From sequence record PZ338878.1: 64,000 nucleotides of DNA; one strand, given 5' to 3'. Below are positions 1 to 64,000 of this stretch, piece after piece (positions within the stretch are counted from its first letter, which is position 1; each line of letters starts with the position of its first letter). The notes beneath the pieces were generated by a model. It made no database searches and was not told where the DNA came from. It saw nothing but the letters and a program-made list of their open reading frames with translations. This DNA comes from a phage. A program made the position numbers and the translations under genes.

Positions 1-82
1 GGCGTAAAACAAAACTTGGGATATCTTCATAACAGGTTAATGTACCTGCTGCATTAATATGGTCTACTTGAAAGTCTTTCAT
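1..82 (-). CDS. hypothetical protein, N-terminal 27 codons only (gene runs off the window start)
   Basis: AGGAGG Shine-Dalgarno 6 nt upstream of ATG at 82-80 (minus strand); frame open to position 1. Confidence 0.25.
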   Translation of the reverse strand, partial: MKDFQVDHINAAGTLTCYEDIPSFVLR

Positions 83-326
83 ACCTCCTGTATGTCCACA
101 CAATTCACATTGACAATTCCAAACCTGTTTCGGTTTGCCTGTTTTCTTATCTAAAACTACATTGCCATCTTTATCCAACCTATCGGCTTTAAATCGTACA
201 GATTGGATCTTTTTTATCTTATTCGGGTGTCTCACCCATGCTTTCCTTAAGCAACCCCTTAAATATGTATAAAAGGCTGCTTGAGTTTTCCAAGGTGTTC
301 CATCTCCCCAAATAACTTTAGGTTCT

Positions 327-521
327 TTATTTTCCAATAGTGCTCACCTTTTTAGCTACATAATCTCCAGGTGGAATGTTATATTTAAAGAAAAGCATAC
401 GGTCTAAACCAGCCTTACACATGTTTTCTGGGATTGTGATTGTATATAGGAGTTTATCTCCACGTTTATTGTATATTTTATACACTTCACCCTCTCCGTA
501 TTGTTTACCGTGAGAAGCCAT
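327..521 (-). CDS. hypothetical protein (64 aa)
   Basis: ORF preceded by AAGGAG RBS; in a co-directional early gene block. Confidence 0.45.
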   Translation of the reverse strand: MASHGKQYGEGEVYKIYNKRGDKLLYTITIPENMCKAGLDRMLFFKYNIPPGDYVAKKVSTIGK

Positions 522-906
522 CTACACTCTCCTTCAATTGTTCAATAGCATCTGCTGCTTCAATATACTTGCCTTTATACATTGCTTTTAAAGCCTTACG
601 AACAAGAACATCGTCTGTGTATAAATCAATTAGCTGATTAGCTAACTCAATTTTTACAGGATTTTTTAAGTTAGGGTAGGCTTCATACAACATATTGTAA
701 TATTTATCACTCAATTCTTTTTCAATATGAATAACGTGAATCGCTTTGTTTAGGTTGATCACACGATCACCTTTGTTTCGACAAGCATACTTAGCTAACT
801 TAGTGAAACAAGGAGTTGCACCAATTAGATATGCAAGTTCCAAAGGTTGCATACGCATACGTTTGTAGTGATCACCATCAATTTGAATATCCAGTGCTGT
901 AGTCAT
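505..906 (-). CDS. hypothetical protein (133 aa)
   Basis: ORF with GGAGGA RBS; short overlap with downstream gene. Confidence 0.5.
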   Translation of the reverse strand: MTTALDIQIDGDHYKRMRMQPLELAYLIGATPCFTKLAKYACRNKGDRVINLNKAIHVIHIEKELSDKYYNMLYEAYPNLKNPVKIELANQLIDLYTDDVLVRKALKAMYKGKYIEAADAIEQLKESVDGFSR

Positions 907-944
907 AAATCCTCCAAAAATAAAGGGGCTTTCGCCCCTTTTTA

Positions 945-1907
945 TTAAATTCCAATAACAGTGTTTACACGCTTCTCTTTGCTACGCAAATTAACACGTC
1001 CACGAGACAGGCTATTACATGATGTGCATCTTAGCACTTGGAATGTACTAACCGCTGTTGTGTAAACCTTACCAGGAACAACTTCAAGGTGCTCTTTACC
1101 GCAACGAGGACAACGAAGTTTTTCATCGTCATAGAATGCAGATACGTTAGGATGTTGTGGAATCCACGCACGAAGTTTGATGTAAAGATCTCTAAGAGAA
1201 ACAACATCACCATCGTTGTATGTTTGCATACGGAAGAAGGCGTGTCTGTCTCCTTCACAACATGCTTTCCACAAAGGAAAACCTTCATTATCAAGTTTAA
1301 AGTTTTCTGTATCAAAATACAAACACATTTCTTTAAGCGCATTAGAAGGTAGTGCAAACTGCTTCTTAGCTGCCTTGAGTGTATCAATTACAACATAGTG
1401 TGATGGTGGCTCCATACCGTGAAAAGCAAAACGTTGGTTAATATAAGCCTTATCAAACTTAATACCGTTGTGTGCGATCACAATATCTGCATCGTCAAGC
1501 AAGTGCCACAGATCTTGACATAATTCCCAATCATCTGTATGATCTATGTCAAACAGAGGGTAATTGCTAAGGTTCTTACCTTCTACTTCTCCTGTTTCTA
1601 AGTCAGCAGATGAATAGGAAAGCAAGTAACCTCGACGAATAACTTGTTCAGGTGCAATAAAGGCTTTGAAACGTGAGAAGCTATACACGATCTCCGGTGC
1701 TGTCTCTACGTCAATAATTTTAATTACTGGCCCACCTTTATCTTGCGGAGCACCGCGATGTGGTGAATTTACACGAGCTAAGTAATCATTTACTGTGCTC
1801 TTCTTAGTAGAACTTCCCAACACCTCTTGTGCAATCTTACGCGAAGAATAACCTTGTGCTTTCATAGATACAATCAAGGCTTTCTGTTCGTCTGTTAATT
1901 TACTCAA
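945..1907 (-). CDS. 3'-5' exonuclease, DEDDh/DnaQ-like, with N-terminal HTH and C-terminal Cys4 zinc ribbon
   Basis: Motifs IIDVET (Exo I) and IAHNGIKFD (Exo II); CPRCG...CTSCN ribbon; N-terminal helix-turn-helix-like segment. Confidence 0.6.
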   Translation of the reverse strand: MSKLTDEQKALIVSMKAQGYSSRKIAQEVLGSSTKKSTVNDYLARVNSPHRGAPQDKGGPVIKIIDVETAPEIVYSFSRFKAFIAPEQVIRRGYLLSYSSADLETGEVEGKNLSNYPLFDIDHTDDWELCQDLWHLLDDADIVIAHNGIKFDKAYINQRFAFHGMEPPSHYVVIDTLKAAKKQFALPSNALKEMCLYFDTENFKLDNEGFPLWKACCEGDRHAFFRMQTYNDGDVVSLRDLYIKLRAWIPQHPNVSAFYDDEKLRCPRCGKEHLEVVPGKVYTTAVSTFQVLRCTSCNSLSRGRVNLRSKEKRVNTVIGI

Positions 1908-2938
1908 TGTTCCTCCTGCTCTGAAATATATGCTTGTAGCATACTTTCAAAAGTTGTTTCATCATTCGCCCAACGTTTCATATATACCAACTGAAAAATT
2001 GTCTCTATCCATTCGTCAGTTGTCATCTCTACTTCTTCACCATCCCAAGAAGTAAATTTAACGCCATCTGGGAACCATTCATAATACTGATCTTTAACTG
2101 TCTGAAAAAGTTCAGCCTGTGTTTTACATTTGGAAATAAGATTAAAGCAAGTAATATCTCCAAACTTAACATCGAAATCTTGGTAAGGTCGAATACTATC
2201 TGTCTTATCACCCATTAGCATTTGATAAGCTAACCAGTAACTACCCCAACCCTTAATTTCTTTTTTCTTACCTTTTTCTACGATCCAGATATCACCAATA
2301 GATTCATCAATCAGAATAATACAAGGATTTTTATAAACACCATCCTCTTTATAAAAGTTAAAGAGTAAACTTGGTGTGTGCAAGCTATCTTTGTCGATAG
2401 ATGCTACAATATGAGAAAACTTACCAGTCTCCTTGTAGGCTTTATACCCTGCATATCCATAGATTTCTAAAGCATCATCTGCCTCAATACCAGTAACAAC
2501 GTCACCGTTATGTTTTTCAACTAGATAATCTTTAGTATCTGATAAATGGATTGGTCTTAAATCTGATCGTTCTGATTTATATTCTTTTGGCATTTTGAAA
2601 GAATGCCGGAAGGTTTTTCCTACCCCGATGACACCGCAATACTTTTGAAGTTTTAGGTGATCCATCATCTGGGTTATTTTTGTCTTTGCAGCTTGAAACG
2701 TAAAAGAAATATTATCTGGGACTATTTGAACGTCTTTTATTTCAAAATCTTCTCTAGAGAACAACTTCTTACCAGCAGCTTCGCGTTGCGCGTTAAGTAC
2801 TCCTAACCATCCTCCAATATTTTTTGAAGATTTACCCCAAAAATCTGTTCTTGTTTCAAACTCTTTTACATTACCGGAAGCCTTGTGTACAGCGTGGATT
2901 TTTCTTTGTTCTAAAGCTGAAGATGCTTGGAACGCCAC
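1904..2938 (-). CDS. 5'-3' exonuclease / flap endonuclease (Pol I 5'-nuclease-like)
   Basis: GIEADD and ASIDKD motifs matching the FEN/5'-nuclease GxEADD...S.DKD signature; 4-nt overlap with upstream gene. Confidence 0.6.
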   Translation of the reverse strand: MAFQASSALEQRKIHAVHKASGNVKEFETRTDFWGKSSKNIGGWLGVLNAQREAAGKKLFSREDFEIKDVQIVPDNISFTFQAAKTKITQMMDHLKLQKYCGVIGVGKTFRHSFKMPKEYKSERSDLRPIHLSDTKDYLVEKHNGDVVTGIEADDALEIYGYAGYKAYKETGKFSHIVASIDKDSLHTPSLLFNFYKEDGVYKNPCIILIDESIGDIWIVEKGKKKEIKGWGSYWLAYQMLMGDKTDSIRPYQDFDVKFGDITCFNLISKCKTQAELFQTVKDQYYEWFPDGVKFTSWDGEEVEMTTDEWIETIFQLVYMKRWANDETTFESMLQAYISEQEEH

Positions 2939-3030
2939 TTGATCGTAGTCTATTGCAAGAATTGTGTTCTCGTCAACATATTTGTGCAGGTCTTCCGGTT
3001 GGATTAAAATGTAACCGCTAATATTACCTC

Positions 3031-3243
3031 CTATTCATCATCTGAACTCTCTGTTGAGAATGTTCGTGTGTAGGGACACTGACGACTTGCAGAAACCTCT
3101 ATAACCTTGTCGTACATACCATTAGAGTAAAAACAGTATTTTGTACTTCCAGAAACTTGTTCTCCAGAATTAATTAAAGTTATTTGACCAGCATAAGAAT
3201 AAGAACTGATTGCTAGAAGTAAACCGACAAGAAGTTTTTTCAT
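3031..3243 (-). CDS. small secreted protein with N-terminal signal peptide (70 aa)
   Basis: MKKLLVGLLLAISSYSYA hydrophobic leader; AGGAGA RBS. Confidence 0.4.
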   Translation of the reverse strand: MKKLLVGLLLAISSYSYAGQITLINSGEQVSGSTKYCFYSNGMYDKVIEVSASRQCPYTRTFSTESSDDE

Positions 3244-3256
3244 GGTGTGTCTCCTT

Positions 3257-3284
3257 AAAAGCCCACCTAACTAAGTAGGTAGGC
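3257..3284 (-). terminator. rho-independent terminator downstream of the RdgC-like gene
   Basis: Minus-strand hairpin GCCTACCTA-loop-TAGGTGGGC followed by TTTT. Confidence 0.45.
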
Positions 3285-3317
3285 ATATTAACACATATTA
3301 AATTAGTAAGTCAAGTA

Positions 3318-4223
3318 TTATTTTTGAATAGTTGACTTGATAAGGTCTTGCATAATACCACGGATTTCGTTAAAGCACAGAAGGACAGATGCTTCAAAAG
3401 ATCCTTCTTCATCATTAAAGTATTTAGGGAATTTAATACCACTCAACTTAAATTCTTTATCAACAATAAAGTTAACGAAGCCGTCATATTCCAGGCCAAT
3501 GGCAACAACGTGCTTACCATCTTCCATAAGTTCTACTGCACGAGATTCATAAAGGGACTCTTTACTCCATACAACCACACCTTCCGAATCTTCAAGTTTA
3601 ATATAATTACCCAGGGTCAGTCGTTCAGCTTCATGTTCTTCTAAGATGGTATCAAAACCTTTAATAATGGCTTCTTCGTGTACACTAAACGGCAGAACTG
3701 GGAAAGTACCCAACACCTCACGAAGAAATACAGCAATATCTTCACTAATTTTCTTAGTACCATTAAGAACATAGGTAATACTGTTTTCAGTGTCTACAAC
3801 AACATAGTTATAGAAATCATCTGCCTCTGTTTCTGGGAGCAGAGAAAACACAATATCAGCCTCAATTGCTTTTTTGCTTTCTTTGTCCAAGAAGAACTCT
3901 TTAGTAGGATTTGCAGCAATAAACTCTTGTTCCATCTCCTGGAGTTTTTCATTAAGAATGCGTTTAACTTTCTTCTTGTTAACTTTCTTAACAGACTGCC
4001 CTACTTTAATAACCTCTAAACCAGAGAACACTTTTACATAGGAACCATCATCTTCAAAACGAACAAGACCAATGGTATGTGCTTGTTGCCCCTGTGCCAC
4101 AACAAAATCCAGCGGTTTGTCTGTTACTGTGTTCAGTGCTGAAATAGACAGACCATCACCAGAAATCAGGGTTACGCAAGATTTGAAATTTTTAGCAAAC
4201 ATAGTTTTCTCCTCAAATAACAA
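3318..4223 (-). CDS. rdgC: recombination-associated protein RdgC-like
   Basis: About 300 aa; blocks colinear with E. coli RdgC from memory (SLLPETEADDFYNYVVVDTENSITYV, ISEDIAVFLREVLGTFPVLPF). Confidence 0.55.
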   Translation of the reverse strand: MLFEEKTMFAKNFKSCVTLISGDGLSISALNTVTDKPLDFVVAQGQQAHTIGLVRFEDDGSYVKVFSGLEVIKVGQSVKKVNKKKVKRILNEKLQEMEQEFIAANPTKEFFLDKESKKAIEADIVFSLLPETEADDFYNYVVVDTENSITYVLNGTKKISEDIAVFLREVLGTFPVLPFSVHEEAIIKGFDTILEEHEAERLTLGNYIKLEDSEGVVVWSKESLYESRAVELMEDGKHVVAIGLEYDGFVNFIVDKEFKLSGIKFPKYFNDEEGSFEASVLLCFNEIRGIMQDLIKSTIQK

Positions 4224-4491
4224 CTACAAAATATTTTACACCATCATATTCGACAATATGATCAGGATATTTAAATCCTTTATAAGATTTACCAAACAGA
4301 CTAACAGCCTCATTAGCTTTGTTTTGCGGATTACTCAACCACTGTTCTTCTGTGTAAAACTTAAATTCTGTTCTCTTACCTTCTTTTTCTAAACCAACAA
4401 TTTCCTGTGTGATATCTTCAATACCTGCATTCTTCAAGGATTTGATTACCTGACGCAAACCGTGTTTAAAGATATCTTCTGCTGTTAACAT
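4213..4491 (-). CDS. hypothetical protein (92 aa)
   Basis: ORF with GGAGG RBS; overlaps start of RdgC-like gene. Confidence 0.45.
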   Translation of the reverse strand: MLTAEDIFKHGLRQVIKSLKNAGIEDITQEIVGLEKEGKRTEFKFYTEEQWLSNPQNKANEAVSLFGKSYKGFKYPDHIVEYDGVKYFVVVI

Positions 4492-4527
4492 AATACCTCC
4501 AATAAGCCCCCGAAGGAGCTTTATTTG

Positions 4528-5250
4528 TTAAGCAATGATTGCTGCGATATTAGGTTTAACAAAGGTAGATGGCTTCATAATTTTACCTTTGTCATCAAAG
4601 AATACGTATACCTTTTGAACTTCGTTATATACAGCATGTACTCCAGTATAAGAACCTTCTGCACGATCTTTGCTTCGCATCTCGATAGCATCACACTCTT
4701 TTTCAAGAGCTTCAACAATATCCTTAGTTTCCCAAATAGCCAGGAGTTGCTTCTTGGTAGGATACTTGGACTCATTGCTATTCAACACTTCACGCATAAC
4801 CTTCTTCTCGTTATAAACAGAACGCACCAAAGTATCTCGTGCCATACGTGTAAGTGTAAGAGACATTAGGGCAAATTGCAAGTCATTTTCTACCATTTTA
4901 TCAAATTCAATGATAACATCGTAGATGTTTTCTGCCAGAACATCTCCTGTCGGCATTTCCAGAGCTTTATCAACACCTTCTTTACCAAAGAACATAAACG
5001 CCAGGTAGGATGCTACCACAAAAATATCTGCTGCTGCATCAAGTAATTCAACGTGATCATTTTCCTGTGCTGCTGCTTGGAACTCTTTTAGTTCTTCTCG
5101 TACAAAAGAAAGTTGAGCTTCAAACATCTCTTGAGTAAATTCTGGAGTTACGCCTCCACGTGCCTTAGCATTCCAAGCAACAATTTGATCGGCAGCTTTG
5201 ATAAAGAAGCTATTGTCCACTTTTACTTGTTTGAAAAAATTCTCGATCAT
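4528..5250 (-). CDS. MazG-like nucleoside triphosphate pyrophosphohydrolase (putative)
   Basis: EExxE...ExxD-type acidic helix signature (REELKEFQAAAQENDHVELLDAAAD). Confidence 0.4.
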   Translation of the reverse strand: MIENFFKQVKVDNSFFIKAADQIVAWNAKARGGVTPEFTQEMFEAQLSFVREELKEFQAAAQENDHVELLDAAADIFVVASYLAFMFFGKEGVDKALEMPTGDVLAENIYDVIIEFDKMVENDLQFALMSLTLTRMARDTLVRSVYNEKKVMREVLNSNESKYPTKKQLLAIWETKDIVEALEKECDAIEMRSKDRAEGSYTGVHAVYNEVQKVYVFFDDKGKIMKPSTFVKPNIAAIIA

Positions 5251-5259
5251 TGTTTCTCC

Positions 5260-5440
5260 TTATTTAAAATATTGTTCTAACAAAACACTAATGCGAACTA
5301 CCGATTCGCCCATATACGCCCCAGCACAGAGGAAAACAACAAATCTACAAAAATTGCAGTACCATTTGTTCACTGGAAACGAGGCTAACATTATAATTGC
5401 AATAGCAATTAACATCATAAGAACTGTTACTAATACCATA
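5260..5440 (-). CDS. small membrane protein (59 aa, below ORF-track cutoff)
   Basis: MVLVTVLMMLIAIAIIMLASF hydrophobic N-terminus; GAGG RBS; nested between ligase and MazG-like genes. Confidence 0.3.
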
Positions 5441-5448
5441 TTTACCTC

Positions 5449-6564
5449 TTACTCTGCTGGTTCCCAAGTACCTGGAATCATCTTACGTACACGTACCCCA
5501 ACAGGCTTGGTAGGAATACCTTCGTCTGAAAATTCTTCGTACTCAATTTCAACAAATTGACCAATAAGTGTCAAAGCATTTTCTTCTTTACGATAGTTAA
5601 TGGTTTCATCTGAATCCTTACGCATCAGGAATTCGACTACTTTACCATTTTCCATCTCGCCTGTCAATACCCCGTCACCATTTTTATCACGTTTTGCACT
5701 TACCACCTTAACTTCAAGCGTCTGCCGTGGTTTACGTTTAATAACATCATAAGAACGTTTATCAAACTCATAAACACCTTGTGCATTACGATAAACAACA
5801 CCTTCAGCTTTCTCACGCAGAGCTTTTGCATAGAATGCATCAAACTGCTCTTGGTTTTCAATGTACTCTGTATGTACTACACAAATAAGTTCATCTAAAC
5901 CTTTATCTTCAACAACTTCTTTTAGAGCAGCCAAAACTTCAACCCTCTTCTCAAATGGTACAGATGGCACAGGAACATCATATACATAGTATTTAAGAAG
6001 CGGAGTGTTAGCATTATGCTTTTTCCACGCACTATTAATTTGTTGAAGGCTAAGGACACCCAAACCAGCAAAAACTTCACCATCAAGAGGATGACCAACT
6101 ACTTCTTTAATGAAGGTTGGAATTTCTTTCCAGTGAGGTGGAAGTTTATATACCTCCCCAGCTTTAGATAAGCATTCACCTTGCATGTTAATCATTGAAC
6201 GTAGACCATTCAATTTATATTGTGCATAACCTGGGAACAAAACACGATCAGCATAATCTTTATAATCCTGACATTTCATGGGTGTGGAAGGAACATGGTT
6301 TTCAGCTTCCTCTTTTGTTTTGTAATACCCATTCTTAAGTTGCTTTGTCCATTTGGCAAGAGCTTCTATTTCAGCTTGTTCTTCTGCTGTTGTTTCATTT
6401 GAGCGACCAATATTTTTAGGTTCTGCCGTATAAGATTTGCTAGTAATCTTTCCACCTAATTGACCATGAGCAACAGTTACAACACTACCTTCGGTATAGA
6501 CTGACCACTGTTTAATTTTACCTGTAGAAGTTTTACCATACAATGTAGGATTAGTTTGTTTCAT
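5449..6564 (-). CDS. ATP-dependent DNA ligase
   Basis: Nucleotidyltransferase motifs KLNGLR (I), DGEV (III), EGVVYR (IV), DVIKRK (V). Start moved to ATG at 6564, which has a GGAGG RBS; the ORF-track start at 6612 lacks one. Confidence 0.6.
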   Translation of the reverse strand: MKQTNPTLYGKTSTGKIKQWSVYTEGSVVTVAHGQLGGKITSKSYTAEPKNIGRSNETTAEEQAEIEALAKWTKQLKNGYYKTKEEAENHVPSTPMKCQDYKDYADRVLFPGYAQYKLNGLRSMINMQGECLSKAGEVYKLPPHWKEIPTFIKEVVGHPLDGEVFAGLGVLSLQQINSAWKKHNANTPLLKYYVYDVPVPSVPFEKRVEVLAALKEVVEDKGLDELICVVHTEYIENQEQFDAFYAKALREKAEGVVYRNAQGVYEFDKRSYDVIKRKPRQTLEVKVVSAKRDKNGDGVLTGEMENGKVVEFLMRKDSDETINYRKEENALTLIGQFVEIEYEEFSDEGIPTKPVGVRVRKMIPGTWEPAE

Positions 6565-6754
6565 CTTTAACCTCCAGTTGCGAAAGAACCCATTTAGCCA
6601 TTTCAATTTCACCGTGTAGTCTGCCTAGTTCATAGGCATCATCAATATTACCACCAGTGTAATCATCCACCATAAAGTAAGGATCTTCGCTACTGTTAGG
6701 TGCGTTTGCAATTCTCGTTAATTCTTCAATAAATGTCATAGTTACCCTTACCAA
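6551..6754 (-). CDS. hypothetical protein (67 aa)
   Basis: ORF in co-directional block; stop overlaps ligase start. Confidence 0.4.
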   Translation of the reverse strand: MVRVTMTFIEELTRIANAPNSSEDPYFMVDDYTGGNIDDAYELGRLHGEIEMAKWVLSQLEVKDETN

Positions 6755-6972
6755 TTATATACAAGAGTTTGAATCTCTTCCATCAAGTCTTCAAGATCTG
6801 TATCAACGTATTCAGAAGATGTTGCCATAAAGTATGTAATCATTGTGAACCCTTCCGAAGAAAGGGCATCAAGGATATCATTAAACATATCTTCCATTTC
6901 AGTATTCTCACCAAATGAGAATAACATTTGTTGATCTTCGCTTACACCTTTAACATAGATAGCTGTACTCAT
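6748..6972 (-). CDS. hypothetical acidic protein (74 aa)
   Basis: ORF tightly packed with neighbours. Confidence 0.4.
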   Translation of the reverse strand: MSTAIYVKGVSEDQQMLFSFGENTEMEDMFNDILDALSSEGFTMITYFMATSSEYVDTDLEDLMEEIQTLVYNW

Positions 6973-6975
6973 ATA

Positions 6976-7296
6976 TTAATCCTTAAGACGTTCATTTAAA
7001 TCTGCAATAACATCACCTAAATCTTCACATTCCAGTGTTAACTCTGAAACTTGTCCACTCAAATAACAAACTTCTTCATTTAGATCTGAAATAATGTTTT
7101 CTAATGAATCTACTTGATCATCATATGAACGTTTTGTTTCTTCAAGTTCTTCTGTAAGATCATTAATCAGACGAAGCAAAGATAAGATATAGCCGTCTCC
7201 TGTCTCGTTCCTCCACTCACTTCCGTAGCGATAAATAATAATTTCACCATTATCGACTACTGTAAAATACTTACCTTCACCAGAATAAATTTCCAT
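6976..7296 (-). CDS. hypothetical coiled-coil protein (106 aa)
   Basis: ORF with charged heptad-like sequence. Confidence 0.4.
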   Translation of the reverse strand: MEIYSGEGKYFTVVDNGEIIIYRYGSEWRNETGDGYILSLLRLINDLTEELEETKRSYDDQVDSLENIISDLNEEVCYLSGQVSELTLECEDLGDVIADLNERLKD

Positions 7297-7305
7297 ACAC
7301 TCTCC

Positions 7306-7710
7306 TTATTGTAGCTTAAGTGAACTGCGAAGACGTTTCTCTTGCTGATCACGAATATGTTGTGGAACCTCATGAATTGAGTCGTTACCGTGCCTATTTT
7401 CAACAACTAAAGAGATAACTTGATAACCAAACTCTTCAGCAAGAGTAAAATAAGGTTTAAGTTCTTTCTCTGTGGTTGAAGTGTTAGAGACAATAATCTT
7501 TTTAATATCAGATGCCATAGCATCACGAACAATACTCTGACACCATGCGTGTGCTTTACCTACATTCTCTGGCTTCCAATCGTAAACACCACTTTCTGTG
7601 TAATGATATTGATCTGCCTCACAGATAGGCCAATAACCTTCAGAAATAATTTCTGCTACTGTAGATTTACCTGCACCTGAAACACCACGTAAAATGATAA
7701 GTTGTTTCAT
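7306..7710 (-). CDS. P-loop polynucleotide 5'-kinase-like protein
   Basis: N-terminus MKQLIILRGVSGAGKST resembles the T4 Pnk kinase domain start (Walker A); abuts the RNA-ligase-like gene. Confidence 0.5.
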   Translation of the reverse strand: MKQLIILRGVSGAGKSTVAEIISEGYWPICEADQYHYTESGVYDWKPENVGKAHAWCQSIVRDAMASDIKKIIVSNTSTTEKELKPYFTLAEEFGYQVISLVVENRHGNDSIHEVPQHIRDQQEKRLRSSLKLQ

Positions 7711-8643
7711 TTAGCCTCCAAAGAAGTTTTCTATTTCTTTACGTCGCTCTTGTGGATCTAAAGCAGCCCATTGAGTCTTAGTAAAGTTGTTTCGAAGCCA
7801 TTCTAGCAAAGTATAATATTCTTCGTCAACAATTTGTTTAGCATTTTTTGGGTTGTCCCAAATCATATCCCACTTCTTATTGCCACCACGCATAAGGAAT
7901 TTCTTAGCAAGATAATATGGTGACTTAATCTTTAACAGCAAGTTAAACGGATAGTTTGTTTCACGAATAACAAACCCTTCGTGCTTACAATGTTTAGACA
8001 TTTCAACAACATCTGAAAATTTAATCATCGGATAAACTTCAGGACGTTTAAATTTTGTAATAGATGCAATCCCATCAAGCACACCTTCGGGTAACATGAA
8101 ACTTGTCCCATCAGGATTTTGAATCCTTGCTCCAATTAAGTATGCGCCTGGTTCTTCTTCAACAATATGTGGATCAGAAGGATCACAGATTTCAAAAAGG
8201 AAAGTTGCTTTTGCACTTTCTGTCCACTTAATGAAATATTCTATGTCATCACACTCGGAAACAATATGGTTCTTGGCAAGAATTGCAAAATCTGACTCTA
8301 GGCTCCCTGTTGTTGATACAATAAGTTGCCCTTTGTACACACCTACAGATGCCATAAAACCGTTTACTTTACGGACAGCATCTACAAGCTGGTCTGCTGG
8401 AAGATCTGTACCATTCTCAAAACGATTAAAGATTTTAGTAAAAGGCCAAATAACAACATTGTCTTCTGAGTCAACAACCAACCCACGACAATCTAGAAGG
8501 CGTTTGTCTACGTCCCACAAGTTGTCCCAGAATACATTGTTTTTGTATTTAAGTACAGCAAGACCAGCATACTCTCCAGATTTAACTTCTTTTTTATGCA
8601 CTAAACCTTTTGCAATCAGGTCATCACAATTGAACTTAGCCAC
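7711..8643 (-). CDS. RNA ligase-like nucleotidyltransferase
   Basis: Motifs KVNGF (I, no Arg at +5, unlike DNA ligases), FEICD (III), EGFVIRE (IV), LLLKIK (V). Confidence 0.5.
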   Translation of the reverse strand: MAKFNCDDLIAKGLVHKKEVKSGEYAGLAVLKYKNNVFWDNLWDVDKRLLDCRGLVVDSEDNVVIWPFTKIFNRFENGTDLPADQLVDAVRKVNGFMASVGVYKGQLIVSTTGSLESDFAILAKNHIVSECDDIEYFIKWTESAKATFLFEICDPSDPHIVEEEPGAYLIGARIQNPDGTSFMLPEGVLDGIASITKFKRPEVYPMIKFSDVVEMSKHCKHEGFVIRETNYPFNLLLKIKSPYYLAKKFLMRGGNKKWDMIWDNPKNAKQIVDEEYYTLLEWLRNNFTKTQWAALDPQERRKEIENFFGG

Positions 8644-8644
8644 C

Positions 8645-9196
8645 TTAATCTCCTTTGATTATCTTATGATGGTCTACAACAACAATATCACGCTTATCCA
8701 TAATAGAGATGATTTCGTCAAAATGCAAGATTTTTCCGTGTGCGTCCCAACCAACATCCAACATTTTCCCATACAAATGATCAGGGAATGATCCGTGAGA
8801 GTGCCCGTGTAGCATGATTGATCCATGCCCTTGTTTATTCCAGGAAGCCATAGGGTAATGGCTTAAGACGAAGAACAGTTTCTGATATTTCACTTCATCA
8901 TAATACACCACCTCGCCATATTCTGCAAGCACTTCTCGGTGTTTACTGTAATCATGGTTCCCAACACAGTAAGTAATATCCCCTTGGAGACGGGAAGCAA
9001 TCTTACGGGTATCTTCTTCAGTCCCGAAACAGAAGTCCCCAAGATGGTACATCTTTACTCCTGGTCTTGTGGCACATTTATTCCATGCTTCGATCAGTGC
9101 TTCTGTCATATGCTCCATATCTTCCCACGGGCGATATTCAGGAGCAAACTCTCGGATACGTTTGTGCATAAAATGCAAATCACTTGTAATAAACAT
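8645..9196 (-). CDS. calcineurin-like metallophosphoesterase (candidate 2',3'-cyclic/3'-phosphate end-healing phosphatase)
   Basis: Motifs DLHF, GDFCFG, GNHDY, GHSHG. Confidence 0.6.
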   Translation of the reverse strand: MFITSDLHFMHKRIREFAPEYRPWEDMEHMTEALIEAWNKCATRPGVKMYHLGDFCFGTEEDTRKIASRLQGDITYCVGNHDYSKHREVLAEYGEVVYYDEVKYQKLFFVLSHYPMASWNKQGHGSIMLHGHSHGSFPDHLYGKMLDVGWDAHGKILHFDEIISIMDKRDIVVVDHHKIIKGD

Positions 9197-9555
9197 TAGT
9201 ATAATCCCTCGCTGAATAGTTCACTGTCGTGACCATTTCTTTCATAGTTAATTTGTTTGGCATTATCTGCAATGATATAAGCATCTTTGCGACTCCACCA
9301 GTTATAATACTGATCAATAAACCCTTGATTATCAGGTAAGCAAAACAGTTTATCAATCAATCCTGCATCTTTTAAAACATTAAGTTGTGCAGATAGTACA
9401 GGATTTGCATGCCTAACACAAGGGATAATTAACTCTTCACCATTGTTGAGAATATACTTATTCGCAGCGCATACTATAACACGTTGAGCATAGTGATCCT
9501 CACCAATCCAAGTAAGAGGTTGGTAACAAATATCATGTTGATTAGTAGCGCACAT
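9196..9555 (-). CDS. hypothetical protein (Cys-rich, 119 aa)
   Basis: ORF; start moved to ATG at 9555 (ORF-track start at 9558 is TTG). Confidence 0.4.
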   Translation of the reverse strand: MCATNQHDICYQPLTWIGEDHYAQRVIVCAANKYILNNGEELIIPCVRHANPVLSAQLNVLKDAGLIDKLFCLPDNQGFIDQYYNWWSRKDAYIIADNAKQINYERNGHDSELFSEGLY

Positions 9556-9701
9556 CAATTTTCTTCATACTCTTCGTCTGTATGTATATCGTAAAAGCAA
9601 TCTTCAAAAGTTGCAAGTGCTTTTTCTACATCGGGCCAATGGTTAGTGTGTTTGTATATATAAAACCCATCCCCTTCATCTACCCAAATAACATAAAGCA
9701 T
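9555..9701 (-). CDS. small hypothetical protein (48 aa)
   Basis: AAGGAGG RBS then ATG at 9701; stop overlaps next start (ATGA-type junction). Confidence 0.3.
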   Translation of the reverse strand: MLYVIWVDEGDGFYIYKHTNHWPDVEKALATFEDCFYDIHTDEEYEEN

Positions 9702-9710
9702 AACACCTCC

Positions 9711-10052
9711 TTAATAGTTAACACGTTTAATTTCAACACCGTAGGATGAAATAAAATTTTCCTTAGCTAACATATATTTACCAGCAGCAGAAGGGTTTGA
9801 TGTATGGACATAGATAGTTTTAAGAGCATCCCATTCACCAGCATACAACATACATTCTACGTCTAAGAATGCATGATATCCTTCCTGATCTTCTCCAAGA
9901 TCATTATCGAAGTGTATCTCTGAGATATTATTGAAATTATCTTCATCTGAAACAAAAGATAACCAATCCTCAAAAGATTTTAACCAAATGGCATCCTCAT
10001 AACCATAATCTTTAGGATCTCTTAAATCGTCTAACCAAAGAATTTTAGCCAC
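9711..10052 (-). CDS. hypothetical protein
   Basis: ORF; likely GTG start at 10052 with GAAGGGGG RBS just after the upstream stop; ORF-track start at 10085 overlaps the upstream gene. Confidence 0.4.
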   Translation of the reverse strand: MAKILWLDDLRDPKDYGYEDAIWLKSFEDWLSFVSDEDNFNNISEIHFDNDLGEDQEGYHAFLDVECMLYAGEWDALKTIYVHTSNPSAAGKYMLAKENFISSYGVEIKRVNY

Positions 10053-10054
10053 TA

Positions 10055-10246
10055 TCAACCCCCTTCCTGTTTCTCTTCTTTCCAAGTTTTACCATTATCT
10101 ACCAACTTCTTAGAAACAGCAAATCTTTCTCCATTGATATAAAACAAATAAAGAATAAAGGATTTTCCTATAGTTACAGTATCTACTACTTCTACACGCT
10201 TCACACCTTGCATGTATTTGGCTTTACCTGAATAAATAAGGAACAT
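10055..10246 (-). CDS. hypothetical protein (63 aa)
   Basis: ORF in co-directional block. Confidence 0.35.
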   Translation of the reverse strand: MFLIYSGKAKYMQGVKRVEVVDTVTIGKSFILYLFYINGERFAVSKKLVDNGKTWKEEKQEGG

Positions 10247-10524
10247 TACTTATTCCTTTTGTTGTTGATCACATCTAAAGCTGTGTAAGGTTTGTTTGTA
10301 CCGCTGTATTCAAGAATAATTGGTACATATTCATAGACCAACTCAAAAGTACCATACATAGAATCTGCAACTGAAATAAGCATTTCAGTGCCTTTGTCGT
10401 TCTTAATTAATGAAAATCTTGCCCCTGGTTTATTGAGCACTTCATATTTCTTACCTGCTGTCAGCAAACCTGAATACCATTCATTTTCCACAACAGATAA
10501 ACACTTCAGATAAGTTTTTCTCAT
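10246..10524 (-). CDS. hypothetical protein (92 aa)
   Basis: ORF, start/stop overlap with neighbours. Confidence 0.4.
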   Translation of the reverse strand: MRKTYLKCLSVVENEWYSGLLTAGKKYEVLNKPGARFSLIKNDKGTEMLISVADSMYGTFELVYEYVPIILEYSGTNKPYTALDVINNKRNK

Positions 10525-10862
10525 TTCTTTTTGCTCCTTCTTTTAGGCTTCTCGTATAAACCTAACACAGCCGACTCTTTTGCGCAAATAGGAACTGACT
10601 TCATTCCTCGTTTTTTAGCTTCTGGTAGATTCAAAACCCACCAGCCAAACCAGTACAATTCATCTTCTGTGAAAGGATCTGCCATAGGATCTGCATCACG
10701 TGCTTCAAATTTAGCAAGAGCTTCTTCTATCTTTTCTATTGGAGTATCAAAGACAAAAGCCTCTGTGTCAAATTTTTGTTTCTTAGGAGCGGCTTTTGCC
10801 GCCACATCTTTAGATGCGCGCTTTGTTACGGATCGCTTCTTCGGTGTTTTCGCCATCAACAA
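10521..10862 (-). CDS. hypothetical basic protein, possibly nucleic-acid binding
   Basis: Lys/Ala/Pro-rich basic N-terminus and basic C-terminus. Confidence 0.4.
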   Translation of the reverse strand: MLMAKTPKKRSVTKRASKDVAAKAAPKKQKFDTEAFVFDTPIEKIEEALAKFEARDADPMADPFTEDELYWFGWWVLNLPEAKKRGMKSVPICAKESAVLGLYEKPKRRSKKK

Positions 10863-11049
10863 CCTCCATGCGGTGTAAGAAATCTTGCTGGAATCGCCAA
10901 TACTGTTGACCAGTCCTTACATCTTCGTAGATCACAACAGGATCAAATACTTTAGATACACCCGCTGGTTTAGGAAAGCCAACTACACGATATAAACCGC
11001 CTTTGCTAATACAAGAATATGTTACATCAGTTAAAATTTCTTTTTTCAT
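10810..11049 (-). CDS. hypothetical protein (79 aa)
   Basis: ORF in co-directional block. Confidence 0.35.
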   Translation of the reverse strand: MKKEILTDVTYSCISKGGLYRVVGFPKPAGVSKVFDPVVIYEDVRTGQQYWRFQQDFLHRMEVVDGENTEEAIRNKARI

Positions 11050-11243
11050 TTCTTAATAAACTCCAATACAGGTACGTGATCAGCAGTTAAAGTTACACAA
11101 TTGTAACTTACCTTTTCAACTTCAGAAAATGCTTCAACCCATAGCAAGAAATTCTCTTTAGCTTCTTCATAATTCAATGTTGACTTAACAACATGGAACT
11201 CACCAAGGATTACTCTATAGATTGTTTGCATAGTTTGATTCAT
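11046..11243 (-). CDS. hypothetical protein (65 aa)
   Basis: ORF, 4-nt overlap with next gene. Confidence 0.35.
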   Translation of the reverse strand: MNQTMQTIYRVILGEFHVVKSTLNYEEAKENFLLWVEAFSEVEKVSYNCVTLTADHVPVLEFIKK

Positions 11244-11309
11244 TTATTTTTCCTTTGTTTAAAATGTGTTAAACAATCGCAAATGCTTGTGACGCACTTT
11301 GTGATCCCA

Positions 11310-11717
11310 CTAATTAATGTCAGCACTATGATTGTTGAGAGTATAGGATACTCCATCGCCCAAGTCAACATGAATCTCAACTCCTAACTGTCTTTCTAAT
11401 GGTAAACGTTTTGAGAATTGATAATTACAAAATTTACAGTCTAAGTCAAGCAACTCATGTTTGCTTAAACCTGCAACGATAACTTTGCTTCCCACTGTCC
11501 ACTCAATACCTTCAAAGTTATCTCTTCTTTTCAAAATGTCAAGTAAGAAGATGATTTGTTGCCACTCCGTAGACAAGTCTTCTTCATAAAATGCAGAACA
11601 AAAAGTTTTATCATCGTAGAAAGCATACATTATGCCTCCATCTATTGTTTCACTTCTAACGTAACGTGTGACCCTCATTATTCCCTCCTGTATGGCTCTG
11701 TAACGAGCTAATAGCAC
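11310..11717 (-). CDS. hypothetical protein, first gene of the leftward early block
   Basis: ORF with AGGAGGG RBS; borders the divergent intergenic region. Confidence 0.4.
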   Translation of the reverse strand: MLLARYRAIQEGIMRVTRYVRSETIDGGIMYAFYDDKTFCSAFYEEDLSTEWQQIIFLLDILKRRDNFEGIEWTVGSKVIVAGLSKHELLDLDCKFCNYQFSKRLPLERQLGVEIHVDLGDGVSYTLNNHSADIN

Positions 11718-11809
11718 CTAAGATATGCAATCACCTTACCTCACAGTAAAACTCGTTACAATCGTTTTTAGGAGGTTCAGGTTGTACTTAAAAATAATCT
11801 AAAAAGGTG

Positions 11810-11838
11810 TTGACAAACGCAAAAAAGTATGCTACCCT
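11810..11838 (+). promoter_or_regulatory. sigma70-type promoter (TTGACA, 17-nt spacer, TGc-TACCCT)
   Basis: Perfect -35 and TG-extended -10 sharing the TATG-N-TA architecture of the other promoters here; transcript would begin at a CCCCC...GGGGG stem (11841-11871). Confidence 0.35.
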
Positions 11839-12019
11839 AACCCCCGAAAAACGCCGAGCGCAGCGAGGGGGTGTTATCTAATCTTGTGATACATGATCTA
11901 ACAGACAACTGAGTAGTCTACATATAGCACTATGTTATGTCTATAATACTAACATACATGCTCTATACTAACAATAGATTATTTATTAATTTTATTATTA
12001 ATTAAATAATAAATATCTA

Positions 12020-12048
12020 TTGACTTTAGATCTATCTGTATGTAGAGT
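12020..12048 (+). promoter_or_regulatory. sigma70-type promoter upstream of the prs-like gene
   Basis: TTGACT, 17 nt, TAGAGT preceded by TG; AT-rich upstream tract. Confidence 0.5.
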
Positions 12049-12087
12049 AGAGAACATAAAGTCCTAACTCAGCTAAGGAGATAAAAA

Positions 12088-12981
12088 ATGAAAGTTAGTA
12101 TTCTGCATGGTGTTGACTGTTATGTTACTGATGTAGACGTTAAAGTGTTTACATTCTCTGGTGGAGAACAACATGTTCAATTAGATATGAATCTATCAGA
12201 TTTCAATCATGCTACAGACAGAATCTTACTCACTTTAGAAGTAAGATCTGCTAAAGACTTGATGACTTTGGTTATGACTAAGAATGCATTGGACAATATG
12301 CTATATCATAAACCATATTGTGTTGATTTACTCATGTTGTATGTGCCGTATGCACGACAAGACAGAGTGTGTGAGCCTGGGGAAGCATTCGGAGTTAAAG
12401 CATTTGCTTCTATAATTAATTCATTAAATTTCTCACGTGTTATCGTTGCTGATCCGCATAGTGATGTTACTCCAGCAGTGTTTGACAGACTCTGTGTAAT
12501 ACCTCAAGAAGAGATTGCTTACGAAACTTTAAAGTGGAAGTTACGTATGGAGAATTTTGCTCTTGTTAGCCCTGATGGTGGTGCTCTTAAGAAAATATTT
12601 AAATTATCTAAGAAAATGTCTTTAGATGTGTTCTGTGCAGAGAAGGTTAGAGATACCGCAACAGGTGCTATTGTTCGTACAGACATTTCTGTACAGGATT
12701 TCAATAAGCGTAACCTGATGATCGTAGATGATATCTGTGATGGTGGTAGAACTTTTATCGAATTGGCTAAAGTGCTACGTGCTCGTAACGCAGGTAAGAT
12801 TGAGCTATATGTTACGCACGGTATCTTTTCTAAAGGTCTTAAAGAGTTAAGTGAGCACTTTGACTGCATTCATTCCCTTAATGTGTGGGAAGATAACATC
12901 CAAGAAGATTCTGGTGTTCTTGTTAAGAATCAGTCAGATTTGCAACAACAAATTGTATCTCCATACGTGTGGAATTTTTAA
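12088..12981 (+). CDS. prs: ribose-phosphate pyrophosphokinase (PRPP synthetase) family protein; candidate ADP-ribose pyrophosphokinase (Adps) of a NARP1-type pathway
   Basis: PRPP-binding loop MIVDDICDGGRTF; AAGGAG RBS; adjacent to nadV-like gene. Confidence 0.75.
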   Translation: MKVSILHGVDCYVTDVDVKVFTFSGGEQHVQLDMNLSDFNHATDRILLTLEVRSAKDLMTLVMTKNALDNMLYHKPYCVDLLMLYVPYARQDRVCEPGEAFGVKAFASIINSLNFSRVIVADPHSDVTPAVFDRLCVIPQEEIAYETLKWKLRMENFALVSPDGGALKKIFKLSKKMSLDVFCAEKVRDTATGAIVRTDISVQDFNKRNLMIVDDICDGGRTFIELAKVLRARNAGKIELYVTHGIFSKGLKELSEHFDCIHSLNVWEDNIQEDSGVLVKNQSDLQQQIVSPYVWNF

Positions 12982-12991
12982 ATAATAAGTG

Positions 12992-13020
12992 TTGACAATA
13001 GGGAGTATGCTTAGTAAGAT
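12992..13020 (+). promoter_or_regulatory. sigma70-type promoter upstream of the nadV-like gene, with overlapping inverted repeat
   Basis: TTGACA, 17 nt, TAAGAT; 8-bp inverted repeat GGGAGTAT / ATACTCCC (13001-13008 and 13019-13026) brackets the -10. Confidence 0.5.
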
Positions 13021-13052
13021 ACTCCCACATTAACAAACAAGGAGACATAACT

Positions 13053-14786
13053 ATGAATATTTTTGCACCTTTTGCTACTGATTGGTACAAACCTGGTCAC
13101 AAGCAGATGTACAACCAAAATACAAAACTTATTTTCTCTAATTTAACTCCTCGTAATGATAAAAACTTTGCACACTATGCAGATCGTGAAGCACGTGGTG
13201 TGATTGTTTTAGGTATTCGTCGAGCAGTCACTGATGCTCTTGTAACTATGTGGGATAGCTTCTTTAAAATGTCTCGTAGTGCAGCAGTAAATAAATTTTA
13301 TCGTATGTCTAAAAATGCATTAGGTGCTTCTGCTCCTTCTGCTGAATGTTGGGGAGAATTGCACGATTTAGGTTATCTTCCGCTGGAAGTTCGATCTCTG
13401 CCAGAAGGTGTTTTGTGTCCTATTGGTGTTCCTGTGTTTACTGTGCATAATACTTTAGAAAAATTCTTTTGGTTAACTAACTATGTGGAAACACTACTGT
13501 CAGATGAAACTTGGAAGACAATGACTAATGCCACAGCAGCTTTTCAGTATAAGCGTATCGCTATGGCATATGCGATGGCAACGTGTGATAATATTGATCA
13601 CGTTAACTTCCAGTGTCATGATTTTAGCCTACGTGGTTTAAGTAATATCGAAGATGGTTATAAGAGTGGTATCGCTCACTTGGCATCGTTCACAGGAACA
13701 GATAATATTCTGGCTATTGAAACTGTGCATGACTATTATGGTATTGATTATGATCAGTTTGTTGCAGGTTCGATTCCGGCAACAGAACATTCAGTAGCAA
13801 CGACTAACATTGGAGCTATTGTTGAAGATCTGAAGAAACATTTCCCACATCTTAAAGATGATGTAGATGGGCTTCGTTATGTAGCAGAAAAAGAGTTTCT
13901 TCGTCGTTATATCGAAGAAATTGTTCCAGAAGGTTTTTGTTCATATGTAGCAGACTCTTATGACTATTGGGCTGTATTGACTCGCATTCTGGTAGAATTG
14001 AAAGATTCCATTATGTCACGAAATGGTCGTCTTGTTATTCGTCCAGATTCAGGAGATCCGGTTAAAGTTGTTGCAGGATACAATGTTGAATCTTTTGATA
14101 ACTATGAAGACCTCTTAAATAATGGTATTGCGACAGCCACTGAAGTAGTTCATTTGGCTGATGTTAATAAGTATTACAATGTTCTTCAGGATTGCAGTGT
14201 TGCTGACTGTATTGATGAAACTTATGAGATTCCTTATTGTGAAGCAGTAGGTTCTATTCAAATCCTTTGGGAAGTGTTTGGTGGTACTATCAACCGAAAA
14301 GGCTACAAGGTTCTTGATCAGCATATCGGTATGATTTATGGTGATTCTATTACTGTTGAACGAGAACACGAGATCTTACGCCGACTGAAGAAGAAAGGTT
14401 TTGCAGCTTCCAATATTGTATTTGGTGTTGGTAGTTATACTTATCAGTTCAATACACGAGATACTTTTGGTTTTGCTGTTAAAGCAACAGGTAGTATTAT
14501 CGGTGAACACGAAATTTTGGTAAGTAAGGAGCCTAAAACTGATCCTGGTAAACGCTCTGCAAAAGGTTTTATTAAGGTTGTTAAGGATACCAATGGTAAT
14601 CTGTCTCTTGTAGATAATCTTTCTTTTAAAGATATCCAGGATGAAGACAATGAGTTACAAGTTATCTTCAAGGATGGTAAGGTTATTACACCACAAGTAG
14701 AAGGCCGTGATGAAACATTCACTGATATCCGCAACCGTGTTGACGTAGAGGTTCTTCGTACTATGGGAACCATCCAGGTTGACTAA
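13053..14786 (+). CDS. nadV: nicotinamide phosphoribosyltransferase family protein; candidate nicotinamide ADP-ribose transferase (Namat) of a NARP1-type pathway
   Basis: 577 aa; NAMPT-like N-terminus (FATDWYKPGHKQMY); GGAG RBS. Confidence 0.75.
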   Translation: MNIFAPFATDWYKPGHKQMYNQNTKLIFSNLTPRNDKNFAHYADREARGVIVLGIRRAVTDALVTMWDSFFKMSRSAAVNKFYRMSKNALGASAPSAECWGELHDLGYLPLEVRSLPEGVLCPIGVPVFTVHNTLEKFFWLTNYVETLLSDETWKTMTNATAAFQYKRIAMAYAMATCDNIDHVNFQCHDFSLRGLSNIEDGYKSGIAHLASFTGTDNILAIETVHDYYGIDYDQFVAGSIPATEHSVATTNIGAIVEDLKKHFPHLKDDVDGLRYVAEKEFLRRYIEEIVPEGFCSYVADSYDYWAVLTRILVELKDSIMSRNGRLVIRPDSGDPVKVVAGYNVESFDNYEDLLNNGIATATEVVHLADVNKYYNVLQDCSVADCIDETYEIPYCEAVGSIQILWEVFGGTINRKGYKVLDQHIGMIYGDSITVEREHEILRRLKKKGFAASNIVFGVGSYTYQFNTRDTFGFAVKATGSIIGEHEILVSKEPKTDPGKRSAKGFIKVVKDTNGNLSLVDNLSFKDIQDEDNELQVIFKDGKVITPQVEGRDETFTDIRNRVDVEVLRTMGTIQVD

Positions 14787-14857
14787 ATAAAAACTTCGTG
14801 ATAAGATTAAGGTAAGGAGAGCCTACAACTGCCCTGGATGGGCTTCACGAAGGATTT

Positions 14858-15079
14858 ATGAAACAACATAATTTTTATTTTCGTTGCCGAGCCTGTAACA
14901 GACACTTGACTAATCATTCCCGTAGAGACAGGAATGGTAATATTCAAGAGTCGGATCTATGCTCGATTTGTACAAGTTTGGCATTCGATGACAGTCCCGA
15001 AAGGGTTTATCAACATCAAAGTGTAACTGATCTTCTTCTAAATTACACAACACCAGAGGAGGAATTAGATTTCACATAA
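14858..15079 (+). CDS. hypothetical zinc-ribbon protein (73 aa)
   Basis: CRAC...CSIC cysteine pairs. Confidence 0.35.
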   Translation: MKQHNFYFRCRACNRHLTNHSRRDRNGNIQESDLCSICTSLAFDDSPERVYQHQSVTDLLLNYTTPEEELDFT

Positions 15080-15092
15080 TTAAGGAAACAGT

Positions 15093-15203
15093 ATGTCTAC
15101 AGAAATTATTTTTGGCTTATCTGTTTTTATTGCTATTGTATCTTTTGTATGCGGTTATACACTAGGTTACAGATCAAGAAAAAATATTGTAAAAACTAGT
15201 TGA
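15093..15203 (+). CDS. small single-pass membrane peptide (36 aa, below ORF-track cutoff)
   Basis: AAGGA RBS then ATG; MSTEIIFGLSVFIAIVSFVCGYTLGY hydrophobic core. Confidence 0.25.
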   Translation: MSTEIIFGLSVFIAIVSFVCGYTLGYRSRKNIVKTS

Positions 15204-15229
15204 CAACATAGCTAGTTATTTGCTAAGAT
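15200..15229 (+). promoter_or_regulatory. sigma70-type promoter (TTGACA, 18 nt, TAAGAT)
   Basis: Perfect -35 and 5/6 -10, upstream of ORF 15260 and the tRNA array. Confidence 0.45.
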
Positions 15230-15259
15230 AAGCACAAGTTAAACAAAAAGGAGAAAACT

Positions 15260-15526
15260 ATGACAGAACGTACTTATGGTAAAGAATTGATTGAGAAGCA
15301 CGTATTGATTGATAATAAAGGTGGAGCAATCTTTATTTTTGAACCTGAATCAGTTCTTACTGAAAACGAAAATGGTAGCGTTAGCCTTAAAACAGAAAGT
15401 TTGGTAATTGACTTCCTTGCTCTTCTGGATGAAATGGGGCTTCCGCACGAAGAAGAAGCAGCTATTGCTTTGATTACAGTTCTTCTGGAGAAACGCGAAG
15501 CTGGTGAAATGACCCAGTATGCTTAA
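15260..15526 (+). CDS. hypothetical protein (88 aa)
   Basis: ORF with AAAGGAG RBS. Confidence 0.45.
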   Translation: MTERTYGKELIEKHVLIDNKGGAIFIFEPESVLTENENGSVSLKTESLVIDFLALLDEMGLPHEEEAAIALITVLLEKREAGEMTQYA

Positions 15527-15533
15527 TATTCAA

Positions 15534-15609
15534 GGTTCCATAGCTCACTGACGAGAGCGCACACCTCATAAGTGTCGAGGGCAGGGATTGTAACCCTGGG
15601 GAACCACCA
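15534..15609 (+). tRNA. tRNA-Met (anticodon CAT; Ile2 or initiator not excluded)
   Basis: 76 nt; acceptor GGTTCCA/GGGAACC (one 7:66 mismatch); anticodon loop CTCATAA; non-canonical T-loop ATTGTAA; CCA encoded. Confidence 0.5.
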
Positions 15610-15640
15610 TTTAAAAGGAGATGCTATGCATCTCCTATAT

Positions 15641-15726
15641 GCAAGTGTGGTGGAATTGGTGATACACATTGTGCTTAAAACGCAACGCTTAAATGATTGA
15701 GGGTTCGAATCCCTCCACTTGCACCA
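15641..15726 (+). tRNA. tRNA-Leu (anticodon TAA)
   Basis: 86 nt class II; acceptor GCAAGTG/CACTTGC; anticodon loop CTTAAAA; long variable arm; T-arm GAGGG-TTCGAAT-CCCTC; A73; CCA encoded. Confidence 0.7.
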
Positions 15727-15728
15727 AC

Positions 15729-15834
15729 GCCTAGTAGGGTATTTGGTAATTCCGAGGCCATCAAAGCCTGAAAAATATGTTAGACCGCTTTGTCTAACTA
15801 AATACGAAATATGGTTCGATTCCATAACTAGGCT
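15729..15834 (+). ncRNA. tRNA-like element, 106 nt, non-canonical (possible stable small RNA, pseudo-tRNA or suppressor-like)
   Basis: Perfect 7-bp acceptor pairing GCCTAGT/ACTAGGC and canonical T-arm TATGG-TTCGATT-CCATA, but a 40-nt internal region with a 7-bp hairpin (15779-15798); candidate anticodon loop CATCAAA; no CCA encoded. Confidence 0.3.
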
Positions 15835-15866
15835 TCAATTTAAATAATAATTTTAGTAAAAATATC

Positions 15867-15895
15867 TTGACATTCACTTAGTTTTTTGTTATAGT
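15867..15895 (+). promoter_or_regulatory. sigma70-type promoter inside the tRNA array (TTGACA, 17 nt, TGt-TATAGT)
   Basis: Perfect -35 plus TG-extended -10, about 12 nt upstream of the next tRNA-like gene. Confidence 0.5.
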
Positions 15896-15906
15896 TACTG
15901 TGAAAA

Positions 15907-15988
15907 CGGGGTGTATCTCACCTGACTTCTAATCAGGCGTTAACCGAGTAATTGGAGTATGCAGGTTCGAATCCTGTCACCCCGACCA
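15907..15988 (+). tRNA. tRNA-Arg (anticodon TCT)-like, non-canonical D region
   Basis: 82 nt; acceptor CGGGGTG/CACCCCG; canonical anticodon arm CCTGA-CTTCTAA-TCAGG; T-arm GCAGG-TTCGAAT-CCTGT; CCA encoded; only 5 nt where the D-arm should be and a 23-nt region before the T-arm. Confidence 0.45.
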
Positions 15989-16006
15989 AAAAGTTTTAAA
16001 AACTAC

Positions 16007-16036
16007 TTGACAAGCAAGATAGTTTTATGTTAGATT
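16007..16036 (+). promoter_or_regulatory. sigma70-type promoter inside the tRNA array (TTGACA, 18 nt, TGt-TAGATT)
   Basis: Perfect -35 plus TG-extended -10, about 15 nt upstream of tRNA-Ser. Confidence 0.5.
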
Positions 16037-16051
16037 TAAAGTATGATAACG

Positions 16052-16141
16052 GGAAGGTAGGGCGCAGCGGTGCGCAACCAGGTTTGAACCCTGGCCCATT
16101 GTAGCGATACGGTGATGGTTCGACTCCATTATCTTCCTCCA
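16052..16141 (+). tRNA. tRNA-Ser (anticodon TGA)
   Basis: 90 nt class II; acceptor GGAAGGT/ATCTTCC; anticodon arm CCAGG-TTTGAAC-CCTGG; 19-nt variable arm; T-arm GATGG-TTCGACT-CCATT; CCA encoded. Confidence 0.7.
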
Positions 16142-16159
16142 AATTCAACTAGGAGCTTT

Positions 16160-16312
16160 ATGAATTATAAAACTATTGGACAGGTTGTTACCGGAGTTAA
16201 GATTGTAGATAATAAAGTTGTTTATGAGTATTCTAATCTTCAACAATCTGAAGATGGTAAAAATATTCGTATGGTAAAAGCAGAACAAAAAGATTCCGGT
16301 TGTTTTGAATAA
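16160..16312 (+). CDS. small hypothetical protein (50 aa) between tRNA genes
   Basis: AGGAG RBS then ATG at 16160; the ORF-track start at 16112 lies inside tRNA-Ser. Confidence 0.3.
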   Translation: MNYKTIGQVVTGVKIVDNKVVYEYSNLQQSEDGKNIRMVKAEQKDSGCFE

Positions 16313-16320
16313 TTAAGAAC

Positions 16321-16406
16321 GGTAGATTGGTGAAATGGTAGCCACAACAGTTTGCTAAACTGTCGTCGGAAACGGCGTGTAGGTTCAAGTCCTACATCTA
16401 CCGCCA
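16321..16406 (+). tRNA. tRNA-Ser (anticodon GCT)
   Basis: 86 nt class II; acceptor GGTAGAT/ATCTACC; anticodon arm ACAGT-TTGCTAA-ACTGT; long variable arm; T-arm GTAGG-TTCAAGT-CCTAC; G73; CCA encoded. Confidence 0.7.
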
Positions 16407-16540
16407 AGTTATCTTTAATGTAGCTTGTAATCTTACTTTAATAGAGTAAACTTTCGGCAGATGGCCTCCACCATCTTACCGATACCCTAATACTTCATAG
16501 TCAAGTGCCGCAAACACTGGCTATTTTAAAGATAATTTAT

Positions 16541-16616
16541 ACATCGTTAGCTTAGTTGGTAGAGCAAGGGGCTTTTAACTCCAAGGTCGAAGGTTCGAAT
16601 CCTTCACGATGTACCA
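16541..16616 (+). tRNA. tRNA-Lys (anticodon TTT)
   Basis: 76 nt; acceptor ACATCGT/ACGATGT (A1-U72); D-arm GCTT-AGTTGGTA-GAGC; anticodon loop CTTTTAA; T-arm GAAGG-TTCGAAT-CCTTC; CCA encoded. Confidence 0.65.
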
Positions 16617-16621
16617 AACAC

Positions 16622-16708
16622 GTAGGTATCGCATAGCGGCAATTGCTGGAGACTGTAAATCTCCTGCCCTTCGGGGCTTCGTTGGTTCGAGTCCAACTAC
16701 CTGCACCA
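16622..16708 (+). tRNA. tRNA-Tyr (anticodon GTA)
   Basis: 87 nt class II; acceptor GTAGGTA/TACCTGC; anticodon arm GGAGA-CTGTAAA-TCTCC; 16-nt variable arm with TTCG loop; T-arm GTTGG-TTCGAGT-CCAAC; CCA encoded. Confidence 0.7.
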
Positions 16709-16715
16709 AATTAAA

Positions 16716-16800
16716 GATGGATTGGCCTAGTGGTTGGGCGACGGACTGTTAATCCGTGAACGAAAGTTCTAGCAAGGTTCAAATCCTTGATCCATCGCCA
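16716..16800 (+). tRNA. tRNA with Asn anticodon (GTT) but a class II-type long variable arm
   Basis: 85 nt; acceptor GATGGAT/ATCCATC; D-arm GCCT-AGTGGTT-GGGC; anticodon arm ACGGA-CTGTTAA-TCCGT (as E. coli tRNA-Asn, from memory); 15-nt variable arm with GAAC/GTTC stem; T-arm CAAGG-TTCAAAT-CCTTG; G73; CCA encoded. Confidence 0.55.
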
Positions 16801-16879
16801 AATAGTGCTTGTAGAGTTAATAGAAACCTCTAGAATTTTCTAGAATTGTAGGTATAAAATCCTACCAAGCAAATATTTT

Positions 16880-16954
16880 GCTCCTATCGTATAACGGCTA
16901 TTACGGTTGCCTTGTAAGCAACTTATCAGGGTTCGAGTCCTTGTGGGAGCACCA
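16880..16954 (+). tRNA. tRNA-Thr (anticodon TGT)
   Basis: 75 nt; acceptor GCTCCTA/TGGGAGC; anticodon arm GTTGC-CTTGTAA-GCAAC; T-arm CAGGG-TTCGAGT-CCTTG; CCA encoded. Confidence 0.7.
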
Positions 16955-16971
16955 ATTTTAACTCTAAAGGA

Positions 16972-25389: not shown

Positions 25390-25782
25390 ATGGCAACTGG
25401 AATTTCTTTATCAAACTACCGCCAGGAATTTGGACACCTTGTTCTGGGTGGAGTATTTAGTTCTGACCTAGGTCACTGTGTTCGTGAAGTGAACCTGGTT
25501 AAAACTGCAACCATGAAAATTGGTTCTGTACTGAAAGCTGACAACACAGAAGCTGCTTCTGCTGGTGAAGCTGTTAAAGTTCTGCTGTGGACTGACGCAC
25601 TGTTCGGGATCGATGATGTTGCAGTAGGTGACACTTTCACCGCAGTTGTTGGTGTACGTGACCTGACTCTCAACCGTTATGCAGTTTACTACAAGAGTGG
25701 TGATCTGATTGATGACGCTGGCGTTGCAGCACTGGAAACTCACGATCTGAAACTGACTGAAAAAGTTGTTTTCACTTCTTAA
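25390..25782 (+). CDS. head protein (decoration-type?), highly expressed
   Basis: 130 aa ORF with strong codon bias (CTG, CGT, GGT) like the adjacent capsid gene; AAGGAG RBS. Confidence 0.35.
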   Translation: MATGISLSNYRQEFGHLVLGGVFSSDLGHCVREVNLVKTATMKIGSVLKADNTEAASAGEAVKVLLWTDALFGIDDVAVGDTFTAVVGVRDLTLNRYAVYYKSGDLIDDAGVAALETHDLKLTEKVVFTS

Positions 25783-25803
25783 TTTTTAATAGGAGATTTA
25801 TAC

Positions 25804-26805
25804 ATGCCAGCTATTATCTTAGATCAGGTTGTTGACTTTAGCCCAATGATTGAGCTACAAGAAACTCCTGATACACTTATCGCAAGTCTGAACCTGTTTG
25901 ATGTTCAGTATCATGCTACCACTGCTATCGAAATTGGCAGACAGAAAAATGCAGATGGTCTGATCCCAGCACGTGAACGTGGTGGTGAGCGTAACTTCCT
26001 GACTATGGACGCTCCAAGCGTTAAAGTCTTCCGTATTCCGTTCTTCCCTCTGGATAAGAACATTAAGGCACAGGATATTCAATCCTTCCGTAGCTTCGCT
26101 ATGGGTGGCATCAATGATAACCTGCGTACCGAAGCGGAAGTTGTTAACCGCTATATGACTCAAATCCTGCGTGATGTTGCAAAAACTAAAGAAAAAATCT
26201 TTGCAGAAGCAGTAATGGGTCGTGCATACAATGGTGTTGGTGGTGCAGCTAACTCTGCATACAACTGGTACACCGAATGGGGTGCTACCCAGAAATCAGT
26301 ATCTGTAGATTTCGCTTCTACTACTGTTTCTCCGGCTGCTACCATTGAGAAAGAAGCTCGTGCATACATCATCGATCAGAAACAAGACGGTTCTACCGCT
26401 ACTCGTATCGTTGCTCTGTGCTCTCGTGAGTTCTTTGCTTCTCTGGTTAACTCTCCGTTTGTTCGCCAGGCTTATCAATACTTCCAAGGTACTCCGAACC
26501 TTCTGCGTGACCGCCTAAGCGGTAATATGGACGTTCAAGTATTCGAATGGAATGGTGTAACCTACATCGAAGATATCCACGGTAACATTCCTGCTGGTGA
26601 AGCGTTTGTTCTGCCGATGGGTATTCCAGATATGTTCCAGGCGCACTATGCTCCAGCGGATACTCCAGAACTGGCTAACACTGTTGCTCGTGATCTGTAT
26701 ACCTTTATGGTATCTGAACACCGCACTGTACAGCTACAGTCTGAATTCTCCCTGCTGGCGGTTAATACCCGTCCAGAACTGGTAGTTAAACTGACTACTG
26801 CTTAA
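25804..26805 (+). CDS. major capsid protein (putative)
   Basis: 333 aa, strongly biased codon usage, position after scaffold, followed by a strong terminator. Confidence 0.5.
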   Translation: MPAIILDQVVDFSPMIELQETPDTLIASLNLFDVQYHATTAIEIGRQKNADGLIPARERGGERNFLTMDAPSVKVFRIPFFPLDKNIKAQDIQSFRSFAMGGINDNLRTEAEVVNRYMTQILRDVAKTKEKIFAEAVMGRAYNGVGGAANSAYNWYTEWGATQKSVSVDFASTTVSPAATIEKEARAYIIDQKQDGSTATRIVALCSREFFASLVNSPFVRQAYQYFQGTPNLLRDRLSGNMDVQVFEWNGVTYIEDIHGNIPAGEAFVLPMGIPDMFQAHYAPADTPELANTVARDLYTFMVSEHRTVQLQSEFSLLAVNTRPELVVKLTTA

Positions 26806-26826
26806 TCCTTAACGGGATTCTAAAAA

Positions 26827-26853
26827 GCCTGCCCCTTGCGGGTGGGCTTTTTT
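26827..26853 (+). terminator. rho-independent terminator after the capsid gene
   Basis: GCCTGCCC-CTTGC-GGGTGGGC stem then TTTTTT. Confidence 0.6.
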
Positions 26854-26872
26854 ATTATGTGTCCCACTAACA

Positions 26873-27241
26873 ATGAGAGGAAACACGATTATGGGTAACG
26901 CTGTACTGAAAACATATTTTAGCTACCATGAAATGATTATGGATTTTGCTTCACTATCTCCTGCATTAGATGCAGGTAAGACACTTAGTGTTGCTCCACC
27001 TATGTCATTCTATACTACAGATGGTAGAGTAGCCCTTGGCGGTAACTTTATTCACTTCTTAGTTCGTCTACGTGAAGAGACAGGAATTCAGGTTCATCCC
27101 TTCGGAAGTGAAGAACATCCTGGTTACTATCTCGTTAGCTATGAAGATTATGCACCTGTAGAATTAAAAACGCAAGATAAAATTGAAGTTAAAGCAGTAG
27201 ACACACCAGCAAAGAAACGTGCACAGCGCACTAAAAAGTAA
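26873..27241 (+). CDS. hypothetical head/neck-module protein
   Basis: ORF; start ambiguous (ATG 26873 or 26891). Confidence 0.4.
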   Translation: MRGNTIMGNAVLKTYFSYHEMIMDFASLSPALDAGKTLSVAPPMSFYTTDGRVALGGNFIHFLVRLREETGIQVHPFGSEEHPGYYLVSYEDYAPVELKTQDKIEVKAVDTPAKKRAQRTKK

Positions 27242-27253
27242 TAGGAGGTTTAC

Positions 27254-27802
27254 ATGCTTGTAGCTAGTGACCTTGTACCTATGATCCGTATATTGGTGTT
27301 TAATCCTTCACAAGAAACACTTCCTGATGCAATGATTGAACAGATCATTCAAACGTGGATAGATGTGCTAGGGAATGATGATGCCAATAAATGTGCCGTA
27401 CTGTGGAACAGTCTGATCTCTGTACTTGAATACTTGTGGAATACAGACGTACTAAATCATAATACACAGACAGGTGGTGCTCTTTCTAGAAAAGAGAAAG
27501 TTGGCGAAGTACAGGTTGAAGTAACCTTTGGTACTGGACAGACAGAATACATCTCACCTTGGGAAAATATCTATAAAGGATATCTTGATGGTGATATGAT
27601 GATACCTGGTTGTACTTCTGGTAGAGGTGTAACGAGTAAAGTATTAGTTGGTGGTGTTGATGCTCGTGAAATTGATCGTGTCAACAGTGATCCTAATTCA
27701 GTAAATGGTTTAGGTGGTGTTGGCAGTGTAGATCGACATACGAGAAATATCAAGTATGCCAGAAACTATGGCCCCATTGGTTACTACAGAAGGGATAAAT
27801 AA
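27254..27802 (+). CDS. head-tail joining protein (putative, by synteny)
   Basis: ORF with AGGAGG RBS between capsid and sheath genes. Confidence 0.35.
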   Translation: MLVASDLVPMIRILVFNPSQETLPDAMIEQIIQTWIDVLGNDDANKCAVLWNSLISVLEYLWNTDVLNHNTQTGGALSRKEKVGEVQVEVTFGTGQTEYISPWENIYKGYLDGDMMIPGCTSGRGVTSKVLVGGVDAREIDRVNSDPNSVNGLGGVGSVDRHTRNIKYARNYGPIGYYRRDK

Positions 27803-28290
27803 TGAAATGTGAGATCAAACGTGGCGATGATATGTCGTTAGATGAATATTTTAGTAAAATGCTGGCTCTGGATAATATAGAAATAGATGCTGGTTTTCTT
27901 ACTGCTGTTCGCCATCCAGAATCAGATCTCACTATCCCTGCAATTGCTGCCATACAACAGTTTGGTAATGAAACAAACAATACTCCTGCACGTCCGTTTT
28001 TAACGGATGGTGCAGTCCACGCCAGCAAAGAAATACCTAAACATTTTGATGAAGTGTTTAGAAATTATTTACTTCGTGGAAGGGGTTTAGCTGCCTTTGA
28101 ACCTATTGCAAAAGTTTCACGAGAATCTATTGCTAAAGCGATTGCTCTGCAACGTTATAGACCACTATCTCCTGTGACTATTAAAATCCGTAGAGATAAA
28201 GGTAACTACTCTTCTCATATTCTTATTGATACTGGACACTTAATTAACAGTATTGAATCAGAAATCAAGAAGGGTCGTTCTAAAAAATAA
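27802..28290 (+). CDS. head-tail joining protein (putative, by synteny)
   Basis: ORF; start overlaps upstream stop (ATGA). Confidence 0.35.
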   Translation: MKCEIKRGDDMSLDEYFSKMLALDNIEIDAGFLTAVRHPESDLTIPAIAAIQQFGNETNNTPARPFLTDGAVHASKEIPKHFDEVFRNYLLRGRGLAAFEPIAKVSRESIAKAIALQRYRPLSPVTIKIRRDKGNYSSHILIDTGHLINSIESEIKKGRSKK

Positions 28291-28291
28291 C

Positions 28292-28320
28292 TTGCAATAA
28301 GTCTGTTTTTGATGTATACT
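28292..28320 (+). promoter_or_regulatory. sigma70-type promoter (TTGCAA, 17 nt, TG-TATACT)
   Basis: 5/6 -35, TG-preceded -10, upstream of the AAAGGAGA RBS of gene 28335. Confidence 0.4.
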
Positions 28321-28334
28321 AAAAAGGAGATACA

Positions 28335-28751
28335 ATGCTATTAGACCAATTTACTCTCCTTGATCTTACAACGTATCAGGGTCGTAAAAGAACCTATGTT
28401 CAAGATCCTGATTCGCCAATTTCCAATATGGGTAATACAGTAGCATACGAAGACTTTACAATAGAGGCTGCAAGTTTGCAACCAATATCAGGTAGAACAC
28501 TTCAAGCACTGCCAGAGGGATACAGATCTAAGGCACAATATAGCTTCTGGACAAAAACAGAAATCAGAGGCATTCAGCAAGGATCAGATCAATTATCTGA
28601 CCAAATACTAATAGATGGACAATGGTTTTCCATTTATTCTTTGAAAGATTGGACAAGAACATCTTTCTTAATACACACACATTGTGTTGCTATTCTAGAT
28701 GACCAGAATAACACCTATTCTTATTCTGAGGAGGGTGGTAATTTTGGCTAA
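28335..28751 (+). CDS. neck/tail-completion protein (putative, by synteny)
   Basis: ORF with AAAGGAG RBS. Confidence 0.35.
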   Translation: MLLDQFTLLDLTTYQGRKRTYVQDPDSPISNMGNTVAYEDFTIEAASLQPISGRTLQALPEGYRSKAQYSFWTKTEIRGIQQGSDQLSDQILIDGQWFSIYSLKDWTRTSFLIHTHCVAILDDQNNTYSYSEEGGNFG

Positions 28752-29400
28752 TATCTACGAACAAATTGAATTGTATGAAAATACGATATTATTAAATATC
28801 GCTAAGTTCTTACAAAGACTCGTGGGGCTTCCGGTTTATGTTATGGATAAGCCATTTGTTAAACCAACAACCCCATATCTGACATTACGTATTGTATCAT
28901 CTGATGATTCAGGTGGTTGGTCACAAAAATATTCTTTTAGTGAAGATGCGTTTTCATATCTAATGGACAATAAGTATGAAATAGAACTTATGGCTTTTAG
29001 AGGAAGACCAATGACACTTTTAAGTTATGTTCTTGCGGCACTTCGTGGTGCAGATGAATTAAAATACCAGTATCTTTATTCCAAAGGTATTAGCTTCTTG
29101 TCTGCAACAAATGTTGCACAGGCTAACACTGTTCTGGATGGAGATAAAACTGAACAAAGAGCGAGAATATTTCTTACATTCAATACTACGATGGTTATTG
29201 AGGATTTAGTAACTACCGAAATTGAAGCAATTAATATGAACATTCATTCGTTCAGAGATGATTACGATGATCCTACTCCAATAGATCTTCCTTTGGATAA
29301 GATTTACATTGTTGCTCACAGAAGTAAAACTTATTACTTTACGACGACTGATGATGGATCATTAATTAAGTATATCCCAACGGATAATTCATTGGAATAA
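28744..29400 (+). CDS. neck/tail-completion protein (putative, by synteny)
   Basis: ORF; probable TTG start at 28744 after GAGGAGGG RBS (ORF-track ATG at 28699 lies deep in the upstream gene). Confidence 0.35.
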   Translation: MANIYEQIELYENTILLNIAKFLQRLVGLPVYVMDKPFVKPTTPYLTLRIVSSDDSGGWSQKYSFSEDAFSYLMDNKYEIELMAFRGRPMTLLSYVLAALRGADELKYQYLYSKGISFLSATNVAQANTVLDGDKTEQRARIFLTFNTTMVIEDLVTTEIEAINMNIHSFRDDYDDPTPIDLPLDKIYIVAHRSKTYYFTTTDDGSLIKYIPTDNSLE

Positions 29401-29420
29401 AGTTTCTAACAGGAGCATAA

Positions 29421-30827
29421 ATGGCAACTTTTCGTGATAAGGTAGTTTCCGTAACCCTTACCTACGGTGCTACTTCAATTAGTGAAACACAGTTTGATAT
29501 CCCTCTAATTCTTACAGGGCATAACGTTACTGGCAATCTTGTAGATTATTTCACTTCTTCAGACGCACTTCTGCAAGCAGGTTTTGGCACTGCCGATCCA
29601 GCTTATAAAATGGCAAAACTACTATTTGACGGTCTGTTCGCACCAGAACAAGTTATCGTCGGTAAGCGTGATGTTTCTAAAACAACTCTAACTCCAGTAG
29701 TTGAAGATAGTGCAACTTACGTTATCACTATTAAAGCAAATTCAAAAAGCAAGGACTTCAAGTTTGTTGCCGATGATACTGCAACTGCTCAAGAGATTGT
29801 TGTTGGTTTAACAGAAATGATCAACGCAGACATGGTGTATAAAGAATTCTTCACTGTGTCAAACGATGGTAGTGTTATCACTGTAACCCCAGTTGCAGGT
29901 AAATACGCTACTATGGATAGTTCAGGATTCACAACTAAAGTAGAATATGCAAATGATATCTTAGAAGATATTGCTAAAATTGCAGATTATGAAAACAGTT
30001 GGTTCTGGTTACTATCTGATTCTCACGCAGAACAAGATATTATCGATCTAGCAGGTTATGTAGAAGAGCACGATAAAGTGTATTTCTTCTCTACCTCGCA
30101 ACCAGGTGTTCTAACTAAACAAGAAGATAACATTCTAGAACGCTTAGGTGATATGGGCTACAATAACACTTGTATGGCATTGTGGATGACTAACGCTGAT
30201 ACAGTGTTCCCAGAAGCTGCTGTAGTTGGTTCTATCTGCTCTGCAACACCAGGTACTACTACCCTGCATGGTAAAACCCTTGTTGGTATCGAGATTGAAA
30301 AACTTGGTCAGACAGCAGAAAACTTTATCGTTCAACAGAATGGTAATATTTACCGTAAAGAACACGGTGTTCTGTTCTACCGTGATGGTTTCATGGTTAG
30401 TGGTTTCTATGTTGACTATGTGGTACACGCTCTGTGGTTCAAAGCTCGCGTAGAAGAATCTCTGTTCGCTCTATTTAAACAGCAATCTATGCTTGGTAGT
30501 GGTGTTAGAGCAACTTCTGCTGGTCTTGCTTTGATTCGTCAGGCTGTTACTGCAAACCCAATCCAAGTAGGTATTAACAATGGTTCTATTGCCAATGAGG
30601 TAGTAACTTCAGAGGAAACAGGACTTCTGGTAAGCCTTAAACCTACTATCTATATCCCATCTCGTGCAGATATGACTGATGCTCAAATCAATGCACGTTT
30701 GGTTGATGGTATGGTTATTGAATACGTATATGCTGGATTCTTCCACTATGTTAAAGTGCAGGTAAACGTTCTGACGAACCGCACTGCAAATAGCCAGAAT
30801 TCCAATAGCTCTACTGTATCTTCATAA
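29421..30827 (+). CDS. tail sheath protein (putative)
   Basis: 468 aa, biased codon usage, AGGAG RBS, directly upstream of tube-sized gene. Confidence 0.45.
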   Translation: MATFRDKVVSVTLTYGATSISETQFDIPLILTGHNVTGNLVDYFTSSDALLQAGFGTADPAYKMAKLLFDGLFAPEQVIVGKRDVSKTTLTPVVEDSATYVITIKANSKSKDFKFVADDTATAQEIVVGLTEMINADMVYKEFFTVSNDGSVITVTPVAGKYATMDSSGFTTKVEYANDILEDIAKIADYENSWFWLLSDSHAEQDIIDLAGYVEEHDKVYFFSTSQPGVLTKQEDNILERLGDMGYNNTCMALWMTNADTVFPEAAVVGSICSATPGTTTLHGKTLVGIEIEKLGQTAENFIVQQNGNIYRKEHGVLFYRDGFMVSGFYVDYVVHALWFKARVEESLFALFKQQSMLGSGVRATSAGLALIRQAVTANPIQVGINNGSIANEVVTSEETGLLVSLKPTIYIPSRADMTDAQINARLVDGMVIEYVYAGFFHYVKVQVNVLTNRTANSQNSNSSTVSS

Positions 30828-30835
30828 TTAAAAGC

Positions 30836-30853
30836 AGCGGGGGAAACCCCGCT
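30836..30853 (+). terminator. GC-rich hairpin (partial terminator/attenuator) between sheath and tube genes
   Basis: AGCGGGG-GAAA-CCCCGCT with no U-tract. Confidence 0.3.
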
Positions 30854-30885
30854 TATATGAAAAGTAGTATAAAAGGAGATCCACT

Positions 30886-31365
30886 TTGGATAAAATGCTT
30901 ACTGGCGTAATGGCCTATGATCCTTCTCAAGTAATCCTGTCTTTGGGTGGTTGGGAACCTTGGGGTTTCGCCGCAGATACCAAAATTGTTATTAACAAAA
31001 CTAACGATATCATCAACCCATATTCAGGTACTGATGGTGACGTTTCCTTGGCGCTTAGTCGTAACCGTTTAGGTACGCTAACAATGTCACTGCAACGTAC
31101 TTCTCCAGCAAACGAAGTTCTTGCTGCTTATGCACAAACGATGTATTCTACTCGTCAAGTAGCATTTAGCGTATATCTGGAAGACCCTCGCGGATATTAT
31201 ATCAGCACAATTGGTTGGATTCAAAGCCAACCGGACGATACTATTGGTGAAACTATTCAAGAAAACCAATGGGTAATTGGTCTTAAAGATGCAAGCCTAC
31301 TTCGTTCTACTGTAGGTGTTGGTGTTAACGCACTTAACTCTATTAGTGCTCTAACTATTCAGTAA
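30886..31365 (+). CDS. tail tube protein (putative)
   Basis: 159 aa ORF after sheath gene; AAAGGAG RBS; TTG start. Confidence 0.45.
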   Translation: MDKMLTGVMAYDPSQVILSLGGWEPWGFAADTKIVINKTNDIINPYSGTDGDVSLALSRNRLGTLTMSLQRTSPANEVLAAYAQTMYSTRQVAFSVYLEDPRGYYISTIGWIQSQPDDTIGETIQENQWVIGLKDASLLRSTVGVGVNALNSISALTIQ

Positions 31366-31368
31366 TAA

Positions 31369-31394
31369 AAAGGGCAGAAATGCCCTTTATTTTT
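31369..31394 (+). terminator. rho-independent terminator after the tube gene
   Basis: AAAGGGCA-GAAA-TGCCCTTT then ATTTTT. Confidence 0.55.
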
Positions 31395-31408
31395 AAAGAG
31401 AGGAAATA

Positions 31409-31891
31409 ATGGAACAACAAAAAGATAATACTATTGCAAAATTTGCTCGTCCAGAAGTAATGGTTGAAATTGATCTGGATGAAGGACGCAGTGTAAAATT
31501 TAGAGTTCTCAAGTGGAGTCCGACTAAAGTTTTTGAAAGGATTCCAGAACTAGGTAGTGTACTGGCTGTTCCTATGACAATGTATAATACTGCTCTTATG
31601 TCAGCAGACGAAGATCTAGAAGCTCGTATTGCTATGGCACTGATCCAATTATTCAGTGGTCTGGAAGAAAAAAACTTAGCCGCATTCTTACGTAAAATTT
31701 TAGATGAAGTTTACACAGAAGCAGGACACAGTGTTTCCGATAATTTTGATGAATTGTTTTTTGCTCACCCAGAATTAGTTGTTGACTTAGCTGCAAAAGT
31801 TCTTGAGGTGAACTATGCCCCTTTTTTCAAACGAGGTTTCGGAAAACTGTTGACCCAATTTCAAGGAATAGAGACTCTAGCGAAGAGTTAA
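31409..31891 (+). CDS. tail assembly chaperone (G-like)
   Basis: 160 aa ORF between tube and tape-measure genes; slippery site near its 3' end. Confidence 0.5.
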   Translation: MEQQKDNTIAKFARPEVMVEIDLDEGRSVKFRVLKWSPTKVFERIPELGSVLAVPMTMYNTALMSADEDLEARIAMALIQLFSGLEEKNLAAFLRKILDEVYTEAGHSVSDNFDELFFAHPELVVDLAAKVLEVNYAPFFKRGFGKLLTQFQGIETLAKS

Positions 31892-32166
31892 GTCCGGCAA
31901 TTAAATCAGCAATTGAAATTGCCTCACAAACCCTTAGCTTGACATGGTATGAAGTAATTCTTTGTAAGGTAATTAAGAATACCTCCGAAACCTTGTCCTC
32001 GTTAGATAATTATGGTGTAGATTATCTACTTAAAATTTATGAATATTTAACATTTGAAGACTATGTACAAGATCTTCACGTTAAAGATGCGGATATTAAA
32101 CGTGGTCAACAGAGAACAATAAGAGAACTGGATACGGCTATGAAAAAATTAATTCCAGATTCATAA
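31409..32166 (+). CDS. tail assembly chaperone, -1 frameshift fusion product (G-T-like)
   Basis: Shift at 31822-31828 joins ORF 31409 to the 31939-32166 ORF frame; canonical position immediately upstream of the tape-measure gene. Confidence 0.4.
31822..31828 (+). other. -1 programmed ribosomal frameshift slippery heptamer T TTT TTC
   Basis: X XXY YYZ heptamer in the chaperone 0 frame; the -1 frame is open from 31807 to 32166. Confidence 0.45.
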
Positions 32167-32185
32167 GTAATACGGAGGATTACCC

Positions 32186-34165
32186 TTGTTAGAAATTAAC
32201 ACTTCCAAGATTAAGAATACAGTAACGTTTACTGTAGATAAAGACAGTTTAAAAAATACTAAAGACGCAATTAAAAACCTTAAAACTTTTACAGAATCTA
32301 TTGAACCATCTTTAAATATGACTAAAATGCGTCGTCAGTTTAAAAGTATGGAAGAGTATGCTAAAAGAATAAGGCAGCAAATGTCAGGTCTTGGCGGCGG
32401 TAATCCTCCACCAATCCCACCAGCCGGAGGTTCAAGTGGTGGTGGAAAAGGAGGAAGTGGTAGAGGTGGTTCTGGATCTTCTGGAGGACGTAAGACACCA
32501 GAGGAAAGAGCCGCAGAAGCCGCCGCTAAACGTGCAGCACTTGCTAATATGAAGCAAGACGATTTTAGTTTTAAAGCTATGCCTTTTACAAAAGCAGACA
32601 GCAGAATTCTAGAAAAATCTAAAAAGATTGTAGAAGAAACTGTTGAACTTTATCGTAAAGGTGTAATCACTAGCCAACAAATGAATAATACTTTGGCTAG
32701 ACAGTTAGAAGAACTACGAAGATCTCATAGAGAGAAGAATGCACAACTTCTTGATGAAGAGAGAGCTAGACGTAGAATTGCCCGTCTGCAAGAAGCAGAA
32801 GATAAAAGAAGACAGCGTATCCGAGAAAGAGAAAGAAAGGATTTCGAACGTCAGCAAAGAAGAGAGAAAGAAGCAAGACAACGAGATAGACAACGTAAGC
32901 TATCTGGTGTAGGTAATGCTGCTATTGCTCTTAACCCTGCTATGTTTGGTGCTGCTCTTTTAGGTGCTGGTTTATATCAAGGTATAAGCAAAATAGCTGA
33001 AAATATTACAGCGGCGGCAGAACGTATTAATATGGTTAGTAAAGGTGGTCAGAACGTACAGGTAAACCCTAACGCAATTTTAACAATGCGTACTTGGGGT
33101 GAAATGAACGGTGTAGACTCTGCCAGCATTATTAAAGCCATTGACAATATTAAAGACGTTCGTGAACGTTTAGGTAATACTGTACTCCACTCTGAATTTG
33201 ATGAAAAATCAGGTAAATGGAAAGGTGGAGATAGTGGTATTAATGAAATCATGAACCAATTTGGTTGGTCGAAAGAAGATGTTGCTAAATTCCAGAACAG
33301 ACCTCTAGACTTTGTTCAAGCACTTGTTAATGAAGGTCAAAAAAGAGGAATGAACTCCGCGCAAATTGGTCGTTTGATGGAAAACCTTGGTGATGACTTA
33401 ATGCACTACCAACGTATGTTTTTGGATAACGGTAAAGAGTACATGAAAGTCTTGGATATGTTAAAAAATTCAGGAGCAACTCTTAACGATGAAAACATCA
33501 AAGCAGCACAAGATTTTGTTAAACTAAGAGCACAAATTAGTGCAGCAGGAGAAGGTTTTACCAATAACTTACTTGTAGGGTTTATGGATGGTTTAAAATC
33601 TGCACCAGATTTTGCAGAAAATATGAAAACTTTCCAAGAAGCTGCTCGTGGTCTTGGTGAAATGTCTGGTAGTATTGTAAGTAGCCTTGCAAAAATTGCG
33701 AAATATTTCCTTGATTTTTCAAATAAGGTTGGGCCAAAAAACAATACTAAAGAAGCTGTAAGAGATTATTATAATGGTACGCAGTATGGGTACGATGCAC
33801 AGGTTGGTGGTAATCCTTGGGCTTATTGGCCTATTGGAAGAGATCAACATAAACCTGAAAATCAACCTTTAGGTGACTTTGATAGTAGTTTCTTAACTAG
33901 CGCCTTAAACCCAAGTGCTTCTAGTATTGGTTACAATAGACCTGATTTAACAGCATCTATGCTAACACCACGCCAAGGTGTTCCAGTACCGTTAAGTCTA
34001 GAGAATACGGTTGTTATCCCAGACAACGCATTCCAGATTAATGTTATTCCAGATGGTTATGGTTTTAGTAATTATCTAGATGCGACAATGAATACCAGTT
34101 TTAGTAACTTCTCACAAGGTTTAACTCTTCAGTTAAGCAGTGGACAATCTTCTACTGGTGGTTAA
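32186..34165 (+). CDS. tail tape measure protein
   Basis: 659 aa; Gly-rich tracts (GGGNPPPIPPAGGSSGGGKGGSG); Arg/Glu-rich coiled coil; TTG start after GGAGGA RBS. Confidence 0.6.
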   Translation: MLEINTSKIKNTVTFTVDKDSLKNTKDAIKNLKTFTESIEPSLNMTKMRRQFKSMEEYAKRIRQQMSGLGGGNPPPIPPAGGSSGGGKGGSGRGGSGSSGGRKTPEERAAEAAAKRAALANMKQDDFSFKAMPFTKADSRILEKSKKIVEETVELYRKGVITSQQMNNTLARQLEELRRSHREKNAQLLDEERARRRIARLQEAEDKRRQRIRERERKDFERQQRREKEARQRDRQRKLSGVGNAAIALNPAMFGAALLGAGLYQGISKIAENITAAAERINMVSKGGQNVQVNPNAILTMRTWGEMNGVDSASIIKAIDNIKDVRERLGNTVLHSEFDEKSGKWKGGDSGINEIMNQFGWSKEDVAKFQNRPLDFVQALVNEGQKRGMNSAQIGRLMENLGDDLMHYQRMFLDNGKEYMKVLDMLKNSGATLNDENIKAAQDFVKLRAQISAAGEGFTNNLLVGFMDGLKSAPDFAENMKTFQEAARGLGEMSGSIVSSLAKIAKYFLDFSNKVGPKNNTKEAVRDYYNGTQYGYDAQVGGNPWAYWPIGRDQHKPENQPLGDFDSSFLTSALNPSASSIGYNRPDLTASMLTPRQGVPVPLSLENTVVIPDNAFQINVIPDGYGFSNYLDATMNTSFSNFSQGLTLQLSSGQSSTGG

Positions 34166-34172
34166 TGCATAA

Positions 34173-34196
34173 AGCCTCGCTTCGGCGGGGCTTTTT
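34173..34196 (+). terminator. rho-independent terminator after the tape-measure gene
   Basis: 8-bp stem AAGCCTCGC/GCGGGGCT with TTCG tetraloop then TTTTT. Confidence 0.6.
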
Positions 34197-34203
34197 ATTT
34201 GTC

Positions 34204-34233
34204 TTGACAAAGAGTTGTTTTTCGTGATAAAAT
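34204..34233 (+). promoter_or_regulatory. sigma70-type promoter (TTGACA, 18 nt, TGa-TAAAAT)
   Basis: Perfect -35 plus extended -10; upstream of the baseplate gene block. Confidence 0.5.
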
Positions 34234-34280
34234 GAGTGATAAGGGAGAATGTTTCTTATCACATTAAGAGGTAAAATTAT

Positions 34281-34991
34281 ATGGCAGCAAACACTCCAGA
34301 ACAACACGTTCAAGCGGTTTATAAAGCGGAACAAGATATAAATTCTACAAAAAACACAAATAACTCTGCCTCTACTGTGAAAGGGGAGAATGGTTTTTGT
34401 ATTTTAGCAAGTGTTTACAATAGTGCAAGTGATCAATATATTCAAAACTACCAGGCTATAGTTTTTGATGCTGTGCCAAATATCGGTGTAAAACGCCAAG
34501 CAGATGTTACTAGCTATCCTGTAGAAAATGGTGCTAATGTATCGGATCACGTTCAAGTTAAAAATAATACTTTCTCTTTATCAGGAATGATTACAGAGAC
34601 ACCTGTAAGATTGATGCGAGATATGCTATATAGTGCTGGTGTTAACGGTACTCGTATCAGTCAAGCAATTACTTACTTAGATAAAATATTTGATGAAAGA
34701 CAGCCTATCATTTTAATAACAGAACATAAGGTGTATGAGAATGTTATTTTGAAAGGCATATCATATGAATATCAAACAGAATATGCAATGCAATTTGACT
34801 TGGAATTTGAACAAGTAAGATTAGTTTCCTACGGGGAAACAAATGCTATTGCACTTAAGACAAAACCAAATAAGAATACAGGTGTTAAAAACAAGAAAGG
34901 TACTAGTCCAGATGCTGATTTGGATGCAAGAACAGGGAAAGCAACTGGTACAGAACATCTTAGTGATCACAGTGCAGATGGTAAAAAATAA
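34281..34991 (+). CDS. baseplate/tail structural protein (putative)
   Basis: ORF with AAGAGG RBS; first gene after the TMP terminator. Confidence 0.4.
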   Translation: MAANTPEQHVQAVYKAEQDINSTKNTNNSASTVKGENGFCILASVYNSASDQYIQNYQAIVFDAVPNIGVKRQADVTSYPVENGANVSDHVQVKNNTFSLSGMITETPVRLMRDMLYSAGVNGTRISQAITYLDKIFDERQPIILITEHKVYENVILKGISYEYQTEYAMQFDLEFEQVRLVSYGETNAIALKTKPNKNTGVKNKKGTSPDADLDARTGKATGTEHLSDHSADGKK

Positions 34992-35002
34992 GGAGAAAAT
35001 TT

Positions 35003-35422
35003 TTGGCTATTTCATCTTATTCAAAGATCAGTAGAAGCACATCTAATAGTGGCTACAATGCAGTATTTATTGATCGAAATTTAGGTTATTATTCTTGGTA
35101 CTTACCTACAGAACAGTACCCAGACCAAACATATACGGTAACTCTCGATGGAGTAGATTATGATATACGTTTGAGATGGAATACAAGAGATCAAGCGTGG
35201 CAAATGCAATTAGGATTATCAGGAGACAACCCTAGTGTAACTTTTAAAGTAACCAATGGTTTAGATCTTCTAGAACCATATAAGTATATAGAATCTGTGC
35301 CGGATGGTCAACTCTATTTGGTAGATACTGTTAAAATAAACGGTAGACCTAATTACTATGACACAGGTGTAGATAAAAGATTTGCTTTGGTTTATATCGA
35401 CGCTCTTCCATATCAAGCATGA
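35003..35422 (+). CDS. baseplate/tail structural protein (putative)
   Basis: ORF with AAGGAGAA RBS. Confidence 0.4.
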   Translation: MAISSYSKISRSTSNSGYNAVFIDRNLGYYSWYLPTEQYPDQTYTVTLDGVDYDIRLRWNTRDQAWQMQLGLSGDNPSVTFKVTNGLDLLEPYKYIESVPDGQLYLVDTVKINGRPNYYDTGVDKRFALVYIDALPYQA

Positions 35423-35438
35423 TAAAAGGAGTTTTTAA

Positions 35439-36449
35439 ATGGCAGAAGAAAGAAATTACACAAAAGCTCCTGCACCCAATCTAAACAGAGCATACAAACT
35501 GTTAATAGGTACAGCTACTAATACTAAAGAAAAAAGGACAAAAAATTCCTCTTTCAAATCTACAGTAGACTTAGATACTAAACTAGGGGATGCTAAAAAA
35601 TCAACCCCTAATTTGTATGTTATTACGGAGCACCAAATATCTTTCACAATAAGAAAAGATAATAATAAAGATCCTAATCAAGCCGAGATAACTATTTATA
35701 ACCTAAGTGATGATACTGTTAATTATATTAACAAAGGTATTCGTAACAACTTGGCTGTTGCTTTGGCAGTAGGTTATGAAGGTCAAGAGTTAATTATGAT
35801 CTTTAAGGGAACGGTGCAGTGGGTGAGTGATACCTTTAACAATACAGACAGACGTACAGTGTTACATTGTCTGGATGGTGGTATTAACATCTCCGAAGCA
35901 AGGACAAGCAGAAGTTATCCGAAAGGTACAAAAGTAAGTAAGGTTGTTAAAGATTTAGTTAAAGATTTAGGTACTACAGAAGGTAATATTCACGTAGATA
36001 CAGAGAAAACTTTATCATCTGCAACAGCTATGTGTGGGAACACATCACATTACTTAGAAAGTATCTGTAAAGGTATTGATCATAACGTGTCAATACAAGA
36101 CGGATCTGTTTACGTGACACCAAGATCACAAATGTCTAGTGCAAGATGCGCATATATTAGTGCAGAAACAGGTTTAATTGGTAGTCCAGAACCTTTCCAC
36201 AACGATATTAAACCGACACAAAAAGTAACTAAATCTTCTAAGAAAGCTAAAAAGCCTACAGATGGTGTTAAGTTCAGATGTGAAATGAACGGTGCTATCT
36301 TACCAGAAAAAACTGTTTGGCTCAAGAGCCATAACTATGATGGTGGTTTTAAGGTGGTGTCTGTTGTTCATACAGGCGATAGGGAAGGTAAAGACTGGAC
36401 AACTGAAGTAGAGTCTGTATCTGTATCTGCAATTATTAAGAAGGGCTAG
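35439..36449 (+). CDS. baseplate hub-like protein (putative)
   Basis: 336 aa ORF between TMP and spike-like gene. Confidence 0.35.
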   Translation: MAEERNYTKAPAPNLNRAYKLLIGTATNTKEKRTKNSSFKSTVDLDTKLGDAKKSTPNLYVITEHQISFTIRKDNNKDPNQAEITIYNLSDDTVNYINKGIRNNLAVALAVGYEGQELIMIFKGTVQWVSDTFNNTDRRTVLHCLDGGINISEARTSRSYPKGTKVSKVVKDLVKDLGTTEGNIHVDTEKTLSSATAMCGNTSHYLESICKGIDHNVSIQDGSVYVTPRSQMSSARCAYISAETGLIGSPEPFHNDIKPTQKVTKSSKKAKKPTDGVKFRCEMNGAILPEKTVWLKSHNYDGGFKVVSVVHTGDREGKDWTTEVESVSVSAIIKKG

Positions 36450-36451
36450 AA

Positions 36452-37189
36452 ATGGATGCTTTAAATTTTGTAACAGCAATCCGTGGATTAATCAACGAAC
36501 AAGTTGCGGAAGTACATACATCTTTACCTGTAAGGGTAATTGGTGTAGATTATGGATCTAAGACAGTAACTTTAGAATCTATTGTAAAAAACACCAGATC
36601 TACTGAAGATGAAATAGATTACCCAACATTCCACGATGTTCCTTTTATGGTAAATGGTGGTGGTACAGGTAGAATTTCATTTCCAATTAAAGCAGGAGAT
36701 ATTGGTGTTGTTGTCTTTTCGGAAAGAGATCCGTCGAATGCTTTCCAGACAGATGGAGATACAGCCAGCAGCGGAACATTAATTCAACCTTGTGGTTTAT
36801 ATCCAGCCTGTTTTATTCCTAAGATAGCAACAGCTACAGATTCTTCAGAAGAAGTAGATTCTGAAAAAGTTGTTATCTCAAATAATAAGCAAACTTACGC
36901 TTCGTTTGATCCTAACGGTAATATATCTGTGTACAACACACAAGGTATGAAAATAGATATGACACCAAACAGTATCGTTCTTACTGATGCAGGAGGAGGA
37001 AAACTTACACTGCAAGGCGGGACTATGACATATAAAGGTGGTACTGTAAATTTAAACGGTTTAACAATCACACCTGACGGTCGTATGAAAGATAGTGGTG
37101 GCATTGGTTTACACACACATACACACCCTGTACGCGGTGTTGAAACTGGTGGTAGCACTGTTACTTCCGACAAACCAAATGGAGGTTAA
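36452..37189 (+). CDS. baseplate central spike protein (gpV/gp5-like), putative
   Basis: C-terminal Gly-rich segment with HTHTHP motif typical of metal-binding spike tips. Confidence 0.4.
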   Translation: MDALNFVTAIRGLINEQVAEVHTSLPVRVIGVDYGSKTVTLESIVKNTRSTEDEIDYPTFHDVPFMVNGGGTGRISFPIKAGDIGVVVFSERDPSNAFQTDGDTASSGTLIQPCGLYPACFIPKIATATDSSEEVDSEKVVISNNKQTYASFDPNGNISVYNTQGMKIDMTPNSIVLTDAGGGKLTLQGGTMTYKGGTVNLNGLTITPDGRMKDSGGIGLHTHTHPVRGVETGGSTVTSDKPNGG

Positions 37190-37192
37190 CAG

Positions 37193-37828
37193 ATGGGAAT
37201 ACCATTTGATTTAAAACTTGATGGTTCTAACGATTTAGTAATGGTGGATGGTGATTTAACACTAACCACAACTAAAAGTGAAATTGCAGCACAGACGCTT
37301 GGAATAACACTTAGAACTTTCCGTGGAGAATGGTTCCTCAATTCTAATTTTGGGGTTCCATATCTGCAAGAGATTATTGGTGTTGCCAAGAAGAAAGAGA
37401 TTGTTGATCGCATTTTCTTATCAACTATCGCAAGTAATGTTTATATAGATAATATCAATTCCTATACATCCTCTTATGATAGAGATGATAGGTATTACTC
37501 AATGAACGTTACTGTTACAGTTGGTGAACAAGTTGTTAGTGCTCTATTCAGTACACAGCCGTCTGAAGAATATATCTATCCAGAAGCTGGTGATGATAAT
37601 GCAGCAATCACTTGTGAAGCATTTGAAATTGTTGAATCTGCAAATAGACTCTATCGCTTTATTAACATTGTTGGTCTTCCTAAAGATACTTATTCTACTT
37701 GGTGGAATGAGTGGTCTAACGAGGCATTGCTTGAAAAATACCTTGTTAACGAAGCCAATAAAGGTCTTGCAACCAATTACAATTATGCTATAACAGCAAC
37801 AATGGGAGCTACAAATAATAATGGCTGA
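37193..37828 (+). CDS. baseplate wedge protein, gp25/W-like
   Basis: FRGEWFLNSNFGVPY matches the conserved RGE...fG core of gp25/GPW-family proteins. Confidence 0.5.
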   Translation: MGIPFDLKLDGSNDLVMVDGDLTLTTTKSEIAAQTLGITLRTFRGEWFLNSNFGVPYLQEIIGVAKKKEIVDRIFLSTIASNVYIDNINSYTSSYDRDDRYYSMNVTVTVGEQVVSALFSTQPSEEYIYPEAGDDNAAITCEAFEIVESANRLYRFINIVGLPKDTYSTWWNEWSNEALLEKYLVNEANKGLATNYNYAITATMGATNNNG

Positions 37829-38294
37829 TTTAACTACAATCAAGGTGTCTGATCTACCTGTAACAACATCTGTTTCAGACACAGATTATTTTGTAACAGA
37901 TCAATCAGGCATCACTAAGAAAACATCATTACGTGTTCTTCTTGCGGGTGCTGGTGTTACACGAAATCGTCTTTCTGCAAGGGGTACTGTTACAAATACC
38001 CTAGCTTTAGATATTAGCACGGCAGAGTATTTCTCTGCCACTTTATCTAGTCCAACTTGCAGTATTTCATTTAGTAATGTTCCAGTTACAACTAACATTG
38101 TTCAAAACTTTACTCTATCCCTACGTCAAGGCAGTGGAGCAAATAAAGTAACGTGGCCTCAATCTGTTAAATGGAGTTTTGGTCGCGCTCCTGTTTTGAG
38201 TTATAAACAGGGAGCTACAGATATTTTTGAATTTGTTAGTTATGATAATGGAGCTACCTGGATAGGTAGTTTAGTGATGGCAGGAGTGATTTAA
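37821..38294 (+). CDS. baseplate structural protein (putative)
   Basis: ORF overlapping neighbours by a few nt. Confidence 0.35.
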   Translation: MADLTTIKVSDLPVTTSVSDTDYFVTDQSGITKKTSLRVLLAGAGVTRNRLSARGTVTNTLALDISTAEYFSATLSSPTCSISFSNVPVTTNIVQNFTLSLRQGSGANKVTWPQSVKWSFGRAPVLSYKQGATDIFEFVSYDNGATWIGSLVMAGVI

Positions 38295-41170
38295 TGTCAA
38301 GAATTAAGCACAGAATTGACAATGTTTTTCAACTGATCGATGGACATATTCAGTTCTTAGATCGTAATACAGGTTTAACTGTAGATCCTACAGTGCAACA
38401 CTATGTATTAAACCCACAAAACGTTCTAGCTAATAACAGACACTTTATAAACTGGACTGCTCAAGAAGGGCAACCAAACGGGGATGCTACAACAGAAGGT
38501 CAATCCGTGCTTGTTCTTGGTTGCGCTTATGCATACCTAGCTTCCGGCGATACAAAGTATTTAGACTCTGCTAAAAAATATTGGCAAGCCTATATAGATT
38601 ACTTCTTTGGTGGTCAACCTATCCCAGATCCGCCAGCAAAATATCGCCCTAACTGGATTATTAACGGTAAAGAACCACGTCTTGCACACTATCCTCTTAC
38701 AGATGATGGCTACCCTACACACGGAGGTTTTAAGGGTAGCTTAATGACGTGGACTAACGGTAGAACAGTTATTCCTCATGGTGCTCCACATTGGGGAGAA
38801 TACCTTGATAAAGCATGGTTTGCTTTTAATGGTAATCTAGGATGGAACTCTGTAAACGCTACAGTATATGCTGTTAATGCAGATGGAACAACAGATTGGT
38901 CTAAGAATGGAGATCAGTGGGACGTTGATTGGATCATTGATCGTCTAGGACGTAAAGTTGATTGGGATGGAAATATCTTAGAAGAAGGTTTTCCAACATC
39001 TCAATACGGAACAGTTCAACTAAAAAATACTTCTGTCAACGGTACATATAAATTTAACTACGCGACTTGTAACCCTGTTGAACACGGCGGTTATTTAATG
39101 GAGCGTAACACTATGTGGCATAACAGACCAGTTAACGTTCCGGTAGAAATGGGCTTTCAGGATAATGCGTCAGATGCCGAAACTTGGTGGTGTGATGCTA
39201 ATTACCTGATGTACCAAATTACAGGAGAAAGAAAATATTGGCTATGCTGGCAGTCTTCACTGTTAGTGTGTCAAGATTACTCAAACATTGATATGTTTGA
39301 TAAATTCTTCCGTAAATCTACATATGCAACTATTCCGTTTACAGATGGCATCTCTTACGATTATTCGTATCCATCTACAGCAATACCTAAATATTCAAGA
39401 GATACTTTAGGTTATATTGTTATTAGACAAGATGTTGCTGCTCAAACAACATTAGAACAGCAAGCCATTTGGTTTAAAGTTGATCAGAACTCTAAGTTAC
39501 GAGTTCAGTTCCAAGGTGTAGATGACGTAGGACATGGTATCCTTTTCCGTCCAGAATTGGAGCTAAGTAAGACCAAAGATGAAAATAACACAGTAACTTA
39601 CCGTTGTGGTTTACCACTAGGTACAGCTAATATGACAAGCATGGATATTCCATTATCCAGCTTTATGAGAAGTACCCCTCCGAATGGTGGAACATATATT
39701 ATCGCAGACCCGCGAATTATTGTTGACTGGGGTGACAATACTGTGGTACAATATAAGTATGTAACAGGTATTGCTGGAACTAATAATGACCAGATTGTTA
39801 CTGCATCAATGGATACGGATGGTGGTATCACTGTTGGTTTTTGGTTAACTCCTACATCAAAAGCTAATGTTAAGTCTATCACATATAGAACATATGAAGA
39901 TGACTTTAACATGACTATCACGGATGCTCAAGGTTGGAGATGGTGGGCTATGCTGCCTAAAACGCAAGGGGCATGGAGTACGAAGACTTTATCAGCCTCT
40001 GCTTTTAAGTTAAGTGCTTATCAGCCTAATCATCCAGAAACAGATCCTAAACCTTCAGCAATAAATCTTACTGCGGTAGATCAGGTAAATTTAGTTCTGG
40101 ATACGGCTCCTGTCAATGGTTTAACAGGAACAATAGATTTCTATTGTATTAACGATGTACCTGAAAGATATTCATCATCTTCTGGTGATGATTATACCAT
40201 GTACTTCCGTATCACTGTACAGGCTTCAAGTTCTCATACTGCTAAGTTAGGTGATTGTACTATTATTGACTATAAGTTAAATAGTCTTAATTACACACCA
40301 GGAATAATTCCATTCTCTAATATCAGTGACCCAAACACTGCATTATACGATGGATGGCGTGGTATTCCATACCCAGGATACCAGTATCCTTCCTTATACT
40401 GTTTCGCAGGTAGGGATATTGATTGGACACGTTTAAACAACAGTATTGATTTCTTGTATGATGCTCAAATGTGGTTTTATAACACGTTTGATCCTGTGAT
40501 GCCTGGGCCTATGGCACAAGCATATGTGTGGGATCGTTGGGATGCAAGAAAATACGGTGAACCGAATACGTTCACAATGAAACACTGGAATGAAAAAGCG
40601 TGGGATGGTTATGAAGCTCGTGCATTCTACTGTGCTTGTCATGCTGTATACGAACTTGTACAAAGAGGAGAAACACCTCCTGAAAAACTGGTAACAGTTT
40701 GTAAAAATTGGATCAACTACCTTAAATGGTTCCAAGACAATAATGATGGAAGAACACCAACTATCTTTAACCCAGATGGTACAGTTCTTGCACCTATAGA
40801 TGACTTTACTAGTCATATGTCTGCACTGTTTATGGCTGGTTGTTCAATCATGGGTTTGGCAGGTTATGATTCACAAATTCCAAACATTGGTATTGTAGCA
40901 GACAGATGTTTTGATCTGATTCAGCAAAACTATATTGTGCTTTCCCCTAACCATCCGATGAATGGTTGTTGGAGTGTTGCACCGCGTCCAGATTCAGATA
41001 ACGGAATGTTCTTTGGTTTCCATGCTGGAGAACTACTACGTGGTTTTGGTTTATATGCTTTATATCGTAAACTAAATCCTCAAAACGCCTTACCAATTTT
41101 GGACAATAGTAACATACCGACACTAACTGTTCTAACTATGAATGATATTAGTGTTGATGTAACCAAATAA
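38294..41170 (+). CDS. large tail-associated protein with glycoside-hydrolase-like helical domains (candidate depolymerase)
   Basis: 958 aa; Trp/Tyr/Asp-rich segments reminiscent of (alpha/alpha)-barrel carbohydrate enzymes; no motif confirmed. Confidence 0.35.
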   Translation: MSRIKHRIDNVFQLIDGHIQFLDRNTGLTVDPTVQHYVLNPQNVLANNRHFINWTAQEGQPNGDATTEGQSVLVLGCAYAYLASGDTKYLDSAKKYWQAYIDYFFGGQPIPDPPAKYRPNWIINGKEPRLAHYPLTDDGYPTHGGFKGSLMTWTNGRTVIPHGAPHWGEYLDKAWFAFNGNLGWNSVNATVYAVNADGTTDWSKNGDQWDVDWIIDRLGRKVDWDGNILEEGFPTSQYGTVQLKNTSVNGTYKFNYATCNPVEHGGYLMERNTMWHNRPVNVPVEMGFQDNASDAETWWCDANYLMYQITGERKYWLCWQSSLLVCQDYSNIDMFDKFFRKSTYATIPFTDGISYDYSYPSTAIPKYSRDTLGYIVIRQDVAAQTTLEQQAIWFKVDQNSKLRVQFQGVDDVGHGILFRPELELSKTKDENNTVTYRCGLPLGTANMTSMDIPLSSFMRSTPPNGGTYIIADPRIIVDWGDNTVVQYKYVTGIAGTNNDQIVTASMDTDGGITVGFWLTPTSKANVKSITYRTYEDDFNMTITDAQGWRWWAMLPKTQGAWSTKTLSASAFKLSAYQPNHPETDPKPSAINLTAVDQVNLVLDTAPVNGLTGTIDFYCINDVPERYSSSSGDDYTMYFRITVQASSSHTAKLGDCTIIDYKLNSLNYTPGIIPFSNISDPNTALYDGWRGIPYPGYQYPSLYCFAGRDIDWTRLNNSIDFLYDAQMWFYNTFDPVMPGPMAQAYVWDRWDARKYGEPNTFTMKHWNEKAWDGYEARAFYCACHAVYELVQRGETPPEKLVTVCKNWINYLKWFQDNNDGRTPTIFNPDGTVLAPIDDFTSHMSALFMAGCSIMGLAGYDSQIPNIGIVADRCFDLIQQNYIVLSPNHPMNGCWSVAPRPDSDNGMFFGFHAGELLRGFGLYALYRKLNPQNALPILDNSNIPTLTVLTMNDISVDVTK

Positions 41171-41178
41171 GGAAAATA

Positions 41179-43338
41179 ATGAAACAGGCTATTTTTACTG
41201 TAACTCGAAATACGAGAGTAAATGCCAGTTCATTCAGCTATAAGACCGTCGATGGAACGGCGGTCGCTGGTAGAGATTATGTAGCTAAACAGGGAACAGT
41301 AACGTTCCCTTCTGATGCAGATTCTGCTACTGTGGTGGTTGATGTATATGAACGTCCGGCAAACTCTTTAGATCTTTATTTTACTCTTGAGATTACTAGC
41401 ATAAGTCAAAATAACATGATGATCAATGAAGAAATTCGTTGTGTTATTACGACTAATCAATCGAATACAACCCCGCTAACTTGGCCTGTTGTGAAGTCTA
41501 GAATGTTTGATCCTAAGTTTTGGACAATAGATTCTCAAGCAACAGAAAGTTGTTCTATTATCTCTAATGGTGATTCTTTCACAGCAAGAATGGTTAATAG
41601 GACAGTGGCTGGTCTTGCTGGGATTATTTGGTCAACTTACGATAAATATGATCACAAAGGATTAGGCTACCAAGAACATTCTGACTTAAGTAAAGAGAAA
41701 CTTTGGTTTAAAATGGAACTTAGTCAAGGTGTTCCTGGATTAAAAGAAGAAAAATTAATACCATCCTTAACAGTGACACTGAAGGATGAAACAGTTCATT
41801 ATGTATCTCTAAACTTTTATGCAGAAGAAGTTTCAGAAGATGGTAAGACAGCAACAATCAAATTAGATTTCTCAAACTTAAAATCGGGGCCAGAAAATGA
41901 TATTGTTGTTGACACTACACAAATAGATAATATGTTCTTCTCCTTGATCTCAACGAGGTATCAAGAAATTGAAGATATTATTCCTGTAGACAATGAGGAT
42001 CTTTCCTTTAAGTTTACCATACTGGAGCCTGATACTGGTTACAGTATGATGAATATGGGTAATTTAAATGTTCCAGCACACACCATAAGAATGTGTACAT
42101 CTTATGATGATATGTATAACCTGACCCCAGAGCGAATTATTTCTAACACCTACAGATTAGGTTATAGGGATATGATTAACCACTATAATGGTATGTCACA
42201 CTATTATCAGTTTAGTTGGGATGCTGGTTCTAATAAATGGGCTTTGAATAGAACAGAATATTTAAACCCAGCAACAGAAGCATGGTTTGATAATTTCCAC
42301 GCTAATGCAAAAGCTATGGGCTACACAGTAATGAATTCCTTAAGTTTTGAACTTATGAGTACAGTGTGTCCTGTAGAATGGGTACAACATACTTGGAATG
42401 ATGATCTTGCTGCTACAGGTTATGAGCCACCAAGTTATGTTTTATCTCCTTCAATTGATGAAGGGATGAATTATTTACAAGGTGTAATAAATAAAATAGC
42501 TTCTATATCCGCTGCTAATGATCTTCCGGTTATTATTCAGGTTGGTGAACCGTGGTGGTGGTATAACACAGCTACCAATCTACCGTGTATTTATGATTAT
42601 ACAACCAAAGTTGCATTTAATAATGAAACTGGATTGTATGCACAAGATGTTGGTACAGTTAAAAATTATAAAACTGGTACACCATATAATGAATATTATG
42701 CATTCCTATCTAAAACATTAGGACTGCGTGTTGCTAAATTTGCAACAGATACCAGATTAGCATATCCTGGAGCTAAAGTTACATTGTTACCATTTGTGCC
42801 ATCCATTTTGGGTAATGGTATGATGGAGTTTGTTAACTTCCCTAAAGATTATTATATCCCAGAGAACTTTGACTTTTATTGTTCAGAATGTTATGACTGG
42901 TTGTTGGAAGGTAAGATGGAAAAATCTTTCGACGCTATCACAATACCTAATGAGCAACTAGGTTTTAGTTACGATAAGATACATTATCTTGCAGGGTTTG
43001 TTCCAGACGCAACTCTAGCACCATTATATGGCTTTGATCCTGAATCAGACTACAGAACATATTTGTGGAAAATGATTATAGGTAATATTGTATTGAATGA
43101 TCAGAAGTTTGTTGGTTTATATCAATACATATGGGCTTACCCACAAATAATGCATGATTCAATAACTGTTCTTAATTCAAAATCCCAAGTGTTTTATATG
43201 GGTAATGTGCCTTTGAATTGCTACTTGCAAGATATCACTCTTAAACAGGTAAATGTTGAGATTGCCACTATAAGTGGAATTACATTAGCCACTAAATCTG
43301 GAGAAGATTTAGTAACAACACAAAAATTTTATATATAG
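41179..43338 (+). CDS. tail-associated protein with N-terminal Calx-beta-like domain
   Basis: KTVDGTAVAGRDYVAKQGTVTFPSDADSATVVVDV resembles the Calx-beta motif. Confidence 0.4.
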   Translation: MKQAIFTVTRNTRVNASSFSYKTVDGTAVAGRDYVAKQGTVTFPSDADSATVVVDVYERPANSLDLYFTLEITSISQNNMMINEEIRCVITTNQSNTTPLTWPVVKSRMFDPKFWTIDSQATESCSIISNGDSFTARMVNRTVAGLAGIIWSTYDKYDHKGLGYQEHSDLSKEKLWFKMELSQGVPGLKEEKLIPSLTVTLKDETVHYVSLNFYAEEVSEDGKTATIKLDFSNLKSGPENDIVVDTTQIDNMFFSLISTRYQEIEDIIPVDNEDLSFKFTILEPDTGYSMMNMGNLNVPAHTIRMCTSYDDMYNLTPERIISNTYRLGYRDMINHYNGMSHYYQFSWDAGSNKWALNRTEYLNPATEAWFDNFHANAKAMGYTVMNSLSFELMSTVCPVEWVQHTWNDDLAATGYEPPSYVLSPSIDEGMNYLQGVINKIASISAANDLPVIIQVGEPWWWYNTATNLPCIYDYTTKVAFNNETGLYAQDVGTVKNYKTGTPYNEYYAFLSKTLGLRVAKFATDTRLAYPGAKVTLLPFVPSILGNGMMEFVNFPKDYYIPENFDFYCSECYDWLLEGKMEKSFDAITIPNEQLGFSYDKIHYLAGFVPDATLAPLYGFDPESDYRTYLWKMIIGNIVLNDQKFVGLYQYIWAYPQIMHDSITVLNSKSQVFYMGNVPLNCYLQDITLKQVNVEIATISGITLATKSGEDLVTTQKFYI

Positions 43339-43346
43339 GAGTAAAA

Positions 43347-45662
43347 ATGTCAACTACAATTACTAATTTACCCGAAACATCAAAAGTTAATGGTTCTGAT
43401 TACCTGGTTTTAGACCAACCTGATAAGACTGTTAAAAGCACAGTTTCCAACTTTCTTACTAACACTGGGGTGGTTGCTGCGGGGAGTTATACACCTAGAA
43501 CATTAGCCGATAGATTTGCTGATGTATTTAACGTTAAAGACTTTGGTGCAATTGGTGATGGAGTTACCGATGATACAGCAGCACTGCAAGCAGCAATAGG
43601 CGCAGCAGCAACTTCTGGTGTAAAACTGATATGGCCTGCTGGTACTTACTTGTTCACCAAACTTAGTAGCACTATTAGATATGGAGCATACAATTGGGAG
43701 GCAATAGGTCACGTAGAGCTTATCAGCACAGCTAACCCTGTCGGTGAAGCAGGTCAGGCTATACTACTAAGCGGAGCTTATAGTTCAGATCTGCTAAGTT
43801 TCGAGGAATATGATGTTAAGAAAGGTGATAGATCTATTACCTTAAATAAGGTACTTGATGCATCTACAAAAGACCTCATCGTGATTCGTAATAAGCACGT
43901 TGTACGAGGTGATCATCGTGGTAGCTGGCAAGAAGGTCAAATATCAGGTATTACAAAAGTAGAAGGAAATACCATTATGTTAGACCAGAATGCGCAGTAT
44001 TACTATAGGTCTGGTGGTAACTTCCATTTCACAGTTACTGGTGCGGAAAGTGGACGCAAGTTTTCTGCTGCTGAGTTTTCTGTTACCAACCCGCCACGTG
44101 ATGCATTATATCGTATCACAGGAACAACCGGTGTTAATGCTGGTATAACAAAGGTTGTAACAGCATATGATGATGCAACTAAGACCTTCACCATAGGTTC
44201 TGATGCAAACACAGGGTTCCCTAATACACCAGCAGTTGGTGATCAGTTCTTACTAGATAGGAAAGCAGAGGCTTGGTTGGTATACCCAGCAACTGTACAC
44301 ATTTCTGGTGACTTCGTACTTAAGACACAGCGTGGCCTTATTACAGATGCAGAAAAAGGTTCTCTCGCATGGGATGGACTTGTTCTAAGATATTGCCGTG
44401 ACAGCAAGATACAACTTGGTGGTGTACACAATTTCCCTAACTCAGGTGTTACAGTGAATATGTCATTGCGTGTTCATGTCAATGTAAGTAATATTACTGG
44501 GGCTAACAGGGTGTGGGATGGGTCAGGAGGCTCTGGTAATGCGGTATCCATTAACACCAGTAGCTTCTGCATAGTAGAAGGTCTGTCTTCGACAGGTTGC
44601 CGAAGGGGTGTAGATGTCACCGGTAGTAACTGGTCTAGTTTCTATAACATGATTAAAGACATCTCTGTGAGAGGGGGTGGCGTAGGTTTCACAGGTCAAT
44701 CTATCTTCCCACAGATAGGGTCTGCTGCTGATTGCTATGGAGTGGGCAGTCATGGCGGAGCTGTAGGTACAATGTATGATGGATGTGATTTAGTGGATTG
44801 CACTATACCATTTACCATACGTGGTTTTGATGAGAGTATTCAGAATAGTACAATTCGTGGGTATTGCTCTCAGCCAATTCGCCTGTATTACGCAAGCGGG
44901 TGCTACATTAACAATGTTACATACTCTGACGGTTTCACAGAAACTAAAGGGAGCACTAGCGAGTGGCAGACGATTACAACGACAGAGTACCGTAAGTTAC
45001 GACCAATTAGTTTCTTGACTATCACAGATACTTGGTCTTTTGAAACACCAACTGTAGTGGAGAATTGTGTTGCCAAATCTATTACTCGCTCTTTTGCTTA
45101 TGTAACAACAAAGGAAGAACAGCTAGATAACTTGGTACTTAAGGGTTGTATAGCTTATGTGGATAACTATGGCGCATCTACCACTGATGCAGCTTTCTTG
45201 CAAGTGATTGGTACTCCAGAGTTCCTAGGTAATATAGGTATGTTTGGTGGATGTGATCTTATTTTAGTTGGTTCAAACAACACAGTAAGCTCAAGTCAAA
45301 TGGTGAGAATTGCCTCCGCTTGTACTGGTATCATCCGCAGAAGTGAGACATTGTGGGAAGTAAGGATTAATTCAGGAGAGCAGAAGCGTGTGCCTCTTTC
45401 GAAAACATCTTCTATGCTTCTTGTAGATGTAGCTAACATGGGCAACCCAGGTAACTATAGTGCTTGCAATGTAATCATGGGTAAGGACGATGCAACCGAT
45501 TACTCGCCACTAAGCTCCTTCAACAAGAATAAGGTAGAGTTGCGAGATACTGGAGGGGCAACTGCCGGCACTCTTGCCTTATGGTTTTCTGGTAACAAGC
45601 TAGGAATAACTAATGGTTTCGGAGGAAAAGCTAATATACTTATAGATATTAGATCGTTCTAA
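43347..45662 (+). CDS. tailspike with pectate-lyase-like right-handed beta-helix domain (candidate depolymerase)
   Basis: N-terminal particle-binding segment then DFGAIGDGVTDDTAALQAAI (pectate lyase superfamily signature). Confidence 0.55.
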   Translation: MSTTITNLPETSKVNGSDYLVLDQPDKTVKSTVSNFLTNTGVVAAGSYTPRTLADRFADVFNVKDFGAIGDGVTDDTAALQAAIGAAATSGVKLIWPAGTYLFTKLSSTIRYGAYNWEAIGHVELISTANPVGEAGQAILLSGAYSSDLLSFEEYDVKKGDRSITLNKVLDASTKDLIVIRNKHVVRGDHRGSWQEGQISGITKVEGNTIMLDQNAQYYYRSGGNFHFTVTGAESGRKFSAAEFSVTNPPRDALYRITGTTGVNAGITKVVTAYDDATKTFTIGSDANTGFPNTPAVGDQFLLDRKAEAWLVYPATVHISGDFVLKTQRGLITDAEKGSLAWDGLVLRYCRDSKIQLGGVHNFPNSGVTVNMSLRVHVNVSNITGANRVWDGSGGSGNAVSINTSSFCIVEGLSSTGCRRGVDVTGSNWSSFYNMIKDISVRGGGVGFTGQSIFPQIGSAADCYGVGSHGGAVGTMYDGCDLVDCTIPFTIRGFDESIQNSTIRGYCSQPIRLYYASGCYINNVTYSDGFTETKGSTSEWQTITTTEYRKLRPISFLTITDTWSFETPTVVENCVAKSITRSFAYVTTKEEQLDNLVLKGCIAYVDNYGASTTDAAFLQVIGTPEFLGNIGMFGGCDLILVGSNNTVSSSQMVRIASACTGIIRRSETLWEVRINSGEQKRVPLSKTSSMLLVDVANMGNPGNYSACNVIMGKDDATDYSPLSSFNKNKVELRDTGGATAGTLALWFSGNKLGITNGFGGKANILIDIRSF

Positions 45663-45753
45663 TGCCACTAATCAAATCAGTTAAGCAAAGTGCTGTACGC
45701 CAGAACACACAAGAGGTTATTCAGTCAGGACGTGACACTAAACAGGTTATAAG

Positions 45754-45773
45754 ACCCCTCTTCGGAGGGGTTT
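45754..45773 (+). terminator. hairpin terminator after tailspike gene
   Basis: ACCCCTC-TTCG-GAGGGGT then TT. Confidence 0.45.
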
Positions 45774-45796
45774 ACTAGAAAAACAAAGAGGTACTT

Positions 45797-45946
45797 ATGA
45801 ACGAATTATTCTACCAAGGCGGTATTGCCCCAGGTACTACTGCCATTAGTCTTAGTGCTGCTGTACTTGTGCATTCAGCGGGTTCTGTAGACCTTGGGGA
45901 ATTAGCTGTATCTTGTGATTTAAAAAGTAATGAGAACGCACCATGA
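45797..45946 (+). CDS. small hydrophobic protein (49 aa, below ORF-track cutoff)
   Basis: AAAGAGG RBS; stop overlaps next start (ATGA). Confidence 0.3.
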   Translation: MNELFYQGGIAPGTTAISLSAAVLVHSAGSVDLGELAVSCDLKSNENAP

Positions 45947-46188
45947 GAAAATTTTTAATAGGTATGTTTTGTACATATCCTGATAATAAAGTCAGTTCTA
46001 CTAAAGTTTGGAATGCTATTGGTATGATTGTTATGTCCAGTATGTTTATTTATTTGGGAATTGATAAAGAAATTCCTGAATGGATGGGCTGGGCTTTTGT
46101 TTTTATGATCACACCATCCAGACTAATGAAGAATTTAATAGATTTACGTTGGGGCAGATCACCTGCCCCTGATAAGGAGGATAACTAA
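45943..46188 (+). CDS. small membrane protein with charged C-terminus (holin-like topology)
   Basis: Two or three hydrophobic segments then RLMKNLIDLRWGRSPAPDKEDN. Confidence 0.35.
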   Translation: MRKFLIGMFCTYPDNKVSSTKVWNAIGMIVMSSMFIYLGIDKEIPEWMGWAFVFMITPSRLMKNLIDLRWGRSPAPDKEDN

Positions 46189-47675
46189 TGGCAGATTATG
46201 GTTTAACAGATGCTGGTTTTGTAATTCCAACGTTTGATGATATTTTAAATAATTATATGACAGCATTGAAAAACACTTTCGGTGCAGATACAGCTACATC
46301 TGAAGATACTGTCTTTGGTCAACTGTTTCGTATTATTGCATATACAGATTACACACTTTGGGAAGGTATGCAAGGTGTTTACAATACCCAAACCTTAGAT
46401 GGTGCAGAAGGTATTTACCTTGATGAAATTTTCTCTAAAAGGGGTTTTTATCGTAAAGCTGCTTCTGCTGGTAGTGGTTATGCTTATGTTAAATCTAACA
46501 ATAAGGCAGCTTGGACTTATGAACTAAGCACAGATGTTTATTTTAATGCCGATAACGATTTGACATATTATGTCAGTGCACCAACAATGTTGAATGCTAA
46601 GATTGGAGCATATACCATTTCTAAAGCAAACGCAACAGCTTCTGGTGAAACTTCTATTACTTTCTACATTCAAAGTGCTATTGATGGTGGTCTTAACAGT
46701 AAAACATTAAGTCCTAGCAATACAAACTTTATTGTAGATCTCACGAATTTCATTAAAGCTAACGTATCAACAACAGATCGTGCTTTAGTATGGAATGATG
46801 CTAGTAATGTTTACATGGGTTATAATCCAGAAGATAATGTTAATCCAATAGGTCTAGTAACACCAGTGAAATTTTATGCATCTATTGCCATTGGTACAAA
46901 ATGGAGTGAAATTCCAGTTACGTGTTCAGACGTTGGTTATAATCCAGTAGGTACAGAAAGTATTACAGGTATTTCTTCAACGTTTACAGGCTTTTTAGAT
47001 ACAGGTAACTTCTATCCGTTCTCTCCAGGTACAGATGTTGAAACAGATGCAGAATTCCGTTCTCGTTTCAATGATAATATGGATGAAGCTAATGCTGCTA
47101 CTCGTGCTGCTATTGTTAAAGCTCTATTACTGACAGACGGTGTGACAAAGGTTAAGATTTATGATAACCCTACACTACACGATCAGGAACATGCTCCAGC
47201 TATGACATTTCAGACTATTGTGTATGGTGGTACAGCAGAAGAAGTTGCACAGGTTATTTATAATACTAAGCCTATTAACACCTTAACTTATGGTACGACA
47301 GCAATTACTATCATAACAGAAGATGGTGGTCAAGAAGTAATTCGTTTTTCTCCTGGTGATAATGCGGAATACTCACTTAAACTGGTATATCAAACTGGCA
47401 ATGGTAGTGTGTTAAGTACAACAGAAAGGGAAAATATTGTTTCTGCTCTTGCAAACTTACAGGCTTATTTTGAATTAGGCTCAACAGTAACTAACGATCA
47501 GATAAAAGGTGTAATTTATTCTGCACTTGCGTTCGGACGCTTGACTTCTCTCCGTGTTTATGTTAAACTTAATACTGAGGATGACAGTAAATATAATGAG
47601 GGAGATATCACTCCAGCGTACAATGTTGTACCATCCTTTGACCTTGATAATATTTCCTACGAGTACGGAGTCTAA
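46188..47675 (+). CDS. baseplate J-like / tail-fibre-proximal structural protein (putative)
   Basis: 495 aa ORF; N-terminus FDDILNNYMTALKNTFG loosely resembles baseplate J-family proteins. Confidence 0.35.
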   Translation: MADYGLTDAGFVIPTFDDILNNYMTALKNTFGADTATSEDTVFGQLFRIIAYTDYTLWEGMQGVYNTQTLDGAEGIYLDEIFSKRGFYRKAASAGSGYAYVKSNNKAAWTYELSTDVYFNADNDLTYYVSAPTMLNAKIGAYTISKANATASGETSITFYIQSAIDGGLNSKTLSPSNTNFIVDLTNFIKANVSTTDRALVWNDASNVYMGYNPEDNVNPIGLVTPVKFYASIAIGTKWSEIPVTCSDVGYNPVGTESITGISSTFTGFLDTGNFYPFSPGTDVETDAEFRSRFNDNMDEANAATRAAIVKALLLTDGVTKVKIYDNPTLHDQEHAPAMTFQTIVYGGTAEEVAQVIYNTKPINTLTYGTTAITIITEDGGQEVIRFSPGDNAEYSLKLVYQTGNGSVLSTTERENIVSALANLQAYFELGSTVTNDQIKGVIYSALAFGRLTSLRVYVKLNTEDDSKYNEGDITPAYNVVPSFDLDNISYEYGV

Positions 47676-47677
47676 AA

Positions 47678-48307
47678 ATGGCAGTGAGTGTTGACCATGT
47701 GACAACGTGGGATAGTATCAATGAAGATGTTAAAGACCTACTGATTGAAGATTTTAAATCTTCTCCGAACATTGTCAAACTACTCTATATCATTTCTAGC
47801 GAAAAACAAAAGATAGATCAGGCAATGATCTATCTTGCCAAACACCGCTTAATCTCTACTGCAACTGGTAAGTATTTAGATCTTATTGGTGAAGAGATGG
47901 GGATGGAGAGAAATGGTGCTACGGATGAAGAGTATCGTACAATATTAAAAATCAGGGCTTATCGTGTTGCGTCTTCTGGTACGCGAGATGATATCATTGA
48001 TATGTTCGCTCGTTTTACAGGAACAGAAAAAGAAACGATCAATACATACGTTGGATTAAATAAAACATTCGACGTATTCTTTTATAATTTGTGTCTACAA
48101 TCCGATCAGGCAGTAGCACAGTTACTTAACGTTTTCCCGATCCTAAGTAGTTATCGCTTAGGTGCGAAAGCGGGTGCAGCCTTTGGTTTCACTTCCTATT
48201 ATGCCACAAAGCCACCTCATGGTATAGGTGGTTTAGGTTCTCTTTACACAGAGGCTGAAGGAGATGATACAGGGCGAATGACTATGCTGATAGCTCAAAT
48301 AGAATAA
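47678..48307 (+). CDS. tail structural protein (putative)
   Basis: ORF immediately downstream. Confidence 0.35.
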   Translation: MAVSVDHVTTWDSINEDVKDLLIEDFKSSPNIVKLLYIISSEKQKIDQAMIYLAKHRLISTATGKYLDLIGEEMGMERNGATDEEYRTILKIRAYRVASSGTRDDIIDMFARFTGTEKETINTYVGLNKTFDVFFYNLCLQSDQAVAQLLNVFPILSSYRLGAKAGAAFGFTSYYATKPPHGIGGLGSLYTEAEGDDTGRMTMLIAQIE

Positions 48308-48320
48308 GGAGTTACTCTTA

Positions 48321-49301
48321 ATGGCAAAGCCACAATACTACCCTGACTGGGCGACACAAACAGTAACCCTCCCAGGAACGGGAAACACAAACAAGATTAG
48401 ACCAAAAGAAACCATCCGTAATGTTGGTATGGATTTTGGTCAGATTATGACTTGTGAAGAAATGAACTGGATCTTGAACAATATTGGGTCTTGGATTCGC
48501 TATATGCAAGATGAATTCTTCCCAACATTGCCTACTACATATCTTCCTATAGTCGGTACTAAAATTACAATGGCAGGTGATGCTACAGGTGAAGTTACAT
48601 GGAATGGTAATGCTGCTGTAACATTATCTATTCAAGTCGTAGATAATAGTCATAATCACTTATCAGCTAACATTACAGACGCAACATCAAACCAAGTTGT
48701 AGGAAATGTCCTTGTTAAGCGTGATAATGGTGGTGCTATCTATGCAGGTGATATTTACACTTGTGGTACAGGTGCTACAGATCCTGCAACATTATTTTTT
48801 AGAAACTATAACGGACAAACAGTAGGCAATATGTCTTCTGAACCAGGTGCAGGTGGTCAACTCTATATTTATAGAATAAATCCATCTACTGGAGGAACAT
48901 CTTGTGGAGTCCGTTTGTATGATGCAGGTTATGTTTTAATAGACAACCCTCGTTCTAATTCTGGTCAAGATACTGGTAATGGTAATGCTCTTGTAAGATT
49001 AGATTATCTTAACTCAAGACTAAACTCATTGCAAAGTACACTGCAAAATAATATTAACAACGTTAATAGCAACTTGCAAGGCCAAATTAATAACATTAAC
49101 AATAGAGTTTCTTCTGTTGTGTCTTCTATCCGTCTAGGTACACGTATTAAAGCTGGTGTATCTGAATCTCCTTTCTATGCTGGTCACGTGATCACAGGCT
49201 GGGGTTTTGGTGATAAGAAAGAACTTCGTGGTGCTTGGTATTGGTCTGCTCCGCTACAATATTACATTAATGGTAGGTGGATAACAGTAACCAACGTTTA
49301 G
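48321..49301 (+). CDS. tail fibre protein
   Basis: Asn/Gln/Ser-rich coiled-coil shaft (LNSRLNSLQSTLQNNINNVNSNLQGQINNINNRVSS) and Gly-rich beta segments. Confidence 0.45.
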   Translation: MAKPQYYPDWATQTVTLPGTGNTNKIRPKETIRNVGMDFGQIMTCEEMNWILNNIGSWIRYMQDEFFPTLPTTYLPIVGTKITMAGDATGEVTWNGNAAVTLSIQVVDNSHNHLSANITDATSNQVVGNVLVKRDNGGAIYAGDIYTCGTGATDPATLFFRNYNGQTVGNMSSEPGAGGQLYIYRINPSTGGTSCGVRLYDAGYVLIDNPRSNSGQDTGNGNALVRLDYLNSRLNSLQSTLQNNINNVNSNLQGQINNINNRVSSVVSSIRLGTRIKAGVSESPFYAGHVITGWGFGDKKELRGAWYWSAPLQYYINGRWITVTNV

Positions 49302-49313
49302 TAAGGAGAACAC

Positions 49314-49865
49314 ATGAAAAAAGATGTTATTTACACTGGCTTTGAACTATATCAACCAGAATTGACAGAAGAAAATGTCATCTATCTTTCAATAGGTGCT
49401 GGTTTTCTTAAAGATAAAGATGGTAATGATTGGTACGAAATTCAGAAATATTTATCCAAAAATTACCCTGATGCCTATTTCTTAACTCTAGATCACAATA
49501 ATGTAGTTGTTGCAGCTACGAAAGATGTTTCTACATATTTTCCCGCTGGTCTTACTGTTCTTGTAACATACAATGTTCCAGATAAAATAGAAGAAGAAAG
49601 CAACCTAGGATCGTGGAGATATGACAATGGTAAGTTTATTTCTCATAATGGGTTTGCAATAGAAGATGCCAACCTTAAAATGGAAAAAGAATTAACTTGG
49701 GCCACAAATCAAATATCTGCAATTCAAGATTTAGAGGAATTACAAGGTTTATCTGAAGAACAAAAAGATTGGTTAGGAAAAGTTAAACTATATCGTGCAA
49801 CACTGATTCAAATTAACGTTGAAGATGCACCTAATATAACTTGGCCTACAAGACCTAAGAAATAG
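49314..49865 (+). CDS. tail fibre assembly/chaperone protein (putative)
   Basis: 183 aa ORF directly after the fibre gene. Confidence 0.35.
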   Translation: MKKDVIYTGFELYQPELTEENVIYLSIGAGFLKDKDGNDWYEIQKYLSKNYPDAYFLTLDHNNVVVAATKDVSTYFPAGLTVLVTYNVPDKIEEESNLGSWRYDNGKFISHNGFAIEDANLKMEKELTWATNQISAIQDLEELQGLSEEQKDWLGKVKLYRATLIQINVEDAPNITWPTRPKK

Positions 49866-49874
49866 GGGTAATGT

Positions 49875-50216
49875 ATGGAGCTAACAGAAGTATGGGATAT
49901 CGCTAAAGAGGCGATTATCCCTCTTATTGGTGTAATCTGGGTGGTCTTCAAACAGAAGATAGATGATATAGCAAGTGATTTGGATAAAATGGAAGACAAA
50001 TACCGTGAACTAGAAAAGAAGTTGGTGTTTGTTGAATCCACTTATGCTACCAAAGCAGAACTTGCTCAAATGCTTAACCAGATCAACTCTACATTAATGG
50101 CAAATAATACTGCCTTAGAACAGAAGATTGAAAAAATAATGGATTTAAAAAATGCTCCTGTTCAATTAATGCTAGAGGAGATTACGAAGCGCACACAAAG
50201 TAAGGACAAAAATTAA
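49875..50216 (+). CDS. hypothetical protein with N-terminal hydrophobic segment and coiled coil
   Basis: IIPLIGVIWVVF then heptad-like charged sequence. Confidence 0.35.
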   Translation: MELTEVWDIAKEAIIPLIGVIWVVFKQKIDDIASDLDKMEDKYRELEKKLVFVESTYATKAELAQMLNQINSTLMANNTALEQKIEKIMDLKNAPVQLMLEEITKRTQSKDKN

Positions 50217-52630
50217 TGGCGAATTTTCCAACATATCCTGCTACGACACTAGAACAAGGTGTTGATCTGGTTATATTCTCGTCTAACCAGATGCATGATG
50301 TTATTAACGGGGATGCTACAGCAACTGTAGAAACCGAAACAGGTTTAATACCTACACTGCGTAAAGCACTTGTTGATAACTTCTTCTTTAAGAGTCCTGT
50401 TGCTTGGTCAGCAGGATCAACTGAAACTGTATTTAACCAGTTACGTTATTTTGAAAACGGTATCTTGAGTGGGTACTACTATGCTCCATCTGCCACTACT
50501 GCGAACCCTGTACCTATGCAGGGTACACCTGTAGGAGACAGTAACTGGACTCTGTATGCTCTTAAAACTGAACAGTTAGCTTCAGATGTGTATCCTTGGT
50601 ATTTTAAAGGTGCTACAGGGTATGAGACAGAAATCAGTCCTCCTTATATCTTTGATAATGCTATTGTCACCATTAACGGTGTAATTCAGATTCAGGGTGA
50701 AGCATTTACTATCAAAGATAGTAAAATTATTCTGGCAGAACCATTAGGTTTAGATCCGTCTACTGGTCTACCTAACAAATTGTTTGCTTTTATTGGTAAA
50801 ACAACAGCCTCTACTTCTTACGTAGAGAAAAACCTTTTGTCATCTACCACTGGTGCAGCAATGGTTGGTCTTCCATCTGGAGGCAATCTGTTACAAGCTC
50901 AATACTTTGTAACGCCTGAGCAGTTTGGTGCAATTGGTGATGGAGTTACCGATGATACTCAAGCAATTCTAAAAACCATTACTTTCGCTAACACGAATAA
51001 CATTCAAGTACGTGCAGATAAGAATTATAGATTCACAAGCTCAATTGCTATGTCTGGTATTCGTTGGTATGGTGGTACATTCACTGGTAACGGTGGAACA
51101 ATGATTTCTACTGTGTCCTGTTGGATTGAAAACGTTCGCTTTGAAAAATGTTATGTTAAGATGTTAGGTGGTGATTGCCGATTCTATCGTAATATCTTCT
51201 CCAACGCAACATCTACAGCAGCATTTTTAATGCAAGCAATGACAAGTGAAGGTACGTTGGACTTCAGTTACAACGAAATGTATGGTTGTAAATATGCGAT
51301 CCTGCAACAAGGTACTGGAGAAGTAATGACCTATGGGCGTTACTCTAACAACTACATTCACGATATCAAAGGTGATGCTATTGAACTTAACGTAGTTCAA
51401 AAACACTACACTGAAGGTTTGATCATCGAGAATAACCACATTGCTAACGTAGATGCTTCTGGACAAGGGGCAAACTGGGGTATTGGTATTGGTGTAGCAG
51501 GTAGTGGCCCATATGGTGTTGATGCTCCTGATTCACAATATGTACGTAACTTCAGTATCGTTGGAAATAGGGTTTACAATTGCCGTCAATGTTTACACGT
51601 TGAAATGGGTAAAAACTTCACTATACGTGACAACGAAGTTTATCCTAACACAGCAGTTTCAACAGGTACAGGTTTAACTACTTGTGGTGTTGCATTATAC
51701 GGATGCCAAGATTTTGAAGTTGATGGTTTAACTGGTTATCTGCTTAATGATCCGTCTGTTTCAACACGCATGGTCTTTATTGACTGGGGTGTTAACAGTG
51801 GAAGATATGCGGGGCCACCAATTAACTTTACAATTAAGAATTTGGATATTCCAGAATCTTCAATTGAAATTGCAACGGCTGGATCAGATGCCTGGGAAAA
51901 CTCTACAATTGTTAGTAACATCAATTGTAATGTTTTTAAATGGCGTGGATTACCATCTAGCTCTACCTTTAATAATATTCGTTGCCGTAGTATTGACTTT
52001 ATTGGTCAACACGGAAGCGGAGAAGGAAGTGGTGGCGGTTTCTATACTCGCAGCCAATTCACTTATATGAAGTGGGTAGGATGTACAGCACTTAGCGGAG
52101 ATGAAACAACAGTTTCTTTTGCTAAAATCTACACGGATCGTTGCGATCAGGTTGGAAATAACTTTGGTGTTCCAACTGCTGTTGATGGTACAGGTCATCG
52201 TGGGCCAGTCTTAACCACTATTTCTGAACAATATTTTACAGATTATGATGAATTCCCAGGTGGGCGTGACTTCCCTACTGGAACAGTTATTCATTGTGCA
52301 AGCGGTAAAAAACACGTTGTTACAGTAGGTGGTGCTTTCTTTAGTAATAATGAGAAAATAAAAGCAACTGTTACAGGTCAAACCTATCTACAGTCTAATG
52401 CTTTAAACTGGGCTAGTAATGGCTACGCTAAAGCGGCAGGTACTAAGATTGTTATTCCAGGTGCAGGAGCAAATGGTGGCGATCTTGTGACAACTATAGC
52501 ACGTGCTACGTATGTGACAAATAGTTTGTACACAATAGATATTGCAGATCCAATTGTAACACCTACAGCAGAGAATACACAAATTAAAGCTCTGAACCCT
52601 GTTACTTTTGTTACTGTCAATAATGCTTAA
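50216..52630 (+). CDS. second tailspike with pectate-lyase-like beta-helix domain (candidate depolymerase)
   Basis: QFGAIGDGVTDDTQAIL signature; shares a 35-nt identical DNA stretch with gene 43347. Confidence 0.55.
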   Translation: MANFPTYPATTLEQGVDLVIFSSNQMHDVINGDATATVETETGLIPTLRKALVDNFFFKSPVAWSAGSTETVFNQLRYFENGILSGYYYAPSATTANPVPMQGTPVGDSNWTLYALKTEQLASDVYPWYFKGATGYETEISPPYIFDNAIVTINGVIQIQGEAFTIKDSKIILAEPLGLDPSTGLPNKLFAFIGKTTASTSYVEKNLLSSTTGAAMVGLPSGGNLLQAQYFVTPEQFGAIGDGVTDDTQAILKTITFANTNNIQVRADKNYRFTSSIAMSGIRWYGGTFTGNGGTMISTVSCWIENVRFEKCYVKMLGGDCRFYRNIFSNATSTAAFLMQAMTSEGTLDFSYNEMYGCKYAILQQGTGEVMTYGRYSNNYIHDIKGDAIELNVVQKHYTEGLIIENNHIANVDASGQGANWGIGIGVAGSGPYGVDAPDSQYVRNFSIVGNRVYNCRQCLHVEMGKNFTIRDNEVYPNTAVSTGTGLTTCGVALYGCQDFEVDGLTGYLLNDPSVSTRMVFIDWGVNSGRYAGPPINFTIKNLDIPESSIEIATAGSDAWENSTIVSNINCNVFKWRGLPSSSTFNNIRCRSIDFIGQHGSGEGSGGGFYTRSQFTYMKWVGCTALSGDETTVSFAKIYTDRCDQVGNNFGVPTAVDGTGHRGPVLTTISEQYFTDYDEFPGGRDFPTGTVIHCASGKKHVVTVGGAFFSNNEKIKATVTGQTYLQSNALNWASNGYAKAAGTKIVIPGAGANGGDLVTTIARATYVTNSLYTIDIADPIVTPTAENTQIKALNPVTFVTVNNA

Positions 52631-52632
52631 TT

Positions 52633-52653
52633 AAAAGGGGCGAAAGCCCCTTT
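52633..52653 (+). terminator. rho-independent terminator
   Basis: AAAAGGGGC-GAAA-GCCCCTTT. Confidence 0.5.
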
Positions 52654-52670
52654 ATAAAAGGAGTAGTAAA

Positions 52671-54632
52671 GTGATTTTAACACGTCCAAATAGTGCCATT
52701 GCAGACATGGTAGAGTCTCGCTATAGAAAGCGTAGAAGTTTTGCAAGTGGTTTTACCTTAAGAGATGCTCGTGAAGCATTGCTCTTTGAAGCTGACGGTA
52801 ACTACTATCAGTGGAAAGGTTCTCTACCTAAAGTTGTACCTGCTAACTCTACTCCTACATCTACTGGAGGGATTTCAGATACAGCTTGGAAAAATGTGGG
52901 TAATGCAGATGACATTGCTCAAATAGAATCAGAATTAGATGCTATTGAAGCTGAAATTGAAGATCTTAGAGAATCCATCCCAGAAGCTGGTAAATCAGCT
53001 TACCAGATTGCCGTAGACAATGGTTTCCAAGGTACTGAGACACAGTGGTTGGCTTCTTTAAAAGGTGATCCAGGTGCTCCATTAAAGCTATTAGGGACAC
53101 TATCTAATACCAACCAATTACCTACAAGTGGAAACAATGCAGGGGATGCATGGATTGTAGGCGAGAATATGTATGCTTGGGATGGTACTGCTTGGAGAAA
53201 AGTAAACTCACAGGGGCCAGAAGGTAAATCTGCTTATGAAGTATGGCTTGCAGCAGGAAATGAAGGTACAGAACTAGATTATCTTGCTTCAATTAAAGGT
53301 GATAAAGGGGAGCCTGGCCCAGAGGGGCCACAAGGTGTGCCAGGTAATAATGCTAATGGTTTTGATTACCAAGGCGCAGCTAATTCCGTTTCAGATCTTC
53401 CTTCTGCATCTCATGGAAACACATCTCAAGCATGGAGTGTTGGTACATATCTATACGTGTCAAACGGTGTAGAATGGATCAATATGGGTGCTATAGTGGG
53501 GCCAAAAGGAGATAAAGGCGACAAAGGTGATAAGGGTAACACTGGTGATTCAGCTTATCAAGTCTGGTTAAATGCTGGTAACGTTGGTACTATTGACGAA
53601 TATATTGCCTCTCTGAAAGGAGAAAAAGGTGATAAGGGAGACAAGGGTGATCAAGGTGCACAGGGTATACAAGGCTTGACGGGGCCAACTGGTGCAGGGT
53701 TGACCATTATTGACATTCTGACTAACACTTCTGAACTACCACAAACTGGAGAAGAGGGTGATGGTTATCTGATCAATAATGAACTTTGGGTCTGGTTGCA
53801 AGGAGCCACAGAGTGGACAAATGTTGGTCGTTTAGCTGGTACTCCAATCACTGCAAAAGGACACGTTGCGTCTGCAAGTGCACTTCCTCCTACAGCTAAT
53901 TACGGTGATGCTTATCTGACGGAAGATACAGGTCATCTTTACATTTACACCTATGATGAACAAACTCAAACTGCTGAATATGTAGATATGGGTAGTTTGA
54001 AAGGTGATAAGGGTGAAAAAGGTGACGCTGGTACTAACGGTACAGACGGTGCAACTTGGATTGTTAAAACAACAGATCCAATCTCTAGTGATGGTAAACA
54101 AGGTGATTATGCCTTTAATATCTCCACGGGCGAGGTGTTCTTAAAAACATCTGCAACTGTCTGGACTTCTCAAGGTACACTACCTAGTATCACAGATGCA
54201 CCTAGTGACGGTAAGACTTATGCTCGTAAAGATGGGGCATGGGAAGAACTCACTAATTCTGTAGATGGTCAAGATATAGTTCCAACAAAAGTAACAACTA
54301 ATTTTATAGAGGTTACAGCATATACCAACAATTCTGTTACAGGGGACTGGACACCTCCAGGAACACATAACATGAATGTGTTGAATCTTACTGGTAACGC
54401 TACTATAAAAGCATGGCCTGGTGTCGAAGATAGTACAAAACCTAAACCATTCTCTGCAATAGTTTATCTTATCCAAGATGCCACTGGAGGTCGTACTGTT
54501 ACTTTAGATCCATCTTACAAAGTAATTGGTTCCAGTGATATTAATACAGATCCTAACGGAGTAACAATACTACAACTAACATATTGTGGTGTTGGCGATT
54601 ACGTGGATGCTATTGTTGCTAAACGCACATAA
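52671..54632 (+). CDS. tail fibre with collagen-like Gly-X-Y tracts and phage-tail-repeat motifs
   Basis: GDKGEPGPEGPQGVPG, GPKGDKGDKGDKGNTGD, GEKGDKGDKGDQGAQGIQGLTGPTGAG; three SAYQ..W...G..GT...Y.AS.KG repeats; GTG start. Confidence 0.55.
   Translation: MILTRPNSAIADMVESRYRKRRSFASGFTLRDAREALLFEADGNYYQWKGSLPKVVPANSTPTSTGGISDTAWKNVGNADDIAQIESELDAIEAEIEDLRESIPEAGKSAYQIAVDNGFQGTETQWLASLKGDPGAPLKLLGTLSNTNQLPTSGNNAGDAWIVGENMYAWDGTAWRKVNSQGPEGKSAYEVWLAAGNEGTELDYLASIKGDKGEPGPEGPQGVPGNNANGFDYQGAANSVSDLPSASHGNTSQAWSVGTYLYVSNGVEWINMGAIVGPKGDKGDKGDKGNTGDSAYQVWLNAGNVGTIDEYIASLKGEKGDKGDKGDQGAQGIQGLTGPTGAGLTIIDILTNTSELPQTGEEGDGYLINNELWVWLQGATEWTNVGRLAGTPITAKGHVASASALPPTANYGDAYLTEDTGHLYIYTYDEQTQTAEYVDMGSLKGDKGEKGDAGTNGTDGATWIVKTTDPISSDGKQGDYAFNISTGEVFLKTSATVWTSQGTLPSITDAPSDGKTYARKDGAWEELTNSVDGQDIVPTKVTTNFIEVTAYTNNSVTGDWTPPGTHNMNVLNLTGNATIKAWPGVEDSTKPKPFSAIVYLIQDATGGRTVTLDPSYKVIGSSDINTDPNGVTILQLTYCGVGDYVDAIVAKRT
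52989..53696 (+). repeat. intragenic repeats (three roughly 30-aa units plus collagen-like triplets)
   Basis: Repeat units at aa 107-136, 185-214 and 291-320 of gene 52671; Gly-X-Y runs at aa 209-226, 277-293, 316-342. Confidence 0.5.
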
Positions 54633-54635
54633 TCA

Positions 54636-54660
54636 AAGCCCCTTCGGGGGCTTATTATTT
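54636..54660 (+). terminator. hairpin terminator
   Basis: AAGCCCC-TTCG-GGGGCTT then ATTATTT. Confidence 0.45.
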
Positions 54661-54671
54661 AAGGAGATTAA

Positions 54672-57491
54672 ATGTATCCTATTCCTTTATTTATGTCAAC
54701 AACATCAGCTTCAGTAGTAACAGCTACATCTATAACCACTTCCTCTATTGGTATTGCAATAGTTGGTAGTAAAAAGCAACTGACATACACAGTTTCACCG
54801 GAAGATGGTGCGTTATTTGATATAGCTTTTTCATCTTCAGATAATACCAAAATGGTTATAGATAATAATGGTATGATGGAGTTTGTTGCCGAAGGTGGTT
54901 TTGATGCAATAATGACAGCTAAAAATAATTTAGGTGCTGTCTTAACTGATCAATCTGGTGGCTATGCTTCAGAATTAAGTGTGTACACTGAAAGTCTGTC
55001 TGCTATGGATGCAGGAACTACTCAACAATTGGTTGCTACAATCAGTCCAGAAGGTGCTAAAGACCTTCCAGACATGGTAATTACGTACACCACAACAGAT
55101 CCAGAAGTAGCTACTGTAAGTCCTACAGGATTAATAACTGCTCTTAAAGATGGCAGTTGCCGTATAGGTTGCACTGCAACTTATCAAGGAACAGTGGTGG
55201 CCTCTGATAGTTCTTATTTAGGTGTTAATGCTGTTCCTGTTATTTCTAATGTAACAGCCGTGGCAAACAGCTATGGAGACATTCGTGTTGCTTGGGATGT
55301 AGCTGATCCGCTAGATGGTGATACTTATACTGTAGAAGTATTAGATTTAAGTAATAACAGTGTCCAGTGGACTACAACAACCACGAATACTTACGCTTAC
55401 TTTGATATCTCTGACTCTATTCCTCTTTATGGGTTTGCTCCAACATACCTTAAAATTAGCGTTAAGAGCACCAAAGCAGCACCCGTTATCTTTAATAACT
55501 CAATAGCTACAGATGATTCATTCATTAAAGAAGTTATTGTCTTTGCTGGACAAGATAACGTAAATGCACACTTTACAGAACTATCTGGTGCAAATAAAGC
55601 AGCAATGAGTAGCACAACAGCCCGTAATGCATATGCTACGCAACGTGGTTTAGCAAATGCTGAAGTTCTCCCGTTAAATACAGCTTCTGGATCATCAGCA
55701 GCAGATAAATATGCTGACGATAAAGCTGGAACAGGTACACCAGACAACTACTGGTATGATCTGGATAACACAGCAGATGGGCCATGCTTAACTAACTTTA
55801 TCACTAAAGTCACACCTTATGCAAGTAAGGTTAAAGCGATTATTTGGGGACAAGGTGAAAATGATGCTGTATCAGCATCTTCAACTGTTGCAGGTAGATA
55901 CAGTAACACTACACGTTACCATGATGCTACGATAGCTATCTTTGATAAGATGCGTACAATAGTTCCTGCTTCTCAAGCAAAAATTGTTTGGCAGATCCTA
56001 GGACGTTCTTATTTATATGGTGTAGAAGTTAATGGTGTGGATTGGCAGAAATACAGAAATGTACAAAGAACCATCTCTACAGCACGTGACGATGTTATCA
56101 TTGGTTCTTGGGTGGATGGTGCTGAACGCTACAGTGGTTATGTTTATGAAGAAGGTATTGCTGGTCGTATCCATTATATTTCTTCTGTATACCAAACAGC
56201 AGCTACAAAACTTGCTAAATCAGCAGCAGACGGTACAGACCTAACATCAACGTCACCTGTTTGGGTTGATATGGCTGTTCCAACTGGAGCAACAGCTATT
56301 TCCCAATCTAATCAAGATATAATTTTAGCATGGGATGCTCAAGGTTATAGTAAACACTACTTCCGTAATATTAACGTCTTAACAGCATCTGTATTAACTG
56401 AACAAACCCTTAATACGAACAGTTATACGTTTACCTATGCAGATCAAGTAGAACAATATGGTTTTGCAGCAGGTACTACGGTATTTGATGTTGCATATTA
56501 TGACGAAGCAAATGATGTGTTATCTCCTTTAGTACGTTTTAATGTTAGCGTTACAGCAGGAAAAGTAGAAGATAAACCTGTCGTGATGGATTATGATTTG
56601 ACACAAGAAACTCTTCCATCAGATGTTAAGGTTAATGGTGGGAACTCTTTTGCTCGTGCTTCTGGAGATAAACTTGTAGCCACTAACACCTTGGTTGCTC
56701 CGTTGGAGTATGTTGGTACTACCCCTGTAGGTAGACGTGTAACAGCTAACACAGCTACACAAATTTTTGTCAACAACGCCTTAACAAGCGCAAGCCCGTG
56801 GGTAAAGACCAACTTAACTGTTGCAGCTTCATCTGATAACTCTCCGGCTGGAACTACTGCTAATGTATTCAAATTAACTCCGACTACAACCTCTGGTAGT
56901 CATATCTTAACTGCAACATATACTAACGCGTACAACATATCTGCCGGACGTAACTGGTCTGCCTCTGTTTTCTTGAAAGCGAACGGGATTACTAAGGCCA
57001 AACTAAGATTAAAAGCAGGAACTGAAGTTAATGAGGGTACTTTTGATTTAGCAGCAGGTACATTCGCAGGAAGTGAAGCTAATATTATATCTATGGGCAA
57101 CGGTTGGTATCGTGCTATTCTGCATAAAACAGGGATAGCCAAACAGTCCTCCATAAGTTTTGAAATAATTGCCTTGGATGCAACTGGTGCGGAGATTTTC
57201 GCTGGAGATGGTACTAGTAACCTTGCAGTTTGGTTGCCACAGCTTGAAGGTGCTTCTACAGGAGACACATCAAAAGCTGGATCGCCTTATGTCTGCACAT
57301 ATCCTGGAAATTTAGGAGGAGTATCCTTCACTATACCAAGGAACGGACATACTGGTGTGGATGTTTACTATTCCAACGGAGACGTTGTTCGTGACGTATT
57401 CTCTGGTACGGCATCTACTTGGACAATAAACTACTCCAGCTTGTACGATTGGGGATCAGTCTTTATTACAGGTTTGAAATATTACGACTAA
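54672..57491 (+). CDS. tail protein with Ig-like segments and a SASA/SGNH-type carbohydrate esterase-like domain
   Basis: VIVFAGQDNVNAHF (GQxN block) and IWGQGENDA (QGExD block) resemble sialate O-acetylesterase motifs, with Asp in place of the usual Ser. Confidence 0.45.
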   Translation: MYPIPLFMSTTSASVVTATSITTSSIGIAIVGSKKQLTYTVSPEDGALFDIAFSSSDNTKMVIDNNGMMEFVAEGGFDAIMTAKNNLGAVLTDQSGGYASELSVYTESLSAMDAGTTQQLVATISPEGAKDLPDMVITYTTTDPEVATVSPTGLITALKDGSCRIGCTATYQGTVVASDSSYLGVNAVPVISNVTAVANSYGDIRVAWDVADPLDGDTYTVEVLDLSNNSVQWTTTTTNTYAYFDISDSIPLYGFAPTYLKISVKSTKAAPVIFNNSIATDDSFIKEVIVFAGQDNVNAHFTELSGANKAAMSSTTARNAYATQRGLANAEVLPLNTASGSSAADKYADDKAGTGTPDNYWYDLDNTADGPCLTNFITKVTPYASKVKAIIWGQGENDAVSASSTVAGRYSNTTRYHDATIAIFDKMRTIVPASQAKIVWQILGRSYLYGVEVNGVDWQKYRNVQRTISTARDDVIIGSWVDGAERYSGYVYEEGIAGRIHYISSVYQTAATKLAKSAADGTDLTSTSPVWVDMAVPTGATAISQSNQDIILAWDAQGYSKHYFRNINVLTASVLTEQTLNTNSYTFTYADQVEQYGFAAGTTVFDVAYYDEANDVLSPLVRFNVSVTAGKVEDKPVVMDYDLTQETLPSDVKVNGGNSFARASGDKLVATNTLVAPLEYVGTTPVGRRVTANTATQIFVNNALTSASPWVKTNLTVAASSDNSPAGTTANVFKLTPTTTSGSHILTATYTNAYNISAGRNWSASVFLKANGITKAKLRLKAGTEVNEGTFDLAAGTFAGSEANIISMGNGWYRAILHKTGIAKQSSISFEIIALDATGAEIFAGDGTSNLAVWLPQLEGASTGDTSKAGSPYVCTYPGNLGGVSFTIPRNGHTGVDVYYSNGDVVRDVFSGTASTWTINYSSLYDWGSVFITGLKYYD

Positions 57492-57492
57492 T

Positions 57493-57523
57493 AAAAAAGG
57501 AGCCATTAGGCTCCTTTTCTTTT
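57493..57523. terminator. bidirectional hairpin terminator between convergent genes
   Basis: AAAAGGAGCC-ATTA-GGCTCCTTTT with A/T runs on both sides. Confidence 0.55.
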
Positions 57524-57526
57524 ATC

Positions 57527-57958
57527 TTAATCAGTGAAAATTACGCTCACATCTTCTTTAGAGAAGAGTTTATGATCTTCACCTTTTGTCTCAAGAGTTT
57601 CATACAGGTTAAGAAGTTCTGAAACATCTTTCTCTACCAGTTTCTTCAATGTTGCAATTTTCTGTTTGCGATTCTTAATACGTTCAGCTACAACCTTACG
57701 TTGGTATCCAGCAGTACGATAACCTGAGAAAGTTACACCAGTAAGACTTGCAGTTACAGGATCGTAGTGACGTTCAATCTGAAATTTATTAAAAGGTACA
57801 GCGTCATCACGAATAATCTTACCGCCATTACTTACTTGACGAAGACCAGTAACTTGTTCCAGTCGTGCCATAGAAATCTTTGGAGACAGACCAGAGTCCA
57901 AATTCATACCGTTGTTAATCAGTGCTTTCAGGGTGATTTTGCTGTTCAGTGTACTCAT
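57527..57958 (-). CDS. hypothetical protein (143 aa)
   Basis: ORF overlapped at its 5' end by the methyltransferase gene. Confidence 0.45.
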   Translation of the reverse strand: MSTLNSKITLKALINNGMNLDSGLSPKISMARLEQVTGLRQVSNGGKIIRDDAVPFNKFQIERHYDPVTASLTGVTFSGYRTAGYQRKVVAERIKNRKQKIATLKKLVEKDVSELLNLYETLETKGEDHKLFSKEDVSVIFTD

Positions 57959-58646
57959 TTAGTCGTTCCTCCGCTTGCTTAAAAATATTTACATCGGCTT
58001 CACAGCCTAAGTATTCTCTACCTGTTAAAAGTGCCGCAACTTGTGTTGTTGCACTTCCAGAGAAGAAGTCTAAGACTACATCTCCTTCGTTGGTATGTAT
58101 ATTAATAAGGTCACAAAACAAAGTCAAGTGTTTTTGTGTTGGATGAAAACGATCTGCTCCTTGATAGATAGGATACTCAAACACACCCTTATGGTAGGAA
58201 GCATTGAAGGTTGGCTTCGAACCTTTAACACAAACAATAGCCATCTCTTTAGCGTTACTAAGGTAGTTAACACCACTGTTGATGGGTACAGGGTTTGTTT
58301 TAATCCATTCAATAGTACGGAACATACGAAAACCAAGCGGTTCAAGGATTTCACGTAGTTCCTGGATCTTCCAGATATCATACCAAACTATGCAAGTACC
58401 ACCTTTTCTAAGCACCCTATAGGCTTCTTTGAATACTTCTTTAAAGTAAGGAATATCTACAACATCCCAGTCACCAAAGTTGTAAGATACACGGAATCTA
58501 TCCGTATCTTTTCCAGTAGGTTCTCCAGATTGAAAATTTGTGTCACGAGAAATAGCATATGGTGGGTCAGTAAGAATCAAATCTACACTATTGCTTTCGA
58601 GGGTTTGCAGGTAGTTTAATGCGGTGTTGTTTACAAATTCGCTCAT
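57915..58646 (-). CDS. DNA methyltransferase (N6-adenine or N4-cytosine, beta-class motif order)
   Basis: Motif IV LILTDPPYAI precedes motif I VVLDFFSGSATT; GAAGGAGA RBS. Confidence 0.7.
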   Translation of the reverse strand: MSEFVNNTALNYLQTLESNSVDLILTDPPYAISRDTNFQSGEPTGKDTDRFRVSYNFGDWDVVDIPYFKEVFKEAYRVLRKGGTCIVWYDIWKIQELREILEPLGFRMFRTIEWIKTNPVPINSGVNYLSNAKEMAIVCVKGSKPTFNASYHKGVFEYPIYQGADRFHPTQKHLTLFCDLINIHTNEGDVVLDFFSGSATTQVAALLTGREYLGCEADVNIFKQAEERLNEYTEQQNHPESTD

Positions 58647-58657
58647 TATATCTCCTT

Positions 58658-58684
58658 CAAAGAAAAGGAGCCGTTAGGCTCCTT
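58658..58684 (-). terminator. rho-independent terminator, near-identical copy of the 57493 hairpin
   Basis: Minus-strand AAGGAGCC-TAAC-GGCTCCTT then TTTCTTTG. Confidence 0.5.
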
Positions 58685-58706
58685 ATATTCACACAATATT
58701 TAATTA

Positions 58707-59654
58707 TTAGAAACAGTGCAGGAAGTTTCGACCATATTGCAAACCAATAGGAGCAAACGGGATATCATCATCGAAATCTTGAACAACAGGTTCTGGTTCT
58801 TTCGGTGCTGGCTCTTTCTTCTCTACTTTTTTAGTTTCTTTCTTAACTTCTTGTACTGGGGTAGACATTCCACGGATAGCAGCAGCTACTTTATCAGACA
58901 AAGCAAGAACTTCACGAGCAGCTTCAATAATCTCTTCTGCCGTTACAGTTTTACCTGTATGATCACGACAAGCGTTAAGAATTGCGTGTCCAACTGAAGC
59001 ACCAAGATCATAGTCAGTTACATCAACGCCACGATCTTTAGCAATTTCAGCTTTCAGAGTAACAGTTGCAGATTGTACCACACCAGCCAAGTCGAAAGCA
59101 TCACCTTTCACACCAGCACGTAGAAGCTCCAGAGCGCCGTTTACAGCGTGTCCTGTTTCAATCCCTACGGTATCACGTTTTTTGTAGTTAGGCTTGTTAC
59201 CGTCATTATTAGATGGCTTATTTCCACCTTTTGAAGAGGATTGCGCTTGCTGAACACCTTCTGTTGAAAGAATAGTGATTTTACCTTTAGAGGAGTTGTA
59301 GTATGTTTTGCCATTCCATTCGGAAGGTTTAACATCCATAGTTAGTTCTACGCCTTTTTCGATAGTAACCCACTTATCACCATCTTTAACTTGCAGGTTT
59401 TCATGTTCTGGGTGCAGTTTAACTTCACCTAGGCTAACCCAAACACCTTTATCATCAGCACCAGCACCTTTCTCTTTAATAAGCAGAGATGCTTTGTGAG
59501 TTGATTCAATTTTCTTATCTGGCTGACCTGCAACCTTAATATAAGAGACTTTCATTTCATCAAACTTATCTAGTTTGACATATTCGACAATACCTTCAGC
59601 CCAGAATGCTTCTTTTTTAGTACGGCGGTCGATTTCAGAATTAATTACTGGCAT
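58707..59654 (-). CDS. single-stranded DNA-binding protein-like
   Basis: Acidic DFDDDIPF motif (as at the E. coli SSB C-terminal tip, from memory) near the C-terminus; Gly/Asn/Lys-rich linker; 315 aa. Confidence 0.45.
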   Translation of the reverse strand: MPVINSEIDRRTKKEAFWAEGIVEYVKLDKFDEMKVSYIKVAGQPDKKIESTHKASLLIKEKGAGADDKGVWVSLGEVKLHPEHENLQVKDGDKWVTIEKGVELTMDVKPSEWNGKTYYNSSKGKITILSTEGVQQAQSSSKGGNKPSNNDGNKPNYKKRDTVGIETGHAVNGALELLRAGVKGDAFDLAGVVQSATVTLKAEIAKDRGVDVTDYDLGASVGHAILNACRDHTGKTVTAEEIIEAAREVLALSDKVAAAIRGMSTPVQEVKKETKKVEKKEPAPKEPEPVVQDFDDDIPFAPIGLQYGRNFLHCF

Positions 59655-59670
59655 AAATTCTCCTCTATAA

Positions 59671-60069
59671 TTACATTACTTTAACACAAAACTCTCGTAA
59701 AAGAGTAGCGTCAGTTTCTTCCAACAGGTATTTACCAAGACCAATACCAAATCCTATTTCACCACTTTCAAAATGGAGAATTTGTATCTTTTCTCCACCA
59801 AGGTTAATTACTTTTGCTTTTCCAGGATTGTCCAAAACATCTCGTATTGTGTCCTGTAGTAGCATTAGTTCACGTTTTGTAATAGTGGTTTCAGATATCT
59901 CTTTGTCTTCTACCCGCACTGTTAAACGGTTGTATCCACCAAAGAGACATAGTATTTGAATAAAAAAGGTATTATCTTGAGGTTCAACATCTTTTTTAGT
60001 TAGTTCAAGACGATTAGTTTCTCTACTATAGAACGTCTCGACTAAGATTTTAGAACGATTGTCTGTCAT
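59671..60069 (-). CDS. hypothetical protein (132 aa)
   Basis: ORF with GAGGA upstream. Confidence 0.45.
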   Translation of the reverse strand: MTDNRSKILVETFYSRETNRLELTKKDVEPQDNTFFIQILCLFGGYNRLTVRVEDKEISETTITKRELMLLQDTIRDVLDNPGKAKVINLGGEKIQILHFESGEIGFGIGLGKYLLEETDATLLREFCVKVM

Positions 60070-60079
60070 TCAAGTCCTC

Positions 60080-60109
60080 ATAATAACACATAATTGTAAG
60101 GTTTGTCAA
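60080..60109 (-). promoter_or_regulatory. sigma70-type promoter on the minus strand (TTGACA, 18 nt, TGt-TATTAT)
   Basis: Perfect -35 and extended -10 read on the minus strand; only about 10 nt from the ATG at 60069, so the transcript would be near-leaderless. Confidence 0.3.
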
Positions 60110-60112
60110 CAC

Positions 60113-60706
60113 TTAAATCTTAAATTCTTCGTTGTTAAACGAATCTAGTGTACGTACTTCTGGTTTTTTGGGAATGAAAACGTCTTTTACAAAGCGGAAC
60201 ATAGGGAAACGTTCTGCCATTTTACGGACGTGTGCTTCTTTACCTGTGTATCGGTGATTAATAGTGCAAATATTAGTTTTCAATGCAAAGTCAAAATCTG
60301 GATGATATACATAATTTTGACCATCCCAGTAACACAGGCAAATAGCTACGTCAAAATTCCATACGATTTCACTGCGTACACCCTCTTCCATGATCATAAA
60401 GTTAAACTTAAGATCTTTATAGTATGCTTCAAATACCCATTTCAAATGTGGTAGTTCGGCATAAGTGTGTTCTGTTTGCTTAGTAAGTTGTTTAACATTA
60501 CGTGCACCAACACCCAACATCAAAAATTTCTCTACCAGTACGGTTGTATTGTGGTTAGGCATACGCAAGTAAATGTCAATATCTTGCGCAGGTGTTTCTA
60601 ATCGCCAGTCGCGTACAGCGCCGCCAGCTACAATTGCAAACGGATCTACCAGTTGGCACATACGTAATACTTCTAAAGCGCGTACTTTTTGATCTTCAAT
60701 ATTCAT
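60113..60706 (-). CDS. CCA-adding enzyme/poly(A) polymerase-type nucleotidyltransferase head domain
   Basis: AIVAGGAVRDWRLETPAQDIDIY matches the GGxVRD...DxD motif of class II tRNA nucleotidyltransferases; 197 aa. Confidence 0.5.
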   Translation of the reverse strand: MNIEDQKVRALEVLRMCQLVDPFAIVAGGAVRDWRLETPAQDIDIYLRMPNHNTTVLVEKFLMLGVGARNVKQLTKQTEHTYAELPHLKWVFEAYYKDLKFNFMIMEEGVRSEIVWNFDVAICLCYWDGQNYVYHPDFDFALKTNICTINHRYTGKEAHVRKMAERFPMFRFVKDVFIPKKPEVRTLDSFNNEEFKI

Positions 60707-60843
60707 ATTTTCTCCTATCTCTTATGGTCTTTGCGTTATTCTAGATGTTCAAACATCTAATTATGAAATGGTTTAAAAGTGCGGAACAACCTTGGCAATA
60801 ATAGATTGTCCCACATAAAAACTCCTTTAAAATCAAACAGATA

Positions 60844-63423
60844 CTAGTGACAACTGGCCCATGAGTTACCAACATCGTAACCAGCAGTGAGAGGTACATT
60901 AAGATTGTAATACTCACCAGCTTTATTAACAGCGATAGATGCTAATTCTCCAGCACGACTGTAGGCTGTAAACCAACCACCTTTCGGAGATTCATGTACG
61001 TTAGCCCAAATCTTGCCAGTACGTTTCTCTTCTTCTTCTTTCCAGGCGTTAACTTTATCCAAACATTCTTTATCAATTTTCTTTTGTTCTTCTGGATCAT
61101 CAACTTGAGTCCAACCTAAAGATTCTTTAGAGAACCATTTAAAATGCACTAGATCACGAGTTACTTCAAGCTGTGCTTCATCGTGATATGCAATCATTTG
61201 TTGAACGAATGACTTATTTTTCCAGTCATCAACAAAAAAGTCAACAGCTAATCCTTCTTCTTCGATAAGATCATCGTAGATAACCATTGCTCTTTTTGCA
61301 CAAATAACACCACCACTCTGGAACAGAGAGTTAAGTATTGCGTGTGCAGATCGTGTAGGTACTTTCCTACCATCAATACCAAGAATGTATTTCTTACCTG
61401 TTTTAACCCAAAAATCATGCAGACGTTCTTTAAGAAGCGCAAGAGGCTTTGCAGCTTCCCAGAAAGCATCGTATACAAGCTGTCCTGTATACATATCACT
61501 ACCAATAGTTTTTGCTACTTTTGCAGCTTGAGCACCATAGGTAATACCATATTTAACAGATTTAGCAGGGCTTCGTTCAAACTTACGACCAATAGTATCA
61601 GAAATACGTCGAGCCATCATTGTATGAACATCATTAGGTTTTTCCAACAATAGAGCGTTACAATATTCGTGTGGCTCCTGCTCGTACCGCCAACAGTAGT
61701 GTGATTCTATTTTTGCTTCAAGAGAATCGAAGTCATAACCAATCTGGAAGTATTTTGGAACTTCTACACCAAATAAGTTACGCATTTCATATCCGTACAG
61801 AGATGTTACACGTGGAATGTTTGCTACTAATCTATGTTTCATACGAGACGTAGCTGCATCACACGTTGCAGCAGGAGTTGGTATACGACCATCAGCCCTT
61901 ACTGCCGCCAGATAACCTTTATCGTAATCCTCTTCATCTTCTTCCCAATCAGCACCACCACCTAGAATAGAGTTTCTACGATGTTTATACGTAAGATACT
62001 GCACAATCTGCGTAGCATAAGGAAACTTTTCACCCAGTGCTTCCAAGTTAGGACAAATATCTTTCTCTTGCCCTTTTGTAAAGGAAGGGTTAGTAAGCAC
62101 TTTAACACCACGACCTTTAGCTTTAGCAATACGATCTCTTAGTTTCCATTCCAAAGTTTCTGGTGTGCACTCCAGATGATCACATCTATCCTGGCAGAAG
62201 TTAGATGCTAATGTTTGATCAACATAGTCACGAATAGCCTTCTCCATTTGTGCTTCATCTTTCTTAATCTTAGTGCCAGATTTAAGAGTGATATCTTTAT
62301 CTTTATATTCAGATGGACTCCAACCTAAACCAACTAACCAATTTTTAATATGTGTAGTGTCGTCTAAAGTAGCAGGTACTGTAGGATCACAAATAGGTTC
62401 TTCTGCTGGAATAGGTAGTTTAAACTCTTTACCTAATGCAAATAACCACCAACCATCTTCTTTTTGTACAAGTTCACCAGAATGTTTCTCTGCAAACTTT
62501 AGCATGTTACTTGAAGGTTCACCATTCTTTTTAAACTGTAGTTTAGGTGGAATGAATGATTTCAAATAACCTTTAGTAGCAGGTTTAGGAGGTAGCACAG
62601 GTTCTGCCTCTAAACGACATGCTTCCATTCGAGCATCCAGATCACGAATATTATCCTCTGCTTGTTTCATATTGAAAGCAAAGCCACGGTGCTCTTGACG
62701 TGTAATAATATCAGCTACACGTTGTTCTAAGTTAAATGGTTCAGACCACTTATTATAATCACCCCACTCTTCCATCAAATAACGGAACACTGCGGTGTTA
62801 GCTTTGTTATCGTAAATACAGTAATACAGCATATCTGCTGCAAATGTTCTAAATCTTTCAGTTTCAGGGATGTTTTTTCTAAAATCAATTTTAACATCCC
62901 CTCCAGCTTTCTTAGATAACTCTGCCAGACTATGACCACCGAAGCGATCAGGGTTTAGTGTCTTACTTAAGATCATAGTATCACAAATTTCAATGTTACT
63001 ATTACCCCAAGTATTGTACTTAATACTGTAGTTGAGTTTAAAAAATAATTTAATTGCCAGTAAGTCGAAGTTAATGATGTTGTGTCCAACTACTTTGGTA
63101 ATTTTATAGTTTGAATTACCTTTAAATTTACCTGTTCCATTTACAAAATCAGGAAAATCTTTAAGAGGGAAATGGGTATATTCTAAATGCTCATATTCCT
63201 CCAGTCGGTATTCATACTTTCCGTCAGTCTCAATATACGGACGACCATCGAAAAGATATTTATCACCATCATGGAAAGCAATAATCTCTCCAGTATCATG
63301 ACTTTCACACACAATACAGTGCATTGCAAAACTATCTTTTAAACGATATGGACTTGCCAAGTAATCTACACTTTCGTCATTAAGCAAGTTGTTACTTTCA
63401 ATGTCGAAAGTAAAAGCTCCCAT
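60844..63423 (-). CDS. DNA polymerase, family A, with 3'-5' proofreading exonuclease domain
   Basis: FDIESNN (Exo I); DFDSLEAKI (motif A-like); KSVKYGITYG (motif B); YHDEAQLEV (motif C); AAGGAGGGAGA RBS. Confidence 0.75.
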   Translation of the reverse strand: MGAFTFDIESNNLLNDESVDYLASPYRLKDSFAMHCIVCESHDTGEIIAFHDGDKYLFDGRPYIETDGKYEYRLEEYEHLEYTHFPLKDFPDFVNGTGKFKGNSNYKITKVVGHNIINFDLLAIKLFFKLNYSIKYNTWGNSNIEICDTMILSKTLNPDRFGGHSLAELSKKAGGDVKIDFRKNIPETERFRTFAADMLYYCIYDNKANTAVFRYLMEEWGDYNKWSEPFNLEQRVADIITRQEHRGFAFNMKQAEDNIRDLDARMEACRLEAEPVLPPKPATKGYLKSFIPPKLQFKKNGEPSSNMLKFAEKHSGELVQKEDGWWLFALGKEFKLPIPAEEPICDPTVPATLDDTTHIKNWLVGLGWSPSEYKDKDITLKSGTKIKKDEAQMEKAIRDYVDQTLASNFCQDRCDHLECTPETLEWKLRDRIAKAKGRGVKVLTNPSFTKGQEKDICPNLEALGEKFPYATQIVQYLTYKHRRNSILGGGADWEEDEEDYDKGYLAAVRADGRIPTPAATCDAATSRMKHRLVANIPRVTSLYGYEMRNLFGVEVPKYFQIGYDFDSLEAKIESHYCWRYEQEPHEYCNALLLEKPNDVHTMMARRISDTIGRKFERSPAKSVKYGITYGAQAAKVAKTIGSDMYTGQLVYDAFWEAAKPLALLKERLHDFWVKTGKKYILGIDGRKVPTRSAHAILNSLFQSGGVICAKRAMVIYDDLIEEEGLAVDFFVDDWKNKSFVQQMIAYHDEAQLEVTRDLVHFKWFSKESLGWTQVDDPEEQKKIDKECLDKVNAWKEEEEKRTGKIWANVHESPKGGWFTAYSRAGELASIAVNKAGEYYNLNVPLTAGYDVGNSWASCH

Positions 63424-63464
63424 TCTCCCTCCTTAAAATATTTCTAAAGTCTTAATTTGTTAAT

Positions 63465-63493
63465 ACTGTACCATAAATTAATTGTTTTGTAAA
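63465..63493 (-). promoter_or_regulatory. sigma70-type promoter for the DNA polymerase gene (TTTACA, 17 nt, TACAGT)
   Basis: Minus-strand reading; about 35-nt leader containing the RBS. Confidence 0.4.
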
Positions 63494-63510
63494 GGGGCTT
63501 TCGCCCCTTC
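63491..63510 (-). terminator. hairpin terminator downstream of gene 63514-63999
   Basis: GGGGC-GAAA-GCCCC then TTTAC on the minus strand; overlaps the -35 of the polymerase promoter. Confidence 0.35.
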
Positions 63511-63513
63511 TTG

Positions 63514-63999
63514 TTATTTATTGTCAGCACTTAATTGTACTTTAATAAGGCAATTAGGGACACCATTGGTATTTCTCAAACCTACACGGTCAATTTTAAC
63601 TGTCCCTGTTAAGCCACTAAAAGTGGAAACAATGTTATTAATGTTTTCATCCTTACTAGCGATATCAAGAACAACTTTATCACTAACATTTTTCAACATA
63701 CGATCTACAAGCTCTCCCACAAAACCACTGGTAGTTTGAATGAGAAGGTATAGGCAACCATCCTCAAACCACAAATGTTCGCCATAAGCATAACCGTATG
63801 GTTCTAACTCCGATCCATCTTGAAATTTAAACTTGGCAATAGTTTTCGTATAATCATACCCTAACGCAGAAGGGGATACCCCATAGAGGATATTTTCGTT
63901 GTCTTTCATATTTTTCTCCTTAATAAGAACCATCAGGAATATTCTCTGGGTTACTTGTGTATTGATCGTAATCGTGAAGTGTCGCTGTTTTAATCTCAT
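63514..63999 (-). CDS. hypothetical protein (161 aa)
   Basis: ORF upstream of the polymerase gene; start at the window edge. Confidence 0.45.
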   Translation of the reverse strand: MRLKQRHFTITINTQVTQRIFLMVLIKEKNMKDNENILYGVSPSALGYDYTKTIAKFKFQDGSELEPYGYAYGEHLWFEDGCLYLLIQTTSGFVGELVDRMLKNVSDKVVLDIASKDENINNIVSTFSGLTGTVKIDRVGLRNTNGVPNCLIKVQLSADNK

Positions 64000-64000
64000 A

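Follow-up and report, generated by a model that had tools for sequence, protein, structure and literature searches.

A 939-aa fibre protein of a phi92-like phage carries a domain of the SASA-type SGNH esterase fold in which the nucleophilic Ser is replaced by Asp (Asp295). The gene lies in a stretch of 64,000 nucleotides of sequence record PZ338878.1, here called the window. The replacement had a single origin, and the phi92-like clade has retained the other conserved motif residues. Judged from the missing Ser only, esterase activity would have been lost. With slightly better than even confidence, and from the sequence comparison, we read the domain as a pseudo-esterase, i.e. a Ser-less SASA-type pocket that would hold a host surface glycan rather than deacetylate it.

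The gene and its orthologues

The gene is the final one of the tail-fibre module, as seen by synteny with homologues of the colanidase gp150 and of gp151. Its counterpart in phi92 is the decayed gp152/gp153. PHROG tail families match the protein at E=0, and Justusliebigvirus genes named 'tail protein' or 'lateral tail fiber protein' are 97-99% identical to it. It is a modular and probably monomeric fibre or adhesin, encoded by a phi92-like myovirus. Judged by the place of the gene and by its fold matches, it would be attached to the tail and not to another part of the virion. In GenBank, the genes of ALITA and vB-Eco-KMB37 already bear the label 'tail carbohydrate esterase'. The esterase-like nature is therefore present in two annotations; the change from Ser to Asp is not noted there.

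Table 1. Features of the window discussed in the text (aa numbers refer to the 939-aa protein).
Feature	Coordinates	Strand	Basis or remark
Separate 719-aa fibre protein with Calx-beta, NCTSP_N and TIM-barrel_NCTSP	41179..43338	+	Pfam PF23845 E 2e-81, PF23844 E 5e-21
939-aa fibre/adhesin gene	54672..57491	+	ORF list and translation; ATG start, no internal stops
N-terminal region with two Big_2 Ig-like domains, about aa 20-190	54729..55241	+	Pfam Big_2 E 7e-14, two stretches
Small beta domain A, about aa 191-275	55242..55496	+	Paralogue of domain B
SASA/SGNH-like domain, about aa 283-528	55518..56255	+	Asp at nucleophile position
Block I 'GQDN', aa 293-296	55548..55559	+	Motif table, column counts
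Block III 'QGEND', aa 394-398, holds SASA-defining QGE	55851..55865	+	Motif comparison
Block V His501 in 'GRIHY', general-base His retained	56172..56174	+	Aligns with '(I/V)HY' His of relatives
Small beta domain B, about aa 533-632	56268..56567	+	Paralogue of domain A
Lectin/CBM-like beta-sandwich, about aa 694-865	56751..57266	+	NCBIfam NF048003, AF2, Foldseek
Terminator-like hairpin	57495..57518	+	10-bp stem followed by T run; consensus scan only

Dozens of independent isolates and metagenomic contigs have the 939-aa ORF intact, with 97-100% identity; PaulScherrer, alia and BME3 are isolates with an intact gene. The phi92 copy is fragmented and truncated, and a 226-nt deletion takes out the segment of small beta domain A; the ALITA copy has a premature stop. 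In a related phage a natural 496-aa version, which consists of Big_2 and the lectin tip and is devoid of the whole SASA-containing cassette, occupies the equal genomic position. The gene is dispensable in culture. Because the 496-aa version lacks the cassette and both phi92 and ALITA carry a broken gene, the function of the SASA-like domain is not essential. The decay of the gene in phi92 also means that structural work on this phage cannot see the 939-aa protein. We found no literature on gp152/gp153, and the phi92 cryo-EM paper (2026) does not mention them. Virion proteomics covering the protein was not found either; the rV5 proteomics paper is without an orthologue. The terminator-like hairpin starts 4 nt past the stop codon, between convergent genes, and the related records Paula and PATM annotate a terminator under the match. 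A promoter scan around the gene did not exceed shuffled expectation.

Domain architecture

From the N-terminus, the protein consists of two Ig-like domains (Big_2), small beta domain A, the SASA-type SGNH domain, small beta domain B and a lectin/CBM-like tip. A PDB sequence search with the single 939-aa query returned only an Ig-like match to 6n1a. The Big_2 region is a conserved stalk or attachment part. Its dS compared with JohannJBalmer is only 0.10, and in related 140-155 kb phage contigs it is joined, at 53-73% identity, to other C-terminal domains (RCC1 repeats). Pairwise BLASTP of domain A with aa 530-638 gave 34% identity (E 1e-5). Domain B and the C-terminal half of the SASA-like domain match phrog_15324, a 'tail sheath and receptor binding protein' of the N4 gp65 type.

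The tip matches NF048003, 'phage head spike fiber domain', over aa 694-863 (E 1e-18, 68.4 bits versus a cutoff of 36), and its homologues bear this name or PF13385 Laminin_G_3. The AF2 core of the tip has pLDDT >90. Foldseek listed the tail fibres of the Pseudomonas phages Pa193 and E217 first, then CBM22/CBM61/CBM29 and lectins. In the comparison with JohannJBalmer, dS of the tip was >1.4 whereas upstream it was <0.1. This indicated a module swap at the distal tip. Swapping of such a tip among close relatives is expected for a receptor-binding fibre.

A SASA-type domain with Asp in place of Ser

Taken as a single sequence, the protein stays below the 24.8-bit gathering cutoff of Pfam SASA (PF03629; full protein E 0.035, 14.2 bits; isolated domain E 0.005, 16.8 bits). 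Homologues were collected by an exhaustive representative search and by a search with the full-length query; a word-indexed search with the isolated domain gave two fragments only. Among the aligned relatives, 23 of 34 match SASA at E<=0.01, the best at 1e-13. When the family profile was aligned with the SASA structure 1zmb, its GQSN column fell on 'GQSNMAG' and its QGExD column on 'WHQGESD'; among PDB sequences, 1zmb and N4 gp65 were reached by this profile and not by the single-sequence search. The resemblance to esterase motifs to which the earlier note had drawn attention is thus more than chance. It extends to the fold, as had been supposed: the domain has the three-layer alpha/beta/alpha, flavodoxin-like SGNH fold, and its closest solved folds are SASA enzymes.

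Both motif blocks, GQDN and QGEND, were confirmed (Table 1). The Asp proposed to stand at the nucleophile position does so. In this column Ser is found in 51 of the 62 related lineages, likewise in the 'GQSN' of 1zmb, and the nucleophilic Ser which characterizes block I of the SGNH hydrolase superfamily is absent here. Asp295 is encoded by GAT (55554-55556). At least two base changes separate any Ser codon from GAT, which makes a sequencing error unlikely, and an artefact of sequencing or assembly was rejected on this ground and because the Asp is present in every close orthologue inspected (several independent isolates and metagenomic clusters).

Block III reads 'WGQGEND'; Q394, G395, E396 and D398 are retained, in columns conserved in 15-17 of 17 Ser-bearing relatives. 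The oxyanion role in SASA enzymes falls to the block I Gln, held in place by the QGE motif, and not to an Asn of block III (PMC9487903). By alignment Gln294 is this residue, and the block I Gln and block III QGE that form the 'inverted' oxyanion hole are both present. The N of QGEND is variable within the SASA-like tail-protein family. His501 has no Asp at His-3, as is likewise the case in NanS and the CE2 dyad enzymes (PMC9487903). Residue equivalences (Asp295, His501 etc.) were taken from sequence and profile alignment only.

Origin of the Asp and fate of the pocket

At the nucleophile column Asp occurs only in the phi92-like clade and in its sister, the clade of Escherichia phage Av-05. A NJ tree joins the two, GQDN and GGDN, as sisters. 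The Av-05 protein Av05_00106 (YP_009111180.1) and its relatives are orthologues, 41-43% identical over 67% of the length and about 47% identical in the esterase-like domain. They share the Asp, the succession of Ig-like, beta, SASA-like and beta domains and the last place in the fibre module; the Av-05 protein (647 aa) is without the lectin tip. The sister relationship, the common architecture over 67% of the protein length and the common gene position demonstrate a single origin of the Ser-to-Asp change.

In the family, Ser and the block V His go together (29 with both, 6 with neither, 1 and 2 mixed; Fisher p 7e-5). This argues for a catalytic pair which is normally dismantled after loss of the Ser. 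Only two non-Ser lineages keep the His, and the phi92-like clade is one of them. It keeps 25 of the 26 positions that are conserved at >=90% in 17 Ser-bearing relatives, the sole miss being the Ser; in a leave-one-out count most Ser-bearing relatives themselves keep 25-26 of the 26. The Ala variant P0120 (GQAN) also keeps 25 of 26, hence retention of a pocket without a possible nucleophile does occur in the SASA-like family.

The Av-05 clade kept the Asp, yet Gln294 is replaced by Gly, Gln394 by Leu, Gly340 is lost and His501 is Gln in two of three representatives. Because the sister clade does without them, Gln294, Gly340, Gln394 and His501 are not needed for the fold. Their retention in the phi92-like clade therefore points to a function of the pocket. 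The Av-05 clade is faster-evolving overall (mean identity to Ser-bearing relatives 30.5% versus 39%), and its motif losses may be due to general relaxation and be uninformative on the ancestral state. In the phi92-like clade the SASA-like domain is under purifying selection. Compared with JohannJBalmer, dN/dS is 0.08 over aa 281-530, with 11 synonymous and 3 non-synonymous differences only, and 0.08-0.13 across aa 1-640.

Relation to known tail proteins and esterases

N4 gp65 is the non-contractile tail sheath and binds NfrA (PMC13434306; PDB 9lc0, 9yf4, 9yf5). The SASA-like module is homologous to gp65 aa 429-604 plus 719-989 (profile E 1e-78). Foldseek with the domain against gp65 gave E 9e-14, and tblastn to N4-like gp65 genes 30-31% identity (E 3e-5). 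gp65 contains two degenerate copies of the domain. Copy 1 keeps the Ser (GESQ), copy 2 has lost every motif, whereas in the 939-aa protein just the Ser was replaced. gp65 and the Ser-bearing relatives have the domain in one chain with NCTSP_N (PF23844) and TIM-barrel_NCTSP (PF23845); the fusion is seen in the relatives P0119, P0120, P0122, P0126 and P0038. Both modules are absent from the 939-aa ORF, in which the SASA-like domain sits between Ig-like domains and lectin tip, unlike gp65; the window has them in the separate 719-aa ORF. The 'glycan deacetylase tailspike' that the BASEL papers give as common with N4 is this NCTSP TIM-barrel protein and not the 939-aa ORF.

Receptor-modifying tail esterases of other coliphages, mentioned in the earlier note, are real: the O-antigen deacetylase G7C gp63.1 and other SGNH receptor-binding proteins are documented (PMC11654681; PMC13123978). 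G7C gp63.1 (PDB 4qnl), Moo19 gp82, B2 gp49 and the SGNH receptor-binding proteins of Klebsiella prophages are active with pNP-acetate and have the catalytic Ser; the 939-aa protein does not have it. Esterase tailspikes of the G7C gp63.1 type represent the GDSL-type branch, the domain examined here the SASA branch. A catalytically competent SGNH domain on a trimeric tailspike, as in G7C gp63.1, was not found in the 939-aa protein. Similarly, the SASA/CE6 enzymes (PF03629; 1zmb, 2apj and E. coli NanS, 3pt5) have a Ser nucleophile, whereas the domain of the 939-aa protein has Asp, is embedded in a virion fibre and scores below the Pfam gathering threshold. The CE2 structures 2wao and 2w9x were among the fold matches of the domain. 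The active site of CtCE2 is reported to double as a non-catalytic cellulose-binding site (Montanier et al. 2009, PMC2661963), a precedent for an SGNH-fold esterase pocket that serves as a carbohydrate-binding site. CtCE2, however, is a bacterial plant-cell-wall enzyme which keeps its catalytic Ser and is not a virion protein.

A possible pseudo-esterase and its alternatives

Between the two options of the earlier note, variant catalysis and a non-catalytic binding module derived from an esterase, the comparison speaks for the latter; the former is less probable. In our reading the SASA-type domain descends from glycan O-acetylesterases that belong to phage tails and to the N4 gp65 module family. 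When Asp took the place of the nucleophilic Ser, an acyl-enzyme intermediate would no longer have been possible. The substrate pocket would have been kept, with the oxyanion Gln294 held by Q394-G395-E396, the block II Gly340 and His501. It may bind a host surface glycan or position the fibre on it. A receptor-modifying module would have become a receptor-holding module, adding avidity to the lectin-like tip. That the pocket binds glycan, which ligand it takes and where on the virion the protein sits are predicted elements of this scheme. A binding role has precedents in N4 gp65, which binds NfrA and has degenerate domain copies, and in the CE2 active site.

Possibly, though we rather doubt it, the SGNH-like domain is a structural spacer only, a rigid inert block which sets fibre length or geometry and in which motif residues are kept for folding. 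The N4 gp65 sheath is built from such domains, one of them stripped of all motifs (PMC13434306); the 496-aa relative does without the cassette at this locus, phi92 and ALITA can dispense with the gene, and the Ser is missing from 11 of the 62 lineages. However, folding as such does not demand Gln294, Gly340 or Gln394, and often not His501, as the sister clade demonstrates, and through the same time span the phi92-like clade kept its 25 conserved positions.

Catalysis by a variant site appears improbable. Asp295 would act with His501 and an intact SASA oxyanion hole, its carboxylate being the nucleophile or a general base that activates water. Retention of all other catalytic motif residues is equally what a working Asp-based site would show. 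The Asp arose before the two clades, now about 47% identical, diverged and has been conserved ever since, and the phi92-like clade is one of only two non-Ser lineages with the His. A natural switch from Ser to Asp as nucleophile is known from the alpha/beta-hydrolase fold, in haloalkane dehalogenases and epoxide hydrolases. On an ester substrate, however, an acyl-anhydride intermediate is chemically unfavourable. In the sister clade the Asp persists although both Gln residues (oxyanion and QGE) and the block II Gly have been lost, and in most cases the His as well; thus it is not tied to the catalytic apparatus and is independent of a His partner. In both clades three more highly conserved residues were altered alongside the Ser, namely Arg372 (now Cys), His508 (now Gln or Lys) and Asp351, and the Ala variant keeps the pocket equally well. 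In the SGNH review (PMC9487903) no Asp-nucleophile SGNH enzyme was found. If Asp295, His501 and the oxyanion hole did form a working site, for which we see little chance, it would be the first carboxylate-using SGNH-fold hydrolase, a parallel to the nucleophile switch of the alpha/beta-hydrolase fold, and a phage would have retooled it for a substituent of host glycans that is not a simple O-acetyl ester. In a milder form of this novel reading the protein would be a natural 'virolectin': the change of a single residue would have turned an esterase that destroys its receptor into a lectin that holds an acetylated glycan, e.g. an NGR-type polymer.

That the domain or the whole gene is a decaying relic and the Asp its first disabling mutation is very improbable in spite of the broken genes of phi92 and ALITA, and a pseudogene-like state was rejected on dN/dS (low over aa 1-640) and motif retention: the ORF is intact in dozens of independent isolates and contigs, and the 25 conserved positions survive although the Asp is older than the Av-05 split.

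Implications

It is now recognised that the receptor-binding proteins of phages commonly carry SGNH/SASA esterase domains, with which host capsules and O-antigens are modified. A Ser-less fibre domain is a modest twist on this well-known theme. With the nucleophile gone here and in about one in six lineages of the tail-protein family, a label derived from the fold, e.g. 'tail carbohydrate esterase', can claim too much function. The phi92-like clade offers a clean natural experiment: the Ser alone was replaced and the pocket long preserved, while the pocket of a sister with the same Asp decayed. Should an acetylated or related glycan still bind in the pocket, the case would illustrate the path from an enzyme that modifies the receptor to a module that binds it, and the pocket might be a ready-made glycan probe. 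The analysis also clarifies one of the hitherto unassigned parts of the multi-fibre apparatus of Justusliebigvirus, whose phages are candidates for phage therapy.

A predicted SASA-type domain in the last protein of the fibre module

Translation bore out the earlier note's description of a 939-aa protein with GQDN and QGEND blocks; these were located at aa 293-296 and 394-398 and correspond to SGNH blocks I and III. His501, within 'GRIHY', occupies the expected place of block V. At the position of the catalytic Ser stands Asp295, encoded by GAT (55554-55556), which at least two base changes separate from every Ser codon. The gene is 97-99% identical to counterparts in Justusliebigvirus coliphages (phi92-like, Stephanstirmvirinae; closest match phage SD2, 99.1%). 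There it is called 'tail protein', 'lateral tail fiber protein' or 'putative tail component' and, in the records of ALITA and vB-Eco-KMB37, 'tail carbohydrate esterase'. It ends the fibre module and convergent replication genes come next. The product is a putative component of the virion (tail) fibre. Because a hairpin lies between the stop of the gp151 homologue and the start of the gene, partly independent expression is suggested.

Features of the fibre region and of the 939-aa gene
Feature	Position	Strand	Remark
719-aa fibre protein	41179..43338	+	separate protein; Calx-beta, NCTSP_N, TIM-barrel_NCTSP
Homologue of phi92 colanidase gp150	50216..52630		upstream of gp151 homologue
gp151 homologue	52671..54632		upstream of 939-aa gene
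Terminator-like hairpin	54636..54653		between gp151 homologue and 939-aa gene
939-aa ORF	54672..57491	+	ATG start; ORF listing, translation
Small beta domain	55242..55496		N-terminal flank of SASA-like domain
Small beta domain	56268..56567		C-terminal flank of SASA-like domain
Terminator-like hairpin	57495..57518		directly after stop codon of 939-aa gene

Two observations concern the database records. The coliphage gene occurs at about 99% aa identity in records labelled Campylobacter jejuni phages (A150, C3, A110a and A145; GenBank MG065639, MG065656, MG065689 and MG065645), three with genomes of about 146 kb; mislabelling, or contamination by a Justusliebigvirus genome, is the probable cause. 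In phage PaulScherrer the DNA polymerase gene (18661-21975 of its locus) is annotated with an intein; the polymerase ORF of the window (60844..63423, minus strand, 859 aa) equals the intein-less ALITA gene in length.

The Pfam SASA profile matched below threshold, both with the whole protein (E 0.035, single sequence) and with the domain alone (16.8 bits vs a cutoff of 24.8). HMMER, run exhaustively over 1.84 billion representatives with aa 275-535 as the query, found 77 relatives; 23 of 34 aligned relatives matched SASA individually (best E 1e-13). The family profile matched N4 gp65, the sheath and receptor-binding protein of phage N4, at E 1e-78, and this protein holds two copies of the SASA-like domain (aa 429-604 and 719-989). 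Weaker matches were the SASA structures 1zmb, 2apj and NanS; 'GQSNMAG' and 'WHQGESD' of 1zmb align to the profile columns GQSN and QGExD. From the family alignment, AlphaFold2 modelled aa 270-545 with confidence (pLDDT 94.6, pTM 0.91). Foldseek ranked N4 gp65 first (TM 0.77, E 1e-13), then 1zmb, then many SGNH/GDSL/CE2 esterases. Profile and model matches together assign the domain an SGNH fold of the SASA type. An unrelated fold would have spoken against the earlier note; structure prediction led to N4 gp65 and 1zmb instead. SASA proteins are defined by a Gln adjoining the catalytic Ser, held in the oxyanion hole by (H)QGE of block III (PMC9487903). Both features are present (Gln294 and Gln394-Gly395-Glu396). 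The oxyanion residue of the family is not the Asn of 'QGEND', which varies among relatives.

In N4, gp65 copy 1 (PDB 9lc0 chain I) has 'GESQ' as block I and 'GQGDQD' as block III and ends at position 181 of the 276 in the profile. Positions 189-250 are matched by aa 17-77 of N4 gp64 (chain M), including a block V-like 'iHF'. Therefore, gp64 may complete this copy in trans in the gp64-gp65 heterodimer, forming a split, possibly Ser/His-bearing esterase-like domain.

The nucleophile position across the family

The nucleophile column was counted in 62 lineages, each a cluster at 50% identity for which block I was aligned. Ser was present in 51, mostly as GQSN, so the earlier note was right that Asp stands where Ser is expected. 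Two of the 11 Ser-less lineages have Asp, the rest Ala, Met, Glu, Leu, Thr, Gln or Val. Presence of Ser goes with presence of the block V His, and absence with absence (29 cases of both and 6 of neither, against 1 and 2 of the mixed kinds; Fisher p 7e-5); this pattern marks a Ser-His catalytic pair.

The nearest Ser-bearing relatives are large tail proteins with NCTSP_N, TIM-barrel_NCTSP and the SASA-like domain in a single chain, in some preceded by a baseplate anchor (DUF2612 or Mu Gp48). The 719-aa fibre protein of the window carries the N-terminal modules of a gp65-type sheath protein. Thus, the module set that is a single chain in N4 gp65 is divided in this myovirus between two genes 11 kb apart. 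The 719-aa protein appears to be the one with 'glycosidase and deacetylase domains' in the BASEL record.

Origin of the Asp and retention of the pocket

The sole other Asp lineage among the 62 is the Av-05 group (Avunavirus, Vequintavirinae), with GGDN as block I. A simple NJ tree places it as sister to the phi92-like clade. Proteins of the two clades share a common domain order over 67% of their length at 41-43% identity, and the Av-05 orthologue is likewise last in its fibre module. From these relations we infer a single Ser-to-Asp event that predated the divergence of the clades, now at about 47% identity. Three more highly conserved residues are altered in both (Arg372 to Cys, His508 to Gln/Lys, and Asp351).

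Retention was scored at the 26 positions where 17 Ser-bearing relatives show conservation of 90% or more. Of these the window protein retains 25, the only miss being the Ser; most Ser-bearing relatives retain 25-26 in an identical leave-one-out count. The Av-05 clade retains 20-21, and its losses are motif residues (Gln294 to Gly, Gly340 of block II, Gln394 to Leu); His501 is Gln in two of three representatives. The Ala variant P0120, a Ser-less relative with GQAN, also retains 25. Against phage JohannJBalmer the domain has a dN/dS of 0.08, calculated from only 11 synonymous and 3 non-synonymous differences. The strict retention of motif residues in the phi92-like clade points to a pocket still in use.

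Modular architecture and natural truncations

The N-terminal 190 aa are two Big_2 Ig-like domains, which in related phages are joined to different C-terminal domains. The small beta domains flanking the SASA-like domain are mutually paralogous (34% identity, E 1e-5); to form the cassette, the SASA-like domain may have been inserted into a tandem repeat, or duplication may have taken place around it. At aa 694-863 the NCBIfam model 'phage head spike fiber domain' scores 68 bits (cutoff 36); homologues are proteins of about 400 aa, some with Laminin_G_3. The AF2 core of this tip is confident; its first matches are tail fibres from the Pseudomonas phages Pa193 and E217, and carbohydrate-binding modules and lectins follow. 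Against JohannJBalmer, dS exceeds 1.4 for aa 641-939 (56592..57488) vs less than 0.1 for aa 1-640, and in one subgroup of the genus megablast coverage is limited to nt 1-2544 of the gene. By its divergence, the C-terminal lectin-like module is swapped between otherwise near-identical phages.

The phi92 counterpart (FR775895.2 91200-93500) has decayed: a 226-nt deletion took out aa ~198-272, the frame shifts a second time near aa 335, and aa 629-939 are deleted; gp152 and gp153 are annotated fragments of it. Judged by its sequence, phi92, type phage of the genus, is a naturally occurring null mutant. Accordingly, a recent phi92 cryo-EM study lacks the protein among its fibre candidates (PMC13450770), and the BME3 paper describes a 939-aa 'tail fiber' common to the genus, phi92 excepted (PMC12210895). 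In ALITA (PP359570.1) codon 720 is changed from TCA to TAA (14158-14160 of its locus; window 56829-56831), splitting the gene into two annotated CDS. A related phage (Logan SRR30535871 contig, 6001-7491) encodes at the syntenic last fibre-module position a 496-aa version with Big_2 and lectin tip (81% identity), without the beta/SASA-like/beta cassette. The phi92 and ALITA genomes indicate that the 939-aa gene is dispensable.

Discussion

That phage receptor-binding proteins can carry esterase domains is well established (G7C gp63.1, the Moo19 and B2 tailspikes, Klebsiella prophage SGNH proteins), which bears out the precedent given in the earlier note. For the nearest relative, N4 gp65, a solved structure exists, and automated annotation already labels the window protein an esterase. 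Within the accessible literature, what appears new is that the nucleophile is an Asp of ancient origin, that it is the sole residue changed in the phi92-like clade and that other members of this tail-protein family have repeatedly lost the nucleophile too.

Read from the alignments, the domain is a descendant of a phage-tail SASA-type esterase which lost its nucleophile and is not decaying. With 25 of 26 conserved positions held, a mere relic is very improbable. The earlier note had left open variant catalysis or a non-catalytic binding module. We lean towards the latter: the pocket would bind a glycan or position the fibre on it without catalysis. Asp-based catalysis is improbable, and non-catalytic use more likely, because the sister clade has Asp without His and the Ala variant is equally retentive. 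That the domain is purely a spacer is somewhat less improbable, though still unlikely. A predicted pseudo-esterase acting as an accessory adhesin fits the Ig-like stalk and the exchangeable lectin-like tip. Phi92-like phages and N4 need the ManNAc-based NGR glycan pathway (PMC8669472; PMC11984140), and the Achromobacter nfrA-nfrB-wecB gene cluster includes O-acetyltransferase homologues (PMC8669472). Because of both, an acetylated NGR-type polymer would be a reasonable candidate ligand.

Follow-up and report, generated by a model that had tools for sequence, protein, structure and literature searches.

Morons, in the concept of the Hendrix group, are extra genes with their own promoter and terminator that are inserted between conserved genes. 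Intercistronic partial terminators, or attenuators, set unequal expression of genes within an operon. According to the statement for which PMC12210895 cites PMC3837797, the accepted, presumed role of orphan phage methyltransferases is the shielding of phage DNA from host restriction. Several orphan methyltransferases are carried by Justusliebigviruses; the literature on these phages contains general remarks on such enzymes only and nothing about the hairpins described here.

The locus studied here is located in the window, that is, the whole stretch of 64,000 nucleotides of phage DNA that was analysed (PZ338878.1). In this part, the window has 98-99% identity to numerous phi92-like myoviruses of E. 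coli (Justusliebigvirus, Stephanstirmvirinae), and the genes of the region in those phages are homologues of phi92 gp154, gp155, and gp156. The original prediction described a cassette of a DNA methyltransferase gene and an overlapping 143-aa partner enclosed by two copies of one hairpin. The list of open reading frames and a match to PF01555 agree with this gene content. The elements of the locus are as follows.

54672..57491, plus strand: tail fibre / tail protein gene, converging on the cassette and ending at hairpin 1 (list of open reading frames, Big_2 domain; lateral tail fibre in relatives)
57493..57523, no single strand: hairpin 1 (T_B), predicted bidirectional intrinsic terminator, A6-GGAGCC-ATTA-GGCTCC-T4CT4 (folding, terminator scan, annotation of phage Paula)
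57527..57958, minus strand: 143-aa partner ORF, homologue of phi92 gp154 (phrog_20244, E = 4e-83)
57915..58646, minus strand: orphan beta-class N6-adenine DNA methyltransferase, 243 aa, homologue of phi92 gp155 (PF01555, phrog_67)
58652..58657, minus strand: Shine-Dalgarno sequence AAGGAG of the methyltransferase gene, directly past the U-tract of T_A (read from the sequence)
58658..58684, minus strand: hairpin 2 (T_A), predicted intrinsic terminator, AAGGAGCC-TAAC-GGCTCCTT followed by TTCTTTG (folding, terminator scan, annotation of phage Paula)
58707..59654, minus strand: SSB-like gene, homologue of phi92 gp156, closing the replication block ahead of hairpin 2 (phrog_4477; SSB in the annotation of several relatives)

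The best explanation is that two transcription units of a phi92-like phage converge here and that the hairpins are their rho-independent terminators, with the cassette residing in a variable slot between the hairpins. We assign this reading a probability of about 0.85.

Reading of the sequence gave AAAAGGAGCC-ATTA-GGCTCCTT at 57495-57516 for hairpin 1 and AAAAGGAGCC-GTTA-GGCTCCTT at 58663-58684 for hairpin 2. The positions and the difference of a single loop base are thus as originally described. The hairpin was also said to be found nowhere else in the window, and this holds true: a search of the 64-kb window with up to 3 mismatches recovered these two sites only, and none are expected from dinucleotide shuffles of the window. 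The GGAGCC hairpin has the same two sites, and no others, in the complete 146.5-kb genome of Paula, a close relative. The claim that both copies have the same orientation is more equivocal. In a repeat search, the pair scored nearly the same in both orientations, with 89% identity over 27 nt if read as direct and 85% complementarity over 26 nt if read as inverted, because the stem is palindromic and lies between A and T runs. Only the 4-nt loop favours the direct orientation: on the minus strand it reads TAAC in hairpin 2 and TAAT in hairpin 1, so that three of the four positions match. A match of three of four or better has a chance probability of about 5% (~0.05).

Hairpin 1 begins 1 nt past the stop codon of the tail-fibre gene (57489-57491) and lies 3 nt from that of the 143-aa ORF (57527-57529), the two stops being convergent. 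Its predicted folding energies are -15.7 kcal/mol on the plus strand (z -4.2) and -19.1 kcal/mol on the minus strand (z -5.4), with U-tracts of T4CT4 and T6, respectively. Like in bidirectional terminators, the A-tract on the other side serves the second strand at this hairpin. The replication-gene operon, from the DNA polymerase to the SSB-like gene, is encoded entirely on the minus strand. Hairpin 1 thus appears to be a bidirectional terminator at the point where the plus-strand tail-fibre gene meets this block, and it would stop both transcription units. Hairpin 2 is located 22 nt past the stop codon of the SSB-like gene. It has an 8-bp stem followed by U4CU3 and folds with -14.7 kcal/mol; the z values across both hairpins range from -3.1 to -5.4. 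Its U-tract, TTTTCTTTG, is present on the minus strand only, and the terminator scan likewise reported this strand only. Hairpin 2 would end the transcript of the SSB-like gene and limit transcription into the cassette.

In the annotation of the sister phage Paula (LR865361), the hairpins are already recorded as terminators, hairpin 1 as numbers 029-031 and hairpin 2 as number 028; the feature is known in kind. The suggestion of the original prediction that the hairpins are terminators that delimit the cassette transcriptionally is well supported by the stable folds, the U-tracts, and this annotation, and both probably terminate transcription in vivo. They share with intrinsic terminators the GC-rich stem, the 4-nt loop, the U-tract, and the intergenic position at the ends of transcription units. 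Also as in intrinsic terminators, the structure is kept among relatives while its sequence has changed. There is no essential difference from this class; the stem shared by two neighbours is the only oddity, and one that is common in this genome. A search of Rfam gave no family above threshold; the only matches, all below it, were to sRNA models with a generic terminator at their end.

Since stems are reused within the genome, random sequence is the wrong baseline for judging the hairpin pair. Sixteen of the 20 strong terminators of Paula belong to stem families with multiple copies, such as GGGGC (five copies) and CCCGC, GCCCC, and GGGCGC (three copies each), and a random pair of these terminators has the same stem with a probability of 0.105. 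Adjacent pairs with the same stem were observed three times, against 2.0 expected from shuffling (P = 0.32). The window itself contains three copies of AAGGGGC/GCCCCTT, at 922, 52634, and 63492. Outside this genome, AAGGAGCC-N4-GGCTCCTT was detected in at least 120 contigs of IMG/VR, the composition-matched control stem AAGCGAGC/GCTCGCTT giving 20. Among the matches listed, about 30 different loops were present and 114 of 121 occurrences had an A and/or T tract beside the hairpin. The hairpin is thus a generic terminator of phages, although this genome has no further copy of it. The wide reuse of GGAGCC as a terminator stem explains why both sites have the same one.

Four diverged relatives with the same cassette in the same slot, L164, L165, L166, and L167, were found via homologues of gp154. 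Their gene order is SSB-like gene, HNH gene (in some), terminator, methyltransferase gene, gp154, terminator, and converging tail gene. The amino acid identities shared with the window are 78-86% (methyltransferase), 56-66% (gp154), and 54-74% (SSB-like protein). In all four, the stems at T_A and T_B are unlike, and all of them fold and are followed by a U-tract:

L164: T_A GGGGC-TTCG-GCCCC; T_B GGGAGCCTC/GAGGTTCCC
L165: T_A identical to hairpin 2 of the window; T_B GGGAACCTC-GAAA-GAGGCTCCC
L166 and L167: T_A GGGGCTGC/TAGCCCC; T_B GGGAGCC-AAT-GGCTCCC

The identity between L165 and the window extends over 33 nt, comprising the hairpin, its tail, and the RBS, while the DNA of the methyltransferase gene is 73% identical. 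Relatives thus carry the same genes without matching repeats, the very outcome that the original prediction had named as its refutation, and the idea that the repeats mark a footprint was not borne out. Within Justusliebigvirus, the cassette is fixed: 56 records encode an SSB-like protein of at least 90% identity, and the number of records in which 80% or more of the cassette query is covered is likewise 56. Neither hairpin varies within the genus, as judged from the ~95%-identical JohannJBalmer group, and no covariation signal was found there.

Other relatives have an empty or differently filled slot. The SSB-like protein of one IMG/VR phage group, which includes L011, L012, and L014, is ~62% identical to that of the window. 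In L012, the slot is empty and two GGAGCC hairpins are spaced ~20 nt apart; their loops, GAAA and TTTC, are exact inverted copies, and each hairpin has a GAAA loop in its own transcript. In L014, T_A is followed by TTGACG-17-TAATAT, which resembles a sigma-70 promoter, then by a gp154-like gene with 38% identity, and finally by T_B. The same TTGACG-17-TAATAT is present in L011, where an HNH gene is located ahead of T_A. T_A is thus kept without the methyltransferase in L011, L012, and L014. One hairpin and no cargo were found in phAPEC8, L013, L015, SSE121, and Klebsiella phage 05F01, the stem in phAPEC8 being GGGAACC and unlike that of the window. An HNH endonuclease gene occupies the slot in nieznany and Mt1B1_P17. 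Across Stephanstirmvirinae and related phages, the interval between the terminators of the SSB-like and tail-fibre genes is therefore a slot whose cargo varies.

The hairpins occupy corresponding positions in these lineages. At least three different stems were found at the T_A position and at least four at the T_B position, and all of them fold. The hairpins at the T_B position in phAPEC8, nieznany, L164, L165, L166, and 05F01 have different, compensated stems. The flank motif ATAAGG..CCTTTTCTTT.G is common to hairpin 2 and T_A of other lineages, and ATAAAAGAAAAGG..CCTTTTTTATT is common to hairpin 1 and T_B and also surrounds the one hairpin present in phAPEC8 and in nieznany. We have moderate confidence in this apparent positional equivalence, which was established by eye on short flanks of low complexity. 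The GGAGCC stem appears to be old at both positions and was probably not duplicated by the arrival of the cassette.

The three-of-four loop match is the one feature that the terminator account leaves to chance, and gene conversion is a minor rival here. Under concerted evolution, the two terminators would be old and independent, and one would have been overwritten in Justusliebigvirus by gene conversion between the 22-bp repeats. This would explain the near-identity of the loops, which are TAAC/TAAT here and GAAA/TTTC in the L012 group. A tendency of copies to spread locally is hinted at by the GGGCGC terminators, which lie within 5.4 kb of each other in another part of the genome. However, L165 combines the exact T_A, including the TAAC loop, with an unrelated T_B, so that T_A with TAAC predates the genus. 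Klebsiella phage 05F01 in turn has a TAAT loop at its T_B position. The two hairpins of the window also have different flanks, which match those of their positional counterparts in other lineages, and a loop match with a probability of ~0.05 may be coincidental. We consider gene conversion unlikely.

Two further alternatives involve exchange between phages. Unrelated T1-like phages possess a near-identical terminator of ~38 bp at the same tail-fibre/SSB junction, and megablast with the L012/L014 lineage gave matches in unrelated phages that did not extend beyond the hairpin. One could imagine that the slot between convergent terminators is dedicated to cargo exchange, with the GGAGCC terminator as a crossover patch through which unrelated phages trade accessory genes such as this methyltransferase pair, and with the near-identical loops in this genus as the trace of an exchange or conversion; we regard this as quite improbable. 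The related proposal, that the shared hairpins are short patches of homology by which slot cargo is swapped between phages and that the repeats function in cassette mobility as well as in termination, is in our view very improbable. It accommodates the varying slot content (empty, gp154-like gene, HNH gene, or methyltransferase plus gp154) and the shared T1-like terminator. Nevertheless, the T1-like similarity is limited to the terminator itself, the two hairpins are unlike in the lineages that carry the cassette, the ~56 Justusliebigvirus genomes show no polymorphism in its presence or absence, and 22 bp of mostly palindromic sequence are a poor substrate for homologous recombination.

Searches of the cassette ORFs for domains and PHROGs revealed no recombinase or integrase gene, the repeat search found no other notable repeats flanking the cassette, and the GC content of the cassette (0.39-0.40) is as in the flanks. 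An acquisition footprint, in which entry of the cassette duplicated a resident terminator or brought a copy along so that the repeats are insertion boundaries, has in its favour the exactly one junction hairpin of the phAPEC8-type relatives and the loop match in direct orientation, but it is the least probable of the readings and appears largely refuted by L012 and L164-L167, since a site without cassette should have one copy (L012 has two GGAGCC hairpins around its empty slot, and phAPEC8 has one with a different stem), genomes with the cassette should have matching repeats on both sides (those of L164-L167 are unlike), the stem is generic, and the signs of mobility listed above are missing.

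The terminator account thus retained leaves the question of how the cassette is expressed. The methyltransferase matched PF01555 (N6_N4_Mtase) with E = 1.9e-30 and 106.9 bits, the Pfam cut-off being 26.7. In its translation, LILTDPPY, with the DPPY catalytic motif, is located N-terminal to DFFSGSATT, which represents the FxGxG AdoMet motif. Among solved structures, it is closest to the beta-class adenine methylases 5HEK (E = 1e-28) and CcrM (6PBD), and its homologues carry a methyltransferase annotation in relatives; the label 'Dam-like' in MZ501100 is an annotation only. As in orphan phage methyltransferases, the enzyme is a solitary beta-class N6-adenine methyltransferase with no gene for a cognate restriction enzyme, and its role is presumed to be anti-restriction. 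It differs from them in having a conserved partner, phrog_20244, which overlaps it in another frame: the start of the 143-aa ORF overlaps the 3' end of the methyltransferase gene by 44 nt. The partner had no match in Pfam or NCBIfam, and phrog_20244 is a PHROG without assigned function. Homologues of gp154 form four clusters only, and the AlphaFold2 model of gp154, made from a 4-sequence alignment, is of low confidence (pLDDT 53, pTM 0.27). Gp154 is paired with the methyltransferase in L008 and L164-L167; in L011 and L014, the gp154-like gene comes without the methyltransferase and has a promoter-like site of its own.

The slot resembles morons in that variable cargo, bounded by terminators, is located between conserved neighbours and varies across genera. 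The full moron layout of terminator, sigma-70-like promoter, gene, and terminator is present in L011 and L014. In contrast to morons, the cassette of the window is fixed in its genus, has the GC content of its surroundings, and has no promoter between the upstream terminator and the methyltransferase gene according to a sigma-70 scan. The gap between hairpin 2 and the methyltransferase ATG is 16-18 nt and holds the RBS only, so that a promoter cannot fit there. The closest sigma-70-like site (58731-58703) is located upstream of hairpin 2, and its transcript would therefore contain the terminator. The notion of a transcriptionally insulated module is thus half right: terminators are present at both ends, but the cassette, with no promoter in these 16-18 nt, likely relies on read-through.

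Such read-through is the most likely mode of expression, as judged from the four methyltransferase lineages, in none of which a promoter was found between T_A and the ATG (~10-20 nt). The cassette would be transcribed from the replication-gene operon via partial read-through of T_A, which would keep the methyltransferase at a low, catalytic level compared with the abundant SSB-like protein. This arrangement resembles attenuators, in that a terminator stands between the SSB-like protein, needed abundantly, and the methyltransferase, needed catalytically, with the RBS directly downstream and the position conserved in four lineages. The spacing of terminator, RBS, and ATG in L164, L165, and L166 is the same as in the window. 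Unlike in attenuators, neither an antitermination factor nor an alternative, regulatory structure was identified. Hairpin 2 looks like a fairly strong terminator and, if it is efficient, read-through might yield too little methyltransferase. The main alternative to read-through is a phage-specific promoter, which may be invisible to a sigma-70 scan; no conserved motif was seen by eye around T_A in the window, L164, L165, and L166.

Beyond annotation the locus matters little, the cassette being an annotated orphan methyltransferase plus a hypothetical protein. A methyltransferase gene that is always located directly behind a terminator without its own promoter nevertheless makes a testable case of read-through dosage control. 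Since the same few terminator stems recur in phages, relatives should be checked before identical neighbouring hairpins in a phage genome are called insertion scars.

The SSB-like protein contains DFDDDIPF, which is followed by an extension of 15 aa. This extension is possibly the remnant of an HNH gene.

The hairpin at the end of the tail-fibre gene (hairpin 1) resembles a terminator of T1-like phages. Approximately 38 bp around this hairpin (window 57488-57526; TAATAAAAAAGGAGCC-loop-GGCTCCTTTTCTTTTATC) are, with the exception of the loop, about 95% identical to the T1-like sequence (L005 2500-2540), which is located between tail-fibre and SSB genes, the same type of junction as in the window. 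Carriers of such terminators include Tlsvirus phSE-2 and many siphoviruses of Klebsiella, Citrobacter, and Salmonella, all of which are unrelated to the phage studied here. No further similarity was detected between the genes flanking hairpin 1 and those flanking the T1-like terminator. Judged from sequence, this likeness could reflect either convergence or exchange.

Terminator stems recur across the genome. Two sets were recorded in the window and in the 146.5-kb genome of the close relative Paula (LR865361):
Window 922-941, 52634-52653, and 63492-63509: three copies of the AAGGGGC/GCCCCTT terminator
Paula 28859, 30015, and 34223: three GGGCGC terminators within 5.4 kb
The former stem is present five times in Paula, and its loop is always GAAA or TTTC; the GGGCGC cluster of Paula is located among small early genes. 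In L012, a relative with nothing inserted between the terminators of the SSB-like and tail-fibre genes, the two neighbouring terminators (3915-4025) are inverted copies of one another. In folding calculations, RNA of the pair from either strand is able to form a single long hairpin (about -49 kcal/mol).

Members of the gp154 family (phrog_20244), the conserved partner of the cassette methyltransferase, were recorded in the window (57527-57958), in L008 (3689-4093), in L164-L167, and in L011 and L014. In five lineages, one of them (L008) with a differing genomic context, the gp154 start overlaps the 3' end of the methyltransferase gene by 29-44 nt. The version found in L011 and L014 is 38% identical and stands alone, downstream of its own promoter-like site. 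The invariant core of the protein is TGLRQVSNGGKIIRDD..PF.KF; its AF2 model was poor. The two cassette ORFs share an identical 10-mer, TTAATCAGTG, which spans their stop codons (window 57527-57536 and 57915-57924), and both proteins end in -TD*. The shared 10-mer is probably due to chance.

The SSB-like protein encoded upstream of the cassette has a C-terminal extension (minus strand, window 58707-58751): after its DFDDDIPF motif, the canonical tail of SSB proteins, come 15 additional residues, APIGLQYGRNFLHCF. The IPF that normally ends such proteins is thus internal. This extension is shared by SSE121, rV5-like MaxBurger, nieznany, and Mt1B1_P17, and the compared proteins of phAPEC8, 05F01, L011-L015, and L164-L166 lack it. 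Within the extension of nieznany and MaxBurger, an HNH endonuclease ORF (ATGGTCGAAACTTCCTGCA...) begins in another frame, and the first nine codons of that ORF are retained in the window. By sequence comparison, the extension may be a remnant of an HNH gene or else a genuine part of the protein.

The DNA polymerase gene of the window (60113-63423; 859 aa) contains no intein. Phage PaulScherrer (L002), which is 98.5% identical to the window, has an intein in its polymerase; compared with the window, PaulScherrer also possesses an additional ORF adjoining the nucleotidyltransferase-like gene.

At least two more DNA methyltransferase genes are annotated in this phage group outside the cassette:
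Paula record 5349-5858 and 11069-12058 (L156): phi92 gp056-like and gp043-like methyltransferase genes
Four methyltransferase CDSs are mentioned in the paper on phage BME3. GenBank also has several entries named 'Campylobacter phage' (MG065639, MG065689, and others) whose sequence over the region matches these E. coli phages at about 98% identity; these entries look like mislabelled or contaminant assemblies.

Follow-up and report, generated by a model that had tools for sequence, protein, structure and literature searches.

Class II tRNA nucleotidyltransferases and PcnB carry two characteristic motifs, RRD (motif B), which serves ribose recognition, and EDxxR (motif D), the amino-acid template that selects CTP and ATP. 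Phages encode several smaller nucleotidyltransferases. Gad2 of phage SPbetaL7 is a predicted nucleotidyltransferase whose knockout sensitises the phage to the Gabija defence (bioRxiv 10.1101/2023.05.01.538930), and its mechanism is still to be established (PMC12904381). Similar small phage enzymes are labelled as Gad2 family in some phage records, and 'gad2' was found in one survey to co-occur with NARP2 in Erwinia phages. Another small Pol-beta enzyme, RlaP (PF10127), extends RNA 3' ends by one or two nucleotides and has become the published model of a nucleotidyltransferase completing an RNA-repair kit (PMC12776372, PMC7824862). The Klebsiella podovirus fHe-Kpn01 encodes gp22, likewise a putative nucleotidyltransferase by annotation, whose overexpression is toxic to E. 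coli (PMC7291057).

Here, we analysed a stretch of 64,000 nucleotides from a phi92-like coliphage (sequence record PZ338878.1; referred to as the window), which encodes a 197-residue nucleotidyltransferase (NTase). The protein is already known as gp158 of phi92, where it is annotated as "nucleotidyltransferase", as a member of PHROG 1614, under the Pfam label Gad2, and through similar small phage enzymes discussed in print. A sequence-only reading of the window had taken the NTase for a CCA-adding type of enzyme and, together with the tRNA array and the RNA-repair cassette of the phage, for part of a complete tRNA maintenance kit; it had left unstated the strand, which is the minus strand. Our analysis established that the gene is real and defined its fold, family, missing motifs and genomic context.

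The NTase gene lies in a replication operon

The open reading frame (Table 1) encodes a protein with the GGxVRD...DxD signature that the sequence-only reading had described: motif A is complete, with GGAVRD at residues 28-33 and DID at residues 42-44. Within the replication operon, the gene immediately follows that of the DNA polymerase on its downstream side, in the order DNA polymerase, NTase, gp157, gp156 and a DNA methyltransferase. The two downstream neighbours (58707..60069) were assigned to PHROGs 16560 and 4477, neither of which has an assigned function. Because a promoter match directly follows the NTase stop codon, the NTase may be the last gene of a DNA polymerase-NTase transcription unit. 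A promoter match by consensus is in itself no evidence of function. Searching with PADLOC gave no defence-system match.

Table 1. Features of the NTase locus in window coordinates
Feature	Coordinates	Strand	Basis and remarks
CDS, 197-aa stand-alone class II-type nucleotidyltransferase, phi92 gp158 orthologue	60113..60706	-	ORF, ATG start, stop codon included
Ribosome-binding site AGGAG	60712..60716	-	5 nt upstream of ATG; read from sequence; also annotated in phi92
Motif A codons G28-G29-A-V-R32-D33, triphosphate-binding turn	60608..60625	-	sequence and family alignments
Codons D42-I-D44, two metal-binding carboxylates of motif A	60575..60583	-	sequence and family alignments
Codon E93, candidate third catalytic carboxylate	60428..60430	-	h-[DE]-h pattern (V-F-E-A) in a predicted strand; putative assignment
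Upstream neighbour, family-A (T7-like) DNA polymerase, 859 aa	60844..63423	-	ORF; PF00476 DNA_pol_A on a near-identical contig; phi92 annotation
Sigma-70-like promoter TTGACA-18-TATTAT, 11/12, TG	60080..60109	-	directly after NTase stop; consensus scan only
Downstream neighbour gp157, 132 aa	59671-60069	-	ORF; PHROG without assigned function
Downstream neighbour gp156, 315 aa	58707-59654	-	ORF; named SSB in some records

A large family of small phage nucleotidyltransferases

The NTase is found at 96-99.5% identity in 56 phi92-like phage genomes, so that the open reading frame is a genuine, conserved phage gene and not a chance one. Compared with the phi92 copy, the NTase gene has 14 synonymous and four non-synonymous codon differences, which points to strong purifying selection. 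Beyond the close relatives, phmmer retrieved 481 homologous cluster representatives, mostly of 175-220 residues, implying a family of at least 481 sequence clusters as a lower bound. The PHROG 1614 profile matched the NTase over its full length (E 3.5e-34, residues 7-193 on profile positions 20-206). Judged by these matches, the NTase belongs to a large phage-specific family of stand-alone enzymes of about 190 residues, for which our literature search found no biochemical study. The N-terminal extensions of longer homologues gave no Pfam annotation.

Within this family, the NTase is a syntenic core gene of Stephanstirmvirinae, and Phapecoctavirus keeps the gene order of the locus at 36% identity of the NTase; the orthologues there are annotated as "putative tRNA nucleotidyl transferase / poly(A) polymerase". 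A more distant member is fHe-Kpn01 gp22 (182 residues, compared with 197 for the NTase), which falls into the same PHROG 1614 (E 1.3e-39 vs 3.5e-34 for the NTase) and, like the NTase, is encoded immediately downstream of a family-A DNA polymerase. However, gp22 is very divergent, as only 26 columns align to the NTase-family profile. A region of phage KP34 inspected for a gp22 homologue shows none annotated.

We built two family alignments, A1 with 73 and A2 with 107 sequences. G28, G29, D42 and D44 are invariant in both of them (107/107 and 73/73 for D42 and D44), R32 occurs in every sequence of A2 and in all but one of the 73 of A1 (72/73), and D33 is conserved in more than 90%. The other invariant or nearly invariant positions are Q6, W34 and Y82. 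The candidate third carboxylate, E93, falls in strand 88-96 of the AlphaFold model, and at this column about 70% of the family have E or D, and about 26% have N or Q.

A class II head domain without body and tail

The structure prediction that the sequence-only reading had proposed as a check supported its fold assignment. AlphaFold gave a pLDDT of 30.6 from the single NTase sequence; the model used here was obtained with the 107-sequence alignment (pLDDT 86, pTM 0.82). In a Foldseek comparison of this model with the PDB, the best 39 matches were all class II enzymes, with CCA-, A- and CC-adding enzymes on top, and 148-158 NTase residues aligned to targets of 344-517 residues. Antibiotic, minimal (MNT) and MenT nucleotidyltransferases were not among the closest structural neighbours, so that a closer kinship to an unrelated Pol-beta family, which would have spoken against the sequence-only reading, was not seen. 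The head-domain fold of class II CCA-adding enzymes is present in the NTase, and the model describes it as a class II (Cca/PcnB-type) Pol-beta head with a short helical neck remnant, but without body or tail. The long C-terminal body is thus missing, as had been noticed from the sequence: the NTase is roughly half as long as E. coli Cca (197 vs 412 residues) and is ordered only to about residue 180 in the model. Its lack of body and tail sets it apart from E. coli Cca, PcnB, the CCA-adding enzyme of B. stearothermophilus (1miv) and the A-adding enzyme of A. aeolicus (4wby). A stand-alone bacterial protein described as 'CCA-adding enzyme head domain' has been deposited from S. pneumoniae (NP_344798.1, PDB 2la3); it is 11% identical to the NTase, and we found no sequence-level link between the two.

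The sequence likeness to class II enzymes is confined to about 25-53 residues around motif A. A PDB search with the NTase sequence alone returned nothing relevant, and with the family profile, the match to CCA enzymes was limited to their motif A region (E 0.012). Single-sequence comparisons by hhalign gave 3.9% over 25 columns for E. coli Cca and 22.9% over 53 columns for PcnB. The Pfam PolyA_pol profile (PF01743) scored 20.1 bits against a gathering cut-off of 23, covering profile positions 3-67 of 126, and the NCBIfam CCA equivalog NF009814 reached 13.8 bits against a cut-off of 290. There was no match to PHROG 2244, which contains the full-length phage 'tRNA nucleotidyltransferase'.

Both nucleotide-selecting motifs of class II tRNA nucleotidyltransferases and PcnB are missing from the phage enzyme. 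Judged from motif strings across the family rather than from residue-level superposition, RRD occurs in none of the 179 family members, and EDxxR is absent from the NTase and present at scattered positions in 10 of the 179. NTase residues 112-151 contain no arginine. In place of EDxxR, the family conserves Y153, [D/E]157, [H/Y]159, K162 and [R/K]166-F167. Because residues 100-180, aligned by Smith-Waterman with E. coli Cca and PcnB, reached no higher score than shuffled sequence did (z ~-0.4), the sequence gives no grounds for equating individual residues of motifs B to D. We also considered the near-neutral pI of the NTase as an argument against RNA binding and dropped it, because E. coli Cca, too, is an acidic protein (pI 6.2; 5.3 for head plus neck).

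Thus, the assignment to the CCA-adding type held for the class II head, with regard to motif A and fold, but failed for the RRD and EDxxR motifs, for body and tail, and at the Pfam and NCBIfam cut-offs. With RRD, EDxxR and the tRNA-anchoring domains lost, the NTase falls outside the CCA-adding enzymes, strictly defined, and must differ from them in its specificity for both nucleotide and acceptor.

The NTase core is remotely homologous to Gad2

The Pfam family PF26128 'Gad2' is recorded at E <= 1e-5, as a precomputed match, on a protein (P0001) that is 98% identical to the NTase, rather than on the window protein itself. In hhalign, the NTase family aligned to the single sequence of SPbetaL7 Gad2 with 90.6% probability (E 1.3e-6, 104 columns), and the profile-profile comparison with Gad2 and its relatives reached 96.3% (E 1.5e-9, 109 columns). 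By the same single-sequence comparison, the family is closer to Gad2 than to E. coli Cca or PcnB. These alignments argue that the catalytic core of the NTase is homologous to that of Gad2, although the homology is remote, with 22% identity in the core.

The match covers the NTase core only, with Gad2 residues 25-136 corresponding to residues 22-147 of the window protein. Both proteins are phage-encoded and have GGA...DxDxY and FDxx[IV]C elements in common. However, Gad2 reads GGTITSLF where the NTase has GGAVRDW, and D106, invariant in Gad2, corresponds to a variable position in the NTase family. Furthermore, Gad2 has 400 residues with a conserved C-terminal region of about 270 residues that is absent from the NTase, and it comes from a temperate Bacillus phage, where its gene belongs to an anti-defence locus, whereas the NTase gene is part of a replisome operon. 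We examined whether gp157 and gp156 might represent the missing C-terminal half of a split Gad2, and rejected this candidate: hhalign gave 11.8% and 0.2%, respectively, neither of them to the C-terminal region.

A replisome-linked enzyme with a possible counter-defence role

Our preferred reading, which we regard as about evenly balanced between right and wrong, is that the NTase is a likely active, replisome-linked class II core whose modification of a nucleic-acid end or some other target would serve counter-defence or host takeover. The head domain with its short helical neck remnant would constitute a stand-alone catalytic core, in which an NTP or dNTP would be held at its triphosphate by G28-G29 and R32. 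Two Mg2+ ions would be coordinated by D42, D44 and probably E93, and these residues would prepare a hydroxyl of the acceptor for its attack on the alpha-phosphate. Expressed together with the DNA polymerase as a middle-gene enzyme, the NTase would act on its target on behalf of the phage. This reading draws on the genomic setting of the family, whose genes are mostly found in replisome clusters: replisome genes are neighbours in 27 of 46 non-redundant IMG/VR loci, and tRNA genes in 5. The enzyme is probably catalytically active; we infer this competence, as well as the third carboxylate and the physiological role. By analogy with Gad2, the only tested relative, a counter-defence or host-takeover function would be the most likely one.

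Several observations count against this reading. The solved structures nearest to the NTase all belong to enzymes acting on RNA 3' ends, and roughly one family member in four has N or Q at the E93 column. The homology to Gad2 is remote, and the invariant residues and the C-terminal half of Gad2 are not shared. Anti-defence genes are in many cases variable accessories, in contrast to the core-gene status of the NTase in Stephanstirmvirinae. The link to the replication module, too, may reflect no more than the timing of expression.

A more specific variant, to which we assign a rather low probability, is that a CCA-enzyme core, stripped of RRD, EDxxR and the tRNA-binding domains, has been repurposed in phages: instead of tRNA, its target would be DNA ends or a defence complex of the nuclease type, for example Gabija. 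It might use dNTPs and would share its mechanism with Gad2.

Alternative roles of the NTase

We weighed four other explanations. In the first, which we consider distinctly unlikely, the NTase would be a terminal transferase for DNA ends or an accessory of the replisome, adding untemplated nucleotides to phage DNA 3' ends, to a primer or to a protein during replication, recombination or end protection. This role would fit the position of the gene directly after a family-A DNA polymerase in two unrelated phage lineages. It would also fit the surroundings of the family among primase-helicase, polymerase and FEN genes, since a primase-helicase and/or a family-A DNA polymerase lies at most five genes away in 27 of the 46 non-redundant IMG/VR family loci. 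For Gordonclarkvirinae, the BASEL authors noted that the replication genes include a nucleotidyltransferase, and they speculated on DNA modification (PMC11990801). From established CCA-enzyme biochemistry, the loss of the ribose-discriminating RRD would permit the use of dNTPs. However, the NTase has no DNA-binding domain, and we know of no class II-type enzyme that acts on DNA. The linkage to the replication module may reflect the timing of co-expression only, and the gene is missing from many phages with the same replisome (PMC7693777).

The second explanation is minimal repair of tRNA 3' ends, in which the head-only enzyme would re-add A, CA or CCA to host and phage tRNAs that host nucleases or toxins have trimmed or blocked, and would complement the 16 phage tRNAs and the ligase, kinase and phosphoesterase cassette. 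Both of these elements, reported in the sequence-only reading, are indeed present: the 16-gene tRNA array lies at 15534-18410, and the T4-like cassette at 7306-9196 comprises a P-loop kinase-like protein, a T4 Rnl1-type RNA ligase (7711-8643) and a metallophosphoesterase. The class II head fold with GGxxRD and DxD, closest to CCA-, A- and CC-adding enzymes, is compatible with such a role, and defences attacking tRNA 3' ends exist (MenT, toxSAS). Moreover, CCA enzymes and RlaP nucleotidyltransferases have been proposed or shown to take part in RNA-repair kits of phages or bacteria (PMC7824862, PMC12776372).

However, all 16 phage tRNA genes encode CCA genomically, so that CCA addition is needless in their maturation. 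In its replication operon, the NTase is separated from the tRNA array by 42 kb and from the RNA ligase gene by 51 kb, and the idea of a complete tRNA maintenance kit is not borne out. RlaP belongs to a different Pfam family, PF10127, to which the NTase gave no match at E <= 1, and RlaP genes adjoin RNA ligase genes, unlike the NTase gene. Across the family, a tRNA gene lies within 8 kb in only 5 of the 46 non-redundant IMG/VR loci, and the Rnl1-type ligase is common (e.g. 175 Pseudomonas and 63 Streptomyces records) where tblastn homologues of the NTase are few or none. Together with the absence of RRD, EDxxR, body and tail, the sub-threshold Pfam and NCBIfam scores and the missing PHROG 2244 match, these observations make the repair of tRNA 3' ends quite improbable, and nothing specific favours it.

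PcnB-like tailing, by which RNAs of the host or the phage would receive from the NTase short tails, A-rich or of other composition, that promote decay or alter stability during host takeover, is very unlikely. PcnB gave the longer alignment of the two cellular enzymes, and small phage nucleotidyltransferases of the same PHROG or of similar type are toxic when overexpressed (PMC7291057; bioRxiv 10.64898/2026.09.15.751885). On the other hand, the RRD, the EDPVR and the basic RNA-binding C-terminus of PcnB are all missing in the NTase, which also has no link to RNA-decay genes. Finally, an inactive remnant serving as a structural or binding protein could explain the N/Q residues at the third-carboxylate position and the lost nucleotide-selecting motifs, but is exceedingly improbable given the invariant G28, G29, D42 and D44, the nearly invariant R32, the E93 retained in the window protein and the strong purifying selection.

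Implications for the family

The NTase family is very widespread in phages and recurs within replisome operons, and at least one member of PHROG 1614 is toxic when overexpressed. It is also remotely related to Gad2, the sole anti-Gabija protein that apparently works enzymatically. Identifying the substrate of the NTase would correct the labels "tRNA nucleotidyltransferase" and "Gad2 family", which now rest on partial similarity only. Furthermore, the substrate would reveal either the way in which Gad2-type proteins overcome Gabija or, in phage replication, a new step that modifies nucleic-acid ends. If the core has indeed been repurposed, the NTase family and Gad2 would have an enzymatic counter-defence mechanism in common.

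A stand-alone class II nucleotidyltransferase head

The nucleotidyltransferase (NTase) gene is, as the sequence-only reading had proposed, a real reading frame for a 197-aa protein with the GGAVRD and D42-I-D44 signature; it has an ATG start and an AGGAG site. The window belongs to the phi92-like coliphages (Justusliebigvirus, Stephanstirmvirinae), and the DNA of the NTase region is 96-97.6% identical to that of 56 phage records. RefSeq labels the phi92 orthologue, gp158, "nucleotidyltransferase", and relative JLBYU50 and the Phapecoctavirus orthologues carry the label "putative tRNA nucleotidyl transferase/poly(A) polymerase"; the gene, these annotations and its PHROG and Pfam assignments are already public. 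The comparison with phi92 revealed 14 synonymous and 4 non-synonymous codon differences, indicating purifying selection.

The profile links of the window protein to cellular enzymes are weak. It matched the Pfam PolyA_pol head domain over the first half of the model only (E 8e-4, 20.1 bits), short of the gathering score of 23 bits, and reached 13.8 bits against the NCBIfam CCA equivalog, with a cut-off of 290; a sequence search of the PDB returned no match. PHROG 1614, a phage family annotated "nucleotidyltransferase", matched end to end (E 3.5e-34). Searched exhaustively with phmmer, 1.84 billion cluster representatives yielded 481 homologues, mostly of 175-220 aa and in 112 cases at E <= 1e-10, so that the short form is the normal architecture of the family and not a truncation. 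G28, G29, W34, D42 and D44 are invariant in both family alignments; Q6, A27, A30, R32 and Y82 are so in one alignment, with more than 90% conservation in the other. D33, I122, C123, F138, Y153, K162 and F167 are near-invariant; at position 126, most members carry Trp and the window protein carries Tyr.

The model predicted with 107 homologues (pLDDT 86, pTM 0.82) has disorder limited to the last 15 residues, and all 39 top Foldseek matches in the PDB are class II enzymes, which bears out the class II head assignment. In the structural comparison (figures unlabelled), the A-adding enzyme of A. aeolicus reached 11.3, the CCA enzymes of T. maritima and B. stearothermophilus 10.6 each, a CC-adding enzyme 10.2, the human and plant CCA enzymes 9.6 and 9.4, and 2la3, a 191-aa stand-alone "CCA head domain" protein, 9.3. 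Antibiotic nucleotidyltransferases followed at 5.4-7.3 and MenT1 at 6.7; kinship is thus closest to class II and not to an unrelated Pol-beta family.

Several architectural variants were also observed. In four homologues of 284-400 aa (P0059, P0077, P0101 and P0201), the N-terminus is extended by 90-210 aa, which comprise a small domain in single or double copy (MK.R[IV]...H...[IV]Q..LF..GY.W...EY) that lacks annotation and gave no Pfam match. The homologue in Vibrio phage ICP1 (hits H68-H80, BFVD F1D1P7) spans residues 3-126 of the window protein only. Several records list it as a pair of ORFs, and it is also annotated as the 137-aa ORF223; the enzyme may be split or truncated there. One metagenomic phage contig encodes two paralogues (L003:3636-4400 and L003:6001-6615), 1.6 kb apart, with a Dam-type methyltransferase between them. 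Nucleocytoplasmic large DNA viruses, too, have this minimal head-type fold, as shown by BFVD matches from giant viruses (Pithovirus, Klosneuvirus, Orpheovirus and others); some of these proteins carry ankyrin, F-box or BTB annotations.

CCA addition and tRNA repair

CCA-adding enzymes discriminate NTPs from dNTPs, select C or A and anchor the tRNA by means of the RRD motif (motif B, ribose recognition), the EDxxR motif (motif D, which serves as an amino-acid template for C and A) and the body and tail domains. The window protein has motif A and the class II head fold and no body or tail domain; the sequence-only reading had noted the lack of the body. RRD was found in none of the 179 family members, and the stretch from residue 112 to 151 of the window protein is free of arginine. 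EDxxR is missing from the window protein and occurs at scattered positions in 10/179 members. Beyond motif A, the alignment with E. coli Cca or PcnB is at random level, so we claim the absence of motifs alone and not residue equivalences. Since these elements are missing, ordered CCA synthesis on tRNA by the window protein alone appears unlikely. The sequence-only reading identified a known gene correctly but interpreted its function too specifically.

As to the proposed tRNA maintenance kit, the tRNA array and the T4-like RNA-repair cassette, which probably heals and seals cleaved tRNAs, are real but lie 42-51 kb from the NTase gene on other transcription units, and all 16 phage tRNA genes encode their CCA ends, so that maturation requires no de novo CCA addition. 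The idea that phage RNA-repair kits include nucleotidyltransferases has been published before (PMC7824862; PMC12776372). The Rnl1-type ligase is frequent in phage groups in which tblastn with the window protein gave few or zero homologues. We consider a role of the NTase in tRNA repair unlikely.

Features of the window around the NTase gene and the RNA-related loci
Feature	Position	Strand	Remarks
RNA-repair cassette, T4-like	7306-9196	minus	134-aa AAA_33 kinase-like P-loop protein, 310-aa Rnl1-type RNA ligase (PF09511), 183-aa metallophosphoesterase
Ribose-phosphate pyrophosphokinase and nicotinamide phosphoribosyltransferase	12088-14786	plus	annotated, just upstream of tRNA array
tRNA array, 16 genes	15534-18410	plus	
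Terminator-like hairpin	58665-58684	minus	3' of gp156
Sigma-70-like promoter	60080-60109	minus	near-consensus TTGACA-18-TATTAT with TG; consensus match only
NTase CDS, 197 aa, ATG start	60113..60706	minus	ORF read from sequence
Motif A of the NTase	GGAVRD residues 28-33; D42-I-D44		
Ribosome-binding site AGGAG	5 nt 5' of NTase ATG	minus	sequence read
Family-A DNA polymerase, 859 aa	60844-63423	minus	

Association with the replication module

The family-A DNA polymerase gene lies 137 nt upstream of the NTase gene, with a primase-helicase just upstream of the polymerase. On its other side, the NTase is followed by gp157, by gp156, which some records name SSB, and by a DNA methyltransferase. The candidate promoter between the NTase stop codon and gp157, together with the terminator-like hairpin after gp156, suggests that DNA polymerase-NTase and gp157-gp156 form two transcription units. 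The phi92 RefSeq polymerase (L001:10245-13559) has 1104 aa as against 859 aa in the window and shares the N-terminus, so the phi92 gene holds some 245 additional residues internally, possibly an intein or homing element; the polymerase of another relative is labelled 'part I'.

In Phapecoctavirus, the order polymerase, NTase, ~130-aa protein and ~300-aa protein is conserved, with an NTase only 36% identical. In the unrelated podovirus fHe-Kpn01, gp22 belongs to PHROG 1614 (E 1.3e-39), and its gene overlaps the DNA polymerase stop codon; overexpression of gp22 is toxic to E. coli (PMC7291057). Similar small enzymes adjoin replication genes in Pectobacterium Autographiviridae (PMC7693777) and in Gordonclarkvirinae (PMC11990801). 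We reduced 80 IMG/VR loci to 46 non-redundant ones and scored neighbours within five genes: a T7 gp4-like primase-helicase was present in 18/46, a family-A polymerase in 16/46, either of the two in 27/46 and a FEN-type exonuclease in 5/46. A tRNA lay within 8 kb in only 5/46. These neighbourhoods tie the family to the replisome module and not to tRNA genes. A function at DNA ends or in the replisome itself is, in our estimate, as improbable as tRNA repair; RNA tailing by the NTase we regard as less probable still.

Relationship to Gad2

A precomputed match (E <= 1e-5) to Pfam PF26128, "Gad2", is recorded for many homologues, among them a 98%-identical protein, and the name "Gad2 family" is already in use for similar small enzymes in some phage records. 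[quoted passage not shown] We retrieved the bona fide SPbetaL7 gene and compared it with the NTase family. The alignment of the family profile with Gad2 reached a probability of 90.6% over 104 columns, whereas the same test gave 3.9% over 25 columns for E. coli Cca and 22.9% over 53 columns for PcnB. Profile against profile, Gad2 matched at 96.3% (E 1.5e-9), covering window residues 22-147. Gad2 reads GGTITSLF where the NTase family reads GGAPRDW, its invariant residues differ from those of the family, and its conserved C-terminal half of 270 aa has no counterpart in the window protein or the neighbouring genes. The kinship is remote and partial.

The ribose-phosphate pyrophosphokinase and nicotinamide phosphoribosyltransferase annotated in the window correspond to the enzyme pair of NARP2, a phage NAD+-reconstitution counter-defence pathway. 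An Erwinia phage survey found 'gad2' and the NARP2 NAD-salvage pair to co-occur perfectly.

Proposed function

The window protein consists of a class II-type catalytic core on its own, is conserved, is encoded in the replication operon and belongs to a large Gad2-related phage family. Its catalytic machinery looks intact, with G28-G29, R32, D42 and D44 conserved. An inactive protein is highly improbable. The third carboxylate could plausibly be E93, which lies in an h-[DE]-h strand, although ~26% of relatives have N or Q at this position. The enzyme would hold an NTP or dNTP via G28-G29 and R32, bind two Mg2+ ions through D42, D44 and E93, and pass the nucleotide to an acceptor hydroxyl. The conserved family-specific positions W34, Y82, C123, residue 126, Y153, H159 and K162 may replace the lost specificity motifs. 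By analogy with Gad2, the physiological role is most plausibly that of a middle gene aiding the phage against its host. We give roughly even odds to the explanation as a whole, an active, replisome-linked class II core with a counter-defence-type role, in which counter-defence is the weakest step. The mechanism of Gad2 is still unknown according to a 2026 review (PMC12904381). The remaining interest lies in the substrate of this widespread, replisome-linked NTase family, which may bear on how Gad2 acts.
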